Assembly (NCBI GenBank): GCA_963663235.2
Contig: CAXXNO010000012.1
Location: 32,001-96,000, forward strand
Direction: 5' to 3'
Source: Dehalococcoidia bacterium
GTDB lineage: Bacteria > Chloroflexota > Dehalococcoidia > Bin125
DNA: 64,000 bases
In this document: positions 1 to 64,000 of the stretch, piece by piece
Layout of the letters: each line of letters starts with the position of its first letter
Position numbering within the stretch: the first letter of the stretch is position 1
The notes under the pieces: model-generated
Told to the model about the DNA's origin: nothing
What the model saw: the letters and a program-made list of their open reading frames with translations, nothing else
Databases searched by the model: none
Position numbers and translations under genes: made by a program

Positions 1-1
1 C

Positions 2-460
2 TCCTTCCTCGCCTGGATGATCCAGGCCTGCGACGCCGCCGATGCTGCCGACGCCAACCCCCAGGCCGTCGACTTCGCCTTCACCATGGCCGACTGGGCG
101 CTCCAGTCTCAGTTCGGGGAGGACCACCCCAACCCCGCCTGGGCCGGCGGCTACCGGGGCGGCCCCGGCATCGGCACGGCCGCCTACACCGAGGGCATGG
201 TGAGCGCCCTCGCCATCGCCCGACGCCGCGGCGACGCCGACCGCGCCCGCCGCTACGAGCGCAGCGTCCGGCTCGCCATGCGCTTCCTTCTCCAGTTGCA
301 GTTGGAGCCGCCCGACCTGATCTTCATCCCCGGTGAAGGCCATCGCGGCTCCGTGCGCCACACGCTCACCAGCCGCCTCCTCCGCTGCGACAACGCCCAG
401 CACTTCCTCATGGCCGCCCTCCGCGCCGCCGCCCTCCTCGACGACGACGCCACCCCCTAG
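2..460 (+). CDS. Partial (5' end outside window) alpha-helical toroid / six-hairpin-like protein, resembling the C-terminus of AMMECR1-associated proteins
   Basis: Frame is open from the window start (SFLAWMIQ...). Motifs TAAYTEG and RCDNAQH; high-GC codon usage. Confidence 0.45.
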   Translation, partial: SFLAWMIQACDAADAADANPQAVDFAFTMADWALQSQFGEDHPNPAWAGGYRGGPGIGTAAYTEGMVSALAIARRRGDADRARRYERSVRLAMRFLLQLQLEPPDLIFIPGEGHRGSVRHTLTSRLLRCDNAQHFLMAALRAAALLDDDATP

Positions 461-534
461 CGCTGTGCACCAGCGAAGATTGCCGCCCGTTAGACTTCCT
501 TCCCTCGAAGCATGTGGAATGGGGAGCGAGTGCC

Positions 535-1335
535 ATGCACAAGGAGCAGCGCCAGCGCGCGTTTGAAGCCGTCGAGAGAGCGACCGAGCTGCCGATGCTC
601 GTGCTCGCACTGGCGATGATCCCGCTGATCGTCGTTCCGTTGGTAATGGACTTATCGAGCAGTGCGGATCAGGCGCTGTTCGCGGCCAACTGGTTCATCT
701 GGGCGGCCTTCGCCGCCGAGCTCGTAGCGAAGACCTACTTGGCCCCTGATCGCCGCCGCTACTTGATCACCCACTGGTTTGACGTGCTGATCGTCGTGAT
801 TCCCTTCCTGCGCCCGCTGCGCATCGTGCGCTCACTGCAGGCTCTGCGCCTCTTGCAGACCGTGAGACTCGTCGCCGTCCTATCGCGGTCGCTGGGTAGT
901 ACCCGACGCCTCATGACGCAACACGGGCTCCAATACATGCTGCTGAGCGCGTTGGTTTTTGTAATCGGATCGGCGGGCGCAGTCGCGCTGCTCGAGCGAA
1001 GCGCCGGAGGAGAGATCGGGGGATTCGACAATGCGCTCTGGTGGGCCATCGTCACAGTGACGACGGTCGGCTACGGCGACACCGTGCCGACGACAACGGA
1101 GGCGCGAGCAATCGCCGCCATGCTGATGTTAGTCGGCGTCGGGCTCTTCGGGGTTCTCACGGCGAATATCGCCGCGTTCTTCGTGGAGTCACACGAGGAA
1201 GACGTGTCCGGTCCTGAGCTGGAATCGCTACGAGCCCAGCTGACCCGGATTGAGCACCAGCTCGCGAACTTGAACCGCACCATGCCGGCCAATACCGTCA
1301 CCGGTGGTCAGGAGGAGCAATCCGTTGACAGTTGA
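535..1335 (+). CDS. Voltage-gated-type potassium channel (ion transporter)
   Basis: TVGYGD selectivity filter, S4-like LRPLRIVRSLQALRLL, six hydrophobic segments. Confidence 0.93.
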   Translation: MHKEQRQRAFEAVERATELPMLVLALAMIPLIVVPLVMDLSSSADQALFAANWFIWAAFAAELVAKTYLAPDRRRYLITHWFDVLIVVIPFLRPLRIVRSLQALRLLQTVRLVAVLSRSLGSTRRLMTQHGLQYMLLSALVFVIGSAGAVALLERSAGGEIGGFDNALWWAIVTVTTVGYGDTVPTTTEARAIAAMLMLVGVGLFGVLTANIAAFFVESHEEDVSGPELESLRAQLTRIEHQLANLNRTMPANTVTGGQEEQSVDS

Positions 1336-1485
1336 GACCGCCTCGAACCATCGACGGCTTGAGCGAGCCCGCGGCCGAGACGGCCGTACTCCGCCGAGTG
1401 CCGTCGTGAGCCGCATCGACACCAGCGCCACACGGGCTCCGCAGCCGCAAGCGGCCGGTAACACGACAGCCACGCGATGCGGAAC

Positions 1486-2532
1486 ATGAAAACACGCGCC
1501 CTCACCATCACCGACGGCCAGCAACTCGCCCTCCGCGAGATGGACCTCTATCCCGAGCCTGGCGAAGTCCTCCTCAAAGTCCACGACTGCGGCATCTGCG
1601 GCTCCGACCTCCACGCCCTCAAGTTCCCGCACGTCTTCAGCTCCGGCCCCGGCTTCGTCCTCGGTCACGAGTTCAGCGGCGAGGTCGCGGAAATTACCCC
1701 CGAGGCCCGAGCCCTGACCGACTGCCGCCCCGGCGACCGCGTCGTCGCCCTCCCCTCCATCGGCTGCGGCGACTGCGCCGACTGCCTCGCCGGACTGGAG
1801 TGGCGCTGCGTCACCAAGCGTGGCGTCGGCCTCGGCTCCGTCCCCGGCGCTTTCGCCGACTACGTCCGCGCCGGACCGCGCCAGCTCTTCCGCATCCCGG
1901 ACGGACTCTCTTTCCGCCATGCCGCCCTCACGGAGCCGCTCGCCGTCGCGCTGCACGGCGTCCGTCGCGCCCGCCTGGCCCCCGGCGATCCCTGCCTGAT
2001 CATGGGCGCGGGCCTCATTGGCCTCTTCGCCCTCGTCTGGGCGCGACTGGCCGGCGCCGAGCCCATCGTCGTCTCCGACCCCGCCCCCACCCGACGCGAG
2101 CAGGCGCTCGCCCTGGGCGCGCACGACACCGTCGATCCTCAATCCAACGATCCCGGCGCCCGCATGCGCCAACTCGCCGGCGGACGCTGGCCGCGGGTGG
2201 TGCTGGAATGCGTGGGGACGCGGCCAACCTTGCAGGAGGCCATGCGCCTCGCCGCGCGCGGGGGCCGCGTTATCGTGCTCGGCATCTCCATGGAGCCCTA
2301 CGACCTCCAGCCCATGACCGCGCACGCGAAAGAGTTGGAGATACATTATGTGTTCGCTTATTCTCACGACGAATTCGCCGAGGCGCTGCAGGCCCTGGCC
2401 CGGGCCGCCATCCCCGCGGAAGACCTGATCACCGACGTCATCGCGCTCGACGCTGTCCCCGCCATGTTCGCCGCGCTCGCCCACCCGACCACGCAGGTCA
2501 AGGTGCTGGTGGAGCCCGCTCTGCGCGCTTGA
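1486..2532 (+). CDS. Zinc-dependent alcohol dehydrogenase (MDR family)
   Basis: CGICGSD and GHEFSG motifs, structural Zn CxxCxxCx7C, GAGLIG Rossmann motif. Confidence 0.92.
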   Translation: MKTRALTITDGQQLALREMDLYPEPGEVLLKVHDCGICGSDLHALKFPHVFSSGPGFVLGHEFSGEVAEITPEARALTDCRPGDRVVALPSIGCGDCADCLAGLEWRCVTKRGVGLGSVPGAFADYVRAGPRQLFRIPDGLSFRHAALTEPLAVALHGVRRARLAPGDPCLIMGAGLIGLFALVWARLAGAEPIVVSDPAPTRREQALALGAHDTVDPQSNDPGARMRQLAGGRWPRVVLECVGTRPTLQEAMRLAARGGRVIVLGISMEPYDLQPMTAHAKELEIHYVFAYSHDEFAEALQALARAAIPAEDLITDVIALDAVPAMFAALAHPTTQVKVLVEPALRA

Positions 2533-2572
2533 ACGCCCCTGCGATCCATTCCGGCAGCGGCTAGGATGGAAG

Positions 2573-3658
2573 GTGATGACCACCGCCGGGAAGCCAAACG
2601 CCGCGCGCAAACAGCCGCCCGTTCGCAAGCCACGCTCACCGCGCGGCAAGCAGGCGCAGCGGGCTGCGGAGATCCACCCGCAGTTCGACCTCTCCAATCA
2701 GGCGCTGGTCGATCTCTGGTACAAGATGGTGCTGGCCCGCCGCATCGCGGAGCGCTGGTTCATCTTGAACCGGCAGGGGCGCGCCCCCTTCGTGATCACC
2801 GGCCAGGGCCACGAGGCCACCCAGGTCGGGACCGCCGCCGCGCTCACCCCCGGCAAGGACTGGGCGGTGCCCTACTACCGCGACATCGGCGTCGTCCTGG
2901 TGCTGGGCATGACGCCCTACGAGCTGATGCTCAACGTCTTCGCCAAGGCGGACGACCCCAACAGCGGCGGACGCCAGATGCCCACGCACTGGAGCCACCG
3001 CGACCTGCGCATCGTCTCCGGCTCCAGCGTGGTTGCCACCCAGGTGCCCATCGCGGCGGGTGTCGCCTGGGCCGCCAAGCTGCGCGGCGAGGACAGCGTC
3101 ACGGTGGCGTACTTGGGCGAGGGCTCGACGAACCAGGGCGACTTCCATGAGGGACTGAACTTCGCCAGTGTGCAGCGCCTTCCCCTGATCGTGGTGGTGG
3201 AGAACAACGGCTACGCCATCACCGAGCAGCAGGAAAAGGAGATGGCCATCCAGGACGTCGCCGACCGCGCAGCCGCCTACGGCATTCCCGGTGTCGTGGT
3301 CGATGGCAACGACCTGCTGGAGGTCTATCGCACCATGCAGTGGGCGGTGCACCAGGCCCGCACCGGCCACGGCCCCACCTTGCTGGAGGCCAAGACCTAC
3401 CGCACGGTCCCCCACTCCTCTGACGACGACGACCGACGCTACCGCACCCGCGAGGAGCTGGAGCTCTGGCTCAAGCGCGATCCCATCGACCGCTTCCGCA
3501 AGCTCCTCATCGACGACGGCGTCCTCACCGACGAGCACGCCGAGCAACTGCTGAACGACGCCACGGAGGAGATCCGCGCCGCCCAGGCCCAGGCCGAGGA
3601 CCGGGCCGATCCCGACCCCGCCACCCTCCTCGACCATCTCTTCGGATCGCCCGCATGA
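2573..3658 (+). CDS. bkdAA: 2-oxoacid (probably branched-chain) dehydrogenase E1 alpha
   Basis: GHEA, PYYRD, GRQMPTHW, TPP motif GEG...NN, HSSDDD. Confidence 0.85.
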   Translation: MMTTAGKPNAARKQPPVRKPRSPRGKQAQRAAEIHPQFDLSNQALVDLWYKMVLARRIAERWFILNRQGRAPFVITGQGHEATQVGTAAALTPGKDWAVPYYRDIGVVLVLGMTPYELMLNVFAKADDPNSGGRQMPTHWSHRDLRIVSGSSVVATQVPIAAGVAWAAKLRGEDSVTVAYLGEGSTNQGDFHEGLNFASVQRLPLIVVVENNGYAITEQQEKEMAIQDVADRAAAYGIPGVVVDGNDLLEVYRTMQWAVHQARTGHGPTLLEAKTYRTVPHSSDDDDRRYRTREELELWLKRDPIDRFRKLLIDDGVLTDEHAEQLLNDATEEIRAAQAQAEDRADPDPATLLDHLFGSPA

Positions 3659-4635
3659 CCGCCGTCTCCATCGCCGATGCCATCCGCTCCGCGCACCAGG
3701 AGATCATGCGCGCCGACGAACGGGTCATCCTGCTCGGTGAAGACGTCGAGACCGGCGGCGTCTTCCGCATCACCGAAGGCTTGCTCGATGAGTTCGGCCC
3801 CCAACGGGTCTTCGACACGCCGCTGGCGGAGTCCGGCTTCGTAGGCGCGGCTATCGGCGCCGCGCTCGCGGGGATGCGCCCAATCGTGGAGATCCAGTTC
3901 GTGGACTTCATTCTCCCGGCCATCAACCAGCTGATCTCCGAGGCCGCCAAGATGCGCTACCGCAGCATCGGCGAATGGTCGGTGCCCATGGTCGTGCGCT
4001 CCCCCTACGGCGGCGGCGTGCACGGCGGCCTCTACCACTCCCAGTGCTTCGAGGCGCTCTTCGCCCACGTCCCCGGCTTGAAAGTCGTGATGCCCGCCAC
4101 CCCCGCCGACGCCAAGGCGCTCCTGCACACCGCCGTAGCCGATCCCGACCCCGTGATCTTCCTGGAGCACAAGCGCTCCTACCGGCTCATCAAGGACGAG
4201 GTGCCGGAGCCGCTGCCGGAGGTGCCCATCGGCAAGGCGATCGTCCGCCGCGACGGTGACGACGTCGCCATCATCGCTACGGGCCTCATGGTCCACGAGA
4301 GCCTCGCCGCCGCCGAGCAACTGGCCGGCGAGGGAGTCGACTGCCTGGTGCTGGACTTGCGCTCCATCGCCCCGCTGGACCGTGATGCCATCATCGACGC
4401 GGTGCAGCGCACCGGCAAAGTGGTGATCACGCACGAGGATCACCTCACCGGCGGCATCGCCGGCGAGGTCGCGGCGATCATCGCCGCCGACGCCTTTGAG
4501 CACCTGGACGGCCCCATCAAGCGCGTGGCCGGGCCCGATGTCCCCGCCATGGGCTACCACCCCAACTTCGAGAAGGCCTTCATCCCCGACGCCGAGCGCA
4601 TCGCCGCCGCCGCGCGGGATCTCGCGGCCTACTGA
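3655..4635 (+). CDS. bkdAB: 2-oxoacid dehydrogenase E1 beta
   Basis: GEDV, GGVFR, DTPLAE, EIQF, HSQ motifs; ATGA overlap with E1 alpha. Confidence 0.85.
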   Translation: MTAVSIADAIRSAHQEIMRADERVILLGEDVETGGVFRITEGLLDEFGPQRVFDTPLAESGFVGAAIGAALAGMRPIVEIQFVDFILPAINQLISEAAKMRYRSIGEWSVPMVVRSPYGGGVHGGLYHSQCFEALFAHVPGLKVVMPATPADAKALLHTAVADPDPVIFLEHKRSYRLIKDEVPEPLPEVPIGKAIVRRDGDDVAIIATGLMVHESLAAAEQLAGEGVDCLVLDLRSIAPLDRDAIIDAVQRTGKVVITHEDHLTGGIAGEVAAIIAADAFEHLDGPIKRVAGPDVPAMGYHPNFEKAFIPDAERIAAAARDLAAY

Positions 4636-4643
4636 GCGCATCG

Positions 4644-5897
4644 ATGGCCACCCTCACCATGCCACAGTTGGGCGAGACCGTGACCGAAGGCACGGTGCTC
4701 CGATGGCTGAAGCAGCCCAACGACCACATCGACCTCGACGAGCCCTTGGTCGAGATCGACACCGAGAAGGTCAACGTCGAGATCCCCTCACCCTTCGCCG
4801 GCACGCTGGCCGCCATCCTCGTGCCCGAGGGCGAGACCGTGCCCGTGGGCACGCCGCTCGCCGAGATCGCCGGCGCTGAGGAAGCGGCCCCCGCGGCTCC
4901 CGCCCCCACCGCCAAACTGGCCCCCAAACCAGCCGCTCCTCCACCGCCGCAAGCGCCCCCAATCACTTCGAAAGCCGCCCCGAAAACCGCGCCAAAAACC
5001 GCTGTAAGGCCCGGCGGCGACCGGCCCCGTGTCCTCTCCCCCGTCGTCGCCCGCCTCGCCGCCGAGCACGGCATCGACCCGGCCACTCTCGCCGGCACCG
5101 GCGCAGGCGGTCGCGTGACCAAGAAAGACGTGCTGGCCGCCATCGAGACGGGTCCGGCCGCCGCGCCCGCCCCTGCTCCCGCAGCAGCGCAGAGAGCCGG
5201 CGACGTCGCGACTCCCCTCTCGCCCATGCGACGCGCCATCGCCGAGCACATGCTCCGCAGCAAGCGCAGCGCGCCCCACGCCTGGCTGGTGATCGAGACC
5301 GATGTCACCGGGCTGGTGCGCGCCCGTCAGGCGCTCAAAGATTCGTTCCGGGAGCGCGAGGGGGTGGACCTGAGCTACCTCGCCTTCGTCTCCAAGGTCG
5401 TCACCCAGGCCCTCCGCGACTTCCCTCCCATCAACTCCACCTGGGACGGCGACCAGCTCTACGAGCGCGGCGACGTCAACCTCGGCTTCGCCGTCGACGT
5501 GCCGGACGGGCTCATCGTCCCCGTGGTCAAGCAGGCCGACCGCATGAGCGTCGCCGCGCTGGCCCACGCCATCGCCGATGTCGCCGCGCGCGCCCGCGCC
5601 GGTCGCCTCAAGCTGGACGAGGTGCAAGGCGGTACGTTCACCATCGACAACACCGGCACCTTCGGCACCACGCTCTCCGCCCCCATCATCAACCAGCCCC
5701 AGGTCGCCATCCTCACCACCGAGGCGATCGTCAAACGGCCCGTGGTCGTGGACGACGACGCCATCGCCGTGCGCTCCATGCAGAACCTCTGCTGCTCCTT
5801 TGACCACCGCGCCCTGGACGGCGCCATCGCCGCCCGCTTCACCGCCCGCGTCAAGGCCCTCCTCGAAGCCATCGGCCCCGACACGGCGATCTACTAG
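4644..5897 (+). CDS. bkdB: Dihydrolipoamide acyltransferase E2
   Basis: Lipoyl domain (TEKV), E3-binding domain (GTGAGGRVTKKD), catalytic DHRALDG. Confidence 0.88.
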   Translation: MATLTMPQLGETVTEGTVLRWLKQPNDHIDLDEPLVEIDTEKVNVEIPSPFAGTLAAILVPEGETVPVGTPLAEIAGAEEAAPAAPAPTAKLAPKPAAPPPPQAPPITSKAAPKTAPKTAVRPGGDRPRVLSPVVARLAAEHGIDPATLAGTGAGGRVTKKDVLAAIETGPAAAPAPAPAAAQRAGDVATPLSPMRRAIAEHMLRSKRSAPHAWLVIETDVTGLVRARQALKDSFREREGVDLSYLAFVSKVVTQALRDFPPINSTWDGDQLYERGDVNLGFAVDVPDGLIVPVVKQADRMSVAALAHAIADVAARARAGRLKLDEVQGGTFTIDNTGTFGTTLSAPIINQPQVAILTTEAIVKRPVVVDDDAIAVRSMQNLCCSFDHRALDGAIAARFTARVKALLEAIGPDTAIY

Positions 5898-6324
5898 ACG
5901 GCCCGACCTAGCCCCAACTCCCCCACCCGACGACGCGCCACCGCCTCTACACTGCCCAGCTCCCGCCACGCCGCTCGCACCGCCGCGGCCGGCATCAGCA
6001 GCTCTGCGGCAAAGGCATCGCACAGCGCCTCTCGGCTCCGCGGGCCCAGCCCCTCACCGCACGCGCTCCCCGCGCCCTGGACCCCCAGCGCACATGCCCG
6101 ATCTCGTGCGCCAGCGTGAAGCGCGCCCGCGCGCGGGCGTCGCGCGCGTTGAGGAGCACCACCCATCGGCCCTCCACCAACGACACCACCCCCCGCACCC
6201 GCGCGTGCAACTCCTCCTCCAGCACCACTGCCTCGCGATGGTCCAGCCGGCGCAGGCACTCGATCAACGGGACGGGGGCCCGGCCGCCCGCGGCGGCGGC
6301 CAGCCGCCGCGCCAGGCGCTGCAT
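5894..6324 (-). pseudogene. ImmA/IrrE family metalloprotease, frameshifted near 6090
   Basis: RFTLAHEIGH in one frame and EALCDAFAAELLMP in the next; adding one base near 6090 joins them. Confidence 0.8.
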
Positions 6325-6355
6325 GGAGAACCGCAGCTCCAGCCGTTCGGTTCGC

Positions 6356-6811
6356 TCAGCTCTCCGGGGGCGGCTCGCTCTGCCCCTCGGAGGGCTCACG
6401 CATAAGTCGGCGCGCCCGCTCGAACGCTTCGTCCAGGGAGGCGTGCGCCACGGCCCGCTCCGCCTCGCCCTCATATAAGAGTTTCCAGTCCTCCCGTGTG
6501 GCCGGGCGCAGGAGTCGACGCCGACGCTCCTCTTCATACGCGGGGTTGGTGAACCACTCAATGCTGCGCCCCAGGACGTCGGCGATCTGCTGCAGCGTGT
6601 GCGGATCGATCCCGCGCCGCCCCCGCTCGATATCCGACAGCCAGTTCTTCTGCCGCCCCACCCTCGCCGATAGCTGCTCCTGCGTCAGTCCCGCATGCAG
6701 GCGGCCCGCCCGCAGCCGTTTCCCCAACGCGGCGCGCTGCCGGGCAGCCTCGCCGCCCTCGGCTCCCCGTTCCGCCGCTCTCGATTCGCCCCGTGGGGGT
6801 TGGTCCACCAC
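6356..6811 (-). CDS. XRE-family HTH transcriptional regulator
   Basis: LTQEQLSARVG...LSDIERGRR HTH_3 pattern; lies directly upstream of the ImmA/IrrE gene. Start uncertain. Confidence 0.85.
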   Translation of the reverse strand: MVDQPPRGESRAAERGAEGGEAARQRAALGKRLRAGRLHAGLTQEQLSARVGRQKNWLSDIERGRRGIDPHTLQQIADVLGRSIEWFTNPAYEEERRRRLLRPATREDWKLLYEGEAERAVAHASLDEAFERARRLMREPSEGQSEPPPES

Positions 6812-6982
6812 GCTGCCGTGACTCCAGTCGATCCTGCGCGCTTGTCGCACAGTCGTACATTCGCTATCATATACCCGCACATCGCGAACCGCAACCCCAC
6901 CGACTCACGGTGGCCCCGATCGAGAGGTCTCCGTGAGTCGTATCCCAGATCCAACAACCTTCCTCACCCACTCGGCGCCACC

Positions 6983-7936
6983 GGTTCTATCAGATCTCAG
7001 GGCTCGTCGGCGTAGCGTCGCCTCGTTCATGACGCAACGAGGAGACGCCGATGCACTGTCCGCACTGCCGCTCGACTGCGACGACCAAGCGCAGGCATCG
7101 CACGACGCTAGGCTACCAGCGATTCAACTGTCGCGCGTGTGGACGGCGCTTCAACGAGCGGACCGGCACGCCCTTCAACGATCTCCAGTACCCGACGGAC
7201 CTCGTGCTGCTCGCCGTGCTGTGGCGCCTGCGGTACAAGCTCAGCTTCCGGGACGTCGCCGAACTGCTCCTCGAGCGAGGCTACACGGTGACGCATGAGA
7301 CGATCCGCGATTGGGAGTTCCGCTTCGCGCCACTCCTGGCGGACCGGCTTCGCGCCAAGCGGCGCGGTCGCGCGGGCGTCTCCTGGTACATCGATGAGAC
7401 CTACGTGAAGGTCGCCGGGCGATGGTGCTACCTCTATCGCGCGATCGACCGGGAGGGCGCGCTGCTCGATTCGATGCTGAGCGCGCACCGCGACAAGCAC
7501 GCCGCGCGACGCTTCCTGCGGGGTCTCATACAGATCGCCGAACGGAAGCCCTTACGCATCACGACCGACGCGCATCCCGCGTATCGCAAGGCGATCCGGT
7601 GGATCGTCGGGCGGAAGGTGCGACATCGCTGCAATCAATACCTCAACAACTGGATTGAGCAGGATCACCGCGCCATCAAGCAGCGCTACTATCCGATGCG
7701 GGGCTTCGGGCGGTTCGCTTCCGCTGCCCAGTTCTGCGCGGCCTTCGATGCGCTGCGCCAGTACTTTCGCGTTCCGCCCCGGCCCGGACTACCGATCCCG
7801 TTGGCGACGCGGCGCCCGCTGTTCGTCGCCCGCTGGCGGTCCCTGATCCAGGAGATGCAGGTCGCCTAGGACACCATCAACGCTCGCCGGATCACCACGC
7901 ATCGTTGGCCCCGCTGCCCTCAGATCTGACAGAACC
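6983..7936 (+). mobile_element. IS6-family insertion sequence (copy 1)
   Basis: IRs GGTTCTATCAGATCTCAGG (6983) and CCTCAGATCTGACAGAACC (ends 7936), 17/19 match; no target duplication seen. Confidence 0.9.
7051..7869 (+). CDS. IS6-family transposase with N-terminal zinc ribbon
   Basis: CPHC...CRAC; WYIDETYVKV, YLYRAID, TTD, NNWIEQDHRAIK. Confidence 0.92.
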   Translation: MHCPHCRSTATTKRRHRTTLGYQRFNCRACGRRFNERTGTPFNDLQYPTDLVLLAVLWRLRYKLSFRDVAELLLERGYTVTHETIRDWEFRFAPLLADRLRAKRRGRAGVSWYIDETYVKVAGRWCYLYRAIDREGALLDSMLSAHRDKHAARRFLRGLIQIAERKPLRITTDAHPAYRKAIRWIVGRKVRHRCNQYLNNWIEQDHRAIKQRYYPMRGFGRFASAAQFCAAFDALRQYFRVPPRPGLPIPLATRRPLFVARWRSLIQEMQVA

Positions 7937-8610
7937 CGGTGAGGGTGTTCAGGTATCGATTGCATCGGTGCCGCACCGTTCTCCCCAGGATCCCGCGGAT
8001 CGCTCGGCGGTACGGCGGATGCGGGTCCGTCGTGACACGCTCGGGCTTGCGCTCGGCCACGTCCACCAGGCGGCGCAGGAAGCGCCGGGCGGCATGCGTG
8101 TCGCGCTGCGCCCTCCGCCTCGAATCGAGGAGTGCCCCCTCGCGATCGATGGCCCGCTACAGGTAGCACCAGCGGGCCGCGCCCTTCACGGAGGTCTCAT
8201 CGATGGACCAGGCGACCCCGGCGCGGCCGCGGCGCTTGGCCCGGAGCGGGTCCGCCAGGAGCAGCGCGAGGCGGAACTCCCAACTCCGGATCGTCTCGTG
8301 CGTGACTGCGTGGCCCCGCTGGAGGAGCAGCGCGGCCACGTCCCGGAAGCGGAGCGTGTACCGCAGGCGCCACAGCACGGCGAGGAGCACGAGGTCCGTC
8401 GGGTCCTGGAGATCGTTGAACGGCGTGCCGGTCCGCTCGTTGAAGCGCCGTCCGCATGCCCGGCAGCGCAACCTGGGGTAGCCGAGCGTGGTGCGGGGCT
8501 TGCGCTTGATCGTCGCGGTCGAGCGGCAGTGCGGACAGGGCATGGCGTCTCCTCGTCGCGTCATGGGCAAGGCTACGCCACGCCTACGAGTCCTGAGATC
8601 TGACAGAACC
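7937..8610 (-). mobile_element. IS6-family element (copy 2): truncated, transposase pseudogene (ATG 8543, internal TAG 8157-8159)
   Basis: IR GGTTCTGTCAGATCTCAGG at 8610. Codon-colinear with copy 1 for ~200 codons, then cut at 7937 by the right IR of copy 1. Confidence 0.9.
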
Positions 8611-8942
8611 AGCAGATGCTGTGCTGCCCGTGCGTGTGCCACCGGCCGACGTCGTTTCGCCGGGCTCAGAAGTTTCCCGAGGCCACCTCACGCAGGATCG
8701 AGTTGTCCAGCGCCTGCTCCGCGACCAGCTGCTTCAGCCGCGCGTACTCGCGCTCCAGCTCCTTCAGCCGCTTCGCCTGGTCGACCCGCATCCCGCCGTA
8801 CTCGCGACGCCAGCGGTAGTAGGTCTGCTCACTCACCCCGAGCTTGCGCACCGCCTGGCCCACCGTATCGCCCTGGGCGAGGTGGACCTCTGCCTCCCGC
8901 AGCTTGGCGATGATCTCCTCAGCTGCGTACCGCTTCCGCTTA
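8611..8942 (-). mobile_element. IS3-family fragment (orfA plus start of orfB)
   Basis: KRYAAEEIIAKLREAE...TYYRWRREYGG...SGNF, GGAAAC frameshift region, then LSPAKRR; cut by the IS6 end at 8610. Confidence 0.88.
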
Positions 8943-9048
8943 CTCGCCCAGACGAGCTGTGGGGAACCGACGCCACACGCGCGTTCATTCACAAGAGGTA
9001 TACGAGCTGAGAAAGCAACTGGTCGAACCTGTCTTCGGAATCATCAAG
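8943..9048 (+). pseudogene. Two short transposase scraps (IS481/IS3-like, then IS1182-like)
   Basis: Translations RPDELWGTDAT and YELRKQLVEPVFGIIK. Confidence 0.55.
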
Positions 9049-9200
9049 GTATCGATTGTCGTCCTCCGCCGTCTCGGGCTCGATGGTGGAGGCGCCCTCC
9101 TTGACGAAGACGCTCTCTCCGGGAGAGCTGCCAATCCCAAACAAACCGGCGGGTGCGTCGGTTGCCAGGTCTACGGAAACTGTGTACGTCGCGTCCGCCG

Positions 9201-10514
9201 CTACTCATACCAGCCCGATCCAAATAGCAGCCCGTCATGCCGCACAATCCAAGTGTGTTTCTGACGGTCCTCGCCCGATTCCGGGTTGAGCAACACATAG
9301 TCGACCCAATGACCCGCCTCAGTGGCGCTCAGTAAGTCGTCGCCATAGAAATACCCCGTGGCGTCCACACGGAGGCTGGGATCACGCCCTCGAAACTGCG
9401 GGTTATGGTGGGCTATCGTGTAGCCGTCTTGGTCGATGATGAAGACATACCACTGGCCGTCAACACTCTCCTGGGCGTTGTAGTAGGCGACCGTCTCCTC
9501 CAGGCCGAGGGCGACGTAGAGGTTTATGGCCTGCCGCACGAAGGCCTTGGTGTAGGCGGGGGCGTCGGACTTGCTGGGGCCGCGTTCGTACCAGCCGGAG
9601 CCGAAGGTAATGCCGTCGTGGATCACCACCCAGGAGTGCTTGGTCTCCACAACGCCAGAGGCGGGATTGGGATAGGTGTAGTCGAACCAGGCGCCGTCCT
9701 GGTCGGCGGAGGCGGCGACGGCGGACCCTGTGGGGTAGGAGTTGGGTCCGAGAGCCTGGGAGACGTGCTTGCCCACGAGGTCGGGGTTGGGGGCATGAGC
9801 GATGATGGTCTGGTTCTCATCGATGATGAAGACATACCACTGGCCGTCAACGCTCTCCTTGGCGTTGTAGTAGGCGACCGTCTCCTCCAGGCCGAGGGCG
9901 ACGTAGAGGTTCATGGCCTGCCGCACGAAGGCCTTGGTGTAGGCGGGGGCGTCGGACAGGTCCTGCTCGACCAGCGTCCCAGCTTCAAGCCGGAACTGAC
10001 GAATCACGGCAATCGTCGGGGGCTCCGCAAACGGCTCGTGCGGCGCCCGGTCGAACATGGCGACGGTAATGACGCCGTCGTGGATGGAGACGCCCTCGAC
10101 CCGGATGCGATCACCGAGGAACGCGACGGCCGCATCGGAAAGCTCGCCGTCATCGTCGACCAGTGCGTGAAGGTAGGAGAACGTGCCGCTGCCACCGGGG
10201 TCCTCGACCGTAACCGAGGCCGCATCGACCCCGTCACGCCCATCGATATGGCCGGTGGTCCACTTGCCGAGCCGAATGACGAGCTCGCTGGCCGAGCCCT
10301 CGGCGACCGGCTCACGGAACTCGCCGTCTTCGAGTGTGGCCGTGCCCTCCCTGCTGTTCTCAGTGAGATACGTGGCCTGTTCGAGAGTGGCGCCCGTTGG
10401 TGCCCCTGGACCGTCGCCGCCGCACGACACCATCAGCATAGCGCCGAGCAGCAGCGCTCCGAGGAAGAGCAAGCGAGTCCCGGTTCGGGATCTTCTATGT
10501 GGGCCTGACATCAT
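9201..10514 (-). CDS. Secreted lipoprotein with two tandem single-Cache sensor domains
   Basis: Lipobox-like MVSC after a hydrophobic stretch; two repeats of WYVFIID...IAH...W.DY...NP.SG...KH.W...FGSGWYE. Confidence 0.8.
   Translation of the reverse strand: MMSGPHRRSRTGTRLLFLGALLLGAMLMVSCGGDGPGAPTGATLEQATYLTENSREGTATLEDGEFREPVAEGSASELVIRLGKWTTGHIDGRDGVDAASVTVEDPGGSGTFSYLHALVDDDGELSDAAVAFLGDRIRVEGVSIHDGVITVAMFDRAPHEPFAEPPTIAVIRQFRLEAGTLVEQDLSDAPAYTKAFVRQAMNLYVALGLEETVAYYNAKESVDGQWYVFIIDENQTIIAHAPNPDLVGKHVSQALGPNSYPTGSAVAASADQDGAWFDYTYPNPASGVVETKHSWVVIHDGITFGSGWYERGPSKSDAPAYTKAFVRQAINLYVALGLEETVAYYNAQESVDGQWYVFIIDQDGYTIAHHNPQFRGRDPSLRVDATGYFYGDDLLSATEAGHWVDYVLLNPESGEDRQKHTWIVRHDGLLFGSGWYE
9433..9957. 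repeat. 138-bp intragenic direct repeat (9433-9570 and 9820-9957)
   Basis: Manual alignment shows 3 mismatches in 138 bp. Confidence 0.9.
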
Positions 10515-10559
10515 CTCTATTCCTTTCCGGCAGCGCAGGCCGAAGATTGTAGGCGCCCC

Positions 10560-10679
10560 CAGTTCCAGCGCGAGCGAGTCGCGCAGGAATGTTTCCAGTG
10601 ACTCCCTGATCTCCTTGGCTTCGGCCTTTGGCCCGATGAAGCCCAGTACGAAGTCGTCCGCGTAGCGGACGTATCGCAG
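10560..10679 (-). pseudogene. Group II intron reverse transcriptase fragment
   Basis: LRYVRYADDFVLGFIGPKAEAKEI...FLRDSLALEL (RT domains 5-6); bounded by an IS3 end at 10680. Confidence 0.82.
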
Positions 10680-10775
10680 TGACCTGCCCCAGCCTTTGTA
10701 CCACTTCCTAAGTTAGAGCCAGGACAGGTGCGAGCCGTCCCGGCGTGACCGGTTCAGGTGCCGCTTCCGGTTATG
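10680..10775 (-). mobile_element. Isolated IS3-family right end
   Basis: TGACCTGCCCC...TGTACCA resembles the right IR of the IS3 at 22202. Confidence 0.7.
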
Positions 10776-10803
10776 CTACAAGGAAATGTCGTCCGCCCGA
10801 ATG

Positions 10804-11241
10804 TCACGCGGCGAGACGCTCGTACTCGTGATGCAGTCCGCCCAGGATCGGCCGACCCACGACTTGGCCCTCGCTCCGGGGCGGTGACCGTGGCCGCCGG
10901 TCGTCCGGAGCCCACAGTTCGAGCGCCTGGTGCGGTCGCACGTGGTTGTAGTGCGCGACGTACTCCCGCAGCACCAGTCGCAGGTGACGCTCATTCACGA
11001 TGATCAGATGGTCGAGACATTCGCGCCTGAGCGTTCCGACCACACGCTCCGCGATGGCGTTCGCCTTCGGTGCCCGCACCGCAGTGAGGACCGTCTTGAT
11101 CCCGATCGCTCGCGCCTTGCCAAGGAAGGCACCGCCGTACGAGCGGTCGCGGTCCCGGATCAGATAGCGGGGCTGCTGCCCCCACGGCGTCGCCTCCAGC
11201 AACTGACGCCACCCCCACAGCGCTGTCGAATGTGCCGTCAC
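10804..11241 (-). pseudogene. Integrase-core (rve) transposase, C-terminal fragment
   Basis: LIRDRD, PKANAIAERVVGTLRRECLDH, YNHVRPHQAL, LGGLHHEY. Confidence 0.85.
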
Positions 11242-11249
11242 GTTGAAAT

Positions 11250-11510
11250 TGTACCGCTCCTGGTTTCTTGGACACTTCGCTCGCGGTAATCATGCAGCCG
11301 CTCCGGTGCTCGGCGAGAGCGCCTGGCGGACGGCGGCCGGGGTGCGGTGGCCGTGGCGCTCGACCAGCCACTTCTGGTTGTAGCGGTCCTTGAACGCGAG
11401 CAGCGCGAGGCGCAGCTGCTGGACCGTCTCGAACGGCTCCACCCAGAGCAGCTGCTCCTTGAGCGTGCGGATGAAGCGCTCGGCGCAGCCGTTGATCTCG
11501 GGCGGCCACC
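11250..11510 (-). mobile_element. IS481/IS3-like right-end fragment
   Basis: NGCAERFIRTLKEQLLW...YNQKWLVERHGHRTP; terminus 5'-TGTACCGCTCC at 11250. Confidence 0.75.
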
Positions 11511-11576
11511 TCCGAGCGGATGCACAGAGCTGTCCGGCATGCCGCAGTGCACGCGCGCCCGCCGTAGGCTGCAGGT

Positions 11577-12398
11577 ATGGATGCAAGCGACCGCAAAGGG
11601 CGCTTCCCCGGGCACTTACGAGCCGTCGGTGGATTGCGTGTTGCGGGCCTGGCGCTCCTGCTCGCGCGCTACGACGGCTATCAACCCTTCCTCAGTGCCG
11701 CGGCCGACGCGCACGCCAAGCAGCAACAGTTGCTCACGATCAGATCTCCGTCGGATCGGCGCAACGCACTCCGCACACTGAACCATCGCTTTGCCGCACG
11801 CTGGAATCTCCATCACATCGCCGTGTTGCGGGAGAACGATTATGCCGCGGTGGATACTGCGATCGCCCAGACCGGCACGGTATTCAAGGATAAGAAGAAG
11901 AGGTGGCGGCGGGTCGGGCGACCGTTCTACCCCTCCTCGGTCGTGCTCGCGATCGCTCCGCCGCCCGAACCCGTGATGGTGATCGCCGGCGTGCGCTACA
12001 GGTGGCGCCTGAGTGCGGGCGAGAGCCTGGGGCGCTGGCGCGCGCGGATCGCGGCAGGCCGCGGCGTGCGGCGCGGCAGCGATCTGCCCGCGCGGCTGCA
12101 GCGCGAGTTGCGCGCTGCGCCGCGGCGCGCAACTCGCGCGGCGGGCTGGCTCCTGACCGATGACCGGCACGGCCTGGACGAGCATGTGCGCTGGCTCTTC
12201 TGGCGGCTCTGTCCCCAACCCAACCACCCTTGGAGCGGGGAGCAGATCGCGGGGTGCGTGGGCCTTCCTGACAGTGGCGCAGCGGTCCGCTCCAAGCTGC
12301 GCCGGACGGCGGCGCTGCTGGACGTGCGTCTGCCCCCCGTCCGGGGTGGGCGCCCGCGTGGGGCCCGGGCTGCACACCGTGGCCCGCCGCGCCATTAG
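11577..12398 (+). CDS. Hypothetical phage-associated protein, possible C-terminal HTH
   Basis: ORF directly upstream of the methylase-terminase module; WSGEQIA...AVRSKLRRTAALL helix pattern. Confidence 0.4.
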   Translation: MDASDRKGRFPGHLRAVGGLRVAGLALLLARYDGYQPFLSAAADAHAKQQQLLTIRSPSDRRNALRTLNHRFAARWNLHHIAVLRENDYAAVDTAIAQTGTVFKDKKKRWRRVGRPFYPSSVVLAIAPPPEPVMVIAGVRYRWRLSAGESLGRWRARIAAGRGVRRGSDLPARLQRELRAAPRRATRAAGWLLTDDRHGLDEHVRWLFWRLCPQPNHPWSGEQIAGCVGLPDSGAAVRSKLRRTAALLDVRLPPVRGGRPRGARAAHRGPPRH

Positions 12399-12440
12399 AC
12401 GATCCAGGTATGTGGTGGCGGGGGCTGATATGCCGGAAGC

Positions 12441-13712
12441 ATGCAGGCGCCACACGACAACCGCCCGGGCCGTGCGCCCACGTGGCGCTCGCGCATCGTC
12501 GGCCACGGCGACGCCGATCCGCAGACCCTCGTCGCCCACCCGGAAAATTGGCGCGCGCATCCCCGCAACCAGCGTCGCGCCATGGCCGGCGTGCTTGACC
12601 GTGTGGGCTGGGTGCAGGACGTGATCGTCAACCGGCGCACGGGGCGGATCCTGGACGGCCACCTGCGAGTGGCCTTGGCGCTGGAACGCAGGGAGGCAAC
12701 GGTCCCCATCGTGGAGGTCGATCTGCGTGAGGACGAAGAGCGCGTCATCCTCGCGACCTTCGACCCGCTGGGAGCCATGGCGAACGGCGACGCCGACGCA
12801 GTGCAGGATCTGCTGGCGCGCGTGACGGCAGAGGAAGCCGCCGTCGCCGATCTGCTCGGACGGCTCGCCGCCGCGCATCCTGCCACGCCCGATCTGCGTG
12901 CCGACCCGGATGCCGTACCGGAACCGCCGCCGGAGCCGGTCTCGCGGCCGGGGGACTGTTGGACCTGTGGTCCACACCGGGTCTGGTGCGGCGACGCCCA
13001 GGATGCCGCGGCCGTTGCCGGCCTCTTCCCCGACGGCCCCGCCGGCTGGATGTGGACCGACCCGCCGTACGGGATCTCCTACACCGGCAAGACGCCCGCG
13101 GGACTCACGATCGCGGGCGATGCCGCCGACGGGCTGGAGCCGCTCCTCCACGAGAGCTTCCGCGCGGCCGACGCCGTGCTCGCCCCCGGCGCCAGCATCT
13201 TCGTCGCTCACCCGGCCGGGCCGCATAGTCTCGGCTTCGGCGCGGCGTTCCTGGCGGCCGGCTGGCACTGGCACCAGACCCTGACCTGGGTGAAGGACAC
13301 GCTGGTGCTCGGACACAGCGACTTCCACTACCGGCACGAACCCATCCTGTACGGCTGGAAGCCCGGCCGCGCGCACGGCTGGTACGGCGGCCGGGCGGAA
13401 GATTCCATCTTCGCGCTGCCGCGCCCCGCGGCCAGCCGAGCGCATCCGACCATGAAGCCGGTGGCGCTGATCGCGGCCCAACTAGCACTGACCACCCGGC
13501 CCGGCGACCTGGGCTACGACCCCTTCGCCGGGTCGGGCTCCACGCTGATCGCCGCCGAGCAACTCGGGCGGCGCTGCGTGGCCGTTGAGATCGGCCCGCG
13601 CTACGCCGATGTGATCGTGCAGCGCTGGCAAAACGCCACCGGGGGCACCGCGACGCTGGCCGATGATGGCCGCACGTTCGCGCAGATGCAGGAGGTGCGC
13701 CATCGCCGGTAG
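12441..13712 (+). CDS. ParB-like N-terminal domain + N4/N6 DNA methyltransferase (phage type)
   Basis: HPENWRAH...ILDGHLR (ParB); TDPPY; HPTMKP; DPFAGSGST. Confidence 0.9.
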   Translation: MQAPHDNRPGRAPTWRSRIVGHGDADPQTLVAHPENWRAHPRNQRRAMAGVLDRVGWVQDVIVNRRTGRILDGHLRVALALERREATVPIVEVDLREDEERVILATFDPLGAMANGDADAVQDLLARVTAEEAAVADLLGRLAAAHPATPDLRADPDAVPEPPPEPVSRPGDCWTCGPHRVWCGDAQDAAAVAGLFPDGPAGWMWTDPPYGISYTGKTPAGLTIAGDAADGLEPLLHESFRAADAVLAPGASIFVAHPAGPHSLGFGAAFLAAGWHWHQTLTWVKDTLVLGHSDFHYRHEPILYGWKPGRAHGWYGGRAEDSIFALPRPAASRAHPTMKPVALIAAQLALTTRPGDLGYDPFAGSGSTLIAAEQLGRRCVAVEIGPRYADVIVQRWQNATGGTATLADDGRTFAQMQEVRHRR

Positions 13713-14121
13713 ACACACCAAGCTGACGCCCGAGGTCCACCAGCAGATCGTGGCCTTCATCCGCGCCGGCGCCTACGACTGGGTCGCCGCCGAGGCCGCG
13801 GGGATCGGCAAGTCCACGTTCTACCGCTGGCTCGAACGCGGCGAGGCGAGTGCCGCGGAACCGCATCGCATGTTCATGGTGGACGTGCGGGAGGCGCGCG
13901 CGCAGGCACGGGTGGCGGCCGAGACCGAAGTTCGGCGCGACAACCCGCTCGCCTGGCTGCGCTACGGCCCGGGACGCGATCGCGCCGGGGAGCCGGGCTG
14001 GACGGAACGGCATGAGATTGCGGGAGCCGACGGCGCGCCGGTGCGCTTCACGCTCGCCCTGGGATCCGGCAATGAGCCGGAGGGCACCGACGCATCCGAC
14101 GGAGGAGCCGACGATGCCTGA
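13702..14121 (+). CDS. Putative terminase small subunit (HTH)
   Basis: GRHTKLTPE...AAEAAGIGKSTFYRW; EIAGADGAPV tail; sits between the methylase and TerL. RBS GGAGGT precedes ATC rather than ATG. Confidence 0.65.
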   Translation: MAGRHTKLTPEVHQQIVAFIRAGAYDWVAAEAAGIGKSTFYRWLERGEASAAEPHRMFMVDVREARAQARVAAETEVRRDNPLAWLRYGPGRDRAGEPGWTERHEIAGADGAPVRFTLALGSGNEPEGTDASDGGADDA

Positions 14122-15658
14122 GGCGCGCGTGATCACGTACGACCGACCGCCGCTGTACCCCAAGCAGCAGGCCGCGATCTTTGCCCCCGCGCGCTACGCG
14201 GTGATCGAGGCCTCCACCAAGAGCGGTAAGACGCACGGCTGCTTGGCCTGGCTGTTCGAACAGGCCGCGCAGGGCGGGCCCGGGCAGCATTACTGGTGGG
14301 TGGCGCCGGTGGCCGCGCAGGCCCAGATCGCCTACCGGCGGCTCAAGGCGGTGATCCCGCACGGGCTCGCGCGCGCCAATGCAACCGATGCCACCCTGAC
14401 CCTGGCCAACGCCGCCACGATCTGGTTCAAGAGCGCCGAAACCCCGGACCACCTCTACGGCGAGGATGTCCACGCCGCCGTGATCGATGAGGCGACGCGC
14501 GTCAAGGAAGCGGCCTGGCACGCGCTGCGCTCGACGCTGTCCCACACCCGCGGCCCGGTGCGGATCATCGGCAACGTCCGGGGCCGCCGCAACTGGGCCT
14601 ATCGCATGGCCCGCCGGGCGGAGGCGGGCACGCCGGACATGCACTACGCGCGCCTCACCGCCACCGACGCGGTGGCCGCCGGCATCCTGACCGCCGCCGA
14701 AGTGGACGATGCGCAACGGCAATTGCCGGCGGACACGTTCCGGGAGTTGTACTTCGCCGAGCCGGCCGACACCTACGCGTTGGTGTACGCCTCCTTCGGC
14801 GCCGACAACATCAGCCCCGCCGCCGAGTACGCCCCCGGCGCCGGGCCGCTCTACGTGGGGTACGACTGGGGGTTCACGGATCTCACGCACATTGGACTGT
14901 ACCAGCTGCGCGACGAGATGCTGTACCAGTTCGATGAGTTGGTTGGCAACCGGCAGCCCGAGCGGATCTGGGTGCGCCGCGTGGTCGAGCGCGTCCTGGC
15001 GCTGCCGGACTACCGCGGCCCCACGCTGGCGGAGTGGGAGGAGATCTGGGCGGGCCGCGCGGCCCCGGCCCCGCACTGGCCCGACGTCTGGCCGGATTGG
15101 GCGGTCGGGGATCCGTCGGCAGTGCAGCTGCGCCAGACCTTCAAGGCGCACGGGATCTCGGCGCCCGGGCCCGACAAGGTGCGCCACGCGGTCGTCAGCG
15201 GCCAAGACGTGTTGCGGGCGCTGATCTGGAGCGGGGAGGACCGCCGGCGCTTCGTGCTGCATCCGCGCTGCACGGCCACCCGGGAAGCGTTGGAAAATTA
15301 CCGGGCGCTGGACCTCGGGGAAGGCGTCTACGATGCCCGCCCAGACCCCGACCCCGCCAATCACGTCTACAGCCACGGGACCGACCAGGCCCGCCACCTC
15401 GTCTGCTGGTACCGCAACGATCGTGCGAACTGGGAGTGGGGGGAGGAAGCCCGAGACGCGCGCATCACCTGCCCGGCGCTGATGGTGACCGCGGGACGAG
15501 ATCCGGTGCTGACGCCGTCGTTGTCGGCCGGGATGGAGCGGGTGATCCCCCAGCTCCAGCGCGGGCACATCGAAGCTTGCGGCCATTGGACACAGCAGGA
15601 GTGCCCCGAGGAGCTGAATCGCCTCCTGTGCGACTGGCTCACGGAGCTGTCGGCCTGA
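14114..15658 (+). CDS. Terminase large subunit, fused at ~15407 to an alpha/beta-hydrolase C-terminal fragment
   Basis: Walker A STKSGKT, Walker B VIDEA, nuclease GYDWG and HGTD; then WYRN...PALMVTAGRD...GHWTQQE. Confidence 0.82.
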   Translation: MPEARVITYDRPPLYPKQQAAIFAPARYAVIEASTKSGKTHGCLAWLFEQAAQGGPGQHYWWVAPVAAQAQIAYRRLKAVIPHGLARANATDATLTLANAATIWFKSAETPDHLYGEDVHAAVIDEATRVKEAAWHALRSTLSHTRGPVRIIGNVRGRRNWAYRMARRAEAGTPDMHYARLTATDAVAAGILTAAEVDDAQRQLPADTFRELYFAEPADTYALVYASFGADNISPAAEYAPGAGPLYVGYDWGFTDLTHIGLYQLRDEMLYQFDELVGNRQPERIWVRRVVERVLALPDYRGPTLAEWEEIWAGRAAPAPHWPDVWPDWAVGDPSAVQLRQTFKAHGISAPGPDKVRHAVVSGQDVLRALIWSGEDRRRFVLHPRCTATREALENYRALDLGEGVYDARPDPDPANHVYSHGTDQARHLVCWYRNDRANWEWGEEARDARITCPALMVTAGRDPVLTPSLSAGMERVIPQLQRGHIEACGHWTQQECPEELNRLLCDWLTELSA

Positions 15659-15760
15659 CTGCTACTCGATTTCAGGCGCGCGGCAGCGTGACACCCGCCC
15701 GCGCCAACGCCGCGGCGGCGTTCCCGCCCAGGATGGCGTCCCGTTCAGCGGAGGGCGCCG

Positions 15761-17593
15761 TCACGCTTGGGCGAACGGGGGTCGTCGTGCGGCGCGTGCC
15801 GCGGTTGTGGCCTCACCATTGATGACGAGCGTCTCGACCTTCGCCGGGTCCCCGGTGAGGACGACGCCGTAGACGGCGCGCGCGCGGCCGATTGAGATGA
15901 AACCCTCGGCAACGTCGCGCAGGACGGCCTCCGCGTCACGAGTCAGGGGATCGCCGTAGCCGCCGCCGCCGGCGGAGAGGCTCACGATCCGCTCCCCAGG
16001 CTCCAGCCGCTGTTCACCGACGAGATTCGGCAGGACGCGGGTCGAGCCGCCGGCCTCCCGCAGGTGCGCGCCGGGCCCTTGCGTGGGGCCGCCCCCGCGC
16101 ACGCCTTGCGGCGGGTTGAACATCCCGTCGAGCGAATAGTAGACGTCCATCGGGTCCGCGAGCGGGCCGTAGCTGCAGATATTGCCCGGCGCCCCCCGTT
16201 GGCGGCCGGCGCCTTCGGAATCGACGCGGACCTTCTTCTCCCAGAGCACGTAGGGGTACTTCTGCTCGATCACCTCCGCGGAATCGATGTACAGGACGCC
16301 GCCGGCTCCCGGGCCGAGGAGCGTGAGCCAGCCGTCGGATTGCGGCCCGGCGGGGCCGCCGGCGGTGCCACTGAAGACCTCCAACATGTAGGGCTCGCCG
16401 CGGCGCCGGTCGAAGCCGGACACCACGCCGTAGTAGGGCGCCAGGCCCCAGGCCGGCTCGCCCAGGCCCACGCCGTCGGCGAGCTGGGCGAAGGCAGCGA
16501 AGACCATGCCCATGGCGCGCTCCAAGACCGTGGTGGTAGCCATGGAGCAGGAGTAGGGATGGACCGGGATCCCCAGCACGCAGTTCTCGCGTAACAGCAC
16601 ATCGAAGCGACGGAAGCTGCCACCGTTGTTGGGCGCGACCTCCACTTTGGCTTCCGGGCGCGCGTTGAGGATGTGCAGGATGCCGGAGACGGCGGCGGTC
16701 GTGGCGGTGGCGCGGCTCTGATTCAAGCCGGTGGGCGTGCAGTCCGGGTTGTCGCGGAAGTCGACCGTGACGCGCGCGGCCTCTGGGTCGACCGCGATCT
16801 TGGCGTGCAGCGGGATGCCATCGGGGAGGCTGGGGAACGGATCCACCGTGCTCCACGCCTCGGCCTCGCCGGCCGGCAGTTCGCGGATCGCCGCCATGGT
16901 CATGCGCTCGGAGTAGTCCAGCCACTCGCGGACGAAGGTCTTCACCGTCTCCAGCCCGAACTTGCGGCAGAAGGCCTGGATCCCCTGCTCGCCCACCCGG
17001 GCGGCCGCGATCATGGCCAGGTAGTCGCCGTACCAGATCTCGGGGATGCGGATGCGCTTCTGGCACATGCGGATGATGTCGCCGACGTCTGCGTAGTGCT
17101 CCTGAATGCGCACGCACGGGAAGATCAACGCCCCCTCGGCATACACGTCGACGGCCTCGGGCGAGTAGGTCGTGCGGATAGCGTTTCCGGTGTCGGCTTG
17201 GTGCGCCTTCACACAGGCCGTGAAGATGTGCTCGCCGGCATAGAAGACCGGCACCAGGATCGTCCAGTCGGCCGCGTGGGTGTTGCCGAGGTAGGGATCG
17301 TTGTGGAGGAAGGCATCGCCCTCCTCGAAATCGGGGTGGAGTTCAGCCATGGCTTCACAGAGGAGGCCGGAACCGTAGACATGGACGGGGCACCCTTCCG
17401 GTGCAGCGAAGAGCTCATGCTCGGCGGTGGAGAGGGAGCAGGAGAGGTCGCGCGCGGCGAGGGTGGCGGATTGGGCGGTGCGCACGAGCGTGTTGGTCAT
17501 CTCGCGGACGATGCCGTCCACCCGGTTGGCCATGACCAGCAGCTGGATCGGCTCGATCGTGGGTTTCGCGGCGCTCGCATCGCTCGGGGCCAT
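15761..17593 (-). CDS. Hydantoinase B / oxoprolinase family protein
   Basis: NDPYLGNTH, HQADTG, GAGRQRG, GGGGYGDP. Confidence 0.92.
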   Translation of the reverse strand: MAPSDASAAKPTIEPIQLLVMANRVDGIVREMTNTLVRTAQSATLAARDLSCSLSTAEHELFAAPEGCPVHVYGSGLLCEAMAELHPDFEEGDAFLHNDPYLGNTHAADWTILVPVFYAGEHIFTACVKAHQADTGNAIRTTYSPEAVDVYAEGALIFPCVRIQEHYADVGDIIRMCQKRIRIPEIWYGDYLAMIAAARVGEQGIQAFCRKFGLETVKTFVREWLDYSERMTMAAIRELPAGEAEAWSTVDPFPSLPDGIPLHAKIAVDPEAARVTVDFRDNPDCTPTGLNQSRATATTAAVSGILHILNARPEAKVEVAPNNGGSFRRFDVLLRENCVLGIPVHPYSCSMATTTVLERAMGMVFAAFAQLADGVGLGEPAWGLAPYYGVVSGFDRRRGEPYMLEVFSGTAGGPAGPQSDGWLTLLGPGAGGVLYIDSAEVIEQKYPYVLWEKKVRVDSEGAGRQRGAPGNICSYGPLADPMDVYYSLDGMFNPPQGVRGGGPTQGPGAHLREAGGSTRVLPNLVGEQRLEPGERIVSLSAGGGGYGDPLTRDAEAVLRDVAEGFISIGRARAVYGVVLTGDPAKVETLVINGEATTAARAARRPPFAQA

Positions 17594-17803
17594 TGGGCGA
17601 TCTCCTCATCGTGCCTGCACCGAGGCCCCCGACGCACCGGGGCCGATCCACGCGAGCGATGGGTCAGAGCGCTCGATGCGGTCTCGCGTCGCCGCTGAGC
17701 GGAAAGTCTAGCAGCGCGCCATCATCGTGGCGCGTCCGCTGATGAGTCCAATGCAGACCGCGAGGGAATCTACAGACAGCCTCAGCGTCGTGGAAAGCCA
17801 AAC

Positions 17804-18472
17804 GTGACGGACGGGGCGGGGACGACGGTGACGATCGACGTCGATGACCTGCCGGCGGGCACCACGGACATCATCGCGAGCATGGGGGACGCCTCCGCCC
17901 AGGCCGTGGCGGACGCGCTGGCGGAGGCCGGGCTGCCGGCGGGCACGATGGCGTTCGGGGTGGAGATCAATATCTCGGACCAAAACGGGACCGACGTCGG
18001 CGGCACGACGCCGGTGACGGTGCAGTTTGAGCTGCCGGCGGGGTTCGACGCGGCGAGCGGCGCGGTGGTCGTGAACGGGGAGGTCATCGCGGTGACGGTG
18101 GTGTCGTTGGGCCCGCCGGTGGTGGTGGAGGCGTCGTTGCCGCACCTGACGACGGTGTTGTTCGTCGAGATCGTCGAGGAGGAAGCGGAAGAGGAGCCGG
18201 TGGACGAGGTGGAGGAGGTGGTAGAAGAGGAGCCGCCGGCCCCGGACGTCCTCACCCTCAATGCCGGTGGCCAGTTCCTCTTCTGGGCGTTCGGGGCGGC
18301 GCAGGCGGCGGATGTCTTCGGCACGGTCAAAATCGCCTGGCTCTTCGACCCGGCCGCCGTCAGCTGGACCTCGTTCATTCCCGTGCTGGGCATCACCAAC
18401 TTCGCCCTCAGCCAGGGCGCCGTGCTGTGGATCGTCTCGGAGGCGGCGCAGGAGATCGTGCTGCCCGCCTAG
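17804..18472 (+). pseudogene. 3' part of an acidic surface protein with a C-terminal anchoring-like domain
   Basis: Strong coding bias but no signal peptide or RBS; Glu-rich linker, then LNAGGQFLFW...WTSFIP...GAVLWIV. Confidence 0.55.
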
Positions 18473-18746
18473 CGCCGATCGAGGAGGCGTCGGGGGGATC
18501 GGTCGGGGCCAAGGCGCGTTTCCCGGCGGGCGTGAGCTTGTAGGTGCGCCTCGGAGGGTAGGTCGAAGCGTCCCAGCGGCCGGAGAGCAGGCCCCAATCC
18601 TCTAGGCGGTGGAGCGCGTCGAAAATCGCCCGGCCGGGCCGTCCCAGCGTCTTCGTGAGTGCGAATCCATGCGACGGGGACGCTGCGAGCGCTTGGAGAA
18701 TCACCATCTCGGAGTCCAATATTGCGCCAGCCTTACGCCGTGACAT
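18408..18746 (-). CDS. PadR-family regulator (copy 1; stop lost, reads into neighbour)
   Basis: HGFAL, LHRLEDWGLLSGRW, RRTYKLTPAGK; lacks the TCTAGG that supplies the stop in copy 2. Confidence 0.82.
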   Translation of the reverse strand: MSRRKAGAILDSEMVILQALAASPSHGFALTKTLGRPGRAIFDALHRLEDWGLLSGRWDASTYPPRRTYKLTPAGKRALAPTDPPDASSIGARRAARSPAPPPRRSTARRPG

Positions 18747-19030
18747 CGCCCCGAGTCTACGCGCTCCCTGCCATAGCGCAGCAGTGCGCGATCGGGAAGA
18801 TGCGCGAGCCTGGCGCCACCATGCGCGCCGTGATCTCCACCTCGGTACGACCGTCCGATGATGCTGTGCGACCGAATCAGTCCGGCGCGTGCAGCCGCTC
18901 CGCGCGGGGCGCGAACTCGGTGGCCACGCTCGCCAACGGCGATGCCTTCTTCATCCGCCTGACCGGCCCTGCCACCTGGGAGCAGCCGGCGCCGTAACGC
19001 AGTTCCCGCGTTGACGCTCGCGGGCCACGC

Positions 19031-19066
19031 GCCGCGCCTCCGTTCCCTGTGAAACGGAGGCGCGGC
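19031..19066 (+). promoter_or_regulatory. Perfect 14-bp hairpin covering the RBS of the next gene
   Basis: GCCGCGCCTCCGTT / AACGGAGGCGCGGC immediately before ATG 19067. Confidence 0.6.
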
Positions 19067-20257
19067 ATGTCCCCGATGCGACTGATCTCGGTCACAGTCC
19101 TCGTAGTGGTCGGGCTGAGCCTGGGGCTCGGCCTCACCCTCGCGCGCTCGGGCGCGGAGGCGGAGGGTGGGGAACCGATCTCCGTGGGGGGAATCGCCTT
19201 GGGTTTCCCGGAGTTGAACTCCGCGGAGTGGTTCGTGGCGGTCGGCCCGCTGCCGGGGAGCAACGCCACGGGGAGCGGCGACGTGACGCTCCGGTTCGGC
19301 GGTGAGGATGTCGGGGACGTCTCTCTCCGCTTCTTCGACGTGTTCGTCGAGCTCGCCTTCGACGTGCAAGGTCCGCGCGAGGCCGTCACCGCCACCGAAA
19401 TCTACGAGGGGGACCCGGAGGACGGTGGTCGGTTGGTGGTCGCACTCCCCTGCGACCCGATTGCCCCTCGGGAAGCCGAGGGCGAGTCGTGCGAAGGGCC
19501 GAACGCAATCTTCAGCGACGGCTTTGAATCGGGCGACCTCTCGCGCGCGGCGCTGGCTGCCGGCCGGGTGTTCGTCCTCGTCCGCACGACGGCCGGGGAT
19601 CTCGGCGGCTTTCTCCAGCCCGTGGCCGACGAAGTCGTGTCCGGCGACGCGCCGGTTGAGGTGCAGATTCCTGCAGGTCTCAGCCCGCTCGGCTTTTGCG
19701 GCGCGGAGATGACCACGGACCAACTGTTCGATCAGTACCCGCAGTTGCGACGGGTGTTCGTCCTGGTCCCGCTGGAGCGGCGCTTCGACGTGGCGGATCC
19801 GGGACTGCCCCGCTCCATCCGGCAGAACTTCACTCTCCGGTTCGGGACGGCGGTGTTCGTGTCCGCCAGCGAGAGCTTCACCATGGAGATCCCCGTCGGC
19901 GGAGATGGTTCCGCGGGATTCCTCCCGACCCCCGTGGTCGATGACAGTTTGAGTTTCGATTTCCTCAGCGGCCTGAATTTCGTCGCGAACTGCGGGGATA
20001 CGGTGACGAACACCGACCTGCTGGACCGATTCGCGGAGAACGTCCGGATCTTCACTTTCCTCAACCAGGCGCGACGGTGGGTCGGGATCAGCACCGATCT
20101 GCCGCCCCTCCTCCGGGAGGAGACGCTGATCCCCAATGCGTCGGCCTTCATGATCATCACCGAGGTGCCGGGGACTATCGTTCTTCCGTGTCTCACCACC
20201 GACTGCACGCGCTGGAAGGTGGAGTTGGGCGGCGAGACCACGTCGGATGGCGTCTGA
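19067..20257 (+). CDS. Secreted protein with a CHRD-like domain and two anchoring-like repeats
   Basis: Signal peptide; SNATG...TATEIYEG...GGRLVVAL...AGRVFVLVRT; IPAGLSPLG and LSGLNFVA repeats. Confidence 0.6.
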   Translation: MSPMRLISVTVLVVVGLSLGLGLTLARSGAEAEGGEPISVGGIALGFPELNSAEWFVAVGPLPGSNATGSGDVTLRFGGEDVGDVSLRFFDVFVELAFDVQGPREAVTATEIYEGDPEDGGRLVVALPCDPIAPREAEGESCEGPNAIFSDGFESGDLSRAALAAGRVFVLVRTTAGDLGGFLQPVADEVVSGDAPVEVQIPAGLSPLGFCGAEMTTDQLFDQYPQLRRVFVLVPLERRFDVADPGLPRSIRQNFTLRFGTAVFVSASESFTMEIPVGGDGSAGFLPTPVVDDSLSFDFLSGLNFVANCGDTVTNTDLLDRFAENVRIFTFLNQARRWVGISTDLPPLLREETLIPNASAFMIITEVPGTIVLPCLTTDCTRWKVELGGETTSDGV

Positions 20258-20608
20258 AGCCGCGCCGCCCCCGTCGGCAATACGTTCGCCACGCTCAACA
20301 ATGGCGACGCCTTCTTCATCCGCCTGACCGCCGCCGCGACGTGGGAGCAGCCCGCGCCGTAAGCCACGCCGTCGCGCCCCGAGGAACGTGAGCACCTGAT
20401 CAGAGCCGGCGCTTTACGGAGTGTCTAAGGAATTTCCGCCAGGGGCCCCTAGCCAATAGATAGCGTCGCGGGAACCGGGGGTGCCTCGCGCCTCAGGCCT
20501 ATTGGATCAGCCGGATCGAGGCTCTTGGGAAACTCCTGTTCTGACGTAAAAGCGGCTGAGGGGCAGCGTGGGGCCACCAGGGGCCGATCTCGGGCATCGG
20601 ATCGAGGT

Positions 20609-20875
20609 CTAGGGGGCGTCGGGGGGATCGGCCGGAGGCAAGGCGCGGCGGCCGGCGCTTGTGAGTTTGTAGACCCTGCGAGGAGGAGCCGTCGTCGTAT
20701 CCCATCGACCCGACAGGAGGCCCTTACTGTCGAGCCGTTGCAAGGCCCCGAAGATAGTACGTCTCGGCTGGCCTAGAGCCTCGGCAAGCGCCCAGCCGTG
20801 ACGGGGCGACTCCGCCAGCGCTGCGAGGATCGTCTTCTCCGAGTCCAAGAGCCTGTCTGCCTTGCGTCGTGGCAT
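20609..20875 (-). CDS. PadR-family regulator (copy 2)
   Basis: HGWAL, LQRLDSKGLLSGRW, RRVYKLTSAGR; clear paralog of 18408-18746. Confidence 0.85.
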   Translation of the reverse strand: MPRRKADRLLDSEKTILAALAESPRHGWALAEALGQPRRTIFGALQRLDSKGLLSGRWDTTTAPPRRVYKLTSAGRRALPPADPPDAP

Positions 20876-20897
20876 CGCCCTTAATCTAGGCGTTCGT

Positions 20898-20950
20898 GGC
20901 ACTAGCGCGATAGACTACTTGACACTATTAGCGCTAGTGCCGTATACGAT
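20898..20950. promoter_or_regulatory. Palindromic operator overlapping a sigma70-like promoter divergent from PadR
   Basis: GGCACTAGCGC / GCGCTAGTGCC 11-bp IR around TTGACA (20919), followed by TATACGAT. Confidence 0.55.
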
Positions 20951-20952
20951 AG

Positions 20953-22202
20953 TGACCTGCCCCCCCAGAACCGGTCCAGATCCTGTGCGAGGATTCGGGC
21001 CGGTGCGAAGGCCTCCCCGAGTCGGCATGGCACGCAAGCGGTACGCGGCCGAGGAGATCATCGGCCACCTGCGGGAGGCGGAGGGGGTGCTCGCGCCGGG
21101 GGAATCGGTCGCGCCGGTCGCGCGCCGCCTCGGCGTGGCCGAGCCAACGTATTACCGCTGGCGGCGGGAGGACGGGGGGCTGCGGGTCGACCCGGCCAAG
21201 CGGCTGAAAGAACGGGAGCGCGAGAACAGTCGGCTGAAGCGGGTGGTGGCCGATCAGGCGCGGGCCAACGCGATGGTGCGGGACGTCGCAGCGGGAAACT
21301 TCTGAGCCCGGCCAAGCGGCGCCGGGCGACATCCTACCGCACGGACCCGTACGCGGTGGCGGAGCGGCGGGCCGGCCCGGTCACCGGCCAGGCGCGGGCG
21401 ACCCAGCGCGACGTGCCCCGGCCGTCCCCGGATGCGCCGGCGCTGATCGCGCGCAGCGTCGCGCTGGCCCCCCGCTGCGGCCGCTACGGCTCCCGTCGCA
21501 TCCCGGCCCGGCTGCGCCAGGCGGGCTGGCGGGTGAACCCCAAGCGGGTCGAGCGGCGCTGGCGTCAGGAAGGCTGGCGGGTCCCCGGGAAGCACCCCCA
21601 ACGGGGCCGCCGCTGGCTCGCGGCCGGCTCGCTGGTGCGGCGGCGGGCCGAGCGGCCGTCCCACGTCTGGTCCTCCGCCTTCGTCTTCGACCGCACCGCC
21701 GAGGGGCGCCCGGTGCGGATCCTCGCCATCGTGGATGAGGACCACCCGCGAGGGCCTGCGTCTCGACGTCGCCCGCCGACGGCGCCGCGACGTCGGCCTG
21801 GCGCGGTTGGCCCAGCTGTTCGTCGAGCGCGGGCCGCCGACGTTTCTGCGGTCCGCCAACGGCCCGGCGTGCACCGCCACCGCGGTGCGGGACTGGCTGC
21901 ACCGGGTCGGGGGCACGACCCGCTTCATCGAACCGGGCAGGCCTTGGGCGAACGGCTCTGGGGAATCGTTCAACGGCAAGCTGCGCGACGCGTGCCTCAA
22001 TCGCGAGCGCTTCGACACCCTGCTGGAAGCCCAGATCCTCATCAAGGGCTGGCGGCGGGAGGACAACCCGATCCGCCCCCACCGTGCCCTCGGCTCCCGC
22101 CCCCCCGCCCCGGAAACGCAGCAACCCCGGGAACGTCCCATGACGCGCGTCCCGGCGATCGGACTCACCTTAACGACTGGTACAACGATCGGGGGCAGGT
22201 CA
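20953..22202 (+). mobile_element. Full-length IS3-family (IS407-group) element, heavily mutated; orfA 21027-21305, orfB ~21302-22170 with one frameshift near 21742
   Basis: IRs TGACCTGCCCCC / GGGGGCAGGTCA; 1250 bp; recognisable but degraded orfA/orfB motifs. Confidence 0.92.
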
Positions 22203-22338
22203 GCGGTGGCCGTCACTGGTGGGACAACTCGCTCAACGTCTATGAGGTCGGTGTTACAATTTTCGTGTTCGAGCACGATCATCGCGTGCTCCCTTCGCCG
22301 AGGCGCCGCCCAACACCGGGCGGCGCTCTCATATCCGA

Positions 22339-22545
22339 CTACCGTCCGGCGGCAGTAGCCAACTCGGTTTTCTCCGCGATCCACTTCTCAAGTGCCACAC
22401 GGGACACGCGCCGCTGCCCGCCAACTTTCATGCTGGGCAACGTCCCATCCATGATCAGTGGCCACGTCGCGGACTCGCTCCGATTGATCAACTTGGCAAC
22501 GTCGGAGACTCGGAGCAGGAGTGGTTCCACAACTTTTCCCTTCAT
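22339..22545 (-). CDS. Excisionase-like HTH_17 DNA-binding protein
   Basis: LLRVSDVAKLI...LPSMKVGGQRRVSRVALEKWI; near the integrase. Confidence 0.8.
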   Translation of the reverse strand: MKGKVVEPLLLRVSDVAKLINRSESATWPLIMDGTLPSMKVGGQRRVSRVALEKWIAEKTELATAAGR

Positions 22546-22632
22546 CGAAACCTATCCGCCTCTCGATCAGTCTTGTATGCTTCGCCTGGGCCGTCCAACG
22601 CTCTTGTGACGTATCAGCGTTACGGAGGGGAC

Positions 22633-23625
22633 ATGGCAGTAGTATCCGACACCATCGAGGTGATCGAAACCGTCGTCCCCTCGCGACTTGTCGAGGTGCG
22701 GGATGGATACGTCTATGTGCAAGACCCAAAGATGATTCTCACGAAGGACGAACTGAAGAAGATTGAGGACGCGTCCGACTATGTCTTCCAATTTCGACGC
22801 AGCCCCGAGAACGTCATCATCGAGTTCGTCGATCTCGAAGAAGGTGACGACGATCGGCTGGCCCAATTCGTCCGCCGATTCGGCCTTCTCGGCTTGTGCC
22901 AACACGGGAAGCCCCACAATCACCTCCCAGGTTGTGGGGCAGAGCGGGTGTCCTGGATCGAAGGCGAGGAAGACACGCCATCGCTCTGGAAGGCTCCACG
23001 GAGCCGTACAGAAGTTGGTATTCGCGAGCGTGTTGAAGCGTGGTACCACTATCGCGACCGGGCTGAAGCGCTCCTCACGATTGCGGTGTTTCTCAGAGGC
23101 AAGGTAGATGCGCGTCGAGGGAGAGTTCGGGGGGCATGGCGCACATTGATCGACGATGGGGGTGCCGACCAGTACCCCACGATCCCGACGCTGATGAGAA
23201 ACCGCGTCGCAGCCATCACAATGCACTCAGAGAACCTGAACGACTGGCTTCAAACCGCGGCACTGGCACTCTCGCAGGCTTGGGATCCGAATGAGGAACG
23301 CGGAAGAACGGAGTTGACCGGAACGCTGTTGGGCAATCTGGGGTATCAAATTCTGGCCGCGACGAACGGGTCAACGCTCCTGGCGTATTGTGACAACTGC
23401 GCTCGGCTCTTCGAACCGAACCCGCGTGTCCCCGAAGACCGCGGTAAGTACTGCAAGCTATGTCGCTCGAAGAACGTGAGCGGTCGAGTCCGCCAGCAGC
23501 GATTCCGTGAGCGGCAGCAGGAGATCCGCCGGTTAAACGCGGACGGTGTACCCATCCGCGAAATCGCGACGCGCATGGACGCCAAGCCAGAGAAGATTCG
23601 TAAGTGGTTAGGAGTCAAAAGATGA
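22633..23625 (+). CDS. Hypothetical regulator with CxxC...CxxC zinc finger and C-terminal HTH
   Basis: CDNCARLF...KYCKLC...RQQRFRER; GVPIREIA; divergent from the excisionase; ATGA-coupled to the integrase. Confidence 0.6.
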   Translation: MAVVSDTIEVIETVVPSRLVEVRDGYVYVQDPKMILTKDELKKIEDASDYVFQFRRSPENVIIEFVDLEEGDDDRLAQFVRRFGLLGLCQHGKPHNHLPGCGAERVSWIEGEEDTPSLWKAPRSRTEVGIRERVEAWYHYRDRAEALLTIAVFLRGKVDARRGRVRGAWRTLIDDGGADQYPTIPTLMRNRVAAITMHSENLNDWLQTAALALSQAWDPNEERGRTELTGTLLGNLGYQILAATNGSTLLAYCDNCARLFEPNPRVPEDRGKYCKLCRSKNVSGRVRQQRFRERQQEIRRLNADGVPIREIATRMDAKPEKIRKWLGVKR

Positions 23626-24758
23626 GCCGACGTGCCCGCGGTGAGGGCTCCGTTTTCAAGAGGTCCGACGGGAGATGGGCCGGCTAGTTGGTGTTGGGCT
23701 GGAAGGATGGGAGACGCGTTCGTAAGTTCGTTTACGGACGCTCCCAGGCTGAGGCTCTGCGGAAGCTCAGGGCCGCACAGAGAGCACAGGACGACGGACT
23801 GCCTCAGCCGTCCGAGCGAGAGACGGTCGGGGGTTTCCTGCGCGTCTGGATCGAGGAATCGGCACAGGTCCGCCTCCGCCCTTCCACGCTTCAGTCGTAC
23901 ACATCTATCGCCTACGGGAATTTGATTCCGGCCTTTGAAAAGACGCGGCTCGCGAAACTCAGCCCCACAGACGTCGAGGCCTACGTCGCCGAGAAGTCGC
24001 GAGTGGGGCTATCGGGGTACTCCGTCCGTAATCACGTCGCCCTCCTCCGCAGAGCCTTGAACGACGCAGTCCGCTGGGGCCTCGTGCCCCGCAATGTCGC
24101 CGCCGGCGTGAGGCCACCCCGGCTGCGCGACGCGAGCAGCCGCCCCTTCGACGAGGCGGAAGCCCAGCAGTTCCTTGCCCATGTACAAGGCGACCGCCTT
24201 GAGGCTCTCTTCGCTCTCGCGCTCGGCTTGGGCCTGAGACAGTCGGAATTATTGGGGCTCACGCATGATGCCGTCGATCTGAATCGCAGGCGTCTGCAAG
24301 TTCAGGCTCAGCTCCGGCGTCATCACGGTCGCTTCTGGCTGGAGGAACCGAAGACGGCGCGCAGCCGCCGCACCATGTCGCTTGAACTCCCGCTCGTCGA
24401 AGTCGTTCGGCGCCGTCGTGTCCTTCAGAAGGAAGAACAACTCGCTGCCGGCCCAGCGTGGCAGGGGAATGAGCTTGGCCTGCTGTTCAACACGGAGCTG
24501 GGAGGTCCCATCTCAGCCGCCACACTGAGCCGGCGCTTCCACGCCCTCTGTGAGGGAGCCGGTCTTCGCCGCGTGCGGTTCCACGACCTTCGCCACACAT
24601 ACGGGAGCCTCTTGGCGGAGAAAGGTGTCCCGATGCGGACGGCGATGGATCTCATGGGCCACACGCAGATCTCGACCACCGCCCAGGTCTACCAACACGT
24701 CTCCGAGGAGTCGATGCAGGACGCTGCCGCGCGGGTGTCAAGGGCTCTTTGGCGCTGA
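23622..24758 (+). pseudogene. Tyrosine integrase (ICEBs1/phage type) with in-frame TAG at 23685
   Basis: MSRRARGEGSVFKRSDGRW start; catalytic GLRQSE, K, HDLRH, GH, Y all present. Confidence 0.88.
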
Positions 24759-24911
24759 CTCTGCTTCGGGTGACTACGCCATCGTTTGACAGGCATTCTG
24801 ACAGGCACAGGACTGGACGTGGGCGGAGGGAATTGGACGTGGTTGGAGTCTCACTATCGAGTGAACCTGGTGCTTGGAGGACGCCGGTCTGCCTGAGAGG
24901 GCTCGCCTTGA

Positions 24912-24956
24912 TTTCCTAAACCATGTGCGCAGGTTCGACTCCTGCCGGGGGGACCA
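24912..24956 (+). other. att site: 3' half of tRNA-Arg(CCT)
   Basis: TTCCTAA anticodon loop, GCAGG-TTCGACT-CCTGC T arm and CCA end, but no D arm or acceptor 5' strand upstream; 150 bp after the integrase. Confidence 0.78.
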
Positions 24957-25048
24957 TATCGCACGTGGGGTACTCCGGCCCGCTCTCCCGACTAACACCT
25001 ACCCCTCGCGACGATAGCTTCGCGGATAGGGTTTTGAGCCACCACAGG

Positions 25049-25078
25049 TTGACAGATAAGAACATGTGTTCGTATCTT
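25049..25078 (+). promoter_or_regulatory. SOS promoter with LexA box
   Basis: TTGACA (25049) - 18 nt - TATCTT, with GAAC-ATGT-GTTC (25060-25071) in the spacer. Confidence 0.88.
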
Positions 25079-25133
25079 GCTGATCCTGCCGGGGTATCTA
25101 GGGCCGCTCTTGGGCTGCCGGTGGGGACCGGGG

Positions 25134-26399
25134 GTGAACGCCATCGCTCCGAGCGTCGCAGCTTCCAGGCGGACCGCCGCTGTACGCATCCCGCACTTCG
25201 CCTTGGCATTGGCGCAAGCCGCCAGAGGGTGTCTCCTGCGCCACCGCGGTCCGCCGCTGGTGCTCTGCGACGCCCATAGCGCCCCGGCGCGTGTGCTCGA
25301 CGCCTGCGACCAAGCAACACGGTTCGGCGTTCGCGCCGGGATGCCCGTGCGGGACGCCCTCGCCTGCTGCCCCACGACCGAATTCCTCTCGGCCGATCCC
25401 CTCCAGGCGCCGCGGGAGCGGGAGCGCTGGCTCGACGCGCTGGAGGCTGTCAGCCCGACCGTCGAGCCCGACACGCAGGATATCGGCACCGTGCTCGTGG
25501 ATCTGGAAGGGCTCGATCAGCTGCACGGCGGAGACCTCGGCGTGGTCAAGGCCCTCGCGGCCACGACGAAACAGGCACTCGGGCTGGAGCCGTGCATCGG
25601 CGTGGCGGACGGGCCATTCGCCGCCCGCGCGGCGGCCGTCAGCGCGATTCCTTCAGCGCCGGCGTTCGTGCCGCGGGGTCAAGCGCCCCGCTATCTCACC
25701 GCGCTGGGAGTGGAGCAGTTGCCGCTCGGCAGGGATGTCACCCACCGGCTGCGCACACGGTTCGGCATCCGCACGATCGGGGAGTTCGCGGCGCTCCCGC
25801 TGGGGGCGGTGCAAGCACAGTTCGGACTAGCGGGCCGCGAGGCGTGGCACCTGGCACACGGCCGCGACCGGCGACGGCTGCGGCCGCGGGTCCACGCCGC
25901 GCACCTAGGCGAACGACTGCAGTTCCCCTCGCCCACCGCCAGCGGCGAAGCGCTCCTGACCGCCGCACGCCATCTGGTGACGCGGCTCTTGCAACGGCCC
26001 GAGCTGGAGCAGCGCGCCGTGCGGCGGGTGACTGTCTGGATCCAGGTCGCCGACGGTCCCAACTGGGAGCGGAGCGTGACGTTGCAGGAGGCGTCGCGCG
26101 ACGCGCAGCGGCTGCGGATCGTGATTCGGCGCGAGTTGGAGCGGTTGTGGGCGGCCGGGCAGACAACGCTCCCCGGTCCCGTGGCCGAGATCGGGCTGGA
26201 GTTCGCCGACCTCTGCACGGAAAGCGGCAAGCAGGCCGCGCTGTGGACCGGGAACGGCCGGCGCACCAAGCAGTTGGACGACGCGGTGCGCCAGCTCCGG
26301 GCGCGCTATAGCGAGCCCACGCTTTTCCGCGTCGTGGAGGTGGAGCCGTGGTCGCGCTTTCCCGAGCGGCAGGCGGCGCTGATCGCCTACGACCCCTGA
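25134..26399 (+). CDS. imuB: ImuB-like inactive Y-family polymerase
   Basis: GVRAGMP..DA...CP, SPTVE, IGVADGPFAARAAA, GIRTIGEFAALP; lacks catalytic acidic motifs; upstream of dnaE2. Confidence 0.82.
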   Translation: MNAIAPSVAASRRTAAVRIPHFALALAQAARGCLLRHRGPPLVLCDAHSAPARVLDACDQATRFGVRAGMPVRDALACCPTTEFLSADPLQAPRERERWLDALEAVSPTVEPDTQDIGTVLVDLEGLDQLHGGDLGVVKALAATTKQALGLEPCIGVADGPFAARAAAVSAIPSAPAFVPRGQAPRYLTALGVEQLPLGRDVTHRLRTRFGIRTIGEFAALPLGAVQAQFGLAGREAWHLAHGRDRRRLRPRVHAAHLGERLQFPSPTASGEALLTAARHLVTRLLQRPELEQRAVRRVTVWIQVADGPNWERSVTLQEASRDAQRLRIVIRRELERLWAAGQTTLPGPVAEIGLEFADLCTESGKQAALWTGNGRRTKQLDDAVRQLRARYSEPTLFRVVEVEPWSRFPERQAALIAYDP

Positions 26400-26647
26400 G
26401 ACGGCCGCGGCCCCTGGGGGTCGAGGTCTCCGCACAGGGGATGCCGGCGGCGGTCCGCACCGCGGCGGGCTGGGTGGAGGTCGTCGCCGTGCTCGACCAT
26501 TGGCGGCTCGACGACGAGTGGTGGCGCGAGCGGCCGGAGCAGCGCTGGTACTACCGGCTCGCGCTCGCCGGCGGGCGCACGCTGACCGTGTTCCACGACC
26601 GCGCCAGCGGCGCGTGGCTCGCCCAGGAGTACGGACGGGCGGGCTGA
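26348..26647 (+). CDS. Small DUF6504-like protein (ImuB C-terminal module)
   Basis: LRPLRRPRP, WRLDDEWW, RWYYRL, W-rich tail. Start uncertain. Confidence 0.7.
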   Translation: MVALSRAAGGADRLRPLRRPRPLGVEVSAQGMPAAVRTAAGWVEVVAVLDHWRLDDEWWRERPEQRWYYRLALAGGRTLTVFHDRASGAWLAQEYGRAG

Positions 26648-26648
26648 G

Positions 26649-29600
26649 ATGGCCTACGTCGAGCTGCACTGCCACAGCGGCTACTCGTTCCTAGACGGCG
26701 CTTCCACGCCGAACGAGCTGGCGCACTACGCCCACGCCCTCGGCCATTCGGCGCTCGCGCTCACGGACACCGACGGGCTCTACGGCGCGATGGAGTTCGC
26801 GAAGGCGGCGAGCGCCTGGGGGGTCCGGCCGATTATTGGCGCGGAGGTCACGCTGGCAGGGCCCGACGGGTCGCGGCCACGCATGGATCGCCCGGCCGAA
26901 GGCTATCGGCTGCTTTTGCTCGTCGAGAACGCCCACGGCTACGCCAACCTCTGCCGCCTGATCACGGCCGCGCACCTCGCCCACGAGAAGGGCGAACCGG
27001 CGCTCGACCCGGCGCTGCTGGCGACACATGCGAACGGCCTGATCTGCCTGACCGGCTCGCCAGATCACGGCGAGGTGGCGCGCCTCGCGTCGGCCGGCGA
27101 CCTCGACGGTGCACGCGCCGCCCTCGCGCGACTCGTCGAGTGGTTCGGGCATTCCCGGATCTACGTCGAACTCCAGCACCACTACGCCCCCGGCGACCGC
27201 AACAGGAACGAGCGGTTGGTGGCGCTGGCCCGCGACTGCGGCCTGGCAGTGGTGGCGACGAACGACGTGCACTACCACGCGCCGGACCGGCGTCGTCTGC
27301 AGGATGTGTTGGTCGCGATCCGCACGCACCAACCGCTCGACGCCTGCCACCGCGAGCGCTTCCCCAACGGCGAGTATTACCTGAAGTCCGAGGCGGAGAT
27401 ACGGGCCGCCTTCGCCGACTGGCCCGAGGCGATCGAGCACACGGGCGAGGTAGCGGAGCGCTGCCGCTTCGACATCGAGTCCCAGCTCACCTACCGCTTC
27501 CCCGATTACCCCACGCCCCAGGGCGAGCCGCCCGACGCCTATCTCCGCGCCGTCTGCGAGGCCACGATACGCGACCGCTACAGCACCGTCACCGGCGCGG
27601 TCCCTCCGAACGTGCAAGCGCGGCTTGAGGAGGAGCTGCGACTGATCGCCCGGCATAGACTCGCGGGTTTCTTTCTCATCTACCGCGACCTGATCGAGGA
27701 GGGGAAACAAGTGCTGGCGGAGCTGCGGGCCGAGCGCGGCGACCCCACGCCCGTGACCCACCCGCCGGGACGGGGGCGCGGCTCCTCGGTCGGATCGCTG
27801 GTCTGCTACCTGATCGGGCTCTCCCACATCGACCCGATCGCCAACGACCTCTTCCTGGGACGCTTCCTCAACGAGGAGATGGCAGCCGTTCCCGACATCG
27901 ATCTGGACTTCTCACGGGAGGTGCGGGAGCGGATGATCGCGCGCGTCTACGAGCGCTGGGGGCGGGATCATGTCGCGCTGACCTGCACGTTCCCGACCTA
28001 CCGCACGCGCGGGGCGATCCGGGAAGTGGGGAAGGCGCTCGGGCTTCCCGCACCGGCCCTGGACAAGCTCGCCAAGCTCGCCGCCCGGACCGGCGTGGAG
28101 GACCTGCCGCAGGAGATGGCGCGGCTGCCCGAGTTCCGCGACCAGACCCGCACCCCGATGTGGCGGCACTTCTTCCGCCTCGTGCAGGAGATCCACGGGC
28201 TGCCGCGGCACGTCAGCCAGCACGTGGGCGGCATGATCATCTCCTCCACTCCCCTCGTGAAGTGCGTGCCGCTGGAGAACAGCCGGATGCCGGGGCGAGT
28301 GGTCTGCCAGTGGGACAAGGACAGCATCGACGACGCCCGCTTCATCAAGATCGACTTCCTGGCCCTGGGGATGCTCTCAGCGGTGGACGAGTGCCTAGAC
28401 CGGATCCGCGCGCGCACGGGCAAGAGCGTGGATTTGTCGCGCATCGACTTCGCCGACCCGCGCGTCTACTCGGCGATCCAGGCCGGCGACACGGTGGGCA
28501 CGTTCCAGGTCGAGAGCCGCGCACAGATCCAGAGCATCATCCGCACGCGGCCCGAGAACCTGGAAGACCTGACGGTCCAGGTGGCGATCATCCGGCCGGG
28601 CCCCATCGTCGGCGGCGCGGTGAACCCGTACATCAATCGGCGGATGGGGCGGGAGCTCGTGACCTACGACCACCCGCTCTTGGAGCCCGCCCTGAAAGAG
28701 ACGCTGGGGGTGGTGCTCTATCAGGAGCAGGTGATCGAGGTCGTGATGGCGATCGGCGGGTTCTCGCCCGGACAGGCGGACCAGATGCGCCGGGCGATGC
28801 GCCGCAAGCGGTCGTTCGAGGCGATGGCGGAGTTCTGGGAGGCCTTTCGGGCCGGCGCAGCCGAGCGAGGCATTGCCCGTGATTTGGCGGAGACGATCTT
28901 TCGCAAGCTGCTGGGGTTCGCCGAGTTCGGCTTCCCCAAGAGCCACGCCGCCGCCTTCGGGCTACTGGCCTATCAGTCGAACTGGCTGCGGGTCCATTAC
29001 CCGGCGGAGTACCTGGCGGCGTTGCTCAATGCGCAGCCAATGGGCTTCTATTCGCCCGAAGTCCTGGTCGGCGACGCGAAACGCCACGAGGTGCCCCTCC
29101 TCGCGCCCGATATCAACCGCAGCACGGACCGCTGCGCGCCGGAAGGCGAGGGCGTACGTCTGGGTCTCGCGATGGTCCGGTCGATCGGTGAGACGCCGGC
29201 GAAAACGATCGTCCAGGAACGGGATCGCTACGGCGCCTACGGCTCGCTGTTCGATCTCTACCGGCGCGTGCCGTTGCGGCGGGAGGGGATCGAGGCGCTG
29301 ATCGAAGCGTGCGCCTTCGACTGGACGGGGCTGGAACGGCGGGAACTCCTCTGGCAGGTGGGATTGTTCTACCAGCCTGTCGCGCAGCCGGCCGGTGAGG
29401 CGGCCCGAACGGCGCCGAGTCCCCGGCAGTTACCGTTGGCGCTCCCGACGGTGCAGGACCAGCCGCCGCTGCGGCCGATGAGCCGCTGGGAACGGCTGGT
29501 GGCCGACTACCGGGCCCTCGGCCTTTCCACCGTCGATCACCCGATGGCGGCGCTGCGAAACTGGCTGGATCAATTGCACGAAGGCGTAGTGCGGGTGGCC

Positions 29601-29906
29601 GGGCTGGAGGAGATGGCCGCGGATGGCCCGGTGACCATCGCGGGCCTCGTGGTCTGCCGCCAACAACCGGAAACGGCCAAAGGGTTCATCTTCCTGCTAC
29701 TGGAGGACGAGACGGGGCTGGCCAACATCGTCGTCAGTCCACAGGTGCACAAGCAGTTCCAGGAGCTGGTGCGGCTAGAGCCGTTCGTCGTGGTGCACGG
29801 CGACTTGGAGCGCAAAGACGGCGTGACCAATGTGATAGGCCGGTCGCTGGAGCGGCTCGAGGTGCCGCCGGAGATGGTCGCGCCGGAGGCGCACAGCTTT
29901 CACTAG
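26649..29906 (+). CDS. dnaE2: Error-prone DNA polymerase III alpha (ImuC)
   Basis: PHP ELHCHS.YSFLDG, GRGSS, PDIDLDF, GFPKSHA, C-terminal AHSFH; in an SOS cassette. Confidence 0.93.
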   Translation: MAYVELHCHSGYSFLDGASTPNELAHYAHALGHSALALTDTDGLYGAMEFAKAASAWGVRPIIGAEVTLAGPDGSRPRMDRPAEGYRLLLLVENAHGYANLCRLITAAHLAHEKGEPALDPALLATHANGLICLTGSPDHGEVARLASAGDLDGARAALARLVEWFGHSRIYVELQHHYAPGDRNRNERLVALARDCGLAVVATNDVHYHAPDRRRLQDVLVAIRTHQPLDACHRERFPNGEYYLKSEAEIRAAFADWPEAIEHTGEVAERCRFDIESQLTYRFPDYPTPQGEPPDAYLRAVCEATIRDRYSTVTGAVPPNVQARLEEELRLIARHRLAGFFLIYRDLIEEGKQVLAELRAERGDPTPVTHPPGRGRGSSVGSLVCYLIGLSHIDPIANDLFLGRFLNEEMAAVPDIDLDFSREVRERMIARVYERWGRDHVALTCTFPTYRTRGAIREVGKALGLPAPALDKLAKLAARTGVEDLPQEMARLPEFRDQTRTPMWRHFFRLVQEIHGLPRHVSQHVGGMIISSTPLVKCVPLENSRMPGRVVCQWDKDSIDDARFIKIDFLALGMLSAVDECLDRIRARTGKSVDLSRIDFADPRVYSAIQAGDTVGTFQVESRAQIQSIIRTRPENLEDLTVQVAIIRPGPIVGGAVNPYINRRMGRELVTYDHPLLEPALKETLGVVLYQEQVIEVVMAIGGFSPGQADQMRRAMRRKRSFEAMAEFWEAFRAGAAERGIARDLAETIFRKLLGFAEFGFPKSHAAAFGLLAYQSNWLRVHYPAEYLAALLNAQPMGFYSPEVLVGDAKRHEVPLLAPDINRSTDRCAPEGEGVRLGLAMVRSIGETPAKTIVQERDRYGAYGSLFDLYRRVPLRREGIEALIEACAFDWTGLERRELLWQVGLFYQPVAQPAGEAARTAPSPRQLPLALPTVQDQPPLRPMSRWERLVADYRALGLSTVDHPMAALRNWLDQLHEGVVRVAGLEEMAADGPVTIAGLVVCRQQPETAKGFIFLLLEDETGLANIVVSPQVHKQFQELVRLEPFVVVHGDLERKDGVTNVIGRSLERLEVPPEMVAPEAHSFH

Positions 29907-30051
29907 GTCTGGAAGATCAGGAGGAATGCACCATCGAAGGTCGCCGATTCGCCTGGATCGGTGTAAGACGAGCGGACGATCAAGCAGTCGGTCAACCGCT
30001 CAAACCGGCTCAGCCCTTTTCCTATCTGGTAGTGCAGGCCAGATGAGGTTG

Positions 30052-30149
30052 GGCACCCGTGGGACCACAACATGCCGTCCGACGGCCGCCGAGCGCTCAG
30101 ATCTACCGGGAATCGTCGGCGATCCGAGTTTTGTGGTCCCACAGGTGCC
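30052..30149. repeat. 98-bp element bounded by 19-bp inverted repeats (MITE or structured RNA)
   Basis: GGCACCCGTGGGACCACAA / TTGTGGTCCCACAGGTGCC, 1 mismatch. Confidence 0.65.
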
Positions 30150-30382
30150 GCTGCGCGGAGTGGAGAGCCGGTCGACGTGAGCGGCCGGCAGATCGGGCAT
30201 CGGATGCTGATCGTGCACTGAGGTGGGGTGGAAGACACGTCGTACGGCCGCGTCATGGAATCGCGCGATAGATCCCGCACGTCGCCGGATCGCGACGCCC
30301 GCGGGCCGGTAGACTGCCGCCTATCGAGCAGCGCGCGATCTGGCGCGGCCGCCGCCGGCCGTGCCGGGCGAGAAAGGATGCG

Positions 30383-31152
30383 ATGACGATGTATGAGACC
30401 GATCAGTACGAGGGCATGCTGGCCGAGACGATCACCGTGCGCGGCGCCGGCGGCGATCTGATCCACGCGTACTTCGCGCGGCCGTTGGGGGCCGGGCCAT
30501 TCCCCGGCGTCGTGCTCTTTCACATATGCCGGGCTGGGACGAGTGGTACAAAGAGACGACTCGGCGCTACGCGCATCACGGCTACGCGACGATCAGCCCC
30601 GACCTCTACTGCCGTGCAGGACATGGTGCGCCGGACGACGTGACGGCCAAGATCCGGGCCGAGGGCGGTGTGGCGGACGATCAGGTCGTGGCCGACGCGG
30701 AAGGGTGCATGGCGTATCTGCGCTCCTTGCCGATCCTGAACGGCAAGATCGGCCTGATGGGCACCTGTTCAGGCGGGCGGTATTCGTACCTGACCGGCTG
30801 CCGCTCAGACGGAGTCGACGCCGTGGTGGACTGCTGGGGAGGGGGCGTGGTGATGGCCGACGACGGCCTGACGCCGCAGCGTCCGGTCGCGCCGATCGAT
30901 CTCACCGAGTCCCTTCGCGCGCCCCTGCTGGGGTTATTCGGCGAGGACGATCAGAGCCCCACGCCCGATCAGGTAGCGCAACACGAAGAGGCGCTCAAGC
31001 AGCATGGCAAGCACTACGAGTTCCACATGTACCCCAATGCGGGGCACGGATTCTTCTACTACGACCGGCCGGCGGCCTACCGGGCCGGGCCGGCTGTGGA
31101 CGGCTGGGAGAAGATCTGGGACTTCTTCGGCCGCACCTTGCAGTCGGCCTGA
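30383..31152 (+). pseudogene. Dienelactone hydrolase family protein, frameshift at ~30524
   Basis: GPFPGVVLFH then MPGWDEW in the next frame; GTCSGG, D, AGHGF triad. Confidence 0.85.
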
Positions 31153-31182
31153 GCGCGAGACGGGAACAAGGAGGCTAGGCCC

Positions 31183-31458
31183 ATGTGCACGATGATTGCT
31201 GAGCGCCTGACGGTGCAGGGGAGCGGGAAGGGCCGCGAGGGCTGGTTCCCCCTAACTCAGGCATACGTCTCATACGACCACCCGATCTACGCGCCTTTGG
31301 ATCACGCGCTGAACCTCGACTTCGTCAATGATGCGTCGGGGTTGGGGGCGCGTGTGGCGGTCGAGTTGGACGCGGCGTCCGCCGAGCAGTTAGCTCGGGC
31401 GATCCTGGAGGTGCTGGAGCAGGCCAAGTCCGAGCACCTGACCGATGGCGACCTGTGA
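31183..31458 (+). CDS. DUF6295-like small protein
   Basis: MCT...GSGKG..GWF...YDHP..APLDHALNLDF...RVAVEL. Confidence 0.75.
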   Translation: MCTMIAERLTVQGSGKGREGWFPLTQAYVSYDHPIYAPLDHALNLDFVNDASGLGARVAVELDAASAEQLARAILEVLEQAKSEHLTDGDL

Positions 31459-31579
31459 AGGCTCGATAATCCATCCGTTCTGATCTCAGCACGGTCGGCG
31501 GTCTTCGCGCTGCTCATTCACGTTCGGAATCAGAACTGATGGAGTTTTGGCGCCCCACAGGCGAACGCGGCGGTTGGCG

Positions 31580-33340
31580 TTAGCGCTCGTAGATCAGGGC
31601 GGCGGCGGTGAACCCGTCAACCTGGGCCGCCGTCTTCCCCACGAAGACTTCGAGCATCAGCGTGCGCGGCGCCAGCAGCTCGAACAGCACGACCCCGTGT
31701 ATCGGGCCATCCACGCCTCTCGCCTCGATCCCGTGCACCAGACTGACGCGATCCCAGGGCGCATCCCCAACCCAGTAGTCGTAGCGCACGAGTTCGTAGG
31801 CAATCGGTCCGGAGTCGACGGAGACGTCCGTTGGATTCGGTGCGTTCCCTCGCACTGCGAACTGCGCCGACGCCCCGTCGAACGTCCCCAGTGAGATCAC
31901 GACCAGCGACGGGTCCAGGTGGTCGTAGGCGACGGCCAGATGTCCGGCCCAATAGCGCGCTGGATCCACCCCGGCGTACCCGTTGGTCCCTTCCTGGAAC
32001 CAGTTGCCGACCAACAGTCCCTCCACGTCGTAGTCAAAGCGGCCGCCCACCGGGTCAGCGGTCCGCAAACTCTTGGCGACGAGCTGCTCGCGGATCGCGT
32101 CCGAGAAGTAGGGGAACGAGTTGGGCGCGTGAATCTTCCACGGCTCCGCCTGGTAGCGCTCGGGCACCAGCAAGCCGGCCAGAGTCACCGTGGTGTCCAC
32201 CACGTTGTAGTCCACGTTGCCCTGGAAGGTGCCGATTTGCTCGCCGGCCGACACCGTAACGGCCGCACTCGTGAACCCTCCCGCCGCCGGCGCGACCGCG
32301 GACAGGGTGGGCGAGAGCTGGCCAACGTGGATGAAGATGCTGGAGATCCCACAGGTATGTTCAATGACCAGCCGATAGTCATCGATTGGCGCGCGCGGCT
32401 GATCGGAGATTGATTGGTCCATGTGCTGGATCTCGGTCACTGTCCCGGCGGCTGGGCTGTACACCGCGATCACCCGCGCGGGGTCCTTGTAATTCTGGAA
32501 ATACTGATGGTCCACCGGGGTTACGTGCGAGTCGGACATCAAGCCCAGTGGTACCACGAACTCGATCGCGTCCAGATCGACGGGCGGATGCTCGAACGTC
32601 GGCCGTTCCTCGTCGCACGAGGCAGGACTGCTGCCGTCCGTCGTCGCGCCAGTGTTGCCGGCGCTATCGCAGGGGTCCGAGGCGGGGATCGACCAGTCGA
32701 GGCTGGCGACGAGGTTGAGCCAGACGGCGTCGCCGAAGTTGAGCTGGGTGAGGTCGTTGAGCGCGTCGGGGAGGCGCGTGTCGAAGGTCTTGAAGCGCTG
32801 CGCTTGGTTGTCGAAGGTCAGGGCCGCGGTGAAGGGCAACTGGACGATGGTTTGCACACCGAAGGCCTGGGGCGAGAAGGCGTCCCAGACGTTAGTGGCG
32901 TTGGGGCCGGTCCAGGTGGCGAGGTTCCAGCCCGTGGCCATGGGGGCGAGACGGCCGGCTTGGGGCGCGGTGGGCAGGGTGATGGACGATGGGCCGTCAT
33001 CGAGGTAGATCCAGACGGCCGCACCGGCGTCGACGGCGGTGAGGGTATTGAAGGAGGGAGGCAGGTCGGGTCGCCAAGTGCCGTACTGCTGCGCGTCCGC
33101 GTCCCAGCCGAAGACGGCGGATGCCCCGGGGGCGACGGCGGCGGGCGTCGCCGGGTTGAGGACGCCGACGAGGTTGAAGCCCGTGGCGAGCGGCACAGTG
33201 AGCGAGTCGCAGTTGGCGGGGCCGGTCTGCGCCTGGGCACCGGGGTGTGGGGTGAGGGCGAAGACGGCGGCGAGCAGAGCCGTGAGGGCGGCGACGGCGA
33301 GGACAGTTGCGAGGCGATGATGGGCGAAGACGGCGGGCAT
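31580..33340 (-). CDS. Secreted protein: two anchoring-like repeats plus an M23-like hybrid-fold domain
   Basis: Signal peptide AQA; L.TG[FW]NL...[WF]D..AQ...LP...N.LT....G.AVW twice; HVTPVDH, VYSPAAG, VSAGEQIG. Confidence 0.65.
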   Translation of the reverse strand: MPAVFAHHRLATVLAVAALTALLAAVFALTPHPGAQAQTGPANCDSLTVPLATGFNLVGVLNPATPAAVAPGASAVFGWDADAQQYGTWRPDLPPSFNTLTAVDAGAAVWIYLDDGPSSITLPTAPQAGRLAPMATGWNLATWTGPNATNVWDAFSPQAFGVQTIVQLPFTAALTFDNQAQRFKTFDTRLPDALNDLTQLNFGDAVWLNLVASLDWSIPASDPCDSAGNTGATTDGSSPASCDEERPTFEHPPVDLDAIEFVVPLGLMSDSHVTPVDHQYFQNYKDPARVIAVYSPAAGTVTEIQHMDQSISDQPRAPIDDYRLVIEHTCGISSIFIHVGQLSPTLSAVAPAAGGFTSAAVTVSAGEQIGTFQGNVDYNVVDTTVTLAGLLVPERYQAEPWKIHAPNSFPYFSDAIREQLVAKSLRTADPVGGRFDYDVEGLLVGNWFQEGTNGYAGVDPARYWAGHLAVAYDHLDPSLVVISLGTFDGASAQFAVRGNAPNPTDVSVDSGPIAYELVRYDYWVGDAPWDRVSLVHGIEARGVDGPIHGVVLFELLAPRTLMLEVFVGKTAAQVDGFTAAALIYER

Positions 33341-33575
33341 TGGCTTCCTCTGGAGGTTGCTTCGGAATGGTGCTGAGAGAACGACGAAGCCTATCGATCG
33401 ATCATCGGCGGGGAGTGGGCGTAGTTGCACCGCGAAGGTGAGAGGACAAATGAGACGGGGCGGCAGGCGGCGTTACCTGGCGCTGCGGGACAATCTCTGT
33501 TGTCGCCTTGGTCCCATCTGGTGGGGAGACAAGTTGCGTTGCCTGGGCTACGGATTAGGGCGCGTTGGAGCGCCC

Positions 33576-33646
33576 TGACCTGCCCCCCAAGAACTGATTC
33601 GGGACGAATGCGAGGACGCGCCTTGGTCGGAGAGGGGAGCAGGTCA
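33576..33646. mobile_element. 71-bp IS3-derived miniature element
   Basis: TGACCTGCCCCCC...GGGGAGCAGGTCA, same ends as the IS3 at 20953; flanks GCCC / GCCT. Confidence 0.72.
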
Positions 33647-34089
33647 GCCTAGCCGGGCTGGTCGGCCACAAGCAAACGTGCAGCCGGACTGTACGACGCA
33701 TACGCGTCGGCCGCCTTCGCCGCGTCGTACTTCACCGAGTAGCGTCGCACCATCGCGGAGGACGAGGGGCCCAACGGGTCGTGGGAGGGCAAAGCTCGGC
33801 CGAGCCCAATGGATGGATGAGTCGGCGATGACGGGGAACACTATCTCGCGATAGTGCGCGGCCGCCAGGCCTAGACGGCGTTAGAATCTCCGCGTTTCCG
33901 GCCGCGTACCAGCGCCGACTCTGGTTCGCATCACGAGTCCACCCGCGTAATCACGGCGACGTCTGCCACCTTGTCGTGCCAGGTCCGGCGTTCGGGGTCC
34001 CATAGCATCCAGAGATAGTCCAGCAGCAGGCAGGCGGCGCTGCGGAGGCATGGTGCGACTGACCTATTGCGGGAGGGTCACACGACCCG

Positions 34090-34283
34090 TCTGCGTGGCC
34101 GACCCCGTGCTTCTCTGGCACGGCAGCCGCGAAGTGCACGTCCCGATTCGGATCGGGCGCGCTGTGGCCGCGGCCCTTCCCCACTGCGAAGCCCACTTCC
34201 TCCCGAAGGAAGGGCACAACTCGATCGCTCTGCGGCGCCTGCCGGAGATTCTGCGGGCGCTCGTGTCGGGCTCGAACCCGTGA
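34090..34283 (+). pseudogene. Alpha/beta-hydrolase C-terminal fragment
   Basis: PVLLWHG...VP...LP....FLPKEGH. Confidence 0.6.
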
Positions 34284-34716
34284 CCTTCTCCGTGGGAAGC
34301 AGGCGCTTAGCCGGCCGCGCTGGTCTCGGTTGCGAGTAAGCGGGCGGCGGGGCTAAAGGCGGCGTGCGCGGCGGTCGCCTGCTACCCCGCAGGCGGCACA
34401 TCGCGTGCGACTGATATCGCGGGCCGCCTCGACGATCCGGGCCAAGGTCTGCTCGATCTCAAGCCCCTCGCCGATGGCGAGGGCGCTGGCACGGCGCGAT
34501 TCTTCCCCTGCCGCTCAGCGCCGGGCCCGCTCCCACGCTGCTGCTCCGCCACCAGCCCCGGTCGTTCTTCGTCGAGAGGCGAACGGCTCTCTCTGGGGCC
34601 GGAGCGAGCGTCACATCTGGCGGGTTAAGCAGTCTATCAGACAGTGACGCGTGGGCACGGCCACGGGCCGACCGGAGCCTCGCAGGCTACCCGGCGGCGG
34701 GTGAGTACGTCGTGAG

Positions 34717-35841
34717 ATGAGCGGTGACCGTATGGAGACTGAGGATATCTCCGGGCCGGAGGACGTGGCCCGAGCCTTGATTCAGGAGGCGACATGCCTG
34801 CGTGCGCTGACTGCGCGTGGGGACGTGCCGGCATCCTTGCAACAGGCCAGCTCGCTTCTCGGCGGCGTCATGGAGACTGCGGCGCGGCAGCGCGACTTCT
34901 GCGAGACGCTAGCGGCCTTGGGCGCCATGACGTCCAATCAAGATGGTTGGGACGCGGCCGCGCGGCACCTGTACCAGCGGATCCTCCTACCAGGACATCC
35001 GGCGTTCTGGAGCGCCGTGTTGCGCGCCGTCGCGCGCCGAGCGCCTCCCACCGCAGCGCTGTTACTGGAGTGCGCCGCTCAAAGCGAGACGGACAGGCTA
35101 GCCGTCGAGTTAGTCGCCACGGGCAGTTCCGCCACTACGGCACCATCCGCGAGGACGACAATGCTGCAAGTGGCAATGCCCATACCGAAGTCTGAGCGGA
35201 TCGCCGCGTACAACGCCAACGTGAAGCCAGTGTTCCGAGATCTGCATGGTGGAATCCGAGAGTGCCAGGGGGAGTCGCCGCCGGATCCGGACACATCAGT
35301 CTACGAGTTGGACGTCCGTGTCCGGCGAACGGCGAACGGCCAGCAGCCGATCCGTGAGATGACTCAAGTCGCGCTCGGTGGCCGTTACGATACGGTCTTT
35401 CGTCGGCTCGTCGTCCCCGTCTTGGACCGCCTCGTCCTGACCGCAACACAACAGTACAAGAGCAGCTCAGCGGCGTCCGTCTCCCAGGATTCAGCACGGG
35501 AAGCCGCCGACACACAGACCAGCGAGATCGTGCGCGGCTGGGCCGCTCACGTGTTTCACCAGCATGCCCCGCCGGCGTCTGCCGATCCGGCCATGCAAGC
35601 GCGCTGGAAGCGTGTCTTCGGCGACCGCTGTTGCGCGGCCGACTCCTTCATCGACGACAACGGTCGCGTGCGATCGGGTGCGGAGTACTGGACGCACGAG
35701 GCGGCGAAGCTCCTCGATAGGCCGCAGTGCTCGGAGCAGAGCGTCGCAGCCGGGCCCGCCGTTAGATCAGGCCAATCTCGCTGGGTTCAGGCCAGCCACC
35801 ATGGTACGCACCCCAGCCCATCACGACGCCCAACCCGTTAA
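34717..35841 (+). CDS. Hypothetical protein
   Basis: 374-codon ORF with no competing long ORF; no motif recognised. Confidence 0.4.
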   Translation: MSGDRMETEDISGPEDVARALIQEATCLRALTARGDVPASLQQASSLLGGVMETAARQRDFCETLAALGAMTSNQDGWDAAARHLYQRILLPGHPAFWSAVLRAVARRAPPTAALLLECAAQSETDRLAVELVATGSSATTAPSARTTMLQVAMPIPKSERIAAYNANVKPVFRDLHGGIRECQGESPPDPDTSVYELDVRVRRTANGQQPIREMTQVALGGRYDTVFRRLVVPVLDRLVLTATQQYKSSSAASVSQDSAREAADTQTSEIVRGWAAHVFHQHAPPASADPAMQARWKRVFGDRCCAADSFIDDNGRVRSGAEYWTHEAAKLLDRPQCSEQSVAAGPAVRSGQSRWVQASHHGTHPSPSRRPTR

Positions 35842-35966
35842 CCAAAGACGCACCAGCAAACGCGAAGAGGGTGATCCGGGGCCAGATCGGCGTTGCGAGC
35901 TGGCCGGTCGCCGGGCGATAGGCAGTCTTGTCCCAGGGCGATCGCGAACACGCGCCGCCGCATCCG

Positions 35967-36758
35967 TCAAACTACTCCGCGCGCAAGATAGACCCGCACT
36001 CTCATGGGAACCGTGCCATCCGGCTGCACAACGGCGGAATCAGCGCGATGCTCAGCCATCACGGCCTGTCGCGTCTCGGCATCGACCGCGCTGAGCCGTG
36101 CCAGGAACGCGAAGGCGCGACACATCTCCCACCAAACCTCGAAGCTGGGAAAGATGACATCCAAGGTGTGCTCTTCGATTTCCACCTCGTGGAGATCGGC
36201 CCGCAGCATCGATTGTGCGATCTCGGACGGCTCGTCGCCGAACGGACGGTGCAGGAGCGCCACCTCATGGCGCTCCATGAGAGCCTGCAGGTGGTCACCC
36301 GCCGGGGCGAGGAAGTTCTGCGCCCAGAGCGTCGCTGCCACCACGCCGCCACCGCGCACCACCCTGGCAGCCTCCCGAAACAGACGGACCGGCTCCTGGA
36401 TGTAGGGCAGGCCGAATCCGCAGAGCGCCACGTCCATACTGCCTTCCGGCAGGTCCAGAGCCGTGGCGTCGTCGCGGACGAAGCGAACTGCGGCCTCTCG
36501 CTCCCCTACCACAGACCGAGCGATTTGCAGCTGTCGCTCCGCCACGTCGACGCCGACCACAGAACCATCTACCCCGACGGTGCCCGCGGCGGGCAGCGCT
36601 ACCGTCCCCGGTCCAGTGGCCAGGTCAAGTACGGCCTGCCCGGGGCGAAGACCACTACGTTCCACGAGTAGCTGGGCGAAATGGGGCAAGAAGGCCGCGC
36701 CTGTGCGGCCGTACGCCGTGTCGGCATCATTGAACGCACGGGCGAACAACTCGCTCAC
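35967..36758 (-). CDS. Class I SAM-dependent methyltransferase
   Basis: VLDLATGPG, VVGVDVA, DATALDLPEGSMD, RVVRGGG. Start uncertain. Confidence 0.85.
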   Translation of the reverse strand: MSELFARAFNDADTAYGRTGAAFLPHFAQLLVERSGLRPGQAVLDLATGPGTVALPAAGTVGVDGSVVGVDVAERQLQIARSVVGEREAAVRFVRDDATALDLPEGSMDVALCGFGLPYIQEPVRLFREAARVVRGGGVVAATLWAQNFLAPAGDHLQALMERHEVALLHRPFGDEPSEIAQSMLRADLHEVEIEEHTLDVIFPSFEVWWEMCRAFAFLARLSAVDAETRQAVMAEHRADSAVVQPDGTVPMRVRVYLARGVV

Positions 36759-36818
36759 GGACTGGTTCAGAATCGTCTGCCACCCTTCGAATGTGAGCCT
36801 CAGTGTAGTCTCCACCGC

Positions 36819-37544
36819 ATGTCGTCGATCGCGCCGCGCCTCCTGCTTGTGATCGCGCATCGGGGATCCACCAGCGCGATACTGGAGAACACGCTGCGCG
36901 GCATCGGCCGAGCTCTTGCCGTCGGCGTGGACGCCATCGAGGTGGATGTGCGCCTGAGCGCCGACGGCGTGCCCGTCCTCCTGCACGATCCCACCCTAGA
37001 CCGCACGACCGACGGGCGCGGCCCCGTCAGCGCCCAGCCGGTCGCGGCGCTGCGACGGCTTGCGGCCGGTGGTGACGAACCGGTCCCGACACTCGCGGAG
37101 GCGCTGACGACGATAGGGAATCGGACCGACCTAATCATCGAGCTAAAGGGGGGCGGCCCTGGTGGGATCCGCCTCGCAGACCGAGTGGTGACGGAAGTGC
37201 GCCGCCAGGATCGCAGCCGGGACGTTTGGCTTTGGTCCTTCGATAGCGACATCCTGGCGCGACTGGACATCGTGGCGCGCGACCTGCGGATCGTGCATCT
37301 CTGCTACGAGCCAAACGCGGAGGTCGTGAACCGGTCGCGCGCCCTGCGCCTGGCCGGGATCGCCATGCAGTACGAGCACGCGTCGCCGCCGACGGTCGCG
37401 GCTCTTCACGACGAAGGGTTCGCGACGTTCGTCTGGACCGTGAACGATCCGGTGGACCTGGCGCGCCTCGTGCGGCTGCCGCTCATGGGCATTGTGAGCG
37501 ACGACCCAGAACGGGTGCGGACCGCGATCAGGTCACGACGCTGA
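36819..37544 (+). CDS. Glycerophosphodiester phosphodiesterase
   Basis: AHRG, ENT, EVDV, HD, IELK, WTVND. Confidence 0.9.
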   Translation: MSSIAPRLLLVIAHRGSTSAILENTLRGIGRALAVGVDAIEVDVRLSADGVPVLLHDPTLDRTTDGRGPVSAQPVAALRRLAAGGDEPVPTLAEALTTIGNRTDLIIELKGGGPGGIRLADRVVTEVRRQDRSRDVWLWSFDSDILARLDIVARDLRIVHLCYEPNAEVVNRSRALRLAGIAMQYEHASPPTVAALHDEGFATFVWTVNDPVDLARLVRLPLMGIVSDDPERVRTAIRSRR

Positions 37545-37594
37545 AGGTTTGCCGCGGCAACGGGCGGATTGATATACTGCGCCAGCGTGCGCGG

Positions 37595-37671
37595 AGGAGT
37601 GTAGCTCAGTCTGGGAGAGCAGCGGTCTCCAAAACCGCAGGTCGTGGGTTCGAATCCCTCCACTCCTGCCA
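37595..37671 (+). tRNA. tRNA-Trp(CCA)
   Basis: Cloverleaf; GCGGT-CTCCAAA-ACCGC; GGTTCGAATCC; CCA. Confidence 0.95.
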
Positions 37672-37695
37672 GAGACCGCGCAAACGCTGGACAAC

Positions 37696-37783
37696 GCCGA
37701 GGTGGTGGAACTGGTAGACACGCAGCGTTGAGGGCGCTGTGCTCGTTACGAGCGTAGGAGTTCGAGTCTCCTCCTCGGCACCA
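37696..37783 (+). tRNA. tRNA-Leu(GAG)
   Basis: CAGCG-TTGAGGG-CGCTG; long variable arm; CCA. Confidence 0.95.
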
Positions 37784-37802
37784 TCCGGCGACGCGGCTAC
37801 GA

Positions 37803-37877
37803 GCGGAAGTGGCGCAGTGGTAGCGCGTCTCCTTGCCAAGGAGAAGGTCGCGGGTTCAAATCCCGTCTTCCGCTCCA
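37803..37877 (+). tRNA. tRNA-Gly(GCC)
   Basis: TCTCC-TTGCCAA-GGAGA; CCA. Confidence 0.95.
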
Positions 37878-37899
37878 AGACCTTCCAATCCCCTGCTCG

Positions 37900-37973
<74 letters not shown>

Positions 37974-38142
37974 ACCCACTCCCCAACCAGTGAACGGCGA
38001 TCTGGCCTACAGCCAGAAAGTCGCCGGTCGCGTTCCCGAGCTCAAGGAGTGACGGAACTGATTCACGCCAAGCGCGACTGACGGCCGCCGTCCGCGGGTT
38101 TCGGCGGGCGGCTACAATCGAGTTACCGCAACGCCAGCGCGC

Positions 38143-38811
38143 TTGCATGAGGGGCGCATGGGACACCGCATCCTCCGAACGAGTGTGATCCTGCGGGCGC
38201 CGAAGCGGATCACAGTGCAACCGGATCCGAAGGAGCTCGCCAAGGTCCTGCACGAACCAACCGTGACCCGCGCGCTGGAGCCGCCTGAGTTCCGGCTCAC
38301 CGCCATGCGCGACCAGATCGTTGTCGAAGCCAGTGGTGACTGTCTCACGATCACCGACTACAGCGGCCGGACACCGGCCGAAGCTGAGTTCGTGTCCGCG
38401 ACCGAGCGGATTCTGAAGGCGGTCGCCGCCTCGGGCTCGGAGCGGTACCGGTCGTACGGCTTCCGCTTCGTAGCCGAGTTGCACGACGAGCACACGCACC
38501 CGATCGCCGTCCGGATCGCGCAAGGCACGCTCGCCCGCGAAGCGCTACGCACGGCCCTTGAGGGGGAGGTCCTGGCGGCCGAGGTAGTGCTGACCACCTT
38601 CGACGAGCGTGCGCGCCGCTACACCCTCTCGTTGGCGCCGCGGGGCGGGAGCCTCGGCACGCATCTGCTGCATGCCGACTTGTGGCTGCATATCGAAGAG
38701 CCGGTGCACGTGCCCATCGACAGGGACCGGCTGGCCGAACCGCTGGAGCAGGGCCACCCGCGATTGGATCGGTGGGCCCGCGGTGCGGCAGGGTTGTCGT
38801 GGGAGGGGTAG
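38143..38811 (+). CDS. Hypothetical protein
   Basis: ORF with protein-like composition filling the gap after the tRNA cluster. Confidence 0.55.
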   Translation: MHEGRMGHRILRTSVILRAPKRITVQPDPKELAKVLHEPTVTRALEPPEFRLTAMRDQIVVEASGDCLTITDYSGRTPAEAEFVSATERILKAVAASGSERYRSYGFRFVAELHDEHTHPIAVRIAQGTLAREALRTALEGEVLAAEVVLTTFDERARRYTLSLAPRGGSLGTHLLHADLWLHIEEPVHVPIDRDRLAEPLEQGHPRLDRWARGAAGLSWEG

Positions 38812-38854
38812 CGCCGTCCCGCGGCGCGACCGCTGTGTGAGGGAGAAGAGCCCG

Positions 38855-39517
38855 ATGACGGATCAGGCGGGGTGGAACGAGCAACTGGCAGCGATCACGC
38901 TGGATCACGAGCCGATGTTCCCGACCGCGCTCATGGGGCGAGAAGAGCGAATGATCCAGGAGATAGCAGCCGCCGGTACCGCGAACGGCCTAAACGTAGG
39001 CGATCGAGCGCCCGACCTTACGCTGGTGAACGGCGCGGGTGGCGTCTTCAAGCTCTCCGGGGCGCTCCGTCGCGGGCCTGTCGTCCTGAACTTCTACCGG
39101 GGGCAGTGGTGCGTCTACTGCAACTTCGAGCTTCGGCACCTGCTGCGGATCCAACCGCACGTACGGGAGTTGTCCGGAGAGATCGTGATGCTCTCCACCG
39201 AGCCGCTGGAGAGGGCGGAGGAATTCGCGGCAGAGGACCCCACCCACACCCCGATCCTCCGCGACGCCGACGGCACCGTCGTCAAGGCCTACAAGCTCAA
39301 CTACACGGTGCCAGACGACCTACGCTCATGGTGGCTTCAATACGACCAAGATCTCCCCGAGCTCAACCCGACCACTGGCTGGGATCTCCCGGTGCCGGGA
39401 ACGTTCGTGGTCGACCGGGGCGGCGTCATTCGGGCCCGCCACGCCGATATGGATTGGCGCAAGCGCATGGACCCTGCCGACGTGCTCGCAGCGGTCCGCG
39501 AGATCGCCCGCGCGTAG
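38855..39517 (+). CDS. Peroxiredoxin-like AhpC/TSA protein
   Basis: GDRAPD, FYRGQWCVYC, LPVPGTFVVD; RBS GGAG. Confidence 0.88.
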   Translation: MTDQAGWNEQLAAITLDHEPMFPTALMGREERMIQEIAAAGTANGLNVGDRAPDLTLVNGAGGVFKLSGALRRGPVVLNFYRGQWCVYCNFELRHLLRIQPHVRELSGEIVMLSTEPLERAEEFAAEDPTHTPILRDADGTVVKAYKLNYTVPDDLRSWWLQYDQDLPELNPTTGWDLPVPGTFVVDRGGVIRARHADMDWRKRMDPADVLAAVREIARA

Positions 39518-39579
39518 ACAGCCGCCGCAAGCCCTCGATTTCGCTCGCATCATCGAGCGACCGCAGGACGGAGGGCCAA

Positions 39580-39795
39580 GTGGGGGCGATCTTGGTGGTC
39601 TCGAACCTGGCGAGGTGGTTCGGGGGAAATTACGCCGTCGACCACGCTTCCTTCACGGTCGAGGCGGGAAGCATCACCGGTTTAATCGGCCCCAACGGCG
39701 CCGGTAAGACATCCTGCTTCAACTGCATCAGTGGAGTTCTGGGCCTCGATCGGGGCTCGAGTGTCTTCGACGGCGGGCCGACTCACGGCGGATGA
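39580..39795 (+). pseudogene. LivG-like ABC ATPase N-terminal fragment
   Basis: GLIGPNGAGKT.CFNCISG followed by an early stop; remainder absent. Confidence 0.75.
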
Positions 39796-39917
39796 GCCGT
39801 GGGGCCAGTTGGGTGCGCCTGAGCAGCGGCAGGTTGAACGACGCGCCGGATTCCGTCGCGCCGCGATGCACCTCTCCCCGCCATCCGCGTGTACGATCGG
39901 GCCGAAAGAAGCGAGCT

Positions 39918-40004
39918 GCCGGGATGGCGGAATCGGTAGACGCGGCGGACTTAAAATTCGCTGGCCGCGAGGCCGTGTGGGTTCGAGTCCCGCTCCCGGC
40001 ACCA
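39918..40004 (+). tRNA. tRNA-Leu(TAA)
   Basis: GCGGA-CTTAAAA-TTCGC; long variable arm; CCA. Confidence 0.95.
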
Positions 40005-40093
40005 ACGCTTCCGTTTGGGGACAGGCTGTGCAGTTGCTCGGCTGAGGCGTGCTAACGTTCCCGTCTCGTTCGCGGCTTCTCGTTGGAGGACAG

Positions 40094-40561
40094 GTGGCCA
40101 CACTCGAGGAACGGATACAGCGACTCGAGGACATCAAGGAGATCCAGGCGCTCAAGATTGCGTACGCGCGAGCCGCCGACGACCGCTACAACGCCGACCG
40201 CCTCGCTGCCCTATTCACTGAAGACGCGGTCTGGGATGGCGGCGAGAAATTCGGCATGCACCGGGGCCGCCAGGCGATCCACGATTTCTTCGCCCCCATC
40301 TCCGAGGCGTTCACGTTCGCCCTGCACTACTACATGGGTCCAACCATCGACATCGCGCCATCCGGCGTGGCGGCGACCGGCCACTGGTATATGTGGTTCC
40401 CCGCGACGATCAGCGAGCGCGCCATCTTTGGCGCTGCGACCTATGATGAGCAGTACCGCAAGGTCGACGGGCGCTGGTATTTCTCCCACTTGAAGCTCAC
40501 CCTCCACTTCTTCACCCCATACGAATCCGGGTGGGTGAAAGAGCGCTTCCTCGTTCAGTAG
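40094..40561 (+). CDS. SnoaL/NTF2-like protein
   Basis: LEERIQRLED, LFTEDAVWD, YDEQYRKVDGRW. Confidence 0.85.
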   Translation: MATLEERIQRLEDIKEIQALKIAYARAADDRYNADRLAALFTEDAVWDGGEKFGMHRGRQAIHDFFAPISEAFTFALHYYMGPTIDIAPSGVAATGHWYMWFPATISERAIFGAATYDEQYRKVDGRWYFSHLKLTLHFFTPYESGWVKERFLVQ

Positions 40562-40632
40562 CCCGCCGCCACACACCGCTCGCGGGCACGCCGGAACGAT
40601 GCAGCCGTCGGCGCCGAGCGGGCGACACACGT

Positions 40633-41310
40633 TCAGACCCGACGCGGCGCACGGCTCAACTCGCGAGCGCGCGCGAAGACGGCATCGAACATTTCACGGG
40701 TGAGCTTGCCCGTGAAGGTATTCTGTTGACTCGGATGGTACGAGCACACAAGCGCGTGCGAATCGGGCAGCGGCGCCTCTACCCCGTGTCCGAAAGTAGG
40801 CCTGGGGTGCACGCCCGCCAGCGTCGCGACAGCCTGGCAGGCGAAGGCCCCCATTGCCACGATCACGCGCAGCCGGCTGAGCAACTGCAGCTCTCGCGCC
40901 AGATACGGCAGACAAGTGTCCCGCTCTTGCGGAGTCGGCCGGTTCCCCGGCGGCGCGCAGCGCACGACGGCCGTCACGTACGCCCCCCGCAGCCGCAATC
41001 CGTCATCGCGTCGCTCACTCGTAGGTTGGTTCGCAAAGCCCGCCCGGTGCAAGGCGGTGAAGAGCCAATCGCCGGAGCGGTCGCCAGTAAAGAGTCGCCC
41101 CGTGCGGTTCGCGCCATGCGCCGCCGGCGCCAAACCGACGACGAGGAGCGTCGCTCGAGGGTCGCCGAACCCCGGCAGCGGCCGTCCCCAATAATCCCAG
41201 TCTCTGAACGCGGCGCGCTTCTCCATAGCGACCTGCCGCCGCCAGCGAACGAGCCGCGGGCAGGCCTCACAGCGGACCACTTCCTGATCGAGCGCCTCCA
41301 GGGAGTCCAC
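40633..41310 (-). CDS. udgB: Uracil-DNA glycosylase family 5
   Basis: C..CPRL, GLAPAAHGANRTGR.FTGD, YHPSQQN. Confidence 0.9.
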   Translation of the reverse strand: MDSLEALDQEVVRCEACPRLVRWRRQVAMEKRAAFRDWDYWGRPLPGFGDPRATLLVVGLAPAAHGANRTGRLFTGDRSGDWLFTALHRAGFANQPTSERRDDGLRLRGAYVTAVVRCAPPGNRPTPQERDTCLPYLARELQLLSRLRVIVAMGAFACQAVATLAGVHPRPTFGHGVEAPLPDSHALVCSYHPSQQNTFTGKLTREMFDAVFARARELSRAPRRV

Positions 41311-41377
41311 GCGGCCAGAGTACGGCACGCTGGTCCACAGCCCGGACTGCAGCACGAGGCTGCTACCGTAGCCGCGG

Positions 41378-42157
41378 ATGGCGACCAACGACGCGTCCAT
41401 GCAAGACCGGGATGCGGTTTGCGCCGCCCGGTTGCTGGTCTCCGATATCGACGACACGCTGGTCGGCGATGACGCAGCCTTGGCGCGCCTGCTGACCATC
41501 GTGGACGGTAACGCCCAGCTCTATCTAGCGCTCAACTCCAGCCGGCCGCTTGCCAGTGTGCAGGGAACGCTGGCTGCCATCGCCACGCGCGTACGGGCCA
41601 TCGACCATGACGCGACGATCGGTGCGATGGGGACCGAGGTGGAACTCCGTGGAGAGCGGGACGCCGCCTGGGAGCAGCGGCTCGCTGGCTGGAAACGAGC
41701 GCCGATTGACGCCGTAATGTCCCGGCTCGGTTATCCAGCGCACAGCCCTGAGTTCCAAACACCTTACAAAGCGAGTTTCGCCGTCCCAGCGGCCGAGCGA
41801 GATCGAGTGATCGGGGAGTTGCGGAACGTCGGCGTGGAAGCGCGCTTCATCCACTCCGGCGTCTCAGATTTCGACGTGATCCCTTCCCCTGCCGGGAAGA
41901 AAGAGGCAATGACGTACGTGGCCGAGCGGCTGGGGGTCTCACCGGATTGCCTCATCGTAGCCGGGGATTCAGCGAATGACCTCGAGATGTTTCAGGCCGC
42001 GCCGCGGGGCATCGTGGTCGGCAACGCCCGCGAGGAGTTGCGGCGTGCCGTGGATCCAGAGCGGGTGTGCTTCGCTCGAGGCAGATATGCGGCGGGGATC
42101 ATCGAGGGCTTGATCTACTGGGGAGTGATTGATCAGGCCGAGCGGCGGGTCCGATAG
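41378..42157 (+). CDS. HAD-IIB hydrolase (sucrose-phosphate phosphatase-like)
   Basis: DIDDT, K in AGKK, GDSAND, VVGNA. Confidence 0.85.
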   Translation: MATNDASMQDRDAVCAARLLVSDIDDTLVGDDAALARLLTIVDGNAQLYLALNSSRPLASVQGTLAAIATRVRAIDHDATIGAMGTEVELRGERDAAWEQRLAGWKRAPIDAVMSRLGYPAHSPEFQTPYKASFAVPAAERDRVIGELRNVGVEARFIHSGVSDFDVIPSPAGKKEAMTYVAERLGVSPDCLIVAGDSANDLEMFQAAPRGIVVGNAREELRRAVDPERVCFARGRYAAGIIEGLIYWGVIDQAERRVR

Positions 42158-42879
42158 CGCAGGTACAACTCGCCGGTGTTGGGATTGGGGACCGCAGCCA
42201 CGAGATCGAGCCGGGTCACCGCCTCGATGGTCGGCTCTTGTGAGCCCTCGACCGCTGTCAGCCCGCGACGGCCGCTGACCACCAGCGGTGCGAGCGTGAG
42301 GAAAAACTCATCGACGAGGTCGCGGGCGAAGAGATCGCCGTTGAGTTTTGGTCCCCCCTCGACCAGCAGCACCTCAGCGCCGAGGTCCCGGCGCATGTGA
42401 CGCAGCGCGGCCGGAGCCTCCTCGCCGGCGGGCACCAGATGGACCGCCCGGCCCGTCGCCGACAGCGCCTCCCTGCGATCCGGCCCGGCAGAATCCGAGA
42501 GATAGACAACGGCGTCGAAATCCCGGCGGGTGAAGAAAGCGCTCGCCAGAGGCAGATCCCCGGATCGGCTGAGGACCGCGGCGATCGGCTGGCGCGTCTT
42601 CCCTCGCCGGAGCCGGATCGTCTCCAGGTCTTCAGCGCCGAGGCGGGAGGACGTACCACTGGCACGAAGCGTGCTCGCCCCGTTCAAGACGACGTCCGCG
42701 TTGACGCGCAGCTCACGCATCAGGCGCTGGTCGGCGCTGGAACCGAGGCCCCGCTCGGTACCTTCGATGACCACTTTGCCATCGGCCGACATCACCATAT
42801 TGATGAGGACGTAAGGACGGTCGGCCGGCGGAGAGGGGAGATCAAGGGTGGCGTAGTCGGGCTTGCCGGAAGCGACCAT
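42133..42879 (-). CDS. RibD C-terminal / dihydrofolate reductase family protein
   Basis: RPYVLINMVMSADG, LLVEGG, LVDEFFLTLAP. Confidence 0.87.
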   Translation of the reverse strand: MVASGKPDYATLDLPSPPADRPYVLINMVMSADGKVVIEGTERGLGSSADQRLMRELRVNADVVLNGASTLRASGTSSRLGAEDLETIRLRRGKTRQPIAAVLSRSGDLPLASAFFTRRDFDAVVYLSDSAGPDRREALSATGRAVHLVPAGEEAPAALRHMRRDLGAEVLLVEGGPKLNGDLFARDLVDEFFLTLAPLVVSGRRGLTAVEGSQEPTIEAVTRLDLVAAVPNPNTGELYLRYRTRRSA

Positions 42880-43054
42880 GCATGGCCAATCAGCGCGAGC
42901 GCGGGTGGGATCCCGGGCCGAAGTGGCGCTTCGTCGCGGAAAGAGTAGGGCACCATGCGGAGATGTGCCGCATGGTGGGATATGCTTTGCGCCGAGCGGG
43001 CCAGCGGCCAGCCCAGCAGGGCGCCGCTGCCGGCCCGCCGTGAGCGAGGGCTCC

Positions 43055-43317
43055 ATGACCTCTCCCGCACCACCGCGTCTGACTGAGCTCGCCCGTCTGG
43101 CGGGATGCGCCGCCAAAGCCGGTCCCGCCGTTTTCGATCACGCGATTGCGGAAAAGCTGGAGCACACTCTCTTCGATCCCCAGACATCGGGGGGCTGCTG
43201 TTCACCATCGATCCGGCGCGGACGGAGCAACTCGAAGACCGCTTCGCGGCAGCCGAGCTGCCGTTGTGGGCGATCGGCACCGTGACCGAAGGAACAGGCG
43301 TGACCGTTGTCGTCTGA
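43055..43317 (+). pseudogene. selD: Selenophosphate synthetase remnant with a large internal deletion
   Basis: N-terminal RLT..A..GCAAK.GP joined directly to C-terminal LFDPQTSGG-LL...IG.V; extra frameshift in a G run. Confidence 0.8.
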
Positions 43318-43329
43318 GCGTGTCGCGTC

Positions 43330-43866
43330 GTGAAACCGCGCTTCGGCATGATCCATGGCCGCTTCCAGCCGTTTCACAACGGCCACTGGGAGTATCTGCG
43401 GCTGGCCGCCGACCGGTGCGAGACCCTGATCATCGGCATCACCAACTCGGATCCCACGCAGATCGTCGAGGAACCCGCGTCCGGGCATCGGCACCTGCCG
43501 GACTCGAACCCCTTCACGTTCTTTGAGCGCCAACTGATGATCCGCGAGACGCTGCTGGACGCGAGCATCTCCCTGGACCACGTGATGTTTATCCCTTTCC
43601 CCGTCAACCTTCCCGACCGCTGGCGCTACTACGTGCCGCGGGGCGCCACGCAGTATCTGCGGGTCTTCTCACCGTGGGAGCAGGCGAAAGTCGATCGCCT
43701 GCGTGCAGCGGGCTACAGCGTCGAGGTGCTGCAACCAGGCACGGAGAAGCGAGTGGAAGCCACGGAGATCCGCCGGCGCATCGCGTGTGGTGAACCATGG
43801 GACGATCTGGTCCCGCCCGCGGTCGTCCGCGTAATCCGCGCCACGGACGAAATCCGCGGGGGTTGA
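43330..43866 (+). CDS. Cytidylyltransferase-family (NMN adenylyltransferase-like) protein
   Basis: GRFQPFHNGH, NPFTFFER, ATEIR. Confidence 0.85.
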   Translation: MKPRFGMIHGRFQPFHNGHWEYLRLAADRCETLIIGITNSDPTQIVEEPASGHRHLPDSNPFTFFERQLMIRETLLDASISLDHVMFIPFPVNLPDRWRYYVPRGATQYLRVFSPWEQAKVDRLRAAGYSVEVLQPGTEKRVEATEIRRRIACGEPWDDLVPPAVVRVIRATDEIRGG

Positions 43867-43868
43867 GC

Positions 43869-44170
43869 GTGCGGCTTCTCGTCATCTTCTTCGACGGCTT
43901 GGGGGATCGCCCCGCTGTGGAGCTCGGCGCCCGAACGCCGCTTGAGGCGGCCGCCACTCCGAACCTCGACCGGCTGGCCGGCGAGGGCATCAACGGTCTG
44001 AACGACGCCAAGGCCCCCGGCTATCCGCTGGGGGCGCATTGGGCCATCTCCGTGGCGTCGACCTCATGCCCGTGCTCCTCAACGCCGCCGAGCGCACGAC
44101 CATGTATGAGAGCGGCCCACGCCGCGGCGCCGGCTGTACCGGCCTGACGCAGACGACCTGGACGCGCTAG
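43869..44170 (+). pseudogene. apgM: ApgM-type phosphoglycerate mutase remnant with internal deletion
   Basis: DGLGDRP...TPLEAA.TPNLD.LA..G joined out of frame to C-terminal GALGHLRGVDLMPVLL. Confidence 0.75.
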
Positions 44171-44317
44171 AGAGCGAGCCCCATTCGAGATGAGGCGCGG
44201 TTTTCGGCGGGAGGCGCCCTCAATATCCAGGCGGAGGAGCGCCCGAAGGTGACGTCCTGTACCGGTGCGAGCAATGTTGCGGCGGCGTGGAGAGCGTGGC
44301 GGCCGCTGGGAGAGCCG

Positions 44318-44680
44318 CTAGAAGAACAGGGCGATGATCGCCCACACCGATCCAGCGAGGGCCGCACCGTAGCACATCGCGGCAATGGGACGGTCGAAGC
44401 GCTTCAGTCCCAGGTCAACCAACGTGAAACGCAGTCGGTGAGCCGCATGGACGAGGACGAGGACCGCCATCCCGAAGAGCACGATCTCTACGAGGAAGTA
44501 GCCGAAGAGGTCATCCAGTCGGTTGAAGGAGACCACATCGGCCGCCAGCACAAAGCCGGTGAAGACGATAAGCACCGGGATGAGCAACGCGGCGACCATG
44601 CCGCCGGCGGCAAACAGCGACCACAGGAGCGGCTCGGTGGTGGATTTCGCCGTCGCCGATCGGTCTTGATGGTGGATCAC
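44318..44680 (-). CDS. frdD: Fumarate reductase subunit D
   Basis: EPLLWSLFAAGGMVAA, HAAHRLRFTLVDLG. Confidence 0.88.
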   Translation of the reverse strand: MIHHQDRSATAKSTTEPLLWSLFAAGGMVAALLIPVLIVFTGFVLAADVVSFNRLDDLFGYFLVEIVLFGMAVLVLVHAAHRLRFTLVDLGLKRFDRPIAAMCYGAALAGSVWAIIALFF

Positions 44681-44706
44681 GGTCGGACCTCTACCCGCAT
44701 TGTGCA

Positions 44707-45090
44707 TCAAGCCAAGAAAAGGGCCGCCACGCCGCCGGACAAGAGGAGCCAGACGAGAAAATGCGGTCCGGCGATGAGCGGCGCCGGCACCCGCTTCTGC
44801 CCCCGCCAGACGGCAAGGGCTTTGGGCGCCAGGAGGAACCACGTGATCGTGTGCAAGAGCGCGAACACGAAGGCGATCGCGTGGAAGGCGAGCATGCCGG
44901 GCGACTTGAGCGTATCGAGGTAGGCCGCGTAGGCGGAGGGGCCCGCGTCCACCCGCCACACGAGGACCAGCAACAGCACCACGTAGGCCCCGATGAACAC
45001 GCTGGAGATCTCGCGGAGCATGAAGGCGGTGTACGGCCGGCGACGCAGCCACCACAGCTTGGACATCGGCCGACGGTACGGCTTGCTCAT
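44707..45090 (-). CDS. frdC: Fumarate reductase subunit C
   Basis: KPYRRPM..WW, MLRE.SS, LHTITWF..APK. Confidence 0.88.
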
Positions 45091-45854
45091 GCCTCGGTCT
45101 TCTGCTTTCGCCGGCCCGGGAACGGCAGCAGGAACGACTTGTACCAATCCAGCGTGCTCGCCACTTTCGCCTGCTGAATAGCGCCGGCGGGATCGACATC
45201 CTTGGGGCACACCGCGCTACATTCCCCCACGAGCGTGCAGTCCCAGATCCCTTCGTCCGAGGCGACGAGTTCCTGACGCTGGTCACGACCTTGGTCGCGC
45301 GAGTCGAGGTTGTAGCGCTGAGCCAGAGCGATGGCGGCGGGCCCGAGGAAACTCTCCTCCAGCCCGTAGACCGGGCAGGCCGCGTAGCACAGCATGCAGT
45401 TGATGCACATGCTGAACTGCTGGTAGCGCGCCACCTCCGCCGGCGTCTGCCGATAAACTCCCTCGTCCAGCGGCTTCTCAACATCCCGGATGATCCAAGG
45501 CTTGATGTCCTGAAGCTTGGACACGAAGTCGTCCAGCGCGACTATGAGATCACGCTCCACGGGGAAGTGGGCCAAAGGCTCGACCTTGATGGGGCCGGGC
45601 GCATAGTCCCGCAAGAACACGGCGCAGGTCAGCTTGGGCACCCCGTTGACCATCATGCCGCAGCTTCCGCAGACGCCCATGCGGCAGGACCAGCGATAGG
45701 AAAGCGTCCCGTCGACTTGATCTTTCAGGTAGTTGAGCGCGTCGAGGACGACCCAATCCTCTTGGAAAGGGACGTCGTAGCTCTGGAACGTCGGCTCGGA
45801 GTCACCGTCGGGGTCATACCGGGAGACTTCAAGCGTAATGGTCTCGTCTGCCAT
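45087..45854 (-). CDS. frdB: Fumarate reductase iron-sulfur subunit
   Basis: [34 protein letters not shown]. Confidence 0.93.
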
Positions 45855-45909
45855 AGCACCTTCCGCTTCAGCGAGCGCTCATCGTCCCAAGCGCATCAGA
45901 TCGCCACCC

Positions 45910-47676
45910 TCAGTGCTCCCTACCGTAGACTCGGGCAGCGGGGGGCCATTTGGTAATCACGACATCCTGATAATCGATGCGGGGTGCAGCGTCCGTCCTG
46001 TAGGCAAGGGAATGCTTCAGGAACTGGTCGTCGTCGCGTGAGGGGTAGTCCGTGCGCTGGTGGGAGCCGCGGGACTCGGTGCGCGCGAGGGCAGAGTGCG
46101 CCAGTGCCTCGGCAATCTCGAGCATGAACTCCAGCTCCAACGCCAAGGTGAGTTCCGTGTTGAAGCTCAAGCTGGAATCGTCAAGGGCGATGTTGCGGTA
46201 GCGCGCTTTGAGATCAGCGATGATTTCGGCGGTGGCGCGGATGGAGGCGTCGGTGCGGTAGATGCCGGCGCCCGCTTCCATCGCCCTCGTAAGCTCACCA
46301 CGCAGGGTTGCGATTCGCTCGGTGCCGTCCCGCTTGTTGATGTAGTTCTTGGCGATGCGTTCCTGCTCGGCGGCCGCCTGGCTTTCCAGCGAGGCCATAT
46401 CGAAGGTGGGGTGCTCTTGAGCCCAGCGTGCCGCGTTCAGGCCGGCGCGGGCGCCGAAGACGAGCAGTTCCGTTAGCGAGTTGGAGCCGAGCCGGTTGGC
46501 GCCGTTGATGTTCACGCAAGCGCACTCGCCGGCGGCGTAGAGCCCAGGGAGCTGCGTCGCGGTGTTGATGTCGGTATCGACGCCGCCCATCATGTAATGA
46601 ACCACAGGACGGACGGGGATCGGTTCATGCACCGGATCGATCCCAGCGTAGTTCTCCGCCAGCTCGCGGACGAACGGGATCTTCTCGTTGATCTTCGTTT
46701 CGCCCAAGTGGCGGACGTCGAGGTGCACGTAGGTCCCGTACGGCCCCTCGAACACGTTCCCCTTCTCCTCTTCCTTCACGAACGCCTGCGACAAGCGGTC
46801 ACGCGGCCCCAGCTCCATGGTGCGCTTCTGGGGATGTTCGGGGTCTGCGACGTCGAGCGGCTCTCCCAGATCGTAGTCGCGCAGGTAGCGATCGCCCTGC
46901 GCATTGAGGAGGATGCCGCCTTCGCCGCGGGCGGCCTCCGTGATGAGGATGCCCGTGCCCGGCAGGCCGGTGGGATGGTACTGCACGAACTCCAGATCCT
47001 TGAGCGGGACGCCGGCGAGATAGGCCATGCCCATGCCGTCCCCGCTCTTGATGGCGGCGTTGGTGGTGAAGGGGAAGATGCGGCCACCGCCGCCGGTGCA
47101 GAGGATCACGGCCTTGGCGAAAATGGCGCGTACCTGCCCGGTGCGCATCTCGATGGCCGTGACCCCCTGACAGCGTCCGTTCTCTACGAGCAGACGAGTG
47201 GCGAACCATTCGTCGTAGCGAGCGACCTGCGTCTGCTCCAGCGAGGTCTGATACAGCGTGTGCAGCAGATGGAAGCCGGTCTTGTCCGCCGCGAACCACG
47301 TGCGCTCGATCTTCATTCCGCCGAACGGCCGCACGGCCACGGACCCGTCCGGCTCGCGGTTCCAGGGGCAGCCCCAGTGCTCCAGCTGGATCAGCTCCTT
47401 GGGGGCGGCCCGCACAAAGAGCTCCACGGCATCCTGATCCGCCAACCAGTCCGACCCCGAGATCGTGTCCTGGATGTGGTCCTCAAAAGAGTCATTGGGC
47501 TTGATCACGGCGGCGGTCCCGCCCTCGGCCGCCACGGTGTGGCTGCGCATCGGGTAGACCTTGGACACCATGGCGATGTCGAGTTCGGGATGGGCTTCGG
47601 CCGCGGCGATCACCGCACGCAACCCAGCGCCGCCGCCACCGACGATCACGACATCGTGCTGCAACGGTTCCGCCAT
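45910..47676 (-). CDS. frdA: Fumarate reductase flavoprotein
   Basis: [37 protein letters not shown]. Confidence 0.93.
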
Positions 47677-47881
47677 CGCCATACTCCAATGGCCGGCACT
47701 AACGCCGCGATGCGCGACCGGCCGCGGTTTCTCCGGCCCCGCGCGGCTGCGCCCGCCCGGCTCCAGTGAAACGAGACTCGGCGATGATCGCCGCAAGGTC
47801 AACCGCCACCCGCCGTGCCGCTGGTGCGGCGAAGAGAAGGAACGGTACGATGCATGCCGGGCGAGAAACGAGGTGCCTAGG

Positions 47882-48679
47882 GTGGCCGTTCCCGAGACGC
47901 GGGCCGAAGCGGCCGACCTCCTGGGCGTGCCACTCGACGCGCCGACCGACTTGGTCAACGATCGATACCGCGGCCTGGCGCGGATCTACCATCCGGATCT
48001 GAATCCGGACGACCCGGTTACGGGCCTGCGGATGCAGGAGCTGAACGCTGCGCGCGAGTTGCTGCTGGGAGCCCGCCATCCCGGCGACGGACCGTGGCGG
48101 GGCGAGGAAGAGAGAGGCGTACGCCCCACGCGCCCGCCCTCGCGTTCGCCCTCGCGTTCGCGAAGGGACGATGAACCGATCAAGCGGACGATGCATCAGA
48201 TGCCGTACGGCATCTACATCATCGGCTCGGCGCGGGACGGGGAGCCCAACGGCATGATCGCCGACTGGGTGATGCAGGTATCGTTCGAGCCGCGACTGGT
48301 AGCCGTTGCCTTCGAGAACGACGCCTACAGCTTGCAGAGCGTCCGCAGGAACCCGGCGTTCACCGTCAACCTCCTGGCGGAGGACGGAATGGACCTCGCG
48401 GCGCGCTTTCTGCAGCCTCGCGACGGTTCGAAGATCGGAGGGCGTAGCGCGAAGGCGGCGGCCCAAACTCATGCGAAGCTCGCCGGTGTGCCCCACCGGA
48501 CGACCGCACACGGCTGTCCGATCCTGGAGGGTGCGCTCTCGTGGCTCGATTGTGAAGTGGAGCAATTCACCCCAGCGGGCGACCACACGTTGGTGCTGGG
48601 CCACGTTGTCGACGGCGCCGTGCTGCGCAGCCTGGAGGCACTCACCTCAACACAAACCGGGTGGAGCTACAGCGGGTAA
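47882..48679 (+). CDS. J-domain + flavin reductase-like fusion protein
   Basis: [11 protein letters not shown]...MQELNAA (DnaJ), then [27 protein letters not shown]. Confidence 0.75.
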
Positions 48680-50164
48680 GTCACACTCAGAAGTATCCGT
48701 GGCTCCGGGAGCGACGACCTCCAACCGTTCTCCAGCGGCGGCGATGCGGAACGGGCCGTCGGCGTCCCTCTCCGCCTCAGGATCACCGTGGTGCGACCAA
48801 GGGCTCCCGGGTTGGGCGAGCATCTTCCGCAGTTCCGCCTCGTAGAAGAACTCGGGCTCCCCAAAGGCGGGCTGCAAGTCGTCGAGCCAGCGGGCGGTCG
48901 GGCTGTATTCCGCGAAGAACGGCCGGCCGACCCAGGCGGAATCGCGGGCTTGCACCATCCGCAGGACGAAGACTTTCTGGCCCGCGACCTCCGAAACGCC
49001 CAACACCTGCACCTTACCGGGGGTGGCGGACATGCTGGGCCCGCGGACGGTCCGGGCCACACCGCTGACCGCGCTGTAGGCATCTCGGAAGAGTTCCCAG
49101 CAGCGCTCGAGCGGCAGATCGAAGTAACGCTGCGCGCCGGTATCGCGGGCGACGAAAAGGTAGTAAGGGATGCAGCCGACCTGGGTCTGACGCCGCCACA
49201 TCTCCGCCAGCACATCAGCGTCGGCGTTGATGTGGCGCAGAAGCGGGGTCTGCGTGCGGATCTGCACACCCACACCGCGCAGTCTGGCAATGGCGTCCAG
49301 CGTCGGCGCCGGCTCCAGTTCTACGCCGTGGTTGAAGTGGGCCATGAAAGCGAGTTGCCGGCCGGAGGCTACGACCCGCGCGAAGAGATCGAGGAGCTCA
49401 TCGGCGTCATCGTGGGTCGTGAAGCGGTAGGGCCAGTAGGCCAAGGCCTTGGAGCCAATGCGAATGGTGCGCACGTTGGGGGCAGCGCCCAGCGCCAAGA
49501 AGGGCTCCAGATAGGCGCGCAGCACTCTGGTCTTCATGATCATGGGATCGCCGCCGGGGAAGAGGATGTCACTCACCTCCGGGTGCGCTTCCGCGTAGTC
49601 CCGGAGTAGCTCCGCTTCCGTCATGGCGAACTTGAGGCCGTCCATGCCCACGAACTGCGGCCAGCGAAAACAGAACGTGCAGTAGGCGTGACAGGTCTGC
49701 CCCTGGCTGAGGAAGAACAGCACCGTCTCCCGGTACTTGTGCTGCATGCCGGGCAGCGGCCGGCCGTTGAGACGGGGCACGTTGTGCTCCATCTGGCCGG
49801 CCGGGTGCGGGTTGAGCCTGAGCCGGATCTCGCCGGCCGCCGCCTTGAGCTCCGCCATCGAGGCGCCGGTCGCGAGCAGATGGGAAATGCGGTCGTAGTG
49901 GGCCGGCTCCAGCATGTCGCGCTGGGGGAAGGTGAGCCGGTAGATGGGATCGTCGGGCACGCGACTCCAGTCGATCAGGTGTTCCACGACGAAACGGTTC
50001 GACTTGAAGGGCAGGACGCGTCCCACGACGTCGATGTCCCGCCGGAACTCCGCGGGCAGCGCCCGGATTTGGGGCACCGACTCGAAATTCTTGAGGGTGA
50101 TCGCTTCGTAGCGCTCCGCCGTGGCCTGCTCAGCGCCGGACCTGGAATCAACAATCGCGACCAT
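48647..50164 (-). CDS. KamA-family radical SAM protein (amino-acid 2,3-aminomutase-like)
   Basis: HKYRETVL, CHAYCTFC.R, GGDP, HFNH, PYY.F, SATPGK. Confidence 0.88.
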   Translation of the reverse strand: MVAIVDSRSGAEQATAERYEAITLKNFESVPQIRALPAEFRRDIDVVGRVLPFKSNRFVVEHLIDWSRVPDDPIYRLTFPQRDMLEPAHYDRISHLLATGASMAELKAAAGEIRLRLNPHPAGQMEHNVPRLNGRPLPGMQHKYRETVLFFLSQGQTCHAYCTFCFRWPQFVGMDGLKFAMTEAELLRDYAEAHPEVSDILFPGGDPMIMKTRVLRAYLEPFLALGAAPNVRTIRIGSKALAYWPYRFTTHDDADELLDLFARVVASGRQLAFMAHFNHGVELEPAPTLDAIARLRGVGVQIRTQTPLLRHINADADVLAEMWRRQTQVGCIPYYLFVARDTGAQRYFDLPLERCWELFRDAYSAVSGVARTVRGPSMSATPGKVQVLGVSEVAGQKVFVLRMVQARDSAWVGRPFFAEYSPTARWLDDLQPAFGEPEFFYEAELRKMLAQPGSPWSHHGDPEAERDADGPFRIAAAGERLEVVAPGATDTSECDLPAVAPPGLC

Positions 50165-50277
50165 CACACCCCTCCAACCTGCGGCGCGGGCGCGCCGGAG
50201 CACTCACGGAGTCACCCTGAGCAGCCGCCAGCCGCTCGGGCAATTCCATACCGGTTATTTTAGGGGCTTCGCCCCCT

Positions 50278-50410
50278 GTTGCGCCTACGGGGTTAGCTGT
50301 CGGATTCGGCTACAGGGTCGCCTACCGGCCTCTGCGGACTGCGAGCGCCGGATTCACCCCAATCGAATGGTTCCCCCGTCCCCGCCTGCATGAGGCGGGG
50401 TTCGGCATGC
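50278..50410 (-). ncRNA. Cyclic di-AMP (ydaO/yuaA) riboswitch
   Basis: Minus strand GCCGAACCCC...GGGGGAACCA...TGGGGTGAATC...GGTAGG...CCGAATCCGACAGCTAACCCCGTAGGC matches the remembered class consensus; extended -10 TGGTACGAT just upstream. Confidence 0.85.
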
Positions 50411-50639
50411 AGCTCGATCGTACCAAATGGACGCGGCCGCCACAGTAACGGCAATTACGTGCCCTCCGGGGCCGGGTCTCCGCCCCTGCGAGCGGCGTAC
50501 CATCGAGCGTATCGGATCGTTATGTCGCTATACCATACGTAGCGGCGGTTTTTGGCTCGCAGCGGGAAAAAACCGCAGCGCCGGGCCGTCCAGATGGGGC
50601 GGGGGCCAGATCAGGCCCAAGGTGACAGAAACTGGCATG

Positions 50640-50672
50640 TTTCCGCCACGTTTGCGCCACGATTCCGCCACG
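50640..50672. repeat. Three tandem 11-bp direct repeats
   Basis: TTTCCGCCACG TTTGCGCCACG ATTCCGCCACG. Confidence 0.75.
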
Positions 50673-50755
50673 TTCTTGCAGGCTCTTGCACGCACCCGTC
50701 GGACTGCCGTACCGGTCCGGGAGCGCTCAACTCCCACCCAAGCGGGGGCGAGAGC

Positions 50756-50778
50756 CGAACTGTTGTTCTATTATACCA
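50756..50778 (-). promoter_or_regulatory. Extended -10 promoter followed by a LexA box
   Basis: Minus strand TG-G-TATAAT directly followed by AGAAC-AACA-GTTCG. Confidence 0.65.
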
Positions 50779-50849
50779 CATAATCCGATACCCGATGGGC
50801 CGCGCCGAGCGCCCGGGAATCGCCGGGCGGGGGTCCGCCTTGCAACCCG

Positions 50850-51167
50850 CTACGGCTCGAGCTTCTCGCCCCAGTGCACCCGAACGGAGTCCGGATCGGC
50901 GAGACGCATGAACCCCTCGTATGCCGGCTTCACTTCCGGAAGGTCGTTGACCTTGAGCCAGGCCTCCCAGCTTTCGACCTCGATGTCTTCGATGATCGTG
51001 AAGTCAGGCTCGCCCTTGCCGGCGCCGCGCACCTCGAAGATCTCGTAGCGGAGCACGCCGGGGGCCGCGCCGGCGTGCGGTTGATCCACTTCGCGGGACC
51101 ACTTGCGGTACTCCTCCATCGTGGTGGCCGGCTTGAGGTTGTACGAGATGAAGACCCGAACGGACAT
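50850..51167 (-). CDS. EthD/HapK-like dimeric alpha-beta barrel protein
   Basis: YNLKP...EEYRKWSREVDQP, IIEDIEVESWE; RBS GGAG. Confidence 0.7.
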   Translation of the reverse strand: MSVRVFISYNLKPATTMEEYRKWSREVDQPHAGAAPGVLRYEIFEVRGAGKGEPDFTIIEDIEVESWEAWLKVNDLPEVKPAYEGFMRLADPDSVRVHWGEKLEP

Positions 51168-51329
51168 GGCATGCTCTCCTTTGTTGCATGGAGCCTGGCG
51201 TTGCATGGAGCCTGGACCCGGACCGTGAGAGGGCGAGTCGCGCGATAGTCTAGTCGTCGCGCCGGGCGCTGCGAAGCCCTTCCGTCGGCGGGGTGCGTCC
51301 CTGACGCGGGGAACATAGGCTGGTATCGG

Positions 51330-52112
51330 ATGAGTGACGCGCCCGACTCCTGGAACCCGGAGCAGTACACGCGCTTCCGCGCGGAGCGCAGCCGTCCCGG
51401 TCACGACTTGGCCGCCTTGGTCCAGCATCGCCCAGGGATGCGCGTTCTGGACATGGGCTGCGGCAACGGTGAGCTCACGGCCTGGCTGCACGAGCGTCTG
51501 GCCGCGCAGGAGACTATCGGTATTGACCGATCAGAAAAGATGCTGGCGGCCGCGCGGCAGCAAGCGGTGGCGGGACTACGTTTCGAGCGCGGAGACATTG
51601 CGACGTACCGACCCGAGACGCCCGTGGACCTCGTCTTCTCCAACGCCGCCCTGCCATGGTTGCCCGACCAGGCCGCTCAGCTATCGCGCATGCGCACGCT
51701 CCTCACGCCCGGCGGGCAACTGGCCGTGCAAGTAGCGTCGATGGATGACCACCCGTCGCACACCGTCGCCTTCCAGATCGCCGCGGAGGAGCCGTTCGCC
51801 AGCGCGCTGGGGGACGGGGCCTGGCCCCAGTCGACGCTAGCGCCCGAGCGCTACCTGGCCCTGCTGGTGGAGCTGGGCTTCATAGAGCAGCACGTGCGCC
51901 TGCAGGTCTACCCACATTCGTTGCCGAATACCGGCACATTGGTCGAGTGGGTCAGCGGAACGCTGCTGGTGGCCTACCGCTCGCGTCTGCCAGTCGCCGT
52001 CTTCGACGACTTCCTGCGCATCTACCGAGACCGGCTGCTGGCGGTGGTCGGCGACGTTGCGCCCTACCTCTACGCCTACAAGCGTGTCCTGATCTGGGGC
52101 CGGATGCCGTGA
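51330..52112 (+). CDS. tam: Trans-aconitate 2-methyltransferase
   Basis: [33 protein letters not shown]. Confidence 0.85.
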
Positions 52113-52146
52113 GACGTCCTGCCGGCGCGACCGCGCCACGCCTATC

Positions 52147-53658
52147 ATGGAGCCCGCCATGACCACCGAAACCGCGCCGAGCGACGCCCCGTCCGAATAC
52201 GAAACCGTGATCGGGCTGGAAGTCCACACGCAGCTCCACACGGACAGCAAGATGTTCTGTCGCTGTCGAGCGGACTACGCCCAGGCGGAGCCGAACACGC
52301 ACGTCTGCCCCGTCTGCCTGGGGATGCCCGGCGTCCTGCCGGTGATCAACGAACGCGCCGTCGAATGGACGATCAAAACGGCGCTGGCGCTGGACTTGGC
52401 GATCCCCTCGGAGTCCAAGTTCGATCGCAAGAACTACCCGTACCCCGATCTCATGAAGGGGTACCAGATCAGCCAGTACGACCTTCCCTTGAGCGTCAAC
52501 GGCCACCTCGACATCGAAGTCGAGGGTCAGACGCGGCGCATTGGGATCACGCGCGTGCACCTGGAAGAGGACACAGCCCGGCTGTTGCATCGGACGGACG
52601 AGGCCGGCGAATCGTACTCGCTGCTCGACGTGAACCGCAGTGGGGCGCCGTTGATGGAGGTCGTATCCGAGCCGGATCTGCGCAGCCCCGAGGAGGCCCG
52701 GGCGTACCTGGTCGCGCTGCGCCAGATCCTGCGCTACCTGGGTGTCAGCACCGCGAACATGGAAGAGGGATCCTTCCGCTGCGACGCCAACATCTCCCTC
52801 CGGCCCAAGGGCGCGGAGCGCCTGGGGGCCAAGGTGGAGATCAAGAACATGAACTCGTTCCGCGCCGTGTACAAGGCCCTGGAGCACGAAATTGGACGGC
52901 AGACCGCGGCGCTGCGGGCAGAAGAGTCCATTGAGCAGGAGACGCGCGGCTGGGTGGAGGATCGCGAAGTCACCGTCTCCCAGCGGTCCAAGGAACACGC
53001 GCACGACTATCGCTATTTCCCGGAGCCCGACCTGCCGCCGCTGCGCATAAGCCGCGAGCGGGTGGAGGCGATCCGGGCGACGCTGCCCGAGCTGCCGGCC
53101 GCCAAGCGCCGGCGCTTCGCTCAGCAGTACGGCCTGGGCGACTTCGAAGCCAATCTCCTGACGGAAGAGCGGCAAAAGGCGGACTACTTTGAGGCGGCGG
53201 TGGGCACGTTCGATGGCGGCGCATCCGCCGCCCAAGCGAAGGCCGTGGCCAACTGGATGGCCGGAGAGATGGCCCGCCTCATGAACGACACCGACCAGGA
53301 GATCAACGAAGTGAAGATCGAGCCGGCCCACCTGGCCGAGCTCGTCGACCTGGTCGATGCCGGGACAGTTAGCCACAAACTGGGGAAGATCGTCTTCGAA
53401 ACGATGTACCAGACAGGGAAGGCCCCGAAGGAGATCGTCAAAGAGTCGGGCCAGACGCAGATCAGCGGCGAAGGCGAATTGCGCGCCATCATCCAGCGAG
53501 TGATCTCGGAACAGCCGCGGGCGGTCGGTGACTATCGGAGCGGGAAAGAAGAATCGGCCAAGTTCCTCATCGGGCAGGTTATGAAAGCCACCCGCGGCCG
53601 CGCCAACCCGCAGGCAGCGGACCAGCTCCTGCGCGAAATCCTTCACGAATCAGCCTAG
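52147..53658 (+). CDS. gatB: Asp/Glu-tRNA amidotransferase subunit B
   Basis: [37 protein letters not shown]. Confidence 0.97.
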
Positions 53659-53753
53659 AGCGGGGGGAACCTCGCGCCGTCGCTCGACGTTACGTCGGAG
53701 GGGCGGCGGGCTGCCATGGCAGCCAAGCAGGACGCCGCGTATAGTGCCGACCG

Positions 53754-55106
53754 ATGCACTGGATGCGCGACCCAGATATGCGCAAGTGGCTGGTCCCCGG
53801 CATGGGGGTCAAGCGCTGGCTGCTGCTGCTCGTTCTGGGGATGGGCGTGCTGGGGCTGGGCGTCTCCTACCTCGCGCGGGAAGCGTACTTGGTCTGGACC
53901 CTCCCAGACGCCTTCTACTACATCACCCTCCAGTTCATGCCGCGGGTACTCCGTGCGACGCTGTTCATCATCGTCGCGTTCAGCTTCGTGGGACTGGGCT
54001 TCTGGAAGTTCAACGCCGCTGTGCTCTCCGCCGTGCGGCAGCATGACGGCGCGAATGGCAACGGGGGCGAACGGCTGGTGAACCTGGTCTACCGCCACCG
54101 TTTCGGGTCACGCGGGCCGCGCGTGGTCACCATGGGCGGCGGCACGGGGATGTCTGTGTTGCTCCGCGGCCTCAAGGAGTACACGACGAACCTGACAGCG
54201 GTGGTGACCGTCGCGGACGACGGAGGATCATCAGGCCGGTTGCGGCGTGAGTTAGGCGTGATTCCGCCTGGGGACGTGCGTAATTGCATCGCCGCCCTCG
54301 CGGACGCCGAGCCGCTCATGACCAAGCTCTTTCAGTACCGCTTCCCCGACAGCTCAGGCGAAGGGCTGAAGGGCCACTCGTTCGGGAACCTCTTCATCGT
54401 GGCGCTGTCCGAGATCACCGGCAGCATGGAAGAGGCGATCCACGAGACCAGCCGGGTCTTGGCCGTGCGCGGGCAGATTCTGCCGTCCACACTCGAAGAC
54501 GTGACGCTGGTGGCTCGAACGCGAGAGGGGCGATCGATCCGAGGCGAATCGAAGATCAGCAGCGCCAACAGCGAGATCCGGGAGTTGGCTCTGGAGCCGG
54601 CGATTCCGGCCGCGTATCCGGATGCGGTCAACGCCGTCCGCAACGCGGACCTCATTGTCGTGGGGCCGGGCAGCCTCTATACCAGCGTGCTCCCCAACCT
54701 GTTGGTGCGGGACATTCGCATCGCATTCCAGGAATCAACGGCGATGAAGCTCTACGTGTGCAACGTCGCCACGCAGCACGGTGAGACCGAGCACTTTTCC
54801 GTGGAGGACCACGAAGCTGCCATCCGGGAGCACATCGGGGGAGGACCGTTCGATTTCGTGATCGCGAACACCAACCTGGTCTCGCATCACCCAGAGCAGT
54901 GGCTGTCGGAGCCGGTGCGCCTCGCGCGCAGCGAGGAATCGGAGATCGACGGGGCTCGGATCATCGCCGCGGACGTCATCGACGAGCGCAACCGCTACCG
55001 GCACGATCCGCAGAAGCTAGCAGACGTGATCTTGAACCTCTACCATGAGCAGGGCGAAGCAGCGCCTCGCCGGCCCGACGTCGATTCGATTCTGGCCGGC
55101 ATCTAG
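53754..55106 (+). CDS. yvcK: YvcK/CofD-family gluconeogenesis factor with N-terminal TM region
   Basis: GGGTG, DDGGSSGRLR, PPGD.RN, GHSFGNL, GPGSLYTS, RHD. Confidence 0.92.
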   Translation: MHWMRDPDMRKWLVPGMGVKRWLLLLVLGMGVLGLGVSYLAREAYLVWTLPDAFYYITLQFMPRVLRATLFIIVAFSFVGLGFWKFNAAVLSAVRQHDGANGNGGERLVNLVYRHRFGSRGPRVVTMGGGTGMSVLLRGLKEYTTNLTAVVTVADDGGSSGRLRRELGVIPPGDVRNCIAALADAEPLMTKLFQYRFPDSSGEGLKGHSFGNLFIVALSEITGSMEEAIHETSRVLAVRGQILPSTLEDVTLVARTREGRSIRGESKISSANSEIRELALEPAIPAAYPDAVNAVRNADLIVVGPGSLYTSVLPNLLVRDIRIAFQESTAMKLYVCNVATQHGETEHFSVEDHEAAIREHIGGGPFDFVIANTNLVSHHPEQWLSEPVRLARSEESEIDGARIIAADVIDERNRYRHDPQKLADVILNLYHEQGEAAPRRPDVDSILAGI

Positions 55107-55127
55107 CGTTCCGACAGAAAGATCCTG

Positions 55128-55346
55128 GTGTCCGGCGCGGAAGTCCTCAACATCTTCCAGATCCTGATCGCGCTCGTCCTGATCGCGTCCGTACTCATGC
55201 AGGCGAAAGGCGCGGGGCTGGGCAACATCTTCGGCAGCGAGCCAAGCTTCCGGACGCGACGTGGCATTGAGCGTGGACTTTTCCGCGGGACCATCGTCTT
55301 GATGATCGTCTTCGTCGTCGTCTCTATCGCCGCCGTTCGCGTCTGA
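55128..55346 (+). CDS. secG: Preprotein translocase SecG
   Basis: Two TM helices flanking QAKGAGLGNIFG...TRRG.E. Confidence 0.88.
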   Translation: MSGAEVLNIFQILIALVLIASVLMQAKGAGLGNIFGSEPSFRTRRGIERGLFRGTIVLMIVFVVVSIAAVRV

Positions 55347-55365
55347 CCCCCCGGGCCGGTCCAGC

Positions 55366-56196
55366 ATGAGGCGCAGCGGTATCGTGAGCCTCACGACCGA
55401 CTTCGGCGTCGATGACCCGTACGTCAGCCAGATCCAGGCCGTGGTGATCGCCCGTTTTCCCGCCGGACGCGTCATCGACGTGAGCCACGCCGTGCCTCCG
55501 GGCGACCTAGAGAGCGCCTTGTTCTTCACGGAAAGCGCCTGGCCGCACTTTGCCCGAGGCACCGTGCATGTGGTGGTCGTGGACCCGGGTGTGGGAAGCG
55601 GCCGCCCACTCATCGCCGTCCGCACCGACCGTGCCTACCTGGTCGGGCCGGACAGCGGCGTCCTGAGCAGCGCCCTGCCGACGAGCGTCCGACCGGCCGA
55701 CGGCGTGCAGCGGGTTCCGCCGCCGCCGACGGTCACCGCCGTCGAGATCAGCGATTCGCCACAGCGACTCGATCCGGTGTCGGCCACGTTTCACGGCCGC
55801 GACATCATGGCGCCGGTCGCCGCAGCGCTGGCCGCCGGGGCAGAACTCGATGAGGTGGGCAGCCCGATCGCCAGCTTGACGCTGGCGCCGCCGCTTGCGG
55901 CGGCGGTGGTCGATGGTGAAGCGAGCGGCCGGATCATCCATATCGACCGGTTCGGCAACGCGATCACCAACATTCGGACGGATACGGCCGGTCCCGCTTT
56001 CGAACTGGAGGTGGAGCGCGTGCGCATCGCGGGGCCGGCTCGCGCCTATCACGAGCCCTCCGTGGATGAGGGTGCGCCCCAGGCGCTGGCGATCGGGGGA
56101 AGCAGCGGCTACCTGGAGATCGCTTGGCCCGACGGCAGCGCCGCGGCGCGCTTGCGGTTGCGCCGTGGACAGCCGGTACGGCTCCGGCGCAGATAA
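55366..56196 (+). CDS. SAM hydroxide adenosyltransferase (DUF62)
   Basis: LTTDFG, VVDPGVG, TFHGRD, IDRFGN. Confidence 0.9.
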   Translation: MRRSGIVSLTTDFGVDDPYVSQIQAVVIARFPAGRVIDVSHAVPPGDLESALFFTESAWPHFARGTVHVVVVDPGVGSGRPLIAVRTDRAYLVGPDSGVLSSALPTSVRPADGVQRVPPPPTVTAVEISDSPQRLDPVSATFHGRDIMAPVAAALAAGAELDEVGSPIASLTLAPPLAAAVVDGEASGRIIHIDRFGNAITNIRTDTAGPAFELEVERVRIAGPARAYHEPSVDEGAPQALAIGGSSGYLEIAWPDGSAAARLRLRRGQPVRLRRR

Positions 56197-56236
56197 GGTC
56201 CGAGCATCGTCCATTCTTGGGGCCTATTCTTGGACC

Positions 56237-57175
56237 ATGAACCTCACCCGGGTCGCCTTCTTCGGCTCGCCGGAGTTCGCGGTACCGACGCTGCAAGCGT
56301 TGATCGACAGTCCCTACCGGCCGGTGGTGGTGGTGACGCAACCGGACCGGCCGGCAGGCCGGTCGCGGGCGCTGCGGCCACCCCCAGCGAAGCAGACGGC
56401 GCAGGCCGCGGACGTCCCCGTCCTGCAACCAGAACGGCTGCGCGACCCCGCGGCGGCTGCCGCTCTCGCTGCCTACGAGCCGGAGTTGCAGATCGTCTGC
56501 GCCTACGGCCAAATCCTGCGCCGGGACGTGCTGGACCTGCCGCGCCACGGCACGCTCAACGTCCACGCGTCGCTGCTGCCGCGCTGGCGGGGCGCCTCAC
56601 CCATTGCGGCGGCGATCCGGGCCGGCGACGCAGAGACCGGGGTGACGATCATGCTGGTCGGCGAAGGGGTCGACACCGGCCCGATGCTGACGAGGCGCCG
56701 CGAGCCGATCGATCACGAGGACGATGCCGGCAGCCTGAGCGAGCGCCTGGCCACGCTGGGGGCGTCGCTCCTCCTGGAAACGATGCCCAATTGGATCGCG
56801 GGTGATCTGGCCGCGGAGCCGCAGGATGATCGCCTGGCCACGCTCGCCCCGCGGCTGCAGAAAGAGGAGGGGCGGATCGACTGGTCGCAGCCGGCGATCG
56901 ACATCTGGCGGCAGGTCCGGGCGCTTTCGCCGTGGCCCGGGGCCACGACCATGCTCGACGGCGTTGCGTTGCGGATCCGGCGTGCGCGCCCCGCAGAACC
57001 TGCCGAGGGTGATGGGCCACCAGGCCGGATCCTGGCCGTCGACGAGACGATCGGAGTCCAGACCGGCGCCGGCGTGTTACTTCTGGAAGAGGTGCAGCGG
57101 GAAGGCCGGCGGGCCATGGCGGCGGCGGCGTTCGCCCGGGGGAAGCGTGACCTCGTCGGCCAGCGCTTGGAGTGA
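56237..57175 (+). CDS. fmt: Methionyl-tRNA formyltransferase
   Basis: FFGSPEFA, TQPDRP, AYGQIL, NVHASLLPRWRGA. Confidence 0.95.
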   Translation: MNLTRVAFFGSPEFAVPTLQALIDSPYRPVVVVTQPDRPAGRSRALRPPPAKQTAQAADVPVLQPERLRDPAAAAALAAYEPELQIVCAYGQILRRDVLDLPRHGTLNVHASLLPRWRGASPIAAAIRAGDAETGVTIMLVGEGVDTGPMLTRRREPIDHEDDAGSLSERLATLGASLLLETMPNWIAGDLAAEPQDDRLATLAPRLQKEEGRIDWSQPAIDIWRQVRALSPWPGATTMLDGVALRIRRARPAEPAEGDGPPGRILAVDETIGVQTGAGVLLLEEVQREGRRAMAAAAFARGKRDLVGQRLE

Positions 57176-57215
57176 CCGCGACGCGACCAGACGGGGGACA
57201 GGGCCAGGGGCGGCC

Positions 57216-57896
57216 CTACTCTGACGCGGAAGGCTCTCCGGCGGCCGACGCCTCTTCCCCCTCGGCGGATGGCTCCTCGCCCTCGGCGAGCTCCTCGCCC
57301 TCGACGGGCTCCTCCTCCGTCACCGGCTCCTCGAGGACCCTGGGCGCCTGCACGGCGACAACGACCGCCACGCCATCGGTGAGGATCCGGACGCCGGGCG
57401 GGACCGGGAGATCGCGCACGTGGACCGAATCGCCGAACTCCAGCAAGCCCGACAGGCCGACCACGAAACTCTCCGGGATCTCGTTGGGCAACGCTTCCAC
57501 CTCTATCGCAGCGAGAGTGTGCACCAAGACGCCGCCATTGTGCACCGCTTCGGATTCCCCGGTGAGGAGCACCGACACGGCCGCGTGGACGGGGCGGCTG
57601 AGGTCGACTTGGTAGAGATCGATGTGCTGGACTTCGTCGGTCACGGGATGGCGCTGCACGGAGCGGAGGATGACCGGCCGCGCCTTATCTTCGCCTGCGA
57701 CTTGGAGGCTGATCACGGCGTTGCGACCGCGTGCGCGGAAGACTCGGCGGAACTCGTTGAGGGGCGCCTGCACGGCGACGGAGGGCAACCCCCGGCCGTA
57801 GAGGTTGCCGGGGACGATGCCGTCTCGACGAAGGCGGCGCACCTTCTTGCCGGTCACCTGTCGCGGCTCCACCACGAGCGTCCCATCATCAGCCAC
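57216..57896 (-). CDS. rplY: 50S ribosomal protein L25
   Basis: GKKVRRLRRDG.VP...YG, QRHP, HID; acidic tail. Confidence 0.93.
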   Translation of the reverse strand: MADDGTLVVEPRQVTGKKVRRLRRDGIVPGNLYGRGLPSVAVQAPLNEFRRVFRARGRNAVISLQVAGEDKARPVILRSVQRHPVTDEVQHIDLYQVDLSRPVHAAVSVLLTGESEAVHNGGVLVHTLAAIEVEALPNEIPESFVVGLSGLLEFGDSVHVRDLPVPPGVRILTDGVAVVVAVQAPRVLEEPVTEEEPVEGEELAEGEEPSAEGEEASAAGEPSASE

Positions 57897-58053
57897 GGCC
57901 AGCCCTCCCCTACTCGTTTTCCCCACGATTGGACGCTAACCGCCGCGCCCGAGCCGGTCAAGAAAACAGGCTACCGCTGTCACGGCGAGCAGTTCTATCA
58001 TCAGTGACGCGGTCAGCGTCCGCCTTGGGTGAGGGGCGCGGAGGAGACGGGTC

Positions 58054-58899
58054 ATGTCGGGCAATGCCGCATCGCAGGTCCAGTCCGAACAACCGCTGCG
58101 CGGGGCCCTCGCCAGCAAGAGCGAGCAACTACGGTCAATCGTGCGCGGCTACGGCGCGGCGGTGGTGGCCTTCAGCGGCGGGGTGGACAGCACGCTAGTC
58201 GCAGCGATCGCGGCGCAGGAGCTGGGCGACGGGGCCCTGGCGGTCACAGGCCGATCGCCGTCGCTGCCGGCCAGCGAGTACGAGGCGACGCTGGCCCTCG
58301 CTCGGCGGATTGGAATCCGGCATCGGATCGTGGAAACGCACGAACTTGAACGGCCGGCGTACGTGGCCAACGCGGGCGATCGCTGCTACCACTGCAAGAG
58401 CGAGCTGTACGAGCGACTGAGGCCGATCGCGAGCGAAATCGGCGGCGTGATCGTAAACGGCACCAACCTCGACGACTTGAGCGACTATCGCCCGGGGCTC
58501 ACGGCGGCCCAGGACCACGAGGTGCGCAGCCCGCTGGTTGAAGCAGAGCTCCGCAAGGCAGAGGTGCGCGCCCTGAGCCGGGCCCTGGCGCTGCCCACCT
58601 GGGACAAGCCGGCGATGGCCTGCCTGGCTAGCCGGCTGCCGGTGGGCACACCGGTCTCGGTCCGAGTGTTGGGTCAAGTGGAGGCCGCCGAGGCATACCT
58701 CAGGTCGCTGGGCCTGCGCGAGCTGCGCGTCCGCCATTACGGCGAGACGGCGCGGATCGAGACGGACGCCGCCGGGATGGGCATCGCCTTGGAGGAGCGC
58801 GGGCGGATCGTAACGCGGCTCAAGGCGCTCGGCTACCGCTTCGTCGCTCTCGACCTGGCCGATTTCCGCTCGGGCTCGTTGAACCCGCCCCGCCCTTGA
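58054..58899 (+). CDS. larE: LarE-like ATP-dependent sulfur transferase
   Basis: AFSGGVDS, RCYHCK, GTN.DD..DYRPG, CLASR, FRSGS.N. Confidence 0.9.
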   Translation: MSGNAASQVQSEQPLRGALASKSEQLRSIVRGYGAAVVAFSGGVDSTLVAAIAAQELGDGALAVTGRSPSLPASEYEATLALARRIGIRHRIVETHELERPAYVANAGDRCYHCKSELYERLRPIASEIGGVIVNGTNLDDLSDYRPGLTAAQDHEVRSPLVEAELRKAEVRALSRALALPTWDKPAMACLASRLPVGTPVSVRVLGQVEAAEAYLRSLGLRELRVRHYGETARIETDAAGMGIALEERGRIVTRLKALGYRFVALDLADFRSGSLNPPRP

Positions 58900-58925
58900 G
58901 CACCGGGTCCGACGAAGGAGAGAGG

Positions 58926-59573
58926 ATGACCGACCTCACGCTGCACGAGGCGATCACCACCACGCGCGCCATGCGCCGCCTCAAGCCGGACCCCGTACCG
59001 CAAGAACACCTGCGCTACATCGTGGAGGCCGCGACGCACGCGCCGAGCGGCGGCAACATCCAGAACTGGGCCTTCGTCATCGTCACCGATCCGGACGTGC
59101 GGCGAACACTGGGCGACCTGTATCGCGACGTGGGCGAAGAGTACTTGCGCCGGTTCTTCGAGGCCGACGGAGCAGCCGATGCCACGATGCCCGACGAGCA
59201 GCGCAAGATGTATGACAGCAGCCGATACCTCGTCGAGCATTTCAGCGAAGCGCCGGCGCTGATCGCCGTGTGCATGCGGGGCAAGTTCCCCGGCTCCCCC
59301 GAGACCGCATCCGCGTACTACGGTTCCGTCTACCCGGCGGTCCAGAACCTGATCCTGGCGGCGCGGTCACGCGGGCTGGGGACCACGGTGACAACGTTGC
59401 ACGCCTACCGGCAACAAGAAGTCAAAGAGCTCCTGGGGATGCCCGAGAATGTCAACGTGATCGCCGTAATCCCAGTGGGCTACCCGCAGGGGAAATGGGG
59501 CCGGCCCAAGCGGGCGCCCGCGGAGAGCGTGACCCACTGGGACCGGTGGGGCGGTCCGCGGCCCGGCGATTGA
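58926..59573 (+). CDS. Nitroreductase family protein
   Basis: RAMRRL, APSGGN.QNW.F, QNL.LAAR..GLG, PVGYP. Confidence 0.9.
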   Translation: MTDLTLHEAITTTRAMRRLKPDPVPQEHLRYIVEAATHAPSGGNIQNWAFVIVTDPDVRRTLGDLYRDVGEEYLRRFFEADGAADATMPDEQRKMYDSSRYLVEHFSEAPALIAVCMRGKFPGSPETASAYYGSVYPAVQNLILAARSRGLGTTVTTLHAYRQQEVKELLGMPENVNVIAVIPVGYPQGKWGRPKRAPAESVTHWDRWGGPRPGD

Positions 59574-59583
59574 AGGGCAGCCC

Positions 59584-61608
59584 GTGAGCCGCAATCGAGC
59601 CCGTCCCGGAGCGCGTCTGCTCGGTGTTGATGTGGGCGGCACATTCACCGACTTCCTCTACTGGGACGGCGAGCGGTTGCAGGTCGCGAAACGGCCGAGC
59701 ACGCCGGATGATCCGGCGCGAGCCGTGCTGGAAGGGATCGCCGCGGCCGAATGGTCGCCCGACGAGGTCGTGCACGGATCGACCGTAGCGACGAACGCGC
59801 TGCTCACTCGCCGGGGCGCCCGTATCGCGCTGATCACGACGAAAGGCTTCCGCGACACTCTTGTTATCGGCCGGCAGGCGCGGTCCGAACTCTACGCCCT
59901 GCATCCCGAACGGACGGCGCCGCTGGTTCCCGACTCCCTACGCTTCGAGGTCGACGAGCGGATCGCCGCCAACGGGGACGTCCTTCAAGCGCTGGATGAT
60001 CGTGAGGTGGAGGCCGTACTGGATCGCGTCGCGGATCGGCGGGTCGAGGCGCTGGCGATCTGTCTCCTGTTCTCCTACGTGCGGCCTGAGCACGAACGAC
60101 GGATCGCTGCCGCGGCGCGCGAGCGCGGGCTGGCAGCCACCGCCTCGTACGAGATCCTGCCGGAGCATCGCGAATACGAACGAATGAGCACGACGTGCGT
60201 CAACGTCTACGTAGCGCCGGTCGTGACGCGCTACCTCCAGGCGCTGGCCGCCGGATTGCAACGGCCGGGAGAGCCAGTGCGGCTGCGGATCATGCAGTCC
60301 AACGGGGGCAGCATCAGCGCAGAGCGGGCAAGCCAAGAGGCCGTGCGCACAATCCTCTCAGGGCCCGCCGGCGGGGTTGCGGGCGCATTCGCCGCCGGAC
60401 AGAGCGGCGGCCACGAGAACATCATCAGCTTCGACATGGGCGGCACGTCGACCGACGTCAGCTTCTGCCCCGGCCGGATTATCGAACAGGCCGCCCTCCA
60501 GATCGCCGGAGTCCCGATCCGCACGCCCGCAGTGGACGTGCACTCCGTGGGTGCGGGCGGTGGTTCAATCGCCTGGCTGGACGCGGGCGGGGCGCTGCGT
60601 GTGGGACCGCAGAGCGCGGGCGCCGTGCCCGGCCCCGCCGCCTACGGACGCGCATTGACGCCGACAGTAACCGATGCCCACGTGGTTCTGGGACGGTTGC
60701 GGCCGGATCGATTTCTGGGCGGAGAGATGCCTCTAGACGAGGCGCGCGCGGGGCAAGCGATCGCGAAGATCGCGGGACCGTTCGACGGCGACGTGCCCGC
60801 CACAGCGCGGGCGATCATCGACGTGGTCAACGCCAACATGGCGCGCGCGCTGCGGGTGATCTCCGTGGAGCGCGGGAACGATCCGGCCGAGTGCGCGCTG
60901 GTCGCCTTCGGCGGAGCCGGGCCACTGCACGCGTGCGACCTGGCGGAAGAGTTGGGCATCGCGGTGGTCATCGTGCCAGAGGCGCCTGGTGTGCTCTCGG
61001 CGGCGGGCATGCTTCAGGCCGACGTGACCAAGGACATCGAGCAGGGGTTGGTGCTGCGAATCGGCCCCGACGCCAGGGGGGTCCCGGAGGTCCTGGCTGA
61101 GACGTACGCCCAGCTCGAGCAGTCGGCGCGGCGAGCGCTGGCCGAGGATGGCTATCGGCAGGGAGTGCGTTTGGAGCGGAGCGCGGACCTGCGCTACGCC
61201 GGTCAGTCACACGAGCTGCGAGTGCCGCTGGGGGCATCGCTGGCAGCGCCGACGATCCGGCGTGCGCTCGCGGAAGCGCACCATGAGCGCTTCGGGCACG
61301 GCGACCCCTCAAGGGATATGGAGGTCGTAACGGCCCGGGTCAAAGCGCGGGCGCCGGGCTTCCGCCTTCCGCCCGGCGCATCGGCCCCGGCGAGGGCCAC
61401 CGGCGCGGAGGCAGAGGACAGCGCCTTGGTGCACTGGGACCGGCGGCGACGGACGCGGATCCTGCCACGGGCGGCGCTGGGAGCGAAGAAGATCCAGGGG
61501 CCAGCCATCCTGACCCAGTTCGACAGCACCGTCCTGGTGCCCCCAGGCTGGCGCGCAGGGCGCGAGGTCAGCGACGGACCGCTACTCATCATGAGGAAAC
61601 AGCGATGA
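59584..61608 (+). CDS. Hydantoinase A / oxoprolinase family protein
   Basis: DVGGTFTD, HGSTVATN, SGPAGG, DMGGTSTD, GAGGGS. Confidence 0.93.
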   Translation: MSRNRARPGARLLGVDVGGTFTDFLYWDGERLQVAKRPSTPDDPARAVLEGIAAAEWSPDEVVHGSTVATNALLTRRGARIALITTKGFRDTLVIGRQARSELYALHPERTAPLVPDSLRFEVDERIAANGDVLQALDDREVEAVLDRVADRRVEALAICLLFSYVRPEHERRIAAAARERGLAATASYEILPEHREYERMSTTCVNVYVAPVVTRYLQALAAGLQRPGEPVRLRIMQSNGGSISAERASQEAVRTILSGPAGGVAGAFAAGQSGGHENIISFDMGGTSTDVSFCPGRIIEQAALQIAGVPIRTPAVDVHSVGAGGGSIAWLDAGGALRVGPQSAGAVPGPAAYGRALTPTVTDAHVVLGRLRPDRFLGGEMPLDEARAGQAIAKIAGPFDGDVPATARAIIDVVNANMARALRVISVERGNDPAECALVAFGGAGPLHACDLAEELGIAVVIVPEAPGVLSAAGMLQADVTKDIEQGLVLRIGPDARGVPEVLAETYAQLEQSARRALAEDGYRQGVRLERSADLRYAGQSHELRVPLGASLAAPTIRRALAEAHHERFGHGDPSRDMEVVTARVKARAPGFRLPPGASAPARATGAEAEDSALVHWDRRRRTRILPRAALGAKKIQGPAILTQFDSTVLVPPGWRAGREVSDGPLLIMRKQR

Positions 61609-62075
61609 GGGCCATAGTGATCATCCAGAGCCCGGGAGAGACCGACGGCTTGGCCCGCGCGGTCGCAGGGCGCTTGTCGGGCGCGGCGGTGCAGATCCCG
61701 TTCGACCAGTTGCTGCGCGACTGGATCGTGACCGCGCCCTCAGACGCCGAGAGCGTGCCCCACACGACCGCCATGCAGGCGAAGCTCCTGGTGGCCGGCT
61801 ACGTGAAGGCGCGCTACCACGTGGTTCTGCACGGGTCGTTCCGACTGTTCAGTCCGCGCGACGACGAGGCCGTCTCGGCTATCGTGCGGCTCATGAACGC
61901 CGTGCCCGGCGTCAGCGCCCTGCGCGTGTACGTGCCTGCGTCGACGCAAGAGCCGGCAGCCGCCTACGGGCCACCGCCGCCGCACGATCTGCACTGCGAC
62001 CTGGAACGGCTGGGCACGGAGCGCGCCGCGGCCGAGATCGTCGCGGCGCTTCCCGTCGAGGCCCACGGTGGCTAG
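61605..62075 (+). CDS. Hypothetical protein (degenerate nucleotide-kinase-like fold possible)
   Basis: Translationally coupled on both sides within the hydantoinase operon. Confidence 0.6.
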   Translation: MRAIVIIQSPGETDGLARAVAGRLSGAAVQIPFDQLLRDWIVTAPSDAESVPHTTAMQAKLLVAGYVKARYHVVLHGSFRLFSPRDDEAVSAIVRLMNAVPGVSALRVYVPASTQEPAAAYGPPPPHDLHCDLERLGTERAAAEIVAALPVEAHGG

Positions 62076-63777
62076 GGCGCGAGCGCGCCGGAAGAGCGCC
62101 CGTGTCGACCCGGCGCGGCTATCGATCCTCGATTCCCTCGTGGCGGCAGTGGCGGAAGAGATGGGCGCGAGCCTGCGCCACACGGCCCTCTCGCCGAACA
62201 TCAAGGAGCGCCGCGACTACAGTTGCGCGGTCTTTGATGCCGAGGGCGACCTGCTGGCGCAGGCGGCCCACATCCCCGTCCACCTCGGGGCCATGCCGGA
62301 GTCCGTGCGGGCGGTGGCAGGACTGGCACCGTGGCAGCCGGGCGACATCGCCATCCTCAACGACCCGTTCCTGGGAGGCACCCACCTCCCGGACGTCACC
62401 ATGGTCTCGCCCGTCTTCGGGGCCGGACGGCGTCCGCGGTTGATCGGCTACGTGGCCAGCCGAGCGCACCAGGCCGACATCGGCGGCATGGCCCCGGGAT
62501 CGATGCCGGTGGCGACCGAGTTGATCCAAGAAGGGCTGATCATCCCGCCGATCCGGCTCTACCGCGGCGGCACCGTGATCCCGGAAACGCTGGCGCTGAT
62601 CTTGCGCAACGTGCGCACGCCCGACGAACGTCGCGGCGACCTGGACGCGCAGGTGGCCGCCCAGCGCACGGGCGAGCGGCGGTTGCGCGAGTTAGCCGCC
62701 CGCCTCGGCGAAGCCGAATACCGGCAGGCCGGGCGGGATCTGCTCGATTACGGCGAGCGGCTGGCTCACGCCTATCTGCGGGAGTTGCCGCGCGGTACCA
62801 CGACCTTCACGGATTACCTGGACAGCGACGGAGTGAGCCCCGGCGCGGTACCGATCACCGTGCGTCTCACGATCGATGGAGACGGGTGGCACCTGGACTT
62901 CCGTGGCTCCGCGCCGCAGCGGGCCGCGTCGATCAACGCCGTGGCCGCGGTGACGCGGTCCGCGACGTATTACGTCCTGCGCTGCCTGCTGCCGCCGGAG
63001 ACGCCCACGAACGGTGGTCTCTTCCGCCCGATCCGCTTCACCCTTCCGGAACGCTCGGTGGTCAACGCGCAACCGCCGGTGGCCGTGGCGGCGGGGAACG
63101 TGGAGACAAGCCAGCGGATCGTCGACGTGATCTGGGGGGCGCTGGCGCAGGCGCTGCCGGATCGGATGCCTGCGGCGTCCAGCGGCACGATGAACAACCT
63201 TGCGGCTGGAGGGATCGACCCGTCCAGCGGCGGACCCTGGGCGTATTACGAAACGATGGGAGGCGGCCACGGCGGTGGTCCAGCGGGAGGGGGGATCTCC
63301 GCCGCCCACAGCCACATGACCAATACGCTCAACACGCCCGCCGAGGCGCTGGAGATCGCGTATCCGATGCGGGTCCTGGAGTACGGGCTGCGACGCGGCA
63401 GCGGCGGGCGCGGCCGGCATCGGGGTGGGGACGGGCTGGTGCGTCGAACGCAGTTCCTGGCACCGGCCACGGTCACGATCATCAGCGAGCGGCGCGAGCG
63501 CAGGCCGTGGGGCCTGGCCGGTGGCCAGCCCGGCAAGGCGGGCCGCAACAGCCTGGAGCGCGCAGGGCGGCGGCGCGCGCTGCCGGGCAAAACGGTGTTC
63601 TCGGTGGAAGCCGGGGACGTGGTCCGAATCGAGACACCCGGCGGCGGGGGTTGGGGGATCATCGAATCCCGAGCCACCGAGCGAGCGGCTACACTAAAGA
63701 GGGAAAGTTCGACGGGGGAGGCCGCGGATGGCGGACCGGCTGGAACGGGAGATCGAAGACGTCCTCAGCAAGGTTGA
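62068..63777 (+). CDS. Hydantoinase B / oxoprolinase family protein
   Basis: SPNIKERRD.SC, HIPVHLG, NDPF.GGTHLPD, ETSQR, TPGGGG. Confidence 0.93.
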   Translation: MARARARRKSARVDPARLSILDSLVAAVAEEMGASLRHTALSPNIKERRDYSCAVFDAEGDLLAQAAHIPVHLGAMPESVRAVAGLAPWQPGDIAILNDPFLGGTHLPDVTMVSPVFGAGRRPRLIGYVASRAHQADIGGMAPGSMPVATELIQEGLIIPPIRLYRGGTVIPETLALILRNVRTPDERRGDLDAQVAAQRTGERRLRELAARLGEAEYRQAGRDLLDYGERLAHAYLRELPRGTTTFTDYLDSDGVSPGAVPITVRLTIDGDGWHLDFRGSAPQRAASINAVAAVTRSATYYVLRCLLPPETPTNGGLFRPIRFTLPERSVVNAQPPVAVAAGNVETSQRIVDVIWGALAQALPDRMPAASSGTMNNLAAGGIDPSSGGPWAYYETMGGGHGGGPAGGGISAAHSHMTNTLNTPAEALEIAYPMRVLEYGLRRGSGGRGRHRGGDGLVRRTQFLAPATVTIISERRERRPWGLAGGQPGKAGRNSLERAGRRRALPGKTVFSVEAGDVVRIETPGGGGWGIIESRATERAATLKRESSTGEAADGGPAGTGDRRRPQQG

Positions 63778-64000
63778 GGACTTCGAGTGGCACCGCCAGC
63801 AGCGACGCCGACGGCAGCGGCGGCAGCGGCTTCAAGGCTTGCGGCCGCGCATCCCGTTTGGGGGGCGGTCCGGTCTCTGGCCCGCGCACGGCCGGTTCAG
63901 ACGCGTCAAGCCGGGGCATGTCATGCTGGGCGGCTTCTTCCTGGTGGCGGCGTCGTTTTCGTTCGGTCCGGGCGGCGTCTGGACGTGGCTTCTCTTTGGC
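63728..64000 (+). CDS. Partial hypothetical membrane protein
   Basis: RBS GGAGG then MADRLEREIEDVL..., open to the window end with a hydrophobic segment. Confidence 0.55.
   Translation, partial: MADRLEREIEDVLSKVEDFEWHRQQRRRRQRRQRLQGLRPRIPFGGRSGLWPAHGRFRRVKPGHVMLGGFFLVAASFSFGPGGVWTWLLFG

Follow-up and report, generated by a model that had tools for sequence, protein, structure and literature searches.

Dead insertion sequence (IS) copies in a Dehalococcoidia genome (G000) carry a load of A:T>C:G transversions (A>C in short, whichever strand is read) that is spread unevenly among them, and the underlying process seems to be associated with certain repeat families and not to act on the whole genome. 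This view is based on the synonymous sites of host genes, on a pair of dead IS3 copies that has stayed clean and on the flank of a loaded IS6-family relic, in which the signature is absent. The features that matter for the argument lie in the window, i.e., the whole 64,000-nucleotide stretch of DNA that was analysed, and are as follows:

6983–7936, plus strand: copy 1, an IS6-family element with an ORF at 7051–7869 (272 aa).
7937–8610, minus strand: copy 2, an IS6-family relic, 3'-truncated and inverted relative to copy 1.
8544–8610 and 8543–7938, minus strand: the retained parts of copy 2, namely the left inverted repeat with the leader and codons 1–202, respectively.
8157–8159, minus strand: in-frame TAG at codon 129 of copy 2 (TAT>TAG via T>G).
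7937–10779, no strand assigned: block shared with genome G041, 98.3% identity to OY762959.1:431896-434733.
8643–8992, minus strand: IS3-family orfA relic adjoining copy 2, dead (no orfB), signature absent.
20953–22203, plus strand: GC-rich (75%) IS3-family copy, one of at least 15 copies with an A:T>C:G load.

Judged by its sequence, copy 1 is an intact, active IS6-family element. It scores 208.5 bits with profile NF033587 (NCBIfam cut-off 125) and 141.3 bits with PF13610 (DDE_Tnp_IS240), and six copies in the genome have a protein identical to that of copy 1, with four differing nucleotide sites in all over ~955 nt. The inverted repeats, GGTTCTATCAGATCTCAGGGC and GGTTCTGTCAGATCTGAGGGC, comprise 21 nt each and match at 19/21 positions. 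Copy 1 thereby resembles IS26-like members of the IS6 family, in that it matches the transposase model above the cut-off, has a single ORF between short inverted repeats at its ends and is present in numerous identical copies. An 8-bp target-site duplication was not found around copy 1, whose flanks read GCGCCACC and CGGTGAGG; a duplication would be lacking if copy 1 had removed a portion of copy 2, and the membership in IS6 is unaffected. In copy 2, the left inverted repeat ends at 8610 and the ATG lies at 8543–8541, the left end (8544–8610) being 87% complementary to 6983–7049. The right end is missing, with the break exactly at the right end of copy 1 (7936). Truncation at the end of another IS6 element is typical of the adjacent deletions and insertions of this family, and copy 2 may owe its truncation to the insertion of copy 1 into it or else to a deletion adjoining copy 1. 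Its 202 codons (X at the stop) reach 123.8 bits with NF033587, just below the cut-off, and codons 130–202 score 54.4 bits with PF13610. Both copies are placed in IS6 by the transposase model together with inverted repeats and a single ORF; they differ from the family in that copy 2 is dead and just under the cut-off and in that the target duplication is lacking.

According to the initial annotation, copy 2 aligns with copy 1 codon by codon and free of gaps over ~200 codons, and the alignment indeed runs through 202 codons (606 nt) without a gap, the two sequences being 81% identical (115 differing positions). The 18 codon changes listed there are all present (18/18) in the direction from copy 1 to copy 2, including CAC>CCC (codon 2), TAC>GAC (47), AAG>ACG (63, 149, 189), AGC>CGC (65), GAA>GCG (71), TCC>GCC (111), TAC>TCC (113, 118), GTC>GGC (121), TAT>TAG (129), ATG>AGG (142), CTG>CGG (143), TGG>GGG (184) and AAC>ACC (200); the list was selective, given that the residue differs at 45 codons. 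Over the whole alignment, only a minority of the raw differences are A>C (23 of 115), the remainder being 4 changes in the reverse direction, 32 A:T>G:C, 12 G:C>A:T, 43 C<>G and 1 A<>T. The unpolarised A:T<>C:G share of 23% is typical of the diverged paralogs of this genome (21% over 782 HSPs). What is unusual is the direction (23 A:T>C:G vs 4 reverse, p=3e-4) and the position of these changes, as A>C makes up 21 of 55 nonsynonymous-type and 2 of 60 synonymous-type changes. The notion that copy 2 is a mutated sister of the adjacent copy 1 had to be given up: with A<>C and G<>T masked, 13.8% of the sites differ, which is as far as copy 2 lies from clean marine IS6 genes. Copy 2 is best explained as a relic from an IS6 lineage other than that of the active copy 1.

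The polarity of the changes was read from 296 conserved sites, at which 85% or more of a set of 133 distinct IS6 genes have the same base; these genes derive from the 151 of 205 tblastn matches that were retained (ungapped, from residue 5 or before to residue 198 or beyond). Copy 2 departs at 19 of these sites, with 14 A:T>C:G, 2 A:T>G:C, 2 C:G>G:C and 1 C:G>T:A, compared to a family background of 181 A:T>C:G in 1305 departures (binomial p=5.7e-9). The outgroup polarisation and binomial test that had been proposed as a check on the signature of copy 2 consequently came out in its favour. Among the 133 sequences (median A>C share 0.03), copy 2 ranks second (0.43) after L033 (0.47), a full-length IS6 copy that sits at the junction of copy 2 in a genome of another lineage (G041; OY762959.1). 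Copy 1 is lightly affected itself, as had been suspected, with A>C at 5 of its 11 departures from conserved IS6 sites. At a second set of 402 conserved sites, defined by 107 full-length genes of the 133, A>C accounts for 20/25 departures in L033, 21/30 in L027, 17/26 in L009, 17/28 in L020 and 14/27 in a second G041 copy (the indel-bearing L009 and L027 being included only through blastn mapping onto conserved sites), vs 2/9, 2/18 and 3/13 in clean IS6 copies and a background of 195/1480. The same load is thus found in dead IS6 copies of three genomes. These damaged lineages are 70–87% alike and are not mutual nearest kin at other sites, and they have A>C hits in common above chance (e.g., 8 shared vs 2.1 expected).

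The model scores confirm the polarity, falling from 208.5 bits for copy 1 to 151.6 for L033 and 123.8 for copy 2. Intact transposases that carry the altered residues had been named beforehand as evidence that would speak against the signature. Proteins of this kind do exist in the protein database (e.g., P0005, P0008, P0014 and P0024, ~272 aa), but they look like open but damaged copies and are not taken as a refutation. Damaged copies lose conserved residues and yet stay open, since stops seldom result from A>C or T>G changes and frameshifts never do; L033 is open over 272 codons and yet falls short of copy 1 with NF033587 by the scores just given, and its codon 129, the site of the TAG in copy 2, reads GAT, likewise by T>G. 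The same damaged sequences recur in separate assemblies (G041, i.e., OY762959.1, and G003), in ENA-derived proteins and in the contigs of four public runs.

L033 also allows the hits to be dated. The genes that adjoin the shared block at 7937–10779 are only ~70% identical to G041. At the sites conserved in at least 85% of the genes, 11 A>C hits fall on the stem common to copy 2 and L033, which overturns the idea of damage as an event at the place of copy 2 alone. Since the split, 4 of 15 changes in copy 2 and 4 of 12 in L033 are A>C, so both recent branches are only moderately enriched, and the process may be over by now. Compared with G041, 31 of 676 nt differ in the IS6 part and 6 of 588 nt at 8613–9200, which covers the adjoining relic and spacer (p=1.5e-4). 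Within the flank, A:T<>C:G accounts for 3 of 11 substitutions, a small count spread over 2167 nt. The adjoining orfA relic retains the motifs REYGG, KELERE and QALDN. The claim that the process is copy-specific rather than window-wide is borne out by these motifs, which the orfA relic keeps at 8666–8992, and by the few differences between the flank of copy 2 and G041.

The same spectrum had further been claimed for a different IS family on the other strand. It is found in the IS3-family copy at 20953–22203, which is very probably the first case described in the initial annotation, and in at least 14 sister copies. Membership of this copy and its sisters in IS3 follows from HTH_Tnp_1 in orfA, the rve core in orfB and terminal inverted repeats, with scores of 66.9 bits for PF01527, 36.6 bits for PF13276 and 72.1 bits for PF13683; a clean copy scores 128.3 bits with NF033516 on a 142-aa piece, and the ends of the element read TGACCTGCCCCC...GGGGGCAGGTCA. 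All three DDE residues of the copy at 20953–22203 read Ala. Among 15 damaged copies (C7:1-249 and C12:470871-471332 (short) being excluded), 65 polymorphic sites polarised by two clean copies comprise 45 A>C, 5 A>G, 8 C>T, 3 C>G, 3 C>A and 1 A>T, and 81% of the summed pairwise differences among the 15 are A:T<>C:G. The polarity is confirmed by the rve_3 score, with 102 bits for a clean copy vs 72 for a damaged one. Both strands are hit (44/209 A sites vs 35/164 T sites), so that ~21% of the A/T sites in the family are hit in at least one copy (79/373). The hit sites show neither a target motif nor a strand bias, apart from a reduced frequency of A on the 5' side of hits (0.04 vs 0.20), and the equilibrium GC computed from the spectrum is ~0.92. 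As judged from the 12 full-length damaged copies, 37 A>C sites are common to several copies vs 6 that are private. In the set of 15, the variants found in a single copy have an ordinary spectrum, with 6 A>C of 23. A clean pair of dead IS3 copies serves as the counterpart. It has 17 differences, of which 2 of the 16 that could be polarised are A>C, and its divergence in the other classes amounts to 0.88% vs a mean of 0.37% among the damaged copies. Its two copies share their flanks over 1845 nt, and the pair stems from segmental duplication rather than transposition.

In host genes, 10 of 19 non-IS3 duplicate pairs were used, the others being a 7.7-kb duplication on C8 that contains IS fragments, six rows from IS6, one pair that was redundant and one pair of IS6 relics. 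Third positions of these recent paralogs show 35 A:T<>C:G of 340 differences and 183 transitions, vs 48 A:T<>C:G and 13 transitions in the IS3 family (p=9e-20); the frames held 0–5 stops, and the codon positions are accordingly approximate. A continuous host-wide A>C bias was rejected on the basis of these third positions. In rpoB of G003, A>C makes up 3 of 112 departures, though the IS6 relics of that genome have 17–21, and the host genes of G003 evolve AT-ward. With 13 of 114, rpoB of G000 is the second highest of 27 genomes, a value to be read in the light of selection on residues and of conserved third positions that are all G/C. Across the host family, rpoB GC3 ranges from 0.73 to 0.98, with ~0.85 for the genes of G000.

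Recombination between the IS3 copies is evident, as 213 of 528 informative site pairs (~40%) among the 12 full-length damaged copies fail the four-gamete test, with 12% failing under 30 nt apart and 36–49% further apart. The A>C hits that damaged IS6 lineages have in common above chance, although these lineages are not nearest kin, and the ordinary spectrum of the private IS3 variants point in the same direction. As the cause of the load, we tentatively favour errors that place G opposite A, or correction of A·G to C·G, in connection with such recombination between copies. The chemical step would be the placement of G opposite A, for which oxidised dGTP inserted opposite A and/or a MutY-type glycosylase that removes A from A·G mispairs is a possible source; oxidised dGTP is a substrate of Y-family polymerases, and A·G is converted to C·G by MutY. 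G000 has a MutY-like gene (205.7 bits vs a family cut-off of 286.5) as well as Fpg. The errors would arise mainly where IS copies pair, through repair synthesis or mismatch correction in inter-copy heteroduplexes; repeated IS DNA would collect and share hits in this way, and single-copy DNA would not. Since a damaged copy loses the ability to multiply on its own, the active copies would be the clean ones. The lineage of copy 2 took up a nearly pure A:T>C:G load, mostly before its split from the same-site copy in OY762959.1, and a few hits followed in both descendants. GC-biased gene conversion is related in that MutY correction of A·G to C·G would resolve inter-copy heteroduplexes toward C:G and in that recombination is seen here; however, all AT>GC changes are favoured there, whereas A>G is not enriched here (5 vs 45 A>C in IS3; 2 vs 14 in copy 2). 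Several points count against this link. Identical site patterns would result if A>C mutation had come as a burst and the hits had then been shuffled without bias, and biased correction alone raises the A>C rate by at most about the copy number, which by our own estimate (not a fitted model) only just covers the ~6-fold excess. Moreover, the 70–87% likeness of the dead IS6 lineages is low for pairing, and the six protein-identical IS6 copies, with their four nucleotide differences, bear no sign of ongoing damage.

The main rival is a host-wide mutT-like episode in the present or a former host, in which a dirty nucleotide pool, for example, through a lost or weak 8-oxo-dGTP hydrolase, shifted neutral A:T sites throughout to C:G and was recorded by the dead IS copies then resident, clean copies having been transferred in later; we regard it as possible, if somewhat unlikely. 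The spectrum is the A·T>C·G one that a passage in PMC13212565, citing Fowler and Schaaper 1997, reports for mutT-deficient cells. As in the E. coli mutT signature, with nearly all changes A:T>C:G, on both strands, in no strict motif and with a GC-ward push, this class dominates in copy 2 (14/19), L033 (20/25) and IS3 (45/65). The signature is genome-wide in E. coli, however, and here it is confined to certain IS lineages, with host third positions at 35/340, the clean pair at 2/16 and the flank at 3/11. The best match of G000 to TIGR00586 (MutT) scores 34.6 bits, well under the cut-off of 97.9, a result that is uninformative in that only 3 of 14 control genomes pass. The episode would fit a host family that is very GC-rich at synonymous sites, with the GC3 range given above and the IS3 equilibrium GC of ~0.92, and mobile DNA does move between these genomes, so that elements can carry damage made elsewhere; that recent private variants are ordinary is likewise expected once an episode has ended. 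It is difficult to reconcile with the clean IS3 pair, which in the other classes is older than the damaged radiation but has 2 A>C where at least 32 are expected (P=7e-12), and which would need two entries in an already diverged state. A burst alone should moreover add 45–78 A:T<>C:G to the host third positions, which have 35 (P=0.07 to 3e-4). The IS6 part and its flank have had one history since the split of G000 and G041 and yet differ ~4.5- to 8-fold in divergence, and the AT-ward evolution of G003 host genes adds to the objections.

Copying errors at transposition, by which error-prone synthesis (G opposite A) would add hits with each move of IS3 (copy-out-paste-in) or IS6 (cointegrate) and leave resting copies unchanged, appear improbable. 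They would account for A>C sites that are mostly common to several IS3 copies, as on a moving master line, for a clean pair that stems from segmental duplication and for hits in copy 2 and L033 that end at the IS border. Conversely, six IS6 copies, the products of five or more recent moves, agree at all but four of ~955 nt, 40% of the IS3 site pairs are incompatible with a tree, and copy 2 and L033 gained hits at the same junction without moving. The rate needed would be several hits per 1.2 kb per move, and known polymerase error rates are far below this.

Quite improbable in our judgement is a dedicated mutagenic defence directed at repeats or transposons, a bacterial counterpart of fungal RIP (repeat-induced point mutation) that would recognise IS DNA and convert its A:T pairs to C:G as long as the element is alive. 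In its favour, the hits occur in two or three unrelated IS families but not in host genes or the flank, ~21% of the IS3 A/T sites are affected in at least one copy, all three IS3 catalytic residues are lost and the same sites are hit in separate lineages above chance. RIP likewise inactivates transposon copies through mutations of a single class and spares host genes. RIP, however, converts C:G to T:A at CpA in all repeat copies before meiosis, whereas the damaged IS copies show A:T>C:G, no target motif and no dinucleotide context of this kind, clean dead copies coexist with damaged ones and six near-identical active IS6 copies are untouched. We also know of no enzyme that turns A into C. The wider proposition, namely that in these Chloroflexota A:T>C:G changes are piled onto repeated transposon DNA, with single-copy DNA exempt, until the elements are catalytically dead, be it by dedicated defence or by recombination-coupled mutagenesis as a RIP counterpart with different chemistry, is unlikely in our estimation. 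That nothing special has happened, i.e., that two IS6 lineages diverged in the ordinary way and ameliorated to a GC-rich host, or that assembly or sequencing errors are at work, is highly improbable, even though the raw class shares of copies 1 and 2 equal the paralog background of the genome and the G000 assembly does contain homopolymer errors. The polarised excess (p=6e-9) is specific for A>C, with A>G at only 2 of 19; a GC-ward pull is an unlikely source since it would favour A>G too. Errors would not spare identical clean copies, and the recurrence of the damaged sequences in the separate assemblies, proteins and public runs named above argues in the same direction.

Diversity-generating retroelements also come to mind, as they target adenines and a reverse-transcriptase fragment lies nearby according to the initial annotation. 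They change A to any base, on one strand and in a short variable repeat that is paired with a template repeat; the damaged IS copies, in contrast, have A>C only, on both strands (A and T sites alike, 44/209 vs 35/164) and over whole elements of 0.8–1.2 kb.

A full-text literature search found no published account of bacterial IS copies loaded with A:T>C:G changes. Mutation in bacteria is generally regarded as AT-biased (PMC2936535), and how certain genomes remain very rich in GC is an open question. Neutral DNA in a GC-rich lineage is seen here to decay GC-ward via one transversion class (~21% of the A/T sites in one IS family). If the process is tied to repeats, it would represent an undescribed bacterial way to inactivate transposons and a new source of open but dead transposase genes that inflate gene catalogues. 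If it was host-wide, the relics would be a natural record of a mutT-like regime, and the link between nucleotide-pool hygiene and GC content would become testable in wild lineages. In either case, the test for departures at conserved sites is applicable to any IS family in any genome.

A few minor observations concern exchange between copies and variation in natural communities. The dead IS6 copy C4:48335-49293 was set aside as uninformative, since its differences from copy 1 are confined to the first 163 nt and a single-base insertion, which suggests a mosaic 5' end. Copy 1 was rejected as a gene-conversion donor to copy 2 or L033, as no tract is apparent and the 27 differences between copy 2 and L033 are interspersed with 100 shared differences from copy 1. 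The variants of copy 2 at nt 123, 139, 212 and 213 match a fragment at C11:46890, and small exchanges of copy 2 with other relics are possible. In the contigs of the public runs, the IS-rich part has a depth of hundreds to thousands from many community members, and host genes show 0–3 differences per piece, which is too few for a SNP spectrum. Among the 40 differences listed from these runs, two lie in copy 2, and both correspond to the G041 allele.

The source genome (G000) comprises 2.75 Mb in 14 contigs, the window being part of contig C12, and those of its relatives that are named in public collections are MAGs of Chloroflexota/Dehalococcoidia. Within the window, an intact IS6-family element adjoins a dead relic of the same family, which ends precisely at the right end of its neighbour:

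6983-7936: copy 1, intact IS6-family element; ORF 7051-7869, 272 aa
7937-8610, minus strand: copy 2, dead IS6-family relic, tail to tail with copy 1
8544-8610: left inverted repeat and leader retained in copy 2, 87% complementary to 6983-7049
8543-7938: codons 1-202 retained in copy 2
8159-8157: codon 129 of copy 2, TAG

Copy 1 scores 208.5 bits against NCBIfam NF033587 (cut-off 125) and 141.3 bits against PF13610, and belongs to six identical-protein copies in the genome with 4 variable nucleotide sites in total. A second instance of the junction between copy 1 and truncated copy 2 lies on another contig (C11:47108-48192), where 130 nt of copy 2 recur at 100% identity, TGG>GGG change included, probably through a recent IS6-mediated duplication.

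The initial annotation had aligned the two genes without gaps and reported codon changes dominated by A:T>C:G (A>C or T>G; A>C hereafter). The gap-free alignment holds over 606 nt with 115 differences, and 18 of the 18 listed codon changes are present; the list is nevertheless a selection, since the residue differs at 45 codons. From copy 1 to copy 2, the direction is skewed (23 A:T>C:G against 4 reverse, p=3e-4), alongside 32 A:T>G:C, 12 G:C>A:T, 43 C<>G and 1 A<>T, and A>C makes up 21/55 nonsynonymous-type as against 2/60 synonymous-type changes. Unpolarised, the class shares match the background of diverged paralogs in G000 (782 matches; A:T<>C:G 21%, transitions 35%, C<>G 38%).

For polarisation, IS6 genes were drawn from G000 itself, its relatives, GTDB genomes and metagenomes; 205 tblastn matches left 151 ungapped across residues 1-200 and 133 distinct sequences, whose agreement of at least 85% defined 296 conserved sites (140 A/T, 156 G/C). 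Copy 2 departs at 19 of these, by 14 A:T>C:G, 2 A:T>G:C, 2 C:G>G:C and 1 C:G>T:A, compared with 181 A:T>C:G among the 1305 departures pooled over all 133 sequences (binomial p=5.7e-9). The claimed excess therefore survives polarisation, where its absence had been named as the refuting outcome, and is real; it is also class-specific, because a general GC-ward pull would have raised A>G as well, which is not raised. Other IS6 copies carry the same load to very different degrees, and we call copies with it damaged and those without it clean.

A>C changes among all departures at 402 sites conserved in 107 full-length IS6 genes
L027 (G003, another genus of the family): 21/30
L020 (G003, another genus of the family): 17/28
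L033 (genome G041): 20/25
Second G041 copy: 14/27
G000 relic C11:33217-33829: 17/26
Copy 2: 14/21
Active copy 1: 5/11
Clean copies: L008 2/9, L007 2/18, L076 3/13
Background: 195/1480

Intact transposases with copy 2's residues had been named as evidence against the excess. Proteins of ~272 aa bearing its odd residues in mosaic patterns do exist (e.g., P0005, P0008, P0014 and P0024), but we read them as probably open yet damaged copies, stops being a rare outcome of A>C and T>G changes.

The locus itself has a counterpart in G041 (OY762959.1), where L033, a full-length open copy of 272 codons, shares its outside junction with copy 2, differs from it at 27/606 nt and carries 100 of the 115 changes that separate copy 2 from copy 1. 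G000 and G041 are 98.3% identical over the 2.8-kb block 7937-10779 (L195/L196, G041:C1:431896-434733) but only ~70% in the next genes, so that the block has moved between lineages; mobile DNA is thus passing from one lineage to another. With a majority of at least 85%, the conserved sites give 11 A>C and 2 C>G as derived states on the shared stem; with 70% or more, they give 18 A>C, 6 A>G, 2 A>T, 2 C>A, 10 C>G and 2 C>T. Since the split, counts on these terminal branches are small, with copy 2 gaining 4 A>C, 4 A>G, 4 C>G and 3 C>T and L033 gaining 4 A>C, 2 A>G, 1 A>T, 2 C>A, 1 C>G and 2 C>T; codon 129 changed twice independently (TAT>TAG in copy 2, TAT>GAT in L033). By these counts, most of copy 2's load predates the separate history of its locus. 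Nor is copy 2 a mutated sister of copy 1, as had been supposed: with A<>C/G<>T masked, 13.8% of sites differ, a distance as large as that to clean marine IS6 genes.

When repeat pairs from a self-comparison of G000 were ordered by A>C versus C>A asymmetry, the top ~30 rows all belonged to one 1.25-kb IS3-family element (domains HTH_Tnp_1, HTH_21 and rve/rve_3; ends TGACCTGCCCCC...GGGGGCAGGTCA). At least 15 GC-rich copies (75% GC), one of them at window 20953-22203, share 96.4-100% identity, while two clean copies (C4:40353-41600 and C8:175119-176361) have 69% GC; between clean and damaged copies, ~64 A>C stand against 4 C>A, with transitions (35 vs 29) and C<>G (~52) balanced. The GC-rich motifs REDGG, SSAF, SANG and PWANGS correspond to clean REYGG, SYDF, SDNG and PWENGY, within which we take the catalytic D, D, E to lie. 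Profile scores over the same 142 residues independently support the clean-to-damaged polarity (rve_3 102 vs 72 bits, rve 44 vs 18 bits). Polarised by the clean pair, the 65 polymorphic sites of 15 damaged copies comprise 45 A>C, 5 A>G, 8 C>T, 3 C>G, 3 C>A and 1 A>T, and the 147 fixed differences 33 A>C, 3 C>A, 31 A>G, 25 C>T, 52 C>G and 3 A>T; A:T<>C:G accounts for 1763/2171 (81%) of the summed pairwise differences among damaged copies. In total, 79/373 A/T sites changed in at least one copy, A (44/209) and T (35/164) alike, and no target motif appeared around the changed IS3 sites beyond fewer A 5' of the changed base. The same damaged family occurs in G041 at 96-97.5% identity. The clean copy on C4 lies within L008, a clean IS6 copy beginning at residue 40, and has the 5-bp direct repeat GACTC at its flanks; no target duplication was seen at 12 damaged copies inspected. 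G000 copies of a third transposase family (C8:168245-168664, C8:201100-201537, C8:208795-209232 and C11:41544-41981), which has an rve core and is related to window 10804-11241, show NDGG and YDNDTRPH in place of the SYGG and HYN..RPH of relatives, the Tyr>Asp changes being of the same T>G kind.

Among 12 full-length damaged IS3 copies with 33 informative sites (28 A>C), 213/528 site pairs fail the four-gamete test. Failure grows with distance, from 12% at <30 nt to 36-49% beyond, and r2 falls from 0.31 to 0.16, which is a prediction of exchange between copies and not of purely recurrent mutation. Damaged IS6 lineages likewise have more changed sites in common than expected by chance (e.g., 8 vs 2.1, 6 vs 1.5), although the remaining sites do not make them each other's closest relatives.

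A number of observations argue against an A>C bias acting uniformly across the host. Both clean IS3 copies are dead (with an orfB frame break common to all copies) and located in a disrupted IS6 copy; their 17 differences include only 2 polarised A>C, and their divergence in other classes (0.88%) exceeds that of damaged copies (mean 0.37%). If the remaining classes build up equally in every dead copy, presence of the pair in the genome during the burst would predict at least 32 A>C differences (P=7e-12). Within the G000/G041 block, the IS6 part has 31/676 nt substituted, the adjoining IS3 orfA relic and spacer, a flank with small counts, 6/588 (p=1.5e-4), and a 437-aa gene 5/1314; this orfA relic is dead and yet has clean motifs, near-consensus as initially annotated. 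At third positions of 10 recent host paralog pairs, 35 A:T<>C:G, 183 transitions, 119 C<>G and 3 A<>T were counted, an A:T<>C:G to transition ratio of 0.19 as opposed to 3.7 in the IS3 family (p=9e-20). In G003, A>C makes up 3/112 conserved-site departures of rpoB, with C>T dominant, while IS6 relics of the same genome are heavily loaded.

We infer both the chemical step and its link to recombination. A>C on either strand would reflect G placed opposite A. Two routes to this step are established. MutY excision of A from A·G mispairs is one. The other is insertion of oxidised dGTP opposite A, given as the mutT signature in PMC13212565. Because the load is uneven among dead copies, stops at the IS border and is shuffled between copies, we tentatively favour a link to pairing between IS copies, conceivably via repair synthesis that is error-prone or via a biased correction of heteroduplexes. 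Harder to exclude than a uniform bias is an episode in time, or damage from a former host: rpoB GC3 is extreme within the family (0.73-0.98 in 27 genomes, loci L205-L234; several genera at 0.97-0.98), private recent IS3 variants are ordinary (A>C 6/23), copy 2 and L033 show only moderate enrichment since their split, and the elements pass from one genome to another. A host-wide mutT-like episode is the main rival, though we consider it less likely. G000 has an Fpg gene, and its sole MutY-like gene (C12:439751-440377, L200; in a 256-aa open frame) covers model positions 3-212/277 at 205.7 bits, below the cut-off of 286.5, and may be a short form or cut by assembly error. No MutT profile match reached the cut-off in G000, but only 3/14 control genomes reached it either.

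Copying errors at transposition seem improbable to us, an account weakened by the six IS6 copies with their 4 nucleotide differences. We give less credence still to a dedicated repeat-directed system. Among known processes the nearest are the mutT signature, MutY correction with biased gene conversion, fungal RIP and DGR adenine mutagenesis; of each, the damaged copies lack at least one defining feature. A full-text literature search, mostly at the level of listings and abstracts, found no account of bacterial insertion sequences loaded with A:T>C:G changes. That nothing special occurred, or that the pattern is an artefact, is hardly credible; the damaged sequences are also present in separately deposited assemblies and in contigs of four public runs over 7937-20900. 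Outside the window, G000 rpoB (C4:534800-539200) is split into four frames by three +1 shifts, each at a G run (GGGAGGGGC, CCCGGGGCG, TTCGGGGGAG), which look like homopolymer errors of the assembly. In G000, frameshifts thus carry little weight as signs of gene death, and pseudogene calls based on them are unsafe; the A>C case rests on substitutions.

Two further genes of the window deserve mention. The 437-aa ORF at 9201-10514 (minus strand) has an internal duplication (motif APAYTKAFVRQA...VDGQWYVFIID twice) and reaches a depth of 1,500-33,000 in contigs of the public runs X11-X16, compared with ~10-30 for host genes further on. A 610-aa gene at 15761-17593 (minus strand) has ~15 G000 paralogs of 1.8 kb at 70-96% identity, some of which form tandem arrays (C4:696059-702744 and C11:131189-136633).

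What the first reader, a model, noticed from the sequence alone, without database searches (positions are those of the whole stretch)
20953..22202. Full-length IS3 saturated with A->C / T->G transversions: candidate RIP-like transposon hypermutation
Seen: the element keeps both IRs, its full 1250-bp length and only one frameshift, yet its conserved residues are systematically changed. Against the in-window orfA homolog at 8666-8942 the changes include Q->P four times (CAG/CAA->CCG/CCA), Y->D (TAC->GAC), L->R twice (CTG->CGG), D->A and V->G. Against the remembered IS3 orfB consensus: YGYRRITALL->YGSRRIPARL, VNHKR->VNPKR, WSYDF->WSSAF, SDNGPEF->SANGPAC, PGSPWENGY->PGRPWANGS, DECL->DACL, YN..RPHS.LGY->DN..RPHR.LGS. 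By my manual count about 45-50 replacements are each explained by a single A->C or T->G, and two catalytic Asp are lost. Established: ordinary decay is usually transition- and indel-rich, A:T->C:G is the 8-oxo-dGTP/mutT signature, and fungal RIP is a C->T repeat-targeted system. Inference: a burst of element-targeted mutagenesis acting on both strands silenced this IS. I know of no characterised bacterial system that does this, but I could not search the literature.
Basis: partly seen in the sequence, partly recalled or inferred. Interest (0 to 1): 0.9.

Follow-up and report, generated by a model that had tools for sequence, protein, structure and literature searches.

The report
Dead IS3 copies with A-to-C hypermutation
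A broken jumping gene in a sponge-associated Dehalococcoidia genome, present in about 17 copies, has changed almost only by A-to-C and T-to-G substitutions while the DNA around it has not, a pattern that is real and that no described bacterial process readily explains.

Summary
Window 20953-22202 is one of 12 full-length and 5 truncated copies (96-99% identical) of an IS3-family element in a 2.75-Mb Dehalococcoidia MAG. Against a sister genome's copy, 58 of 61 differences are A:T<->C:G transversions (49 towards C/G). Among the G000 copies 51 of 69 polymorphic sites are of that class. Contigs built from four public runs of four studies show both alleles at depths of hundreds, so it is not an assembly artefact. 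It is not a genome-wide bias: at four-fold and non-coding sites of other duplicates in the same genome the class makes up 14-19% of differences, and another IS of the clade shows 3 of 81. Hits fall on codon positions 1 and 2, on both strands equally, spare both ends, rise from 16 to 26 to 52 across three genomes, and are mostly shared between copies. This argues against one burst and against independent in-situ (RIP-like) decay. No mechanism is shown. My best guess (about 0.4) is a homology-dependent process between copies: A.G-to-C.G-biased heteroduplex repair and/or repair synthesis that uses oxidised dGTP. Five literature searches found no description of this.

The parts
20953..22202 (+). 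Hypermutated, non-autonomous IS3-family element ('type A' copy), 1250 bp, 74.7% G+C in flanks of about 61-65%
20953..20964 (+). Left terminal inverted repeat. The first 106 nt of the element carry no signature change in any of 23 copies
22191..22202 (+). Right terminal inverted repeat. The last 36 nt carry no signature change in any copy
21012..21018 (+). 7-bp insertion private to this copy. All other copies lack it, and so do the Logan contigs that cover the place
   Evidence: alignment; table 4
21027..21305 (+). orfA (92 codons plus TGA), open but with Q>P, Y>D, L>R, V>G and K>H replacements
21293..21299 (+). GGGAAAC slippery heptamer, the presumed programmed -1 frameshift site. Reading from it gives an intact 294-295-aa OrfB in intact relatives
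   Evidence: inference by comparison
21293..21736 (+). orfB, N-terminal part (-1 frame); first catalytic Asp replaced (WSYDF>WSSAF)
21737..21745 (+). +1 indel plus T>G (GAGGACCAC where intact elements have GAGTA-CAC). It breaks orfB and is shared by all type A copies, by G003 and G041 copies and by the 85% copies
21738..22130 (+). orfB, C-terminal part (shifted frame); second catalytic Asp replaced (SDNGPEF>SANGPAC); the E of ESF is kept

Best explanation
SHOWN. This is a transposase-dead IS3-family lineage that nevertheless stands at 17 or more copies. Its interior has been driven from A:T to C:G by a process that acts on the element only. The process hits both strands, ignores codon position, is strongest in the middle of the element and is absent from both ends. 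It accumulates stepwise across copies and across at least three host genomes. INFERRED, my commitment. The process depends on homology between copies. Dispersed copies pair in ectopic recombination or gene conversion. A:T/C:G heterozygous positions then form A.G mismatches, which are corrected to C.G by short-patch repair of the kind known for A/G-specific adenine glycosylase (MutY). The accompanying repair synthesis may also insert oxidised dGTP opposite A. Either way, A>C/T>G alleles arise or spread preferentially among copies, while other mutation classes stay private to single copies. The copies themselves were presumably multiplied in trans by an intact relative with near-identical ends (G000:C14:9713-10955).
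For: The signature is real. G003a against the window copy gives 61 differences: 25 T>G, 24 A>C, 6 C>A, 3 G>T and 3 other. Among 17 G000 copies 51 of 69 polymorphic sites are of the A<->C/T<->G class. Logan contigs of 4 runs from 4 studies carry both alleles at depths of hundreds, and 42/53, 48/59, 39/50 and 63/69 variant places are of this class.

It is restricted to the element. Four-fold sites of 35 independent non-IS duplicate pairs give 51/368 and non-coding sites 47/344. Five duplicates of 99% identity or more give 9/47 at neutral-class sites, against 51/69 for the element (odds ratio 12.7, p=4e-9). A flank of 3540 bp shows 0 of 11 in this class beside an IS stretch with 7 of 8. Intact relatives show 4-9 of 77-95.

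The hits are not filtered by selection on the protein: they fall on 27/102, 49/190 and 5/35 A/T sites at codon positions 1, 2 and 3. All other changes on the lineage sit mostly at position 3.

The geometry fits a homology-dependent process. None of the 50 A/T sites outside positions 107-1209 is hit (P=6e-6). The centre has 59/187 against 20/122 for the inner flanks (p=0.003).

The alleles spread between copies. Signature alleles are singletons in 6/47 cases, other classes in 14/21 (p=1.6e-5). Of 595 informative site pairs, 243 fail the four-gamete test, and 26% already fail at under 50 bp.

A truncated G003 copy inside an otherwise identical 2061-bp duplicate carries two derived alleles identical to those of other G003 copies.

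The enzymes are plausible. G000 has a MutY-like HhH glycosylase (205.7 bits), a dinB-like gene and two imuB-like genes, and no genome of the family has a MutT equivalog above cut-off (0/26).
Against: No heteroduplex, conversion tract or enzyme activity is shown. Decline of linkage with distance is weak (permutation p=0.14). G041 holds a single full copy with 24-26 hits, which under this model must have arrived already mutated. Two other multi-copy elements show no signature, although they may simply be young: 5 identical type B copies in G003 (0 substitutions in 10 of 10 pairs) and a 955-bp element with 7 copies in G000. The MutY-like hit is below its cut-off of 286.5 bits and covers only model positions 3-212 in a 256-aa frame, so the 8-oxoG-reading C-terminal domain may be missing. 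My rough arithmetic suggests that drive among 17 copies explains part of the roughly 15-fold or greater excess, not clearly all of it. Sites hit in both G000 and G003 number 14 where about 4.6 are expected by chance (my arithmetic). One site is hit in parallel in G003d and G005a. So mutational hot spots contribute as well.
Confidence: 0.4

Rival explanations
1. Mutagenesis is coupled to transposition. IS3-family elements move by copy-out-paste-in (recalled). If the copy-out synthesis is done by a low-fidelity polymerase that accepts oxidised dGTP, every new copy gains A>C/T>G changes, and the element's clock ticks per transposition and not per host generation.
For: The signature is restricted to the element and is strand-symmetric. 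The load rises along a lineage that kept multiplying. Shared rather than private alleles fit mutations made before the last insertions. Sparing of the ends could reflect selection for ends that can still be mobilised. Y-family and DnaE2-like polymerases are present.
Against: Five type B copies of the same IS family in G003 are identical in all 10 pairs, so copy-out is not generally mutagenic there. There is no private end hit in 23 copies, and density falls towards the ends even inside the coding region, whereas whole-element copying predicts a flat profile. 41% of site pairs are incompatible, so recombination or parallel hits are needed in addition. About 0.35 private hits per copy implies hundreds of serial transpositions.
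Confidence: 0.2
2. The lineage picked up the changes while living in a mutT-type mutator host or on a replicon copied by an error-prone polymerase. Already-mutated variants then spread horizontally into G003, G041 and G000.
For: The derived sets are largely nested across genomes: against C9_135170, G041a has 3 derived states of its own and lacks 21. A single copy in G041 carries 24-26 hits. In the runs the depth over the IS is about 100 times that of the flanks, so the element is abundant in the community beyond this genome. The 95% purity of the class (58 of 61) is what I recall for mutT strains.
Against: The 17 G000 copies differ from each other by the same signature, so either diversification continued inside G000 or there were many separate imports. 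A host in which a fifth of neutral A/T sites changed would carry a very heavy load. No such host or replicon was found: the left-end 31-mer gave 0 hits in viral contigs.
Confidence: 0.12
3. A dedicated, RIP-like defence recognises this repeated or mobile DNA and mutates it.
For: The signature is restricted to the element, acts on both strands, is very pure and destroys catalytic residues. A second, separate IS lineage in another genome (G005a) has 16 such hits, 15 of them at codon positions 1 and 2. The same site is hit in parallel in two lineages. Five literature searches found no description.
Against: Private hits are few (6/47), whereas independent in-situ action predicts many. Other repeats in the same genomes are untouched. 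The sequence context is weak. No candidate gene was found: the neighbouring imuB-dnaE2 cassette does not track the signature (15 of 26 genomes have an ImuB-like gene, G005 has none). I know of no enzyme chemistry that turns A into C directly.
Confidence: 0.1
4. The host has a genome-wide A:T>C:G mutational bias (no MutT), and only neutral, dead IS copies reveal it.
For: No MutT equivalog above cut-off in 26 of 26 genomes of the family. The equilibrium G+C implied by the IS-derived rates (about 0.91, my arithmetic) is close to the G+C of four-fold sites (7470/8405 = 0.89).
Against: Four-fold sites give 51/368 and non-coding sites 47/344 in this class, where I calculate about 55-59% expected from the IS-derived rates. 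Recent duplicates give 9/47. The 85% pair carries the same inactivating +1 indel, so it was presumably dead throughout its divergence, yet it differs by 15 changes of which 2 are A>C/T>G. Non-coding regions remain about 30-40% A+T. The gene calls behind these controls were crude (GC3-based ORFs).
Confidence: 0.05
5. It is a sequencing or assembly artefact. For example, loss of one channel in two-colour chemistry gives exactly A>C and T>G (recalled).
For: The class is closed under strand complement, as such an artefact would be. The genome is a MAG, and the library types of the runs are not on record.
Against: Both alleles stand in contigs at depths of 100-2800 in four runs of four studies dated 2019-2025. 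Three further independently assembled genomes show the signature. Equally repeated elements in the same assemblies show none. The changes are 5% of sites. I saw contigs, not raw reads.
Confidence: 0.03

Closest known systems
Repeat-induced point mutation (RIP) of fungi
   Same: Hypermutation confined to repeated mobile DNA, on both strands, destroying the coding capacity of many copies.
   Different: RIP gives C>T/G>A transitions in a dinucleotide context, acts on each resident duplicate before meiosis and lowers G+C (recalled). Here the change is A>C/T>G, the context is weak, G+C rises from 0.70-0.715 to 0.74-0.75, the alleles are mostly shared between copies, and other repeats escape.
mutT (8-oxo-dGTP) mutator signature
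   Same: An almost pure, strand-symmetric A:T>C:G spectrum: 58 of 61 differences are of the A:T<->C:G class, 49 of them in the A:T>C:G direction.
   Different: A mutT defect acts on the whole genome. Here neutral-class sites elsewhere in the same genome show 14-19%.
GC-biased gene conversion / MutY-type A.G mismatch correction
   Same: A directional advantage of C:G over A:T alleles in heteroduplex. It needs homology on both sides, which fits the spared ends and the central maximum, the excess of shared alleles and the mosaic copies.
   Different: As far as my five searches show, it has not been described as specific to one transversion class or as remodelling an IS family. Transitions towards G/C show no excess here (T>C 6 and A>G 3 against G>A 8 and C>T 5). 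No enzyme was tested.
Diversity-generating retroelements (adenine mutagenesis)
   Same: Targeted changes at A positions of one defined sequence.
   Different: DGRs change A to any base on one strand through a reverse transcriptase and a template repeat (recalled). Here T changes as often as A, only to C/G, over a whole 1.1-kb interior in many copies. I did not search for a reverse transcriptase.
Non-autonomous IS derivatives mobilised in trans (MITE-like)
   Same: Dead coding region, conserved ends, high copy number, and an intact relative with near-identical termini in the same genome.
   Different: Full length is kept (1241-1252 bp). Trans-mobilisation is inferred, not shown.

Membership tests
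IS3 family (IS407-like group) | DDE transposase matching the IS3 family model | tested here: met
   NF033516: the intact relative C14 OrfB scores 257.5 bits (cut-off 160). The window pieces score 37.1, 53.3 and 73.9 bits, each below cut-off because the gene is broken and mutated.
IS3 family (IS407-like group) | Two overlapping frames orfA/orfB joined by a -1 slippery site | tested here: met
   GGGAAAC lies at the end of orfA. Reading from it gives 294-295 aa OrfB in C14 and in L075/L077/L078/L079. Frameshifting itself was not tested.
IS3 family (IS407-like group) | Terminal inverted repeats beginning TG...CA | tested here: met
   12/12 complementary TGACCTGCCCCC/GGGGGCAGGTCA. That this sequence marks the IS407 group is recalled.
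IS3 family (IS407-like group) | Short target-site duplication (3-4 bp, recalled) | tested here: not met
   No direct repeat of 3 bp or more flanks any of 12 full-length G000 copies, 3 G003/G041 copies, 3 independent type B copies or the JGI relatives L075 and L078. Only the 85% copy has GACTC on both sides.
Autonomous (functional) IS | Intact DDE triad and uninterrupted orfB | tested here: not met
   Both Asp are Ala, and a +1 indel lies at 21737-45.
RIP-like repeat-targeted hypermutation | Each resident repeat copy mutated independently in place | tested here: not met
   6 of 47 signature alleles are private to one copy.
RIP-like repeat-targeted hypermutation | All sufficiently long repeats of a genome affected | tested here: not met
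   The 955-bp element with 7 copies in G000 shows 13 transitions, 6 AC/TG and 2 C<->G, or is identical. The 5 type B copies in G003 show 0 substitutions. Both may be young.
RIP-like repeat-targeted hypermutation | C>T/G>A transitions made by a cytosine methyltransferase-like enzyme | tested here: not met
   The spectrum is A>C/T>G. The enzyme was not searched for.
mutT-type mutator | A:T>C:G dominates the spectrum | tested here: met
   81 of 121 site-level derived alleles are A>C or T>G. 58 of 61 differences between G003a and the window copy are of the A:T<->C:G class, 49 of them A>C or T>G.
mutT-type mutator | Genome-wide action on neutral sites | tested here: not met
   51/368 at four-fold sites, 47/344 at non-coding sites, 9/47 in recent duplicates.
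mutT-type mutator | Absence of MutT | tested here: inconclusive
   TIGR00586 passes its cut-off in 0 of 26 genomes of the family. Every genome has 5-9 weaker Nudix matches, and only 3 of 14 control genomes pass the cut-off.
Biased gene conversion between copies | Exchange between copies (mosaic alleles) | tested here: inconclusive
   243 of 595 site pairs fail the four-gamete test. Decline of linkage with distance is not significant (permutation p=0.14). Parallel mutation is an alternative.
Biased gene conversion between copies | Favoured alleles at higher frequency than other classes | tested here: met
   Singletons are 6/47 for signature alleles against 14/21 for the rest, p=1.6e-5. A change of spectrum over time would give the same result.
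Biased gene conversion between copies | An A.G-specific repair activity in the host | not testable with these tools
   There is only a MutY-like hit below cut-off (205.7 against 286.5 bits).
Diversity-generating retroelement | Changes at A of one strand only | tested here: not met
   A 42/193 and T 39/169.

The most novel reading that the evidence does not exclude
Sponge-associated Dehalococcoidia have a dedicated, sequence- or repeat-guided system that rewrites A:T to C:G inside invading insertion sequences. This would be a bacterial counterpart of fungal RIP with new chemistry. It would have hit at least two separate IS lineages in four genomes while leaving the element ends and the flanks untouched.
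Probability: 0.12. Interest if true: 0.95.

Novelty: new variant of a known kind. Interest (0 to 1): 0.75.

Why it matters
Bacteria are thought to control insertion sequences by deletion, drift and selection, not by mutating them. Here a whole IS family has been rewritten by one transversion class at about 20% of its A/T sites while neighbouring DNA evolved normally.

If this is a by-product of inter-copy recombination with biased mismatch repair or oxidised-nucleotide repair synthesis, it is a clean natural read-out of a class-specific conversion bias in an uncultivated lineage. It would also be a way in which repeats can gain G+C and die without selection. If it is a dedicated system, it is a new kind of genome defence.

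There is also a practical point. Such copies are still called as transposase genes by similarity searches although they are dead. Their spectrum could be mistaken for a mutator phenotype or for sequencing error.

Tried and rejected
Artefact. Rejected (both alleles in contigs of 4 runs from 4 studies) and on clean repeats in the same assemblies. I saw only contigs, no raw reads. The window copy's private 7-bp insertion is not seen in those contigs, and contigs drop rare variants.

Global mutT-like bias. My first simple control (150 of 762 differences in this class) turned out not to be decisive, because selection on coding DNA could produce it. I therefore classified sites with crude GC3-based ORF calls. 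The bias is rejected on those, with the caveat that the gene calls are crude.

DGR. Rejected on strand symmetry.

ImuB/DnaE2 cassette beside the IS as the cause. An ImuB-like gene is found in 15 of 26 genomes and not in G005, so it does not track the signature. In passages of PMC7198004 a Caulobacter imuC mutant shows more, not fewer, A:T>C:G changes.

Target-site duplications as evidence of recombination. Dropped, because even the identical type B copies lack them.

An empty-site paralogue for the window copy. Not found. The flank duplicates break at the IS end (right flank) or at a contig end 27 bp before it (left flank).

Clustering of new hits. Nearest-copy differences are spread along the element (that script stopped with an error after the 16 G000 rows).

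Decline of linkage with distance. Weak, permutation p=0.14.

Sequence context. Only a depletion after A (AAN 2 of 60) and before T.

Wider searches. The left-end 40-mer gave 0 hits in metagenome contigs and the 31-mer gave 0 in viral contigs. The right-end 34-mer gave 7 JGI contigs, all of another, intact subtype.

Literature. Five searches listed nothing on IS-restricted A:T>C:G change. I read passages of PMC7198004 and PMC13212565 only; all other papers were seen as listings. Supplements were not consulted.

Not done. Raw-read support per copy; a search for a reverse transcriptase; structure prediction; a screen for genes that correlate with the signature (only 4 genomes carry it); the search for homologous proteins and the protein-library tools were not used.
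Full report
THE ELEMENT. Window 20953-22202 is a 1250-bp element with perfect 12-nt terminal inverted repeats. It has 74.7% G+C in a neighbourhood of 61-65%. The window is G000:C12:32001-96000 of a 2.75-Mb genome in 14 contigs, with 68% G+C. Related records found with its protein are titled 'MAG: Dehalococcoidia bacterium'. The runs that hold the sequence include sponge metagenomes.

The element belongs to the IS3 family. An intact relative in the same genome (C14:9713-10955) has a 92-aa OrfA and a 294-aa OrfB read from a GGGAAAC slippery site. That OrfB scores 257.5 bits against NF033516, whose cut-off is 160. The window copy matches the same model only in three degraded pieces.

MANY COPIES. 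G000 holds 12 full-length copies and 5 copies cut by contig ends, all 96-99% identical to the window copy. I call these 'type A'. It also holds two copies at 85% identity, which lie in a segmental duplication, and the intact C14 copy at 73%.

THE SPECTRUM. I polarised changes with the 85% copies.
- Within the family, 46 of 67 derived alleles are A>C (25) or T>G (21). The reverse changes number 3.
- Differences of every other kind from the 85% copy are constant over the 12 full-length copies (116-119), while A>C+T>G varies from 51 to 64.
- A sister genome of another genus (G003, 2 contigs) has type A copies at 94-95% identity. G003a against the window copy gives 61 differences: 25 T>G, 24 A>C, 6 C>A, 3 G>T and 3 other.
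- A further genome (G041, record OY762959.1) has one full copy with an intermediate load. Of its 44 differences from the window copy, 36 are in this class.
- Polarised by two outgroups, the signature load rises stepwise: 16 in G003a, 26 in G041a and 52 in the window copy. The other changes stay at 38-41 (one search gives 15, 24 and 50).
- A separate lineage in a fourth genome (G005a, 83% identical, without the +1 indel) carries 16 signature hits.
- Across 23 copies, 81 of 121 site-level derived alleles are A>C or T>G. They touch 81 of 362 ancestral A/T sites, A and T equally (42/193 and 39/169).
- The sequence context is weak.

Four intact relatives from JGI metagenome contigs (L075, L077, L078, L079; 85-87% identical to G003a) show the unmutated motifs. 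They differ among themselves by 77-95 substitutions, apart from the near-identical pair L075 and L077, which differ by one T>G. Of those 77-95, only 4-9 are in the A<->C/T<->G class. One +1 indel at 21737-45 breaks orfB. It is shared by all type A copies and by the 85% copies.

NOT AN ARTEFACT. Logan contigs of four runs from four studies (2019-2025) were laid on 20300-22900. In the two runs that hold the flanks, both alleles stand at depths of hundreds. For example, at 21085 the other allele T has depth 329 of 610 in X8 and 521 of 1314 in X9. The two other runs carry relatives with their own A>C/T>G differences. Places by kind of change in this class are 42/53, 48/59, 39/50 and 63/69. Depth over the IS is about 100 times the flank depth. 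These are contigs, not raw reads, and library types are not on record. In the same assemblies, five type B copies in G003 show no substitution in any of 10 pairs. A 955-bp element with 7 copies in G000 shows transition-dominated or no differences.

NOT A GENOME-WIDE BIAS. A plain count over other duplicates (150 of 762 in this class) is not decisive, because selection removes most A/T changes in coding DNA. I therefore called ORFs crudely by GC3 (1722 ORFs, GC3 0.859) and classified sites.
- In 35 independent duplicate pairs (60.3 kb), the class makes up 51 of 368 differences at four-fold sites and 47 of 344 at non-coding sites. From the IS-derived rates I calculate about 55-59% expected.
- In five duplicates of 99% identity or more (32.65 kb), two of which flank the window copy, neutral-class sites give 9 of 47, against 51 of 69 among type A copies (odds ratio 12.7, p=4e-9).
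- Beside two IS copies, a 3540-bp flank has 11 substitutions, none in this class. The adjoining 461 bp of IS has 8, of which 7 are in this class. The junctions differ by 156 bp, so the two copies may not be strictly allelic.
- The two 85% copies both carry the +1 indel and differ by 15 changes, of which 2 are A>C/T>G.
- A MutT equivalog passes its cut-off in 0 of 26 genomes of the family, but only 3 of 14 control genomes pass it, so this is uninformative.

WHAT THE PATTERN SAYS ABOUT THE PROCESS.
(a) The signature hits ignore codon position: 27/102, 49/190 and 5/35 of A/T sites at positions 1, 2 and 3. The other changes of each lineage sit mostly at position 3; in the window lineage they number 29 at position 3 against 11 at positions 1 and 2. 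So the ordinary divergence dates from when the element was functional, and the signature was laid on top without selection on the protein.
(b) Both ends are spared. None of the 50 A/T sites outside positions 107-1209 is hit (P=6e-6), and none of 35 non-coding A/T sites. Density is highest in the middle: 59/187 against 20/122 in the inner flanks (p=0.003).
(c) Signature alleles are mostly shared between copies (6 of 47 are singletons), whereas other classes are mostly private (14 of 21; p=1.6e-5). Resident copies are therefore not decaying independently by this route. On terminal branches the spectrum is near normal.
(d) The copies are mosaics. Of 595 informative site pairs, 243 fail the four-gamete test, and 26% already fail at under 50 bp. 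Decline of linkage with distance is weak.
(e) There is some parallelism. Sites hit in both G000 and G003 number 14 where about 4.6 are expected (my arithmetic). One T>G site is shared by G003d and G005a.
(f) In G003, a 2061-bp composite made of a type B copy and a truncated type A copy is duplicated. Its only 3 differences lie within 42 bp of the type A part. Two of them match alleles of other G003 copies.

MECHANISM (INFERRED). All G000 copies are dead yet numerous. An intact relative with near-identical termini is present, so multiplication in trans is likely.

For the signature, I favour a homology-dependent process between copies. Heteroduplex between copies that differ A:T against C:G contains an A.G mismatch. 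Short-patch correction of A.G to C.G is the known activity of MutY-type adenine glycosylases (recalled). Repair synthesis by Y-family polymerases readily places oxidised dGTP opposite A (recalled). This accounts for several features at once:
- the restriction to the element;
- the strand symmetry;
- the central maximum and the spared ends;
- the mosaic structure at single-site scale;
- the rarity of the reverse changes;
- the excess of shared signature alleles.

G000 has a MutY-like gene below cut-off, a dinB-like gene and two imuB-like genes.

Weak points are listed in the Against line. They include the single loaded copy in G041, the untouched young repeats and a rough quantitative shortfall. 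The rivals are, in my order: error-prone copy-out during transposition, a past stay in a mutator host or replicon, a dedicated RIP-like defence, a global bias, and an artefact.

COMPARISON WITH KNOWN SYSTEMS AND NOVELTY. The spectrum equals the mutT signature, but it is local. The targeting resembles RIP, but the chemistry, the sharing pattern and the escape of other repeats differ. DGRs are excluded by strand symmetry. Five full-text searches listed no report of A:T>C:G change restricted to an IS in bacteria. I read passages of two papers only. I rate the finding as a new variant of element-restricted hypermutation or biased conversion. I keep a probability of about 0.12 that a dedicated system is behind it.

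Noticed in passing
window 23688-29906 (+): A tyrosine integrase (23688-24758), an ImuB-like Y-family protein (25077-26399; IMS and IMS_C domains) and a 1085-aa DnaE2-like Pol III alpha (26649-29906) lie directly downstream of the IS. The 9.3-kb block is duplicated at G000:C9:139293-148579 at 99.6% identity. G000's ImuB-like protein is at most 38% identical to those of 14 other genomes of the family, so it looks horizontally acquired.
   Followed up: partly
window 6983-7937 (G000:C12:38983-39937): A second multi-copy element of about 955 bp, with 7 copies in G000 at 97-100% identity. Its differences are dominated by transitions. It was not classified.
   Followed up: partly
window 8643-8938 (-): An IS3 orfA-like fragment, 77% identical to positions 81-376 of the element.
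   Followed up: no
all copies: G000; L030, L046, L049, L052, L055, L056, L075, L078: No target-site duplication of 3 bp or more flanks any type A copy, any of the identical type B copies or the intact JGI relatives L075 and L078. Only the 85% copy has GACTC on both sides. This is unexpected for an IS3-family element.
   Followed up: partly
L059:9965-12025 and L060:9973-12033 (G003): A 2061-bp composite, made of a full type B IS and a type A copy lacking its first 429 nt, occurs twice. It is bounded by one end of each IS, as if the pair had moved as a unit.
   Followed up: partly
L031:1501-2732 and 2737-3985 (G005): Two related IS copies (83% and 79% identical to the window element) stand head to tail, 4 bp apart.
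   Followed up: no
G000, 35 duplicate pairs: C<->G transversions make up 159 of 368 differences at four-fold sites of duplicated genes. This is unusually high. It may reflect constraint on GC3.
   Followed up: no
window 20909-22213 against its flanks (table 2): Summed contig depth over the IS is about 100 times that of the flanks in runs X8 and X9. That is far more than 17 copies per genome would give, so the element is abundant in other members of the community or in another form.
   Followed up: no
window 21737-21745; G000:C8:175120-176361: The 85% copies share the type A +1 indel, yet their private changes are mostly at third codon positions (44 of 63 coding), as if they had long been functional. 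Either the indel was transferred between the lineages or it arose twice.
   Followed up: partly
G000:C10:1-4937 against G000:C12:467335-471332: The 13.8-kb contig C10 repeats the end of C12 (3.5 kb at 99.6% identity, then an IS copy), with an extra 156 bp before the IS. It may be a strain variant or a true duplication.
   Followed up: partly
window 20609-20902 (-): A PadR-like regulator (97 aa) ends 51 bp before the left end of the IS.
   Followed up: no
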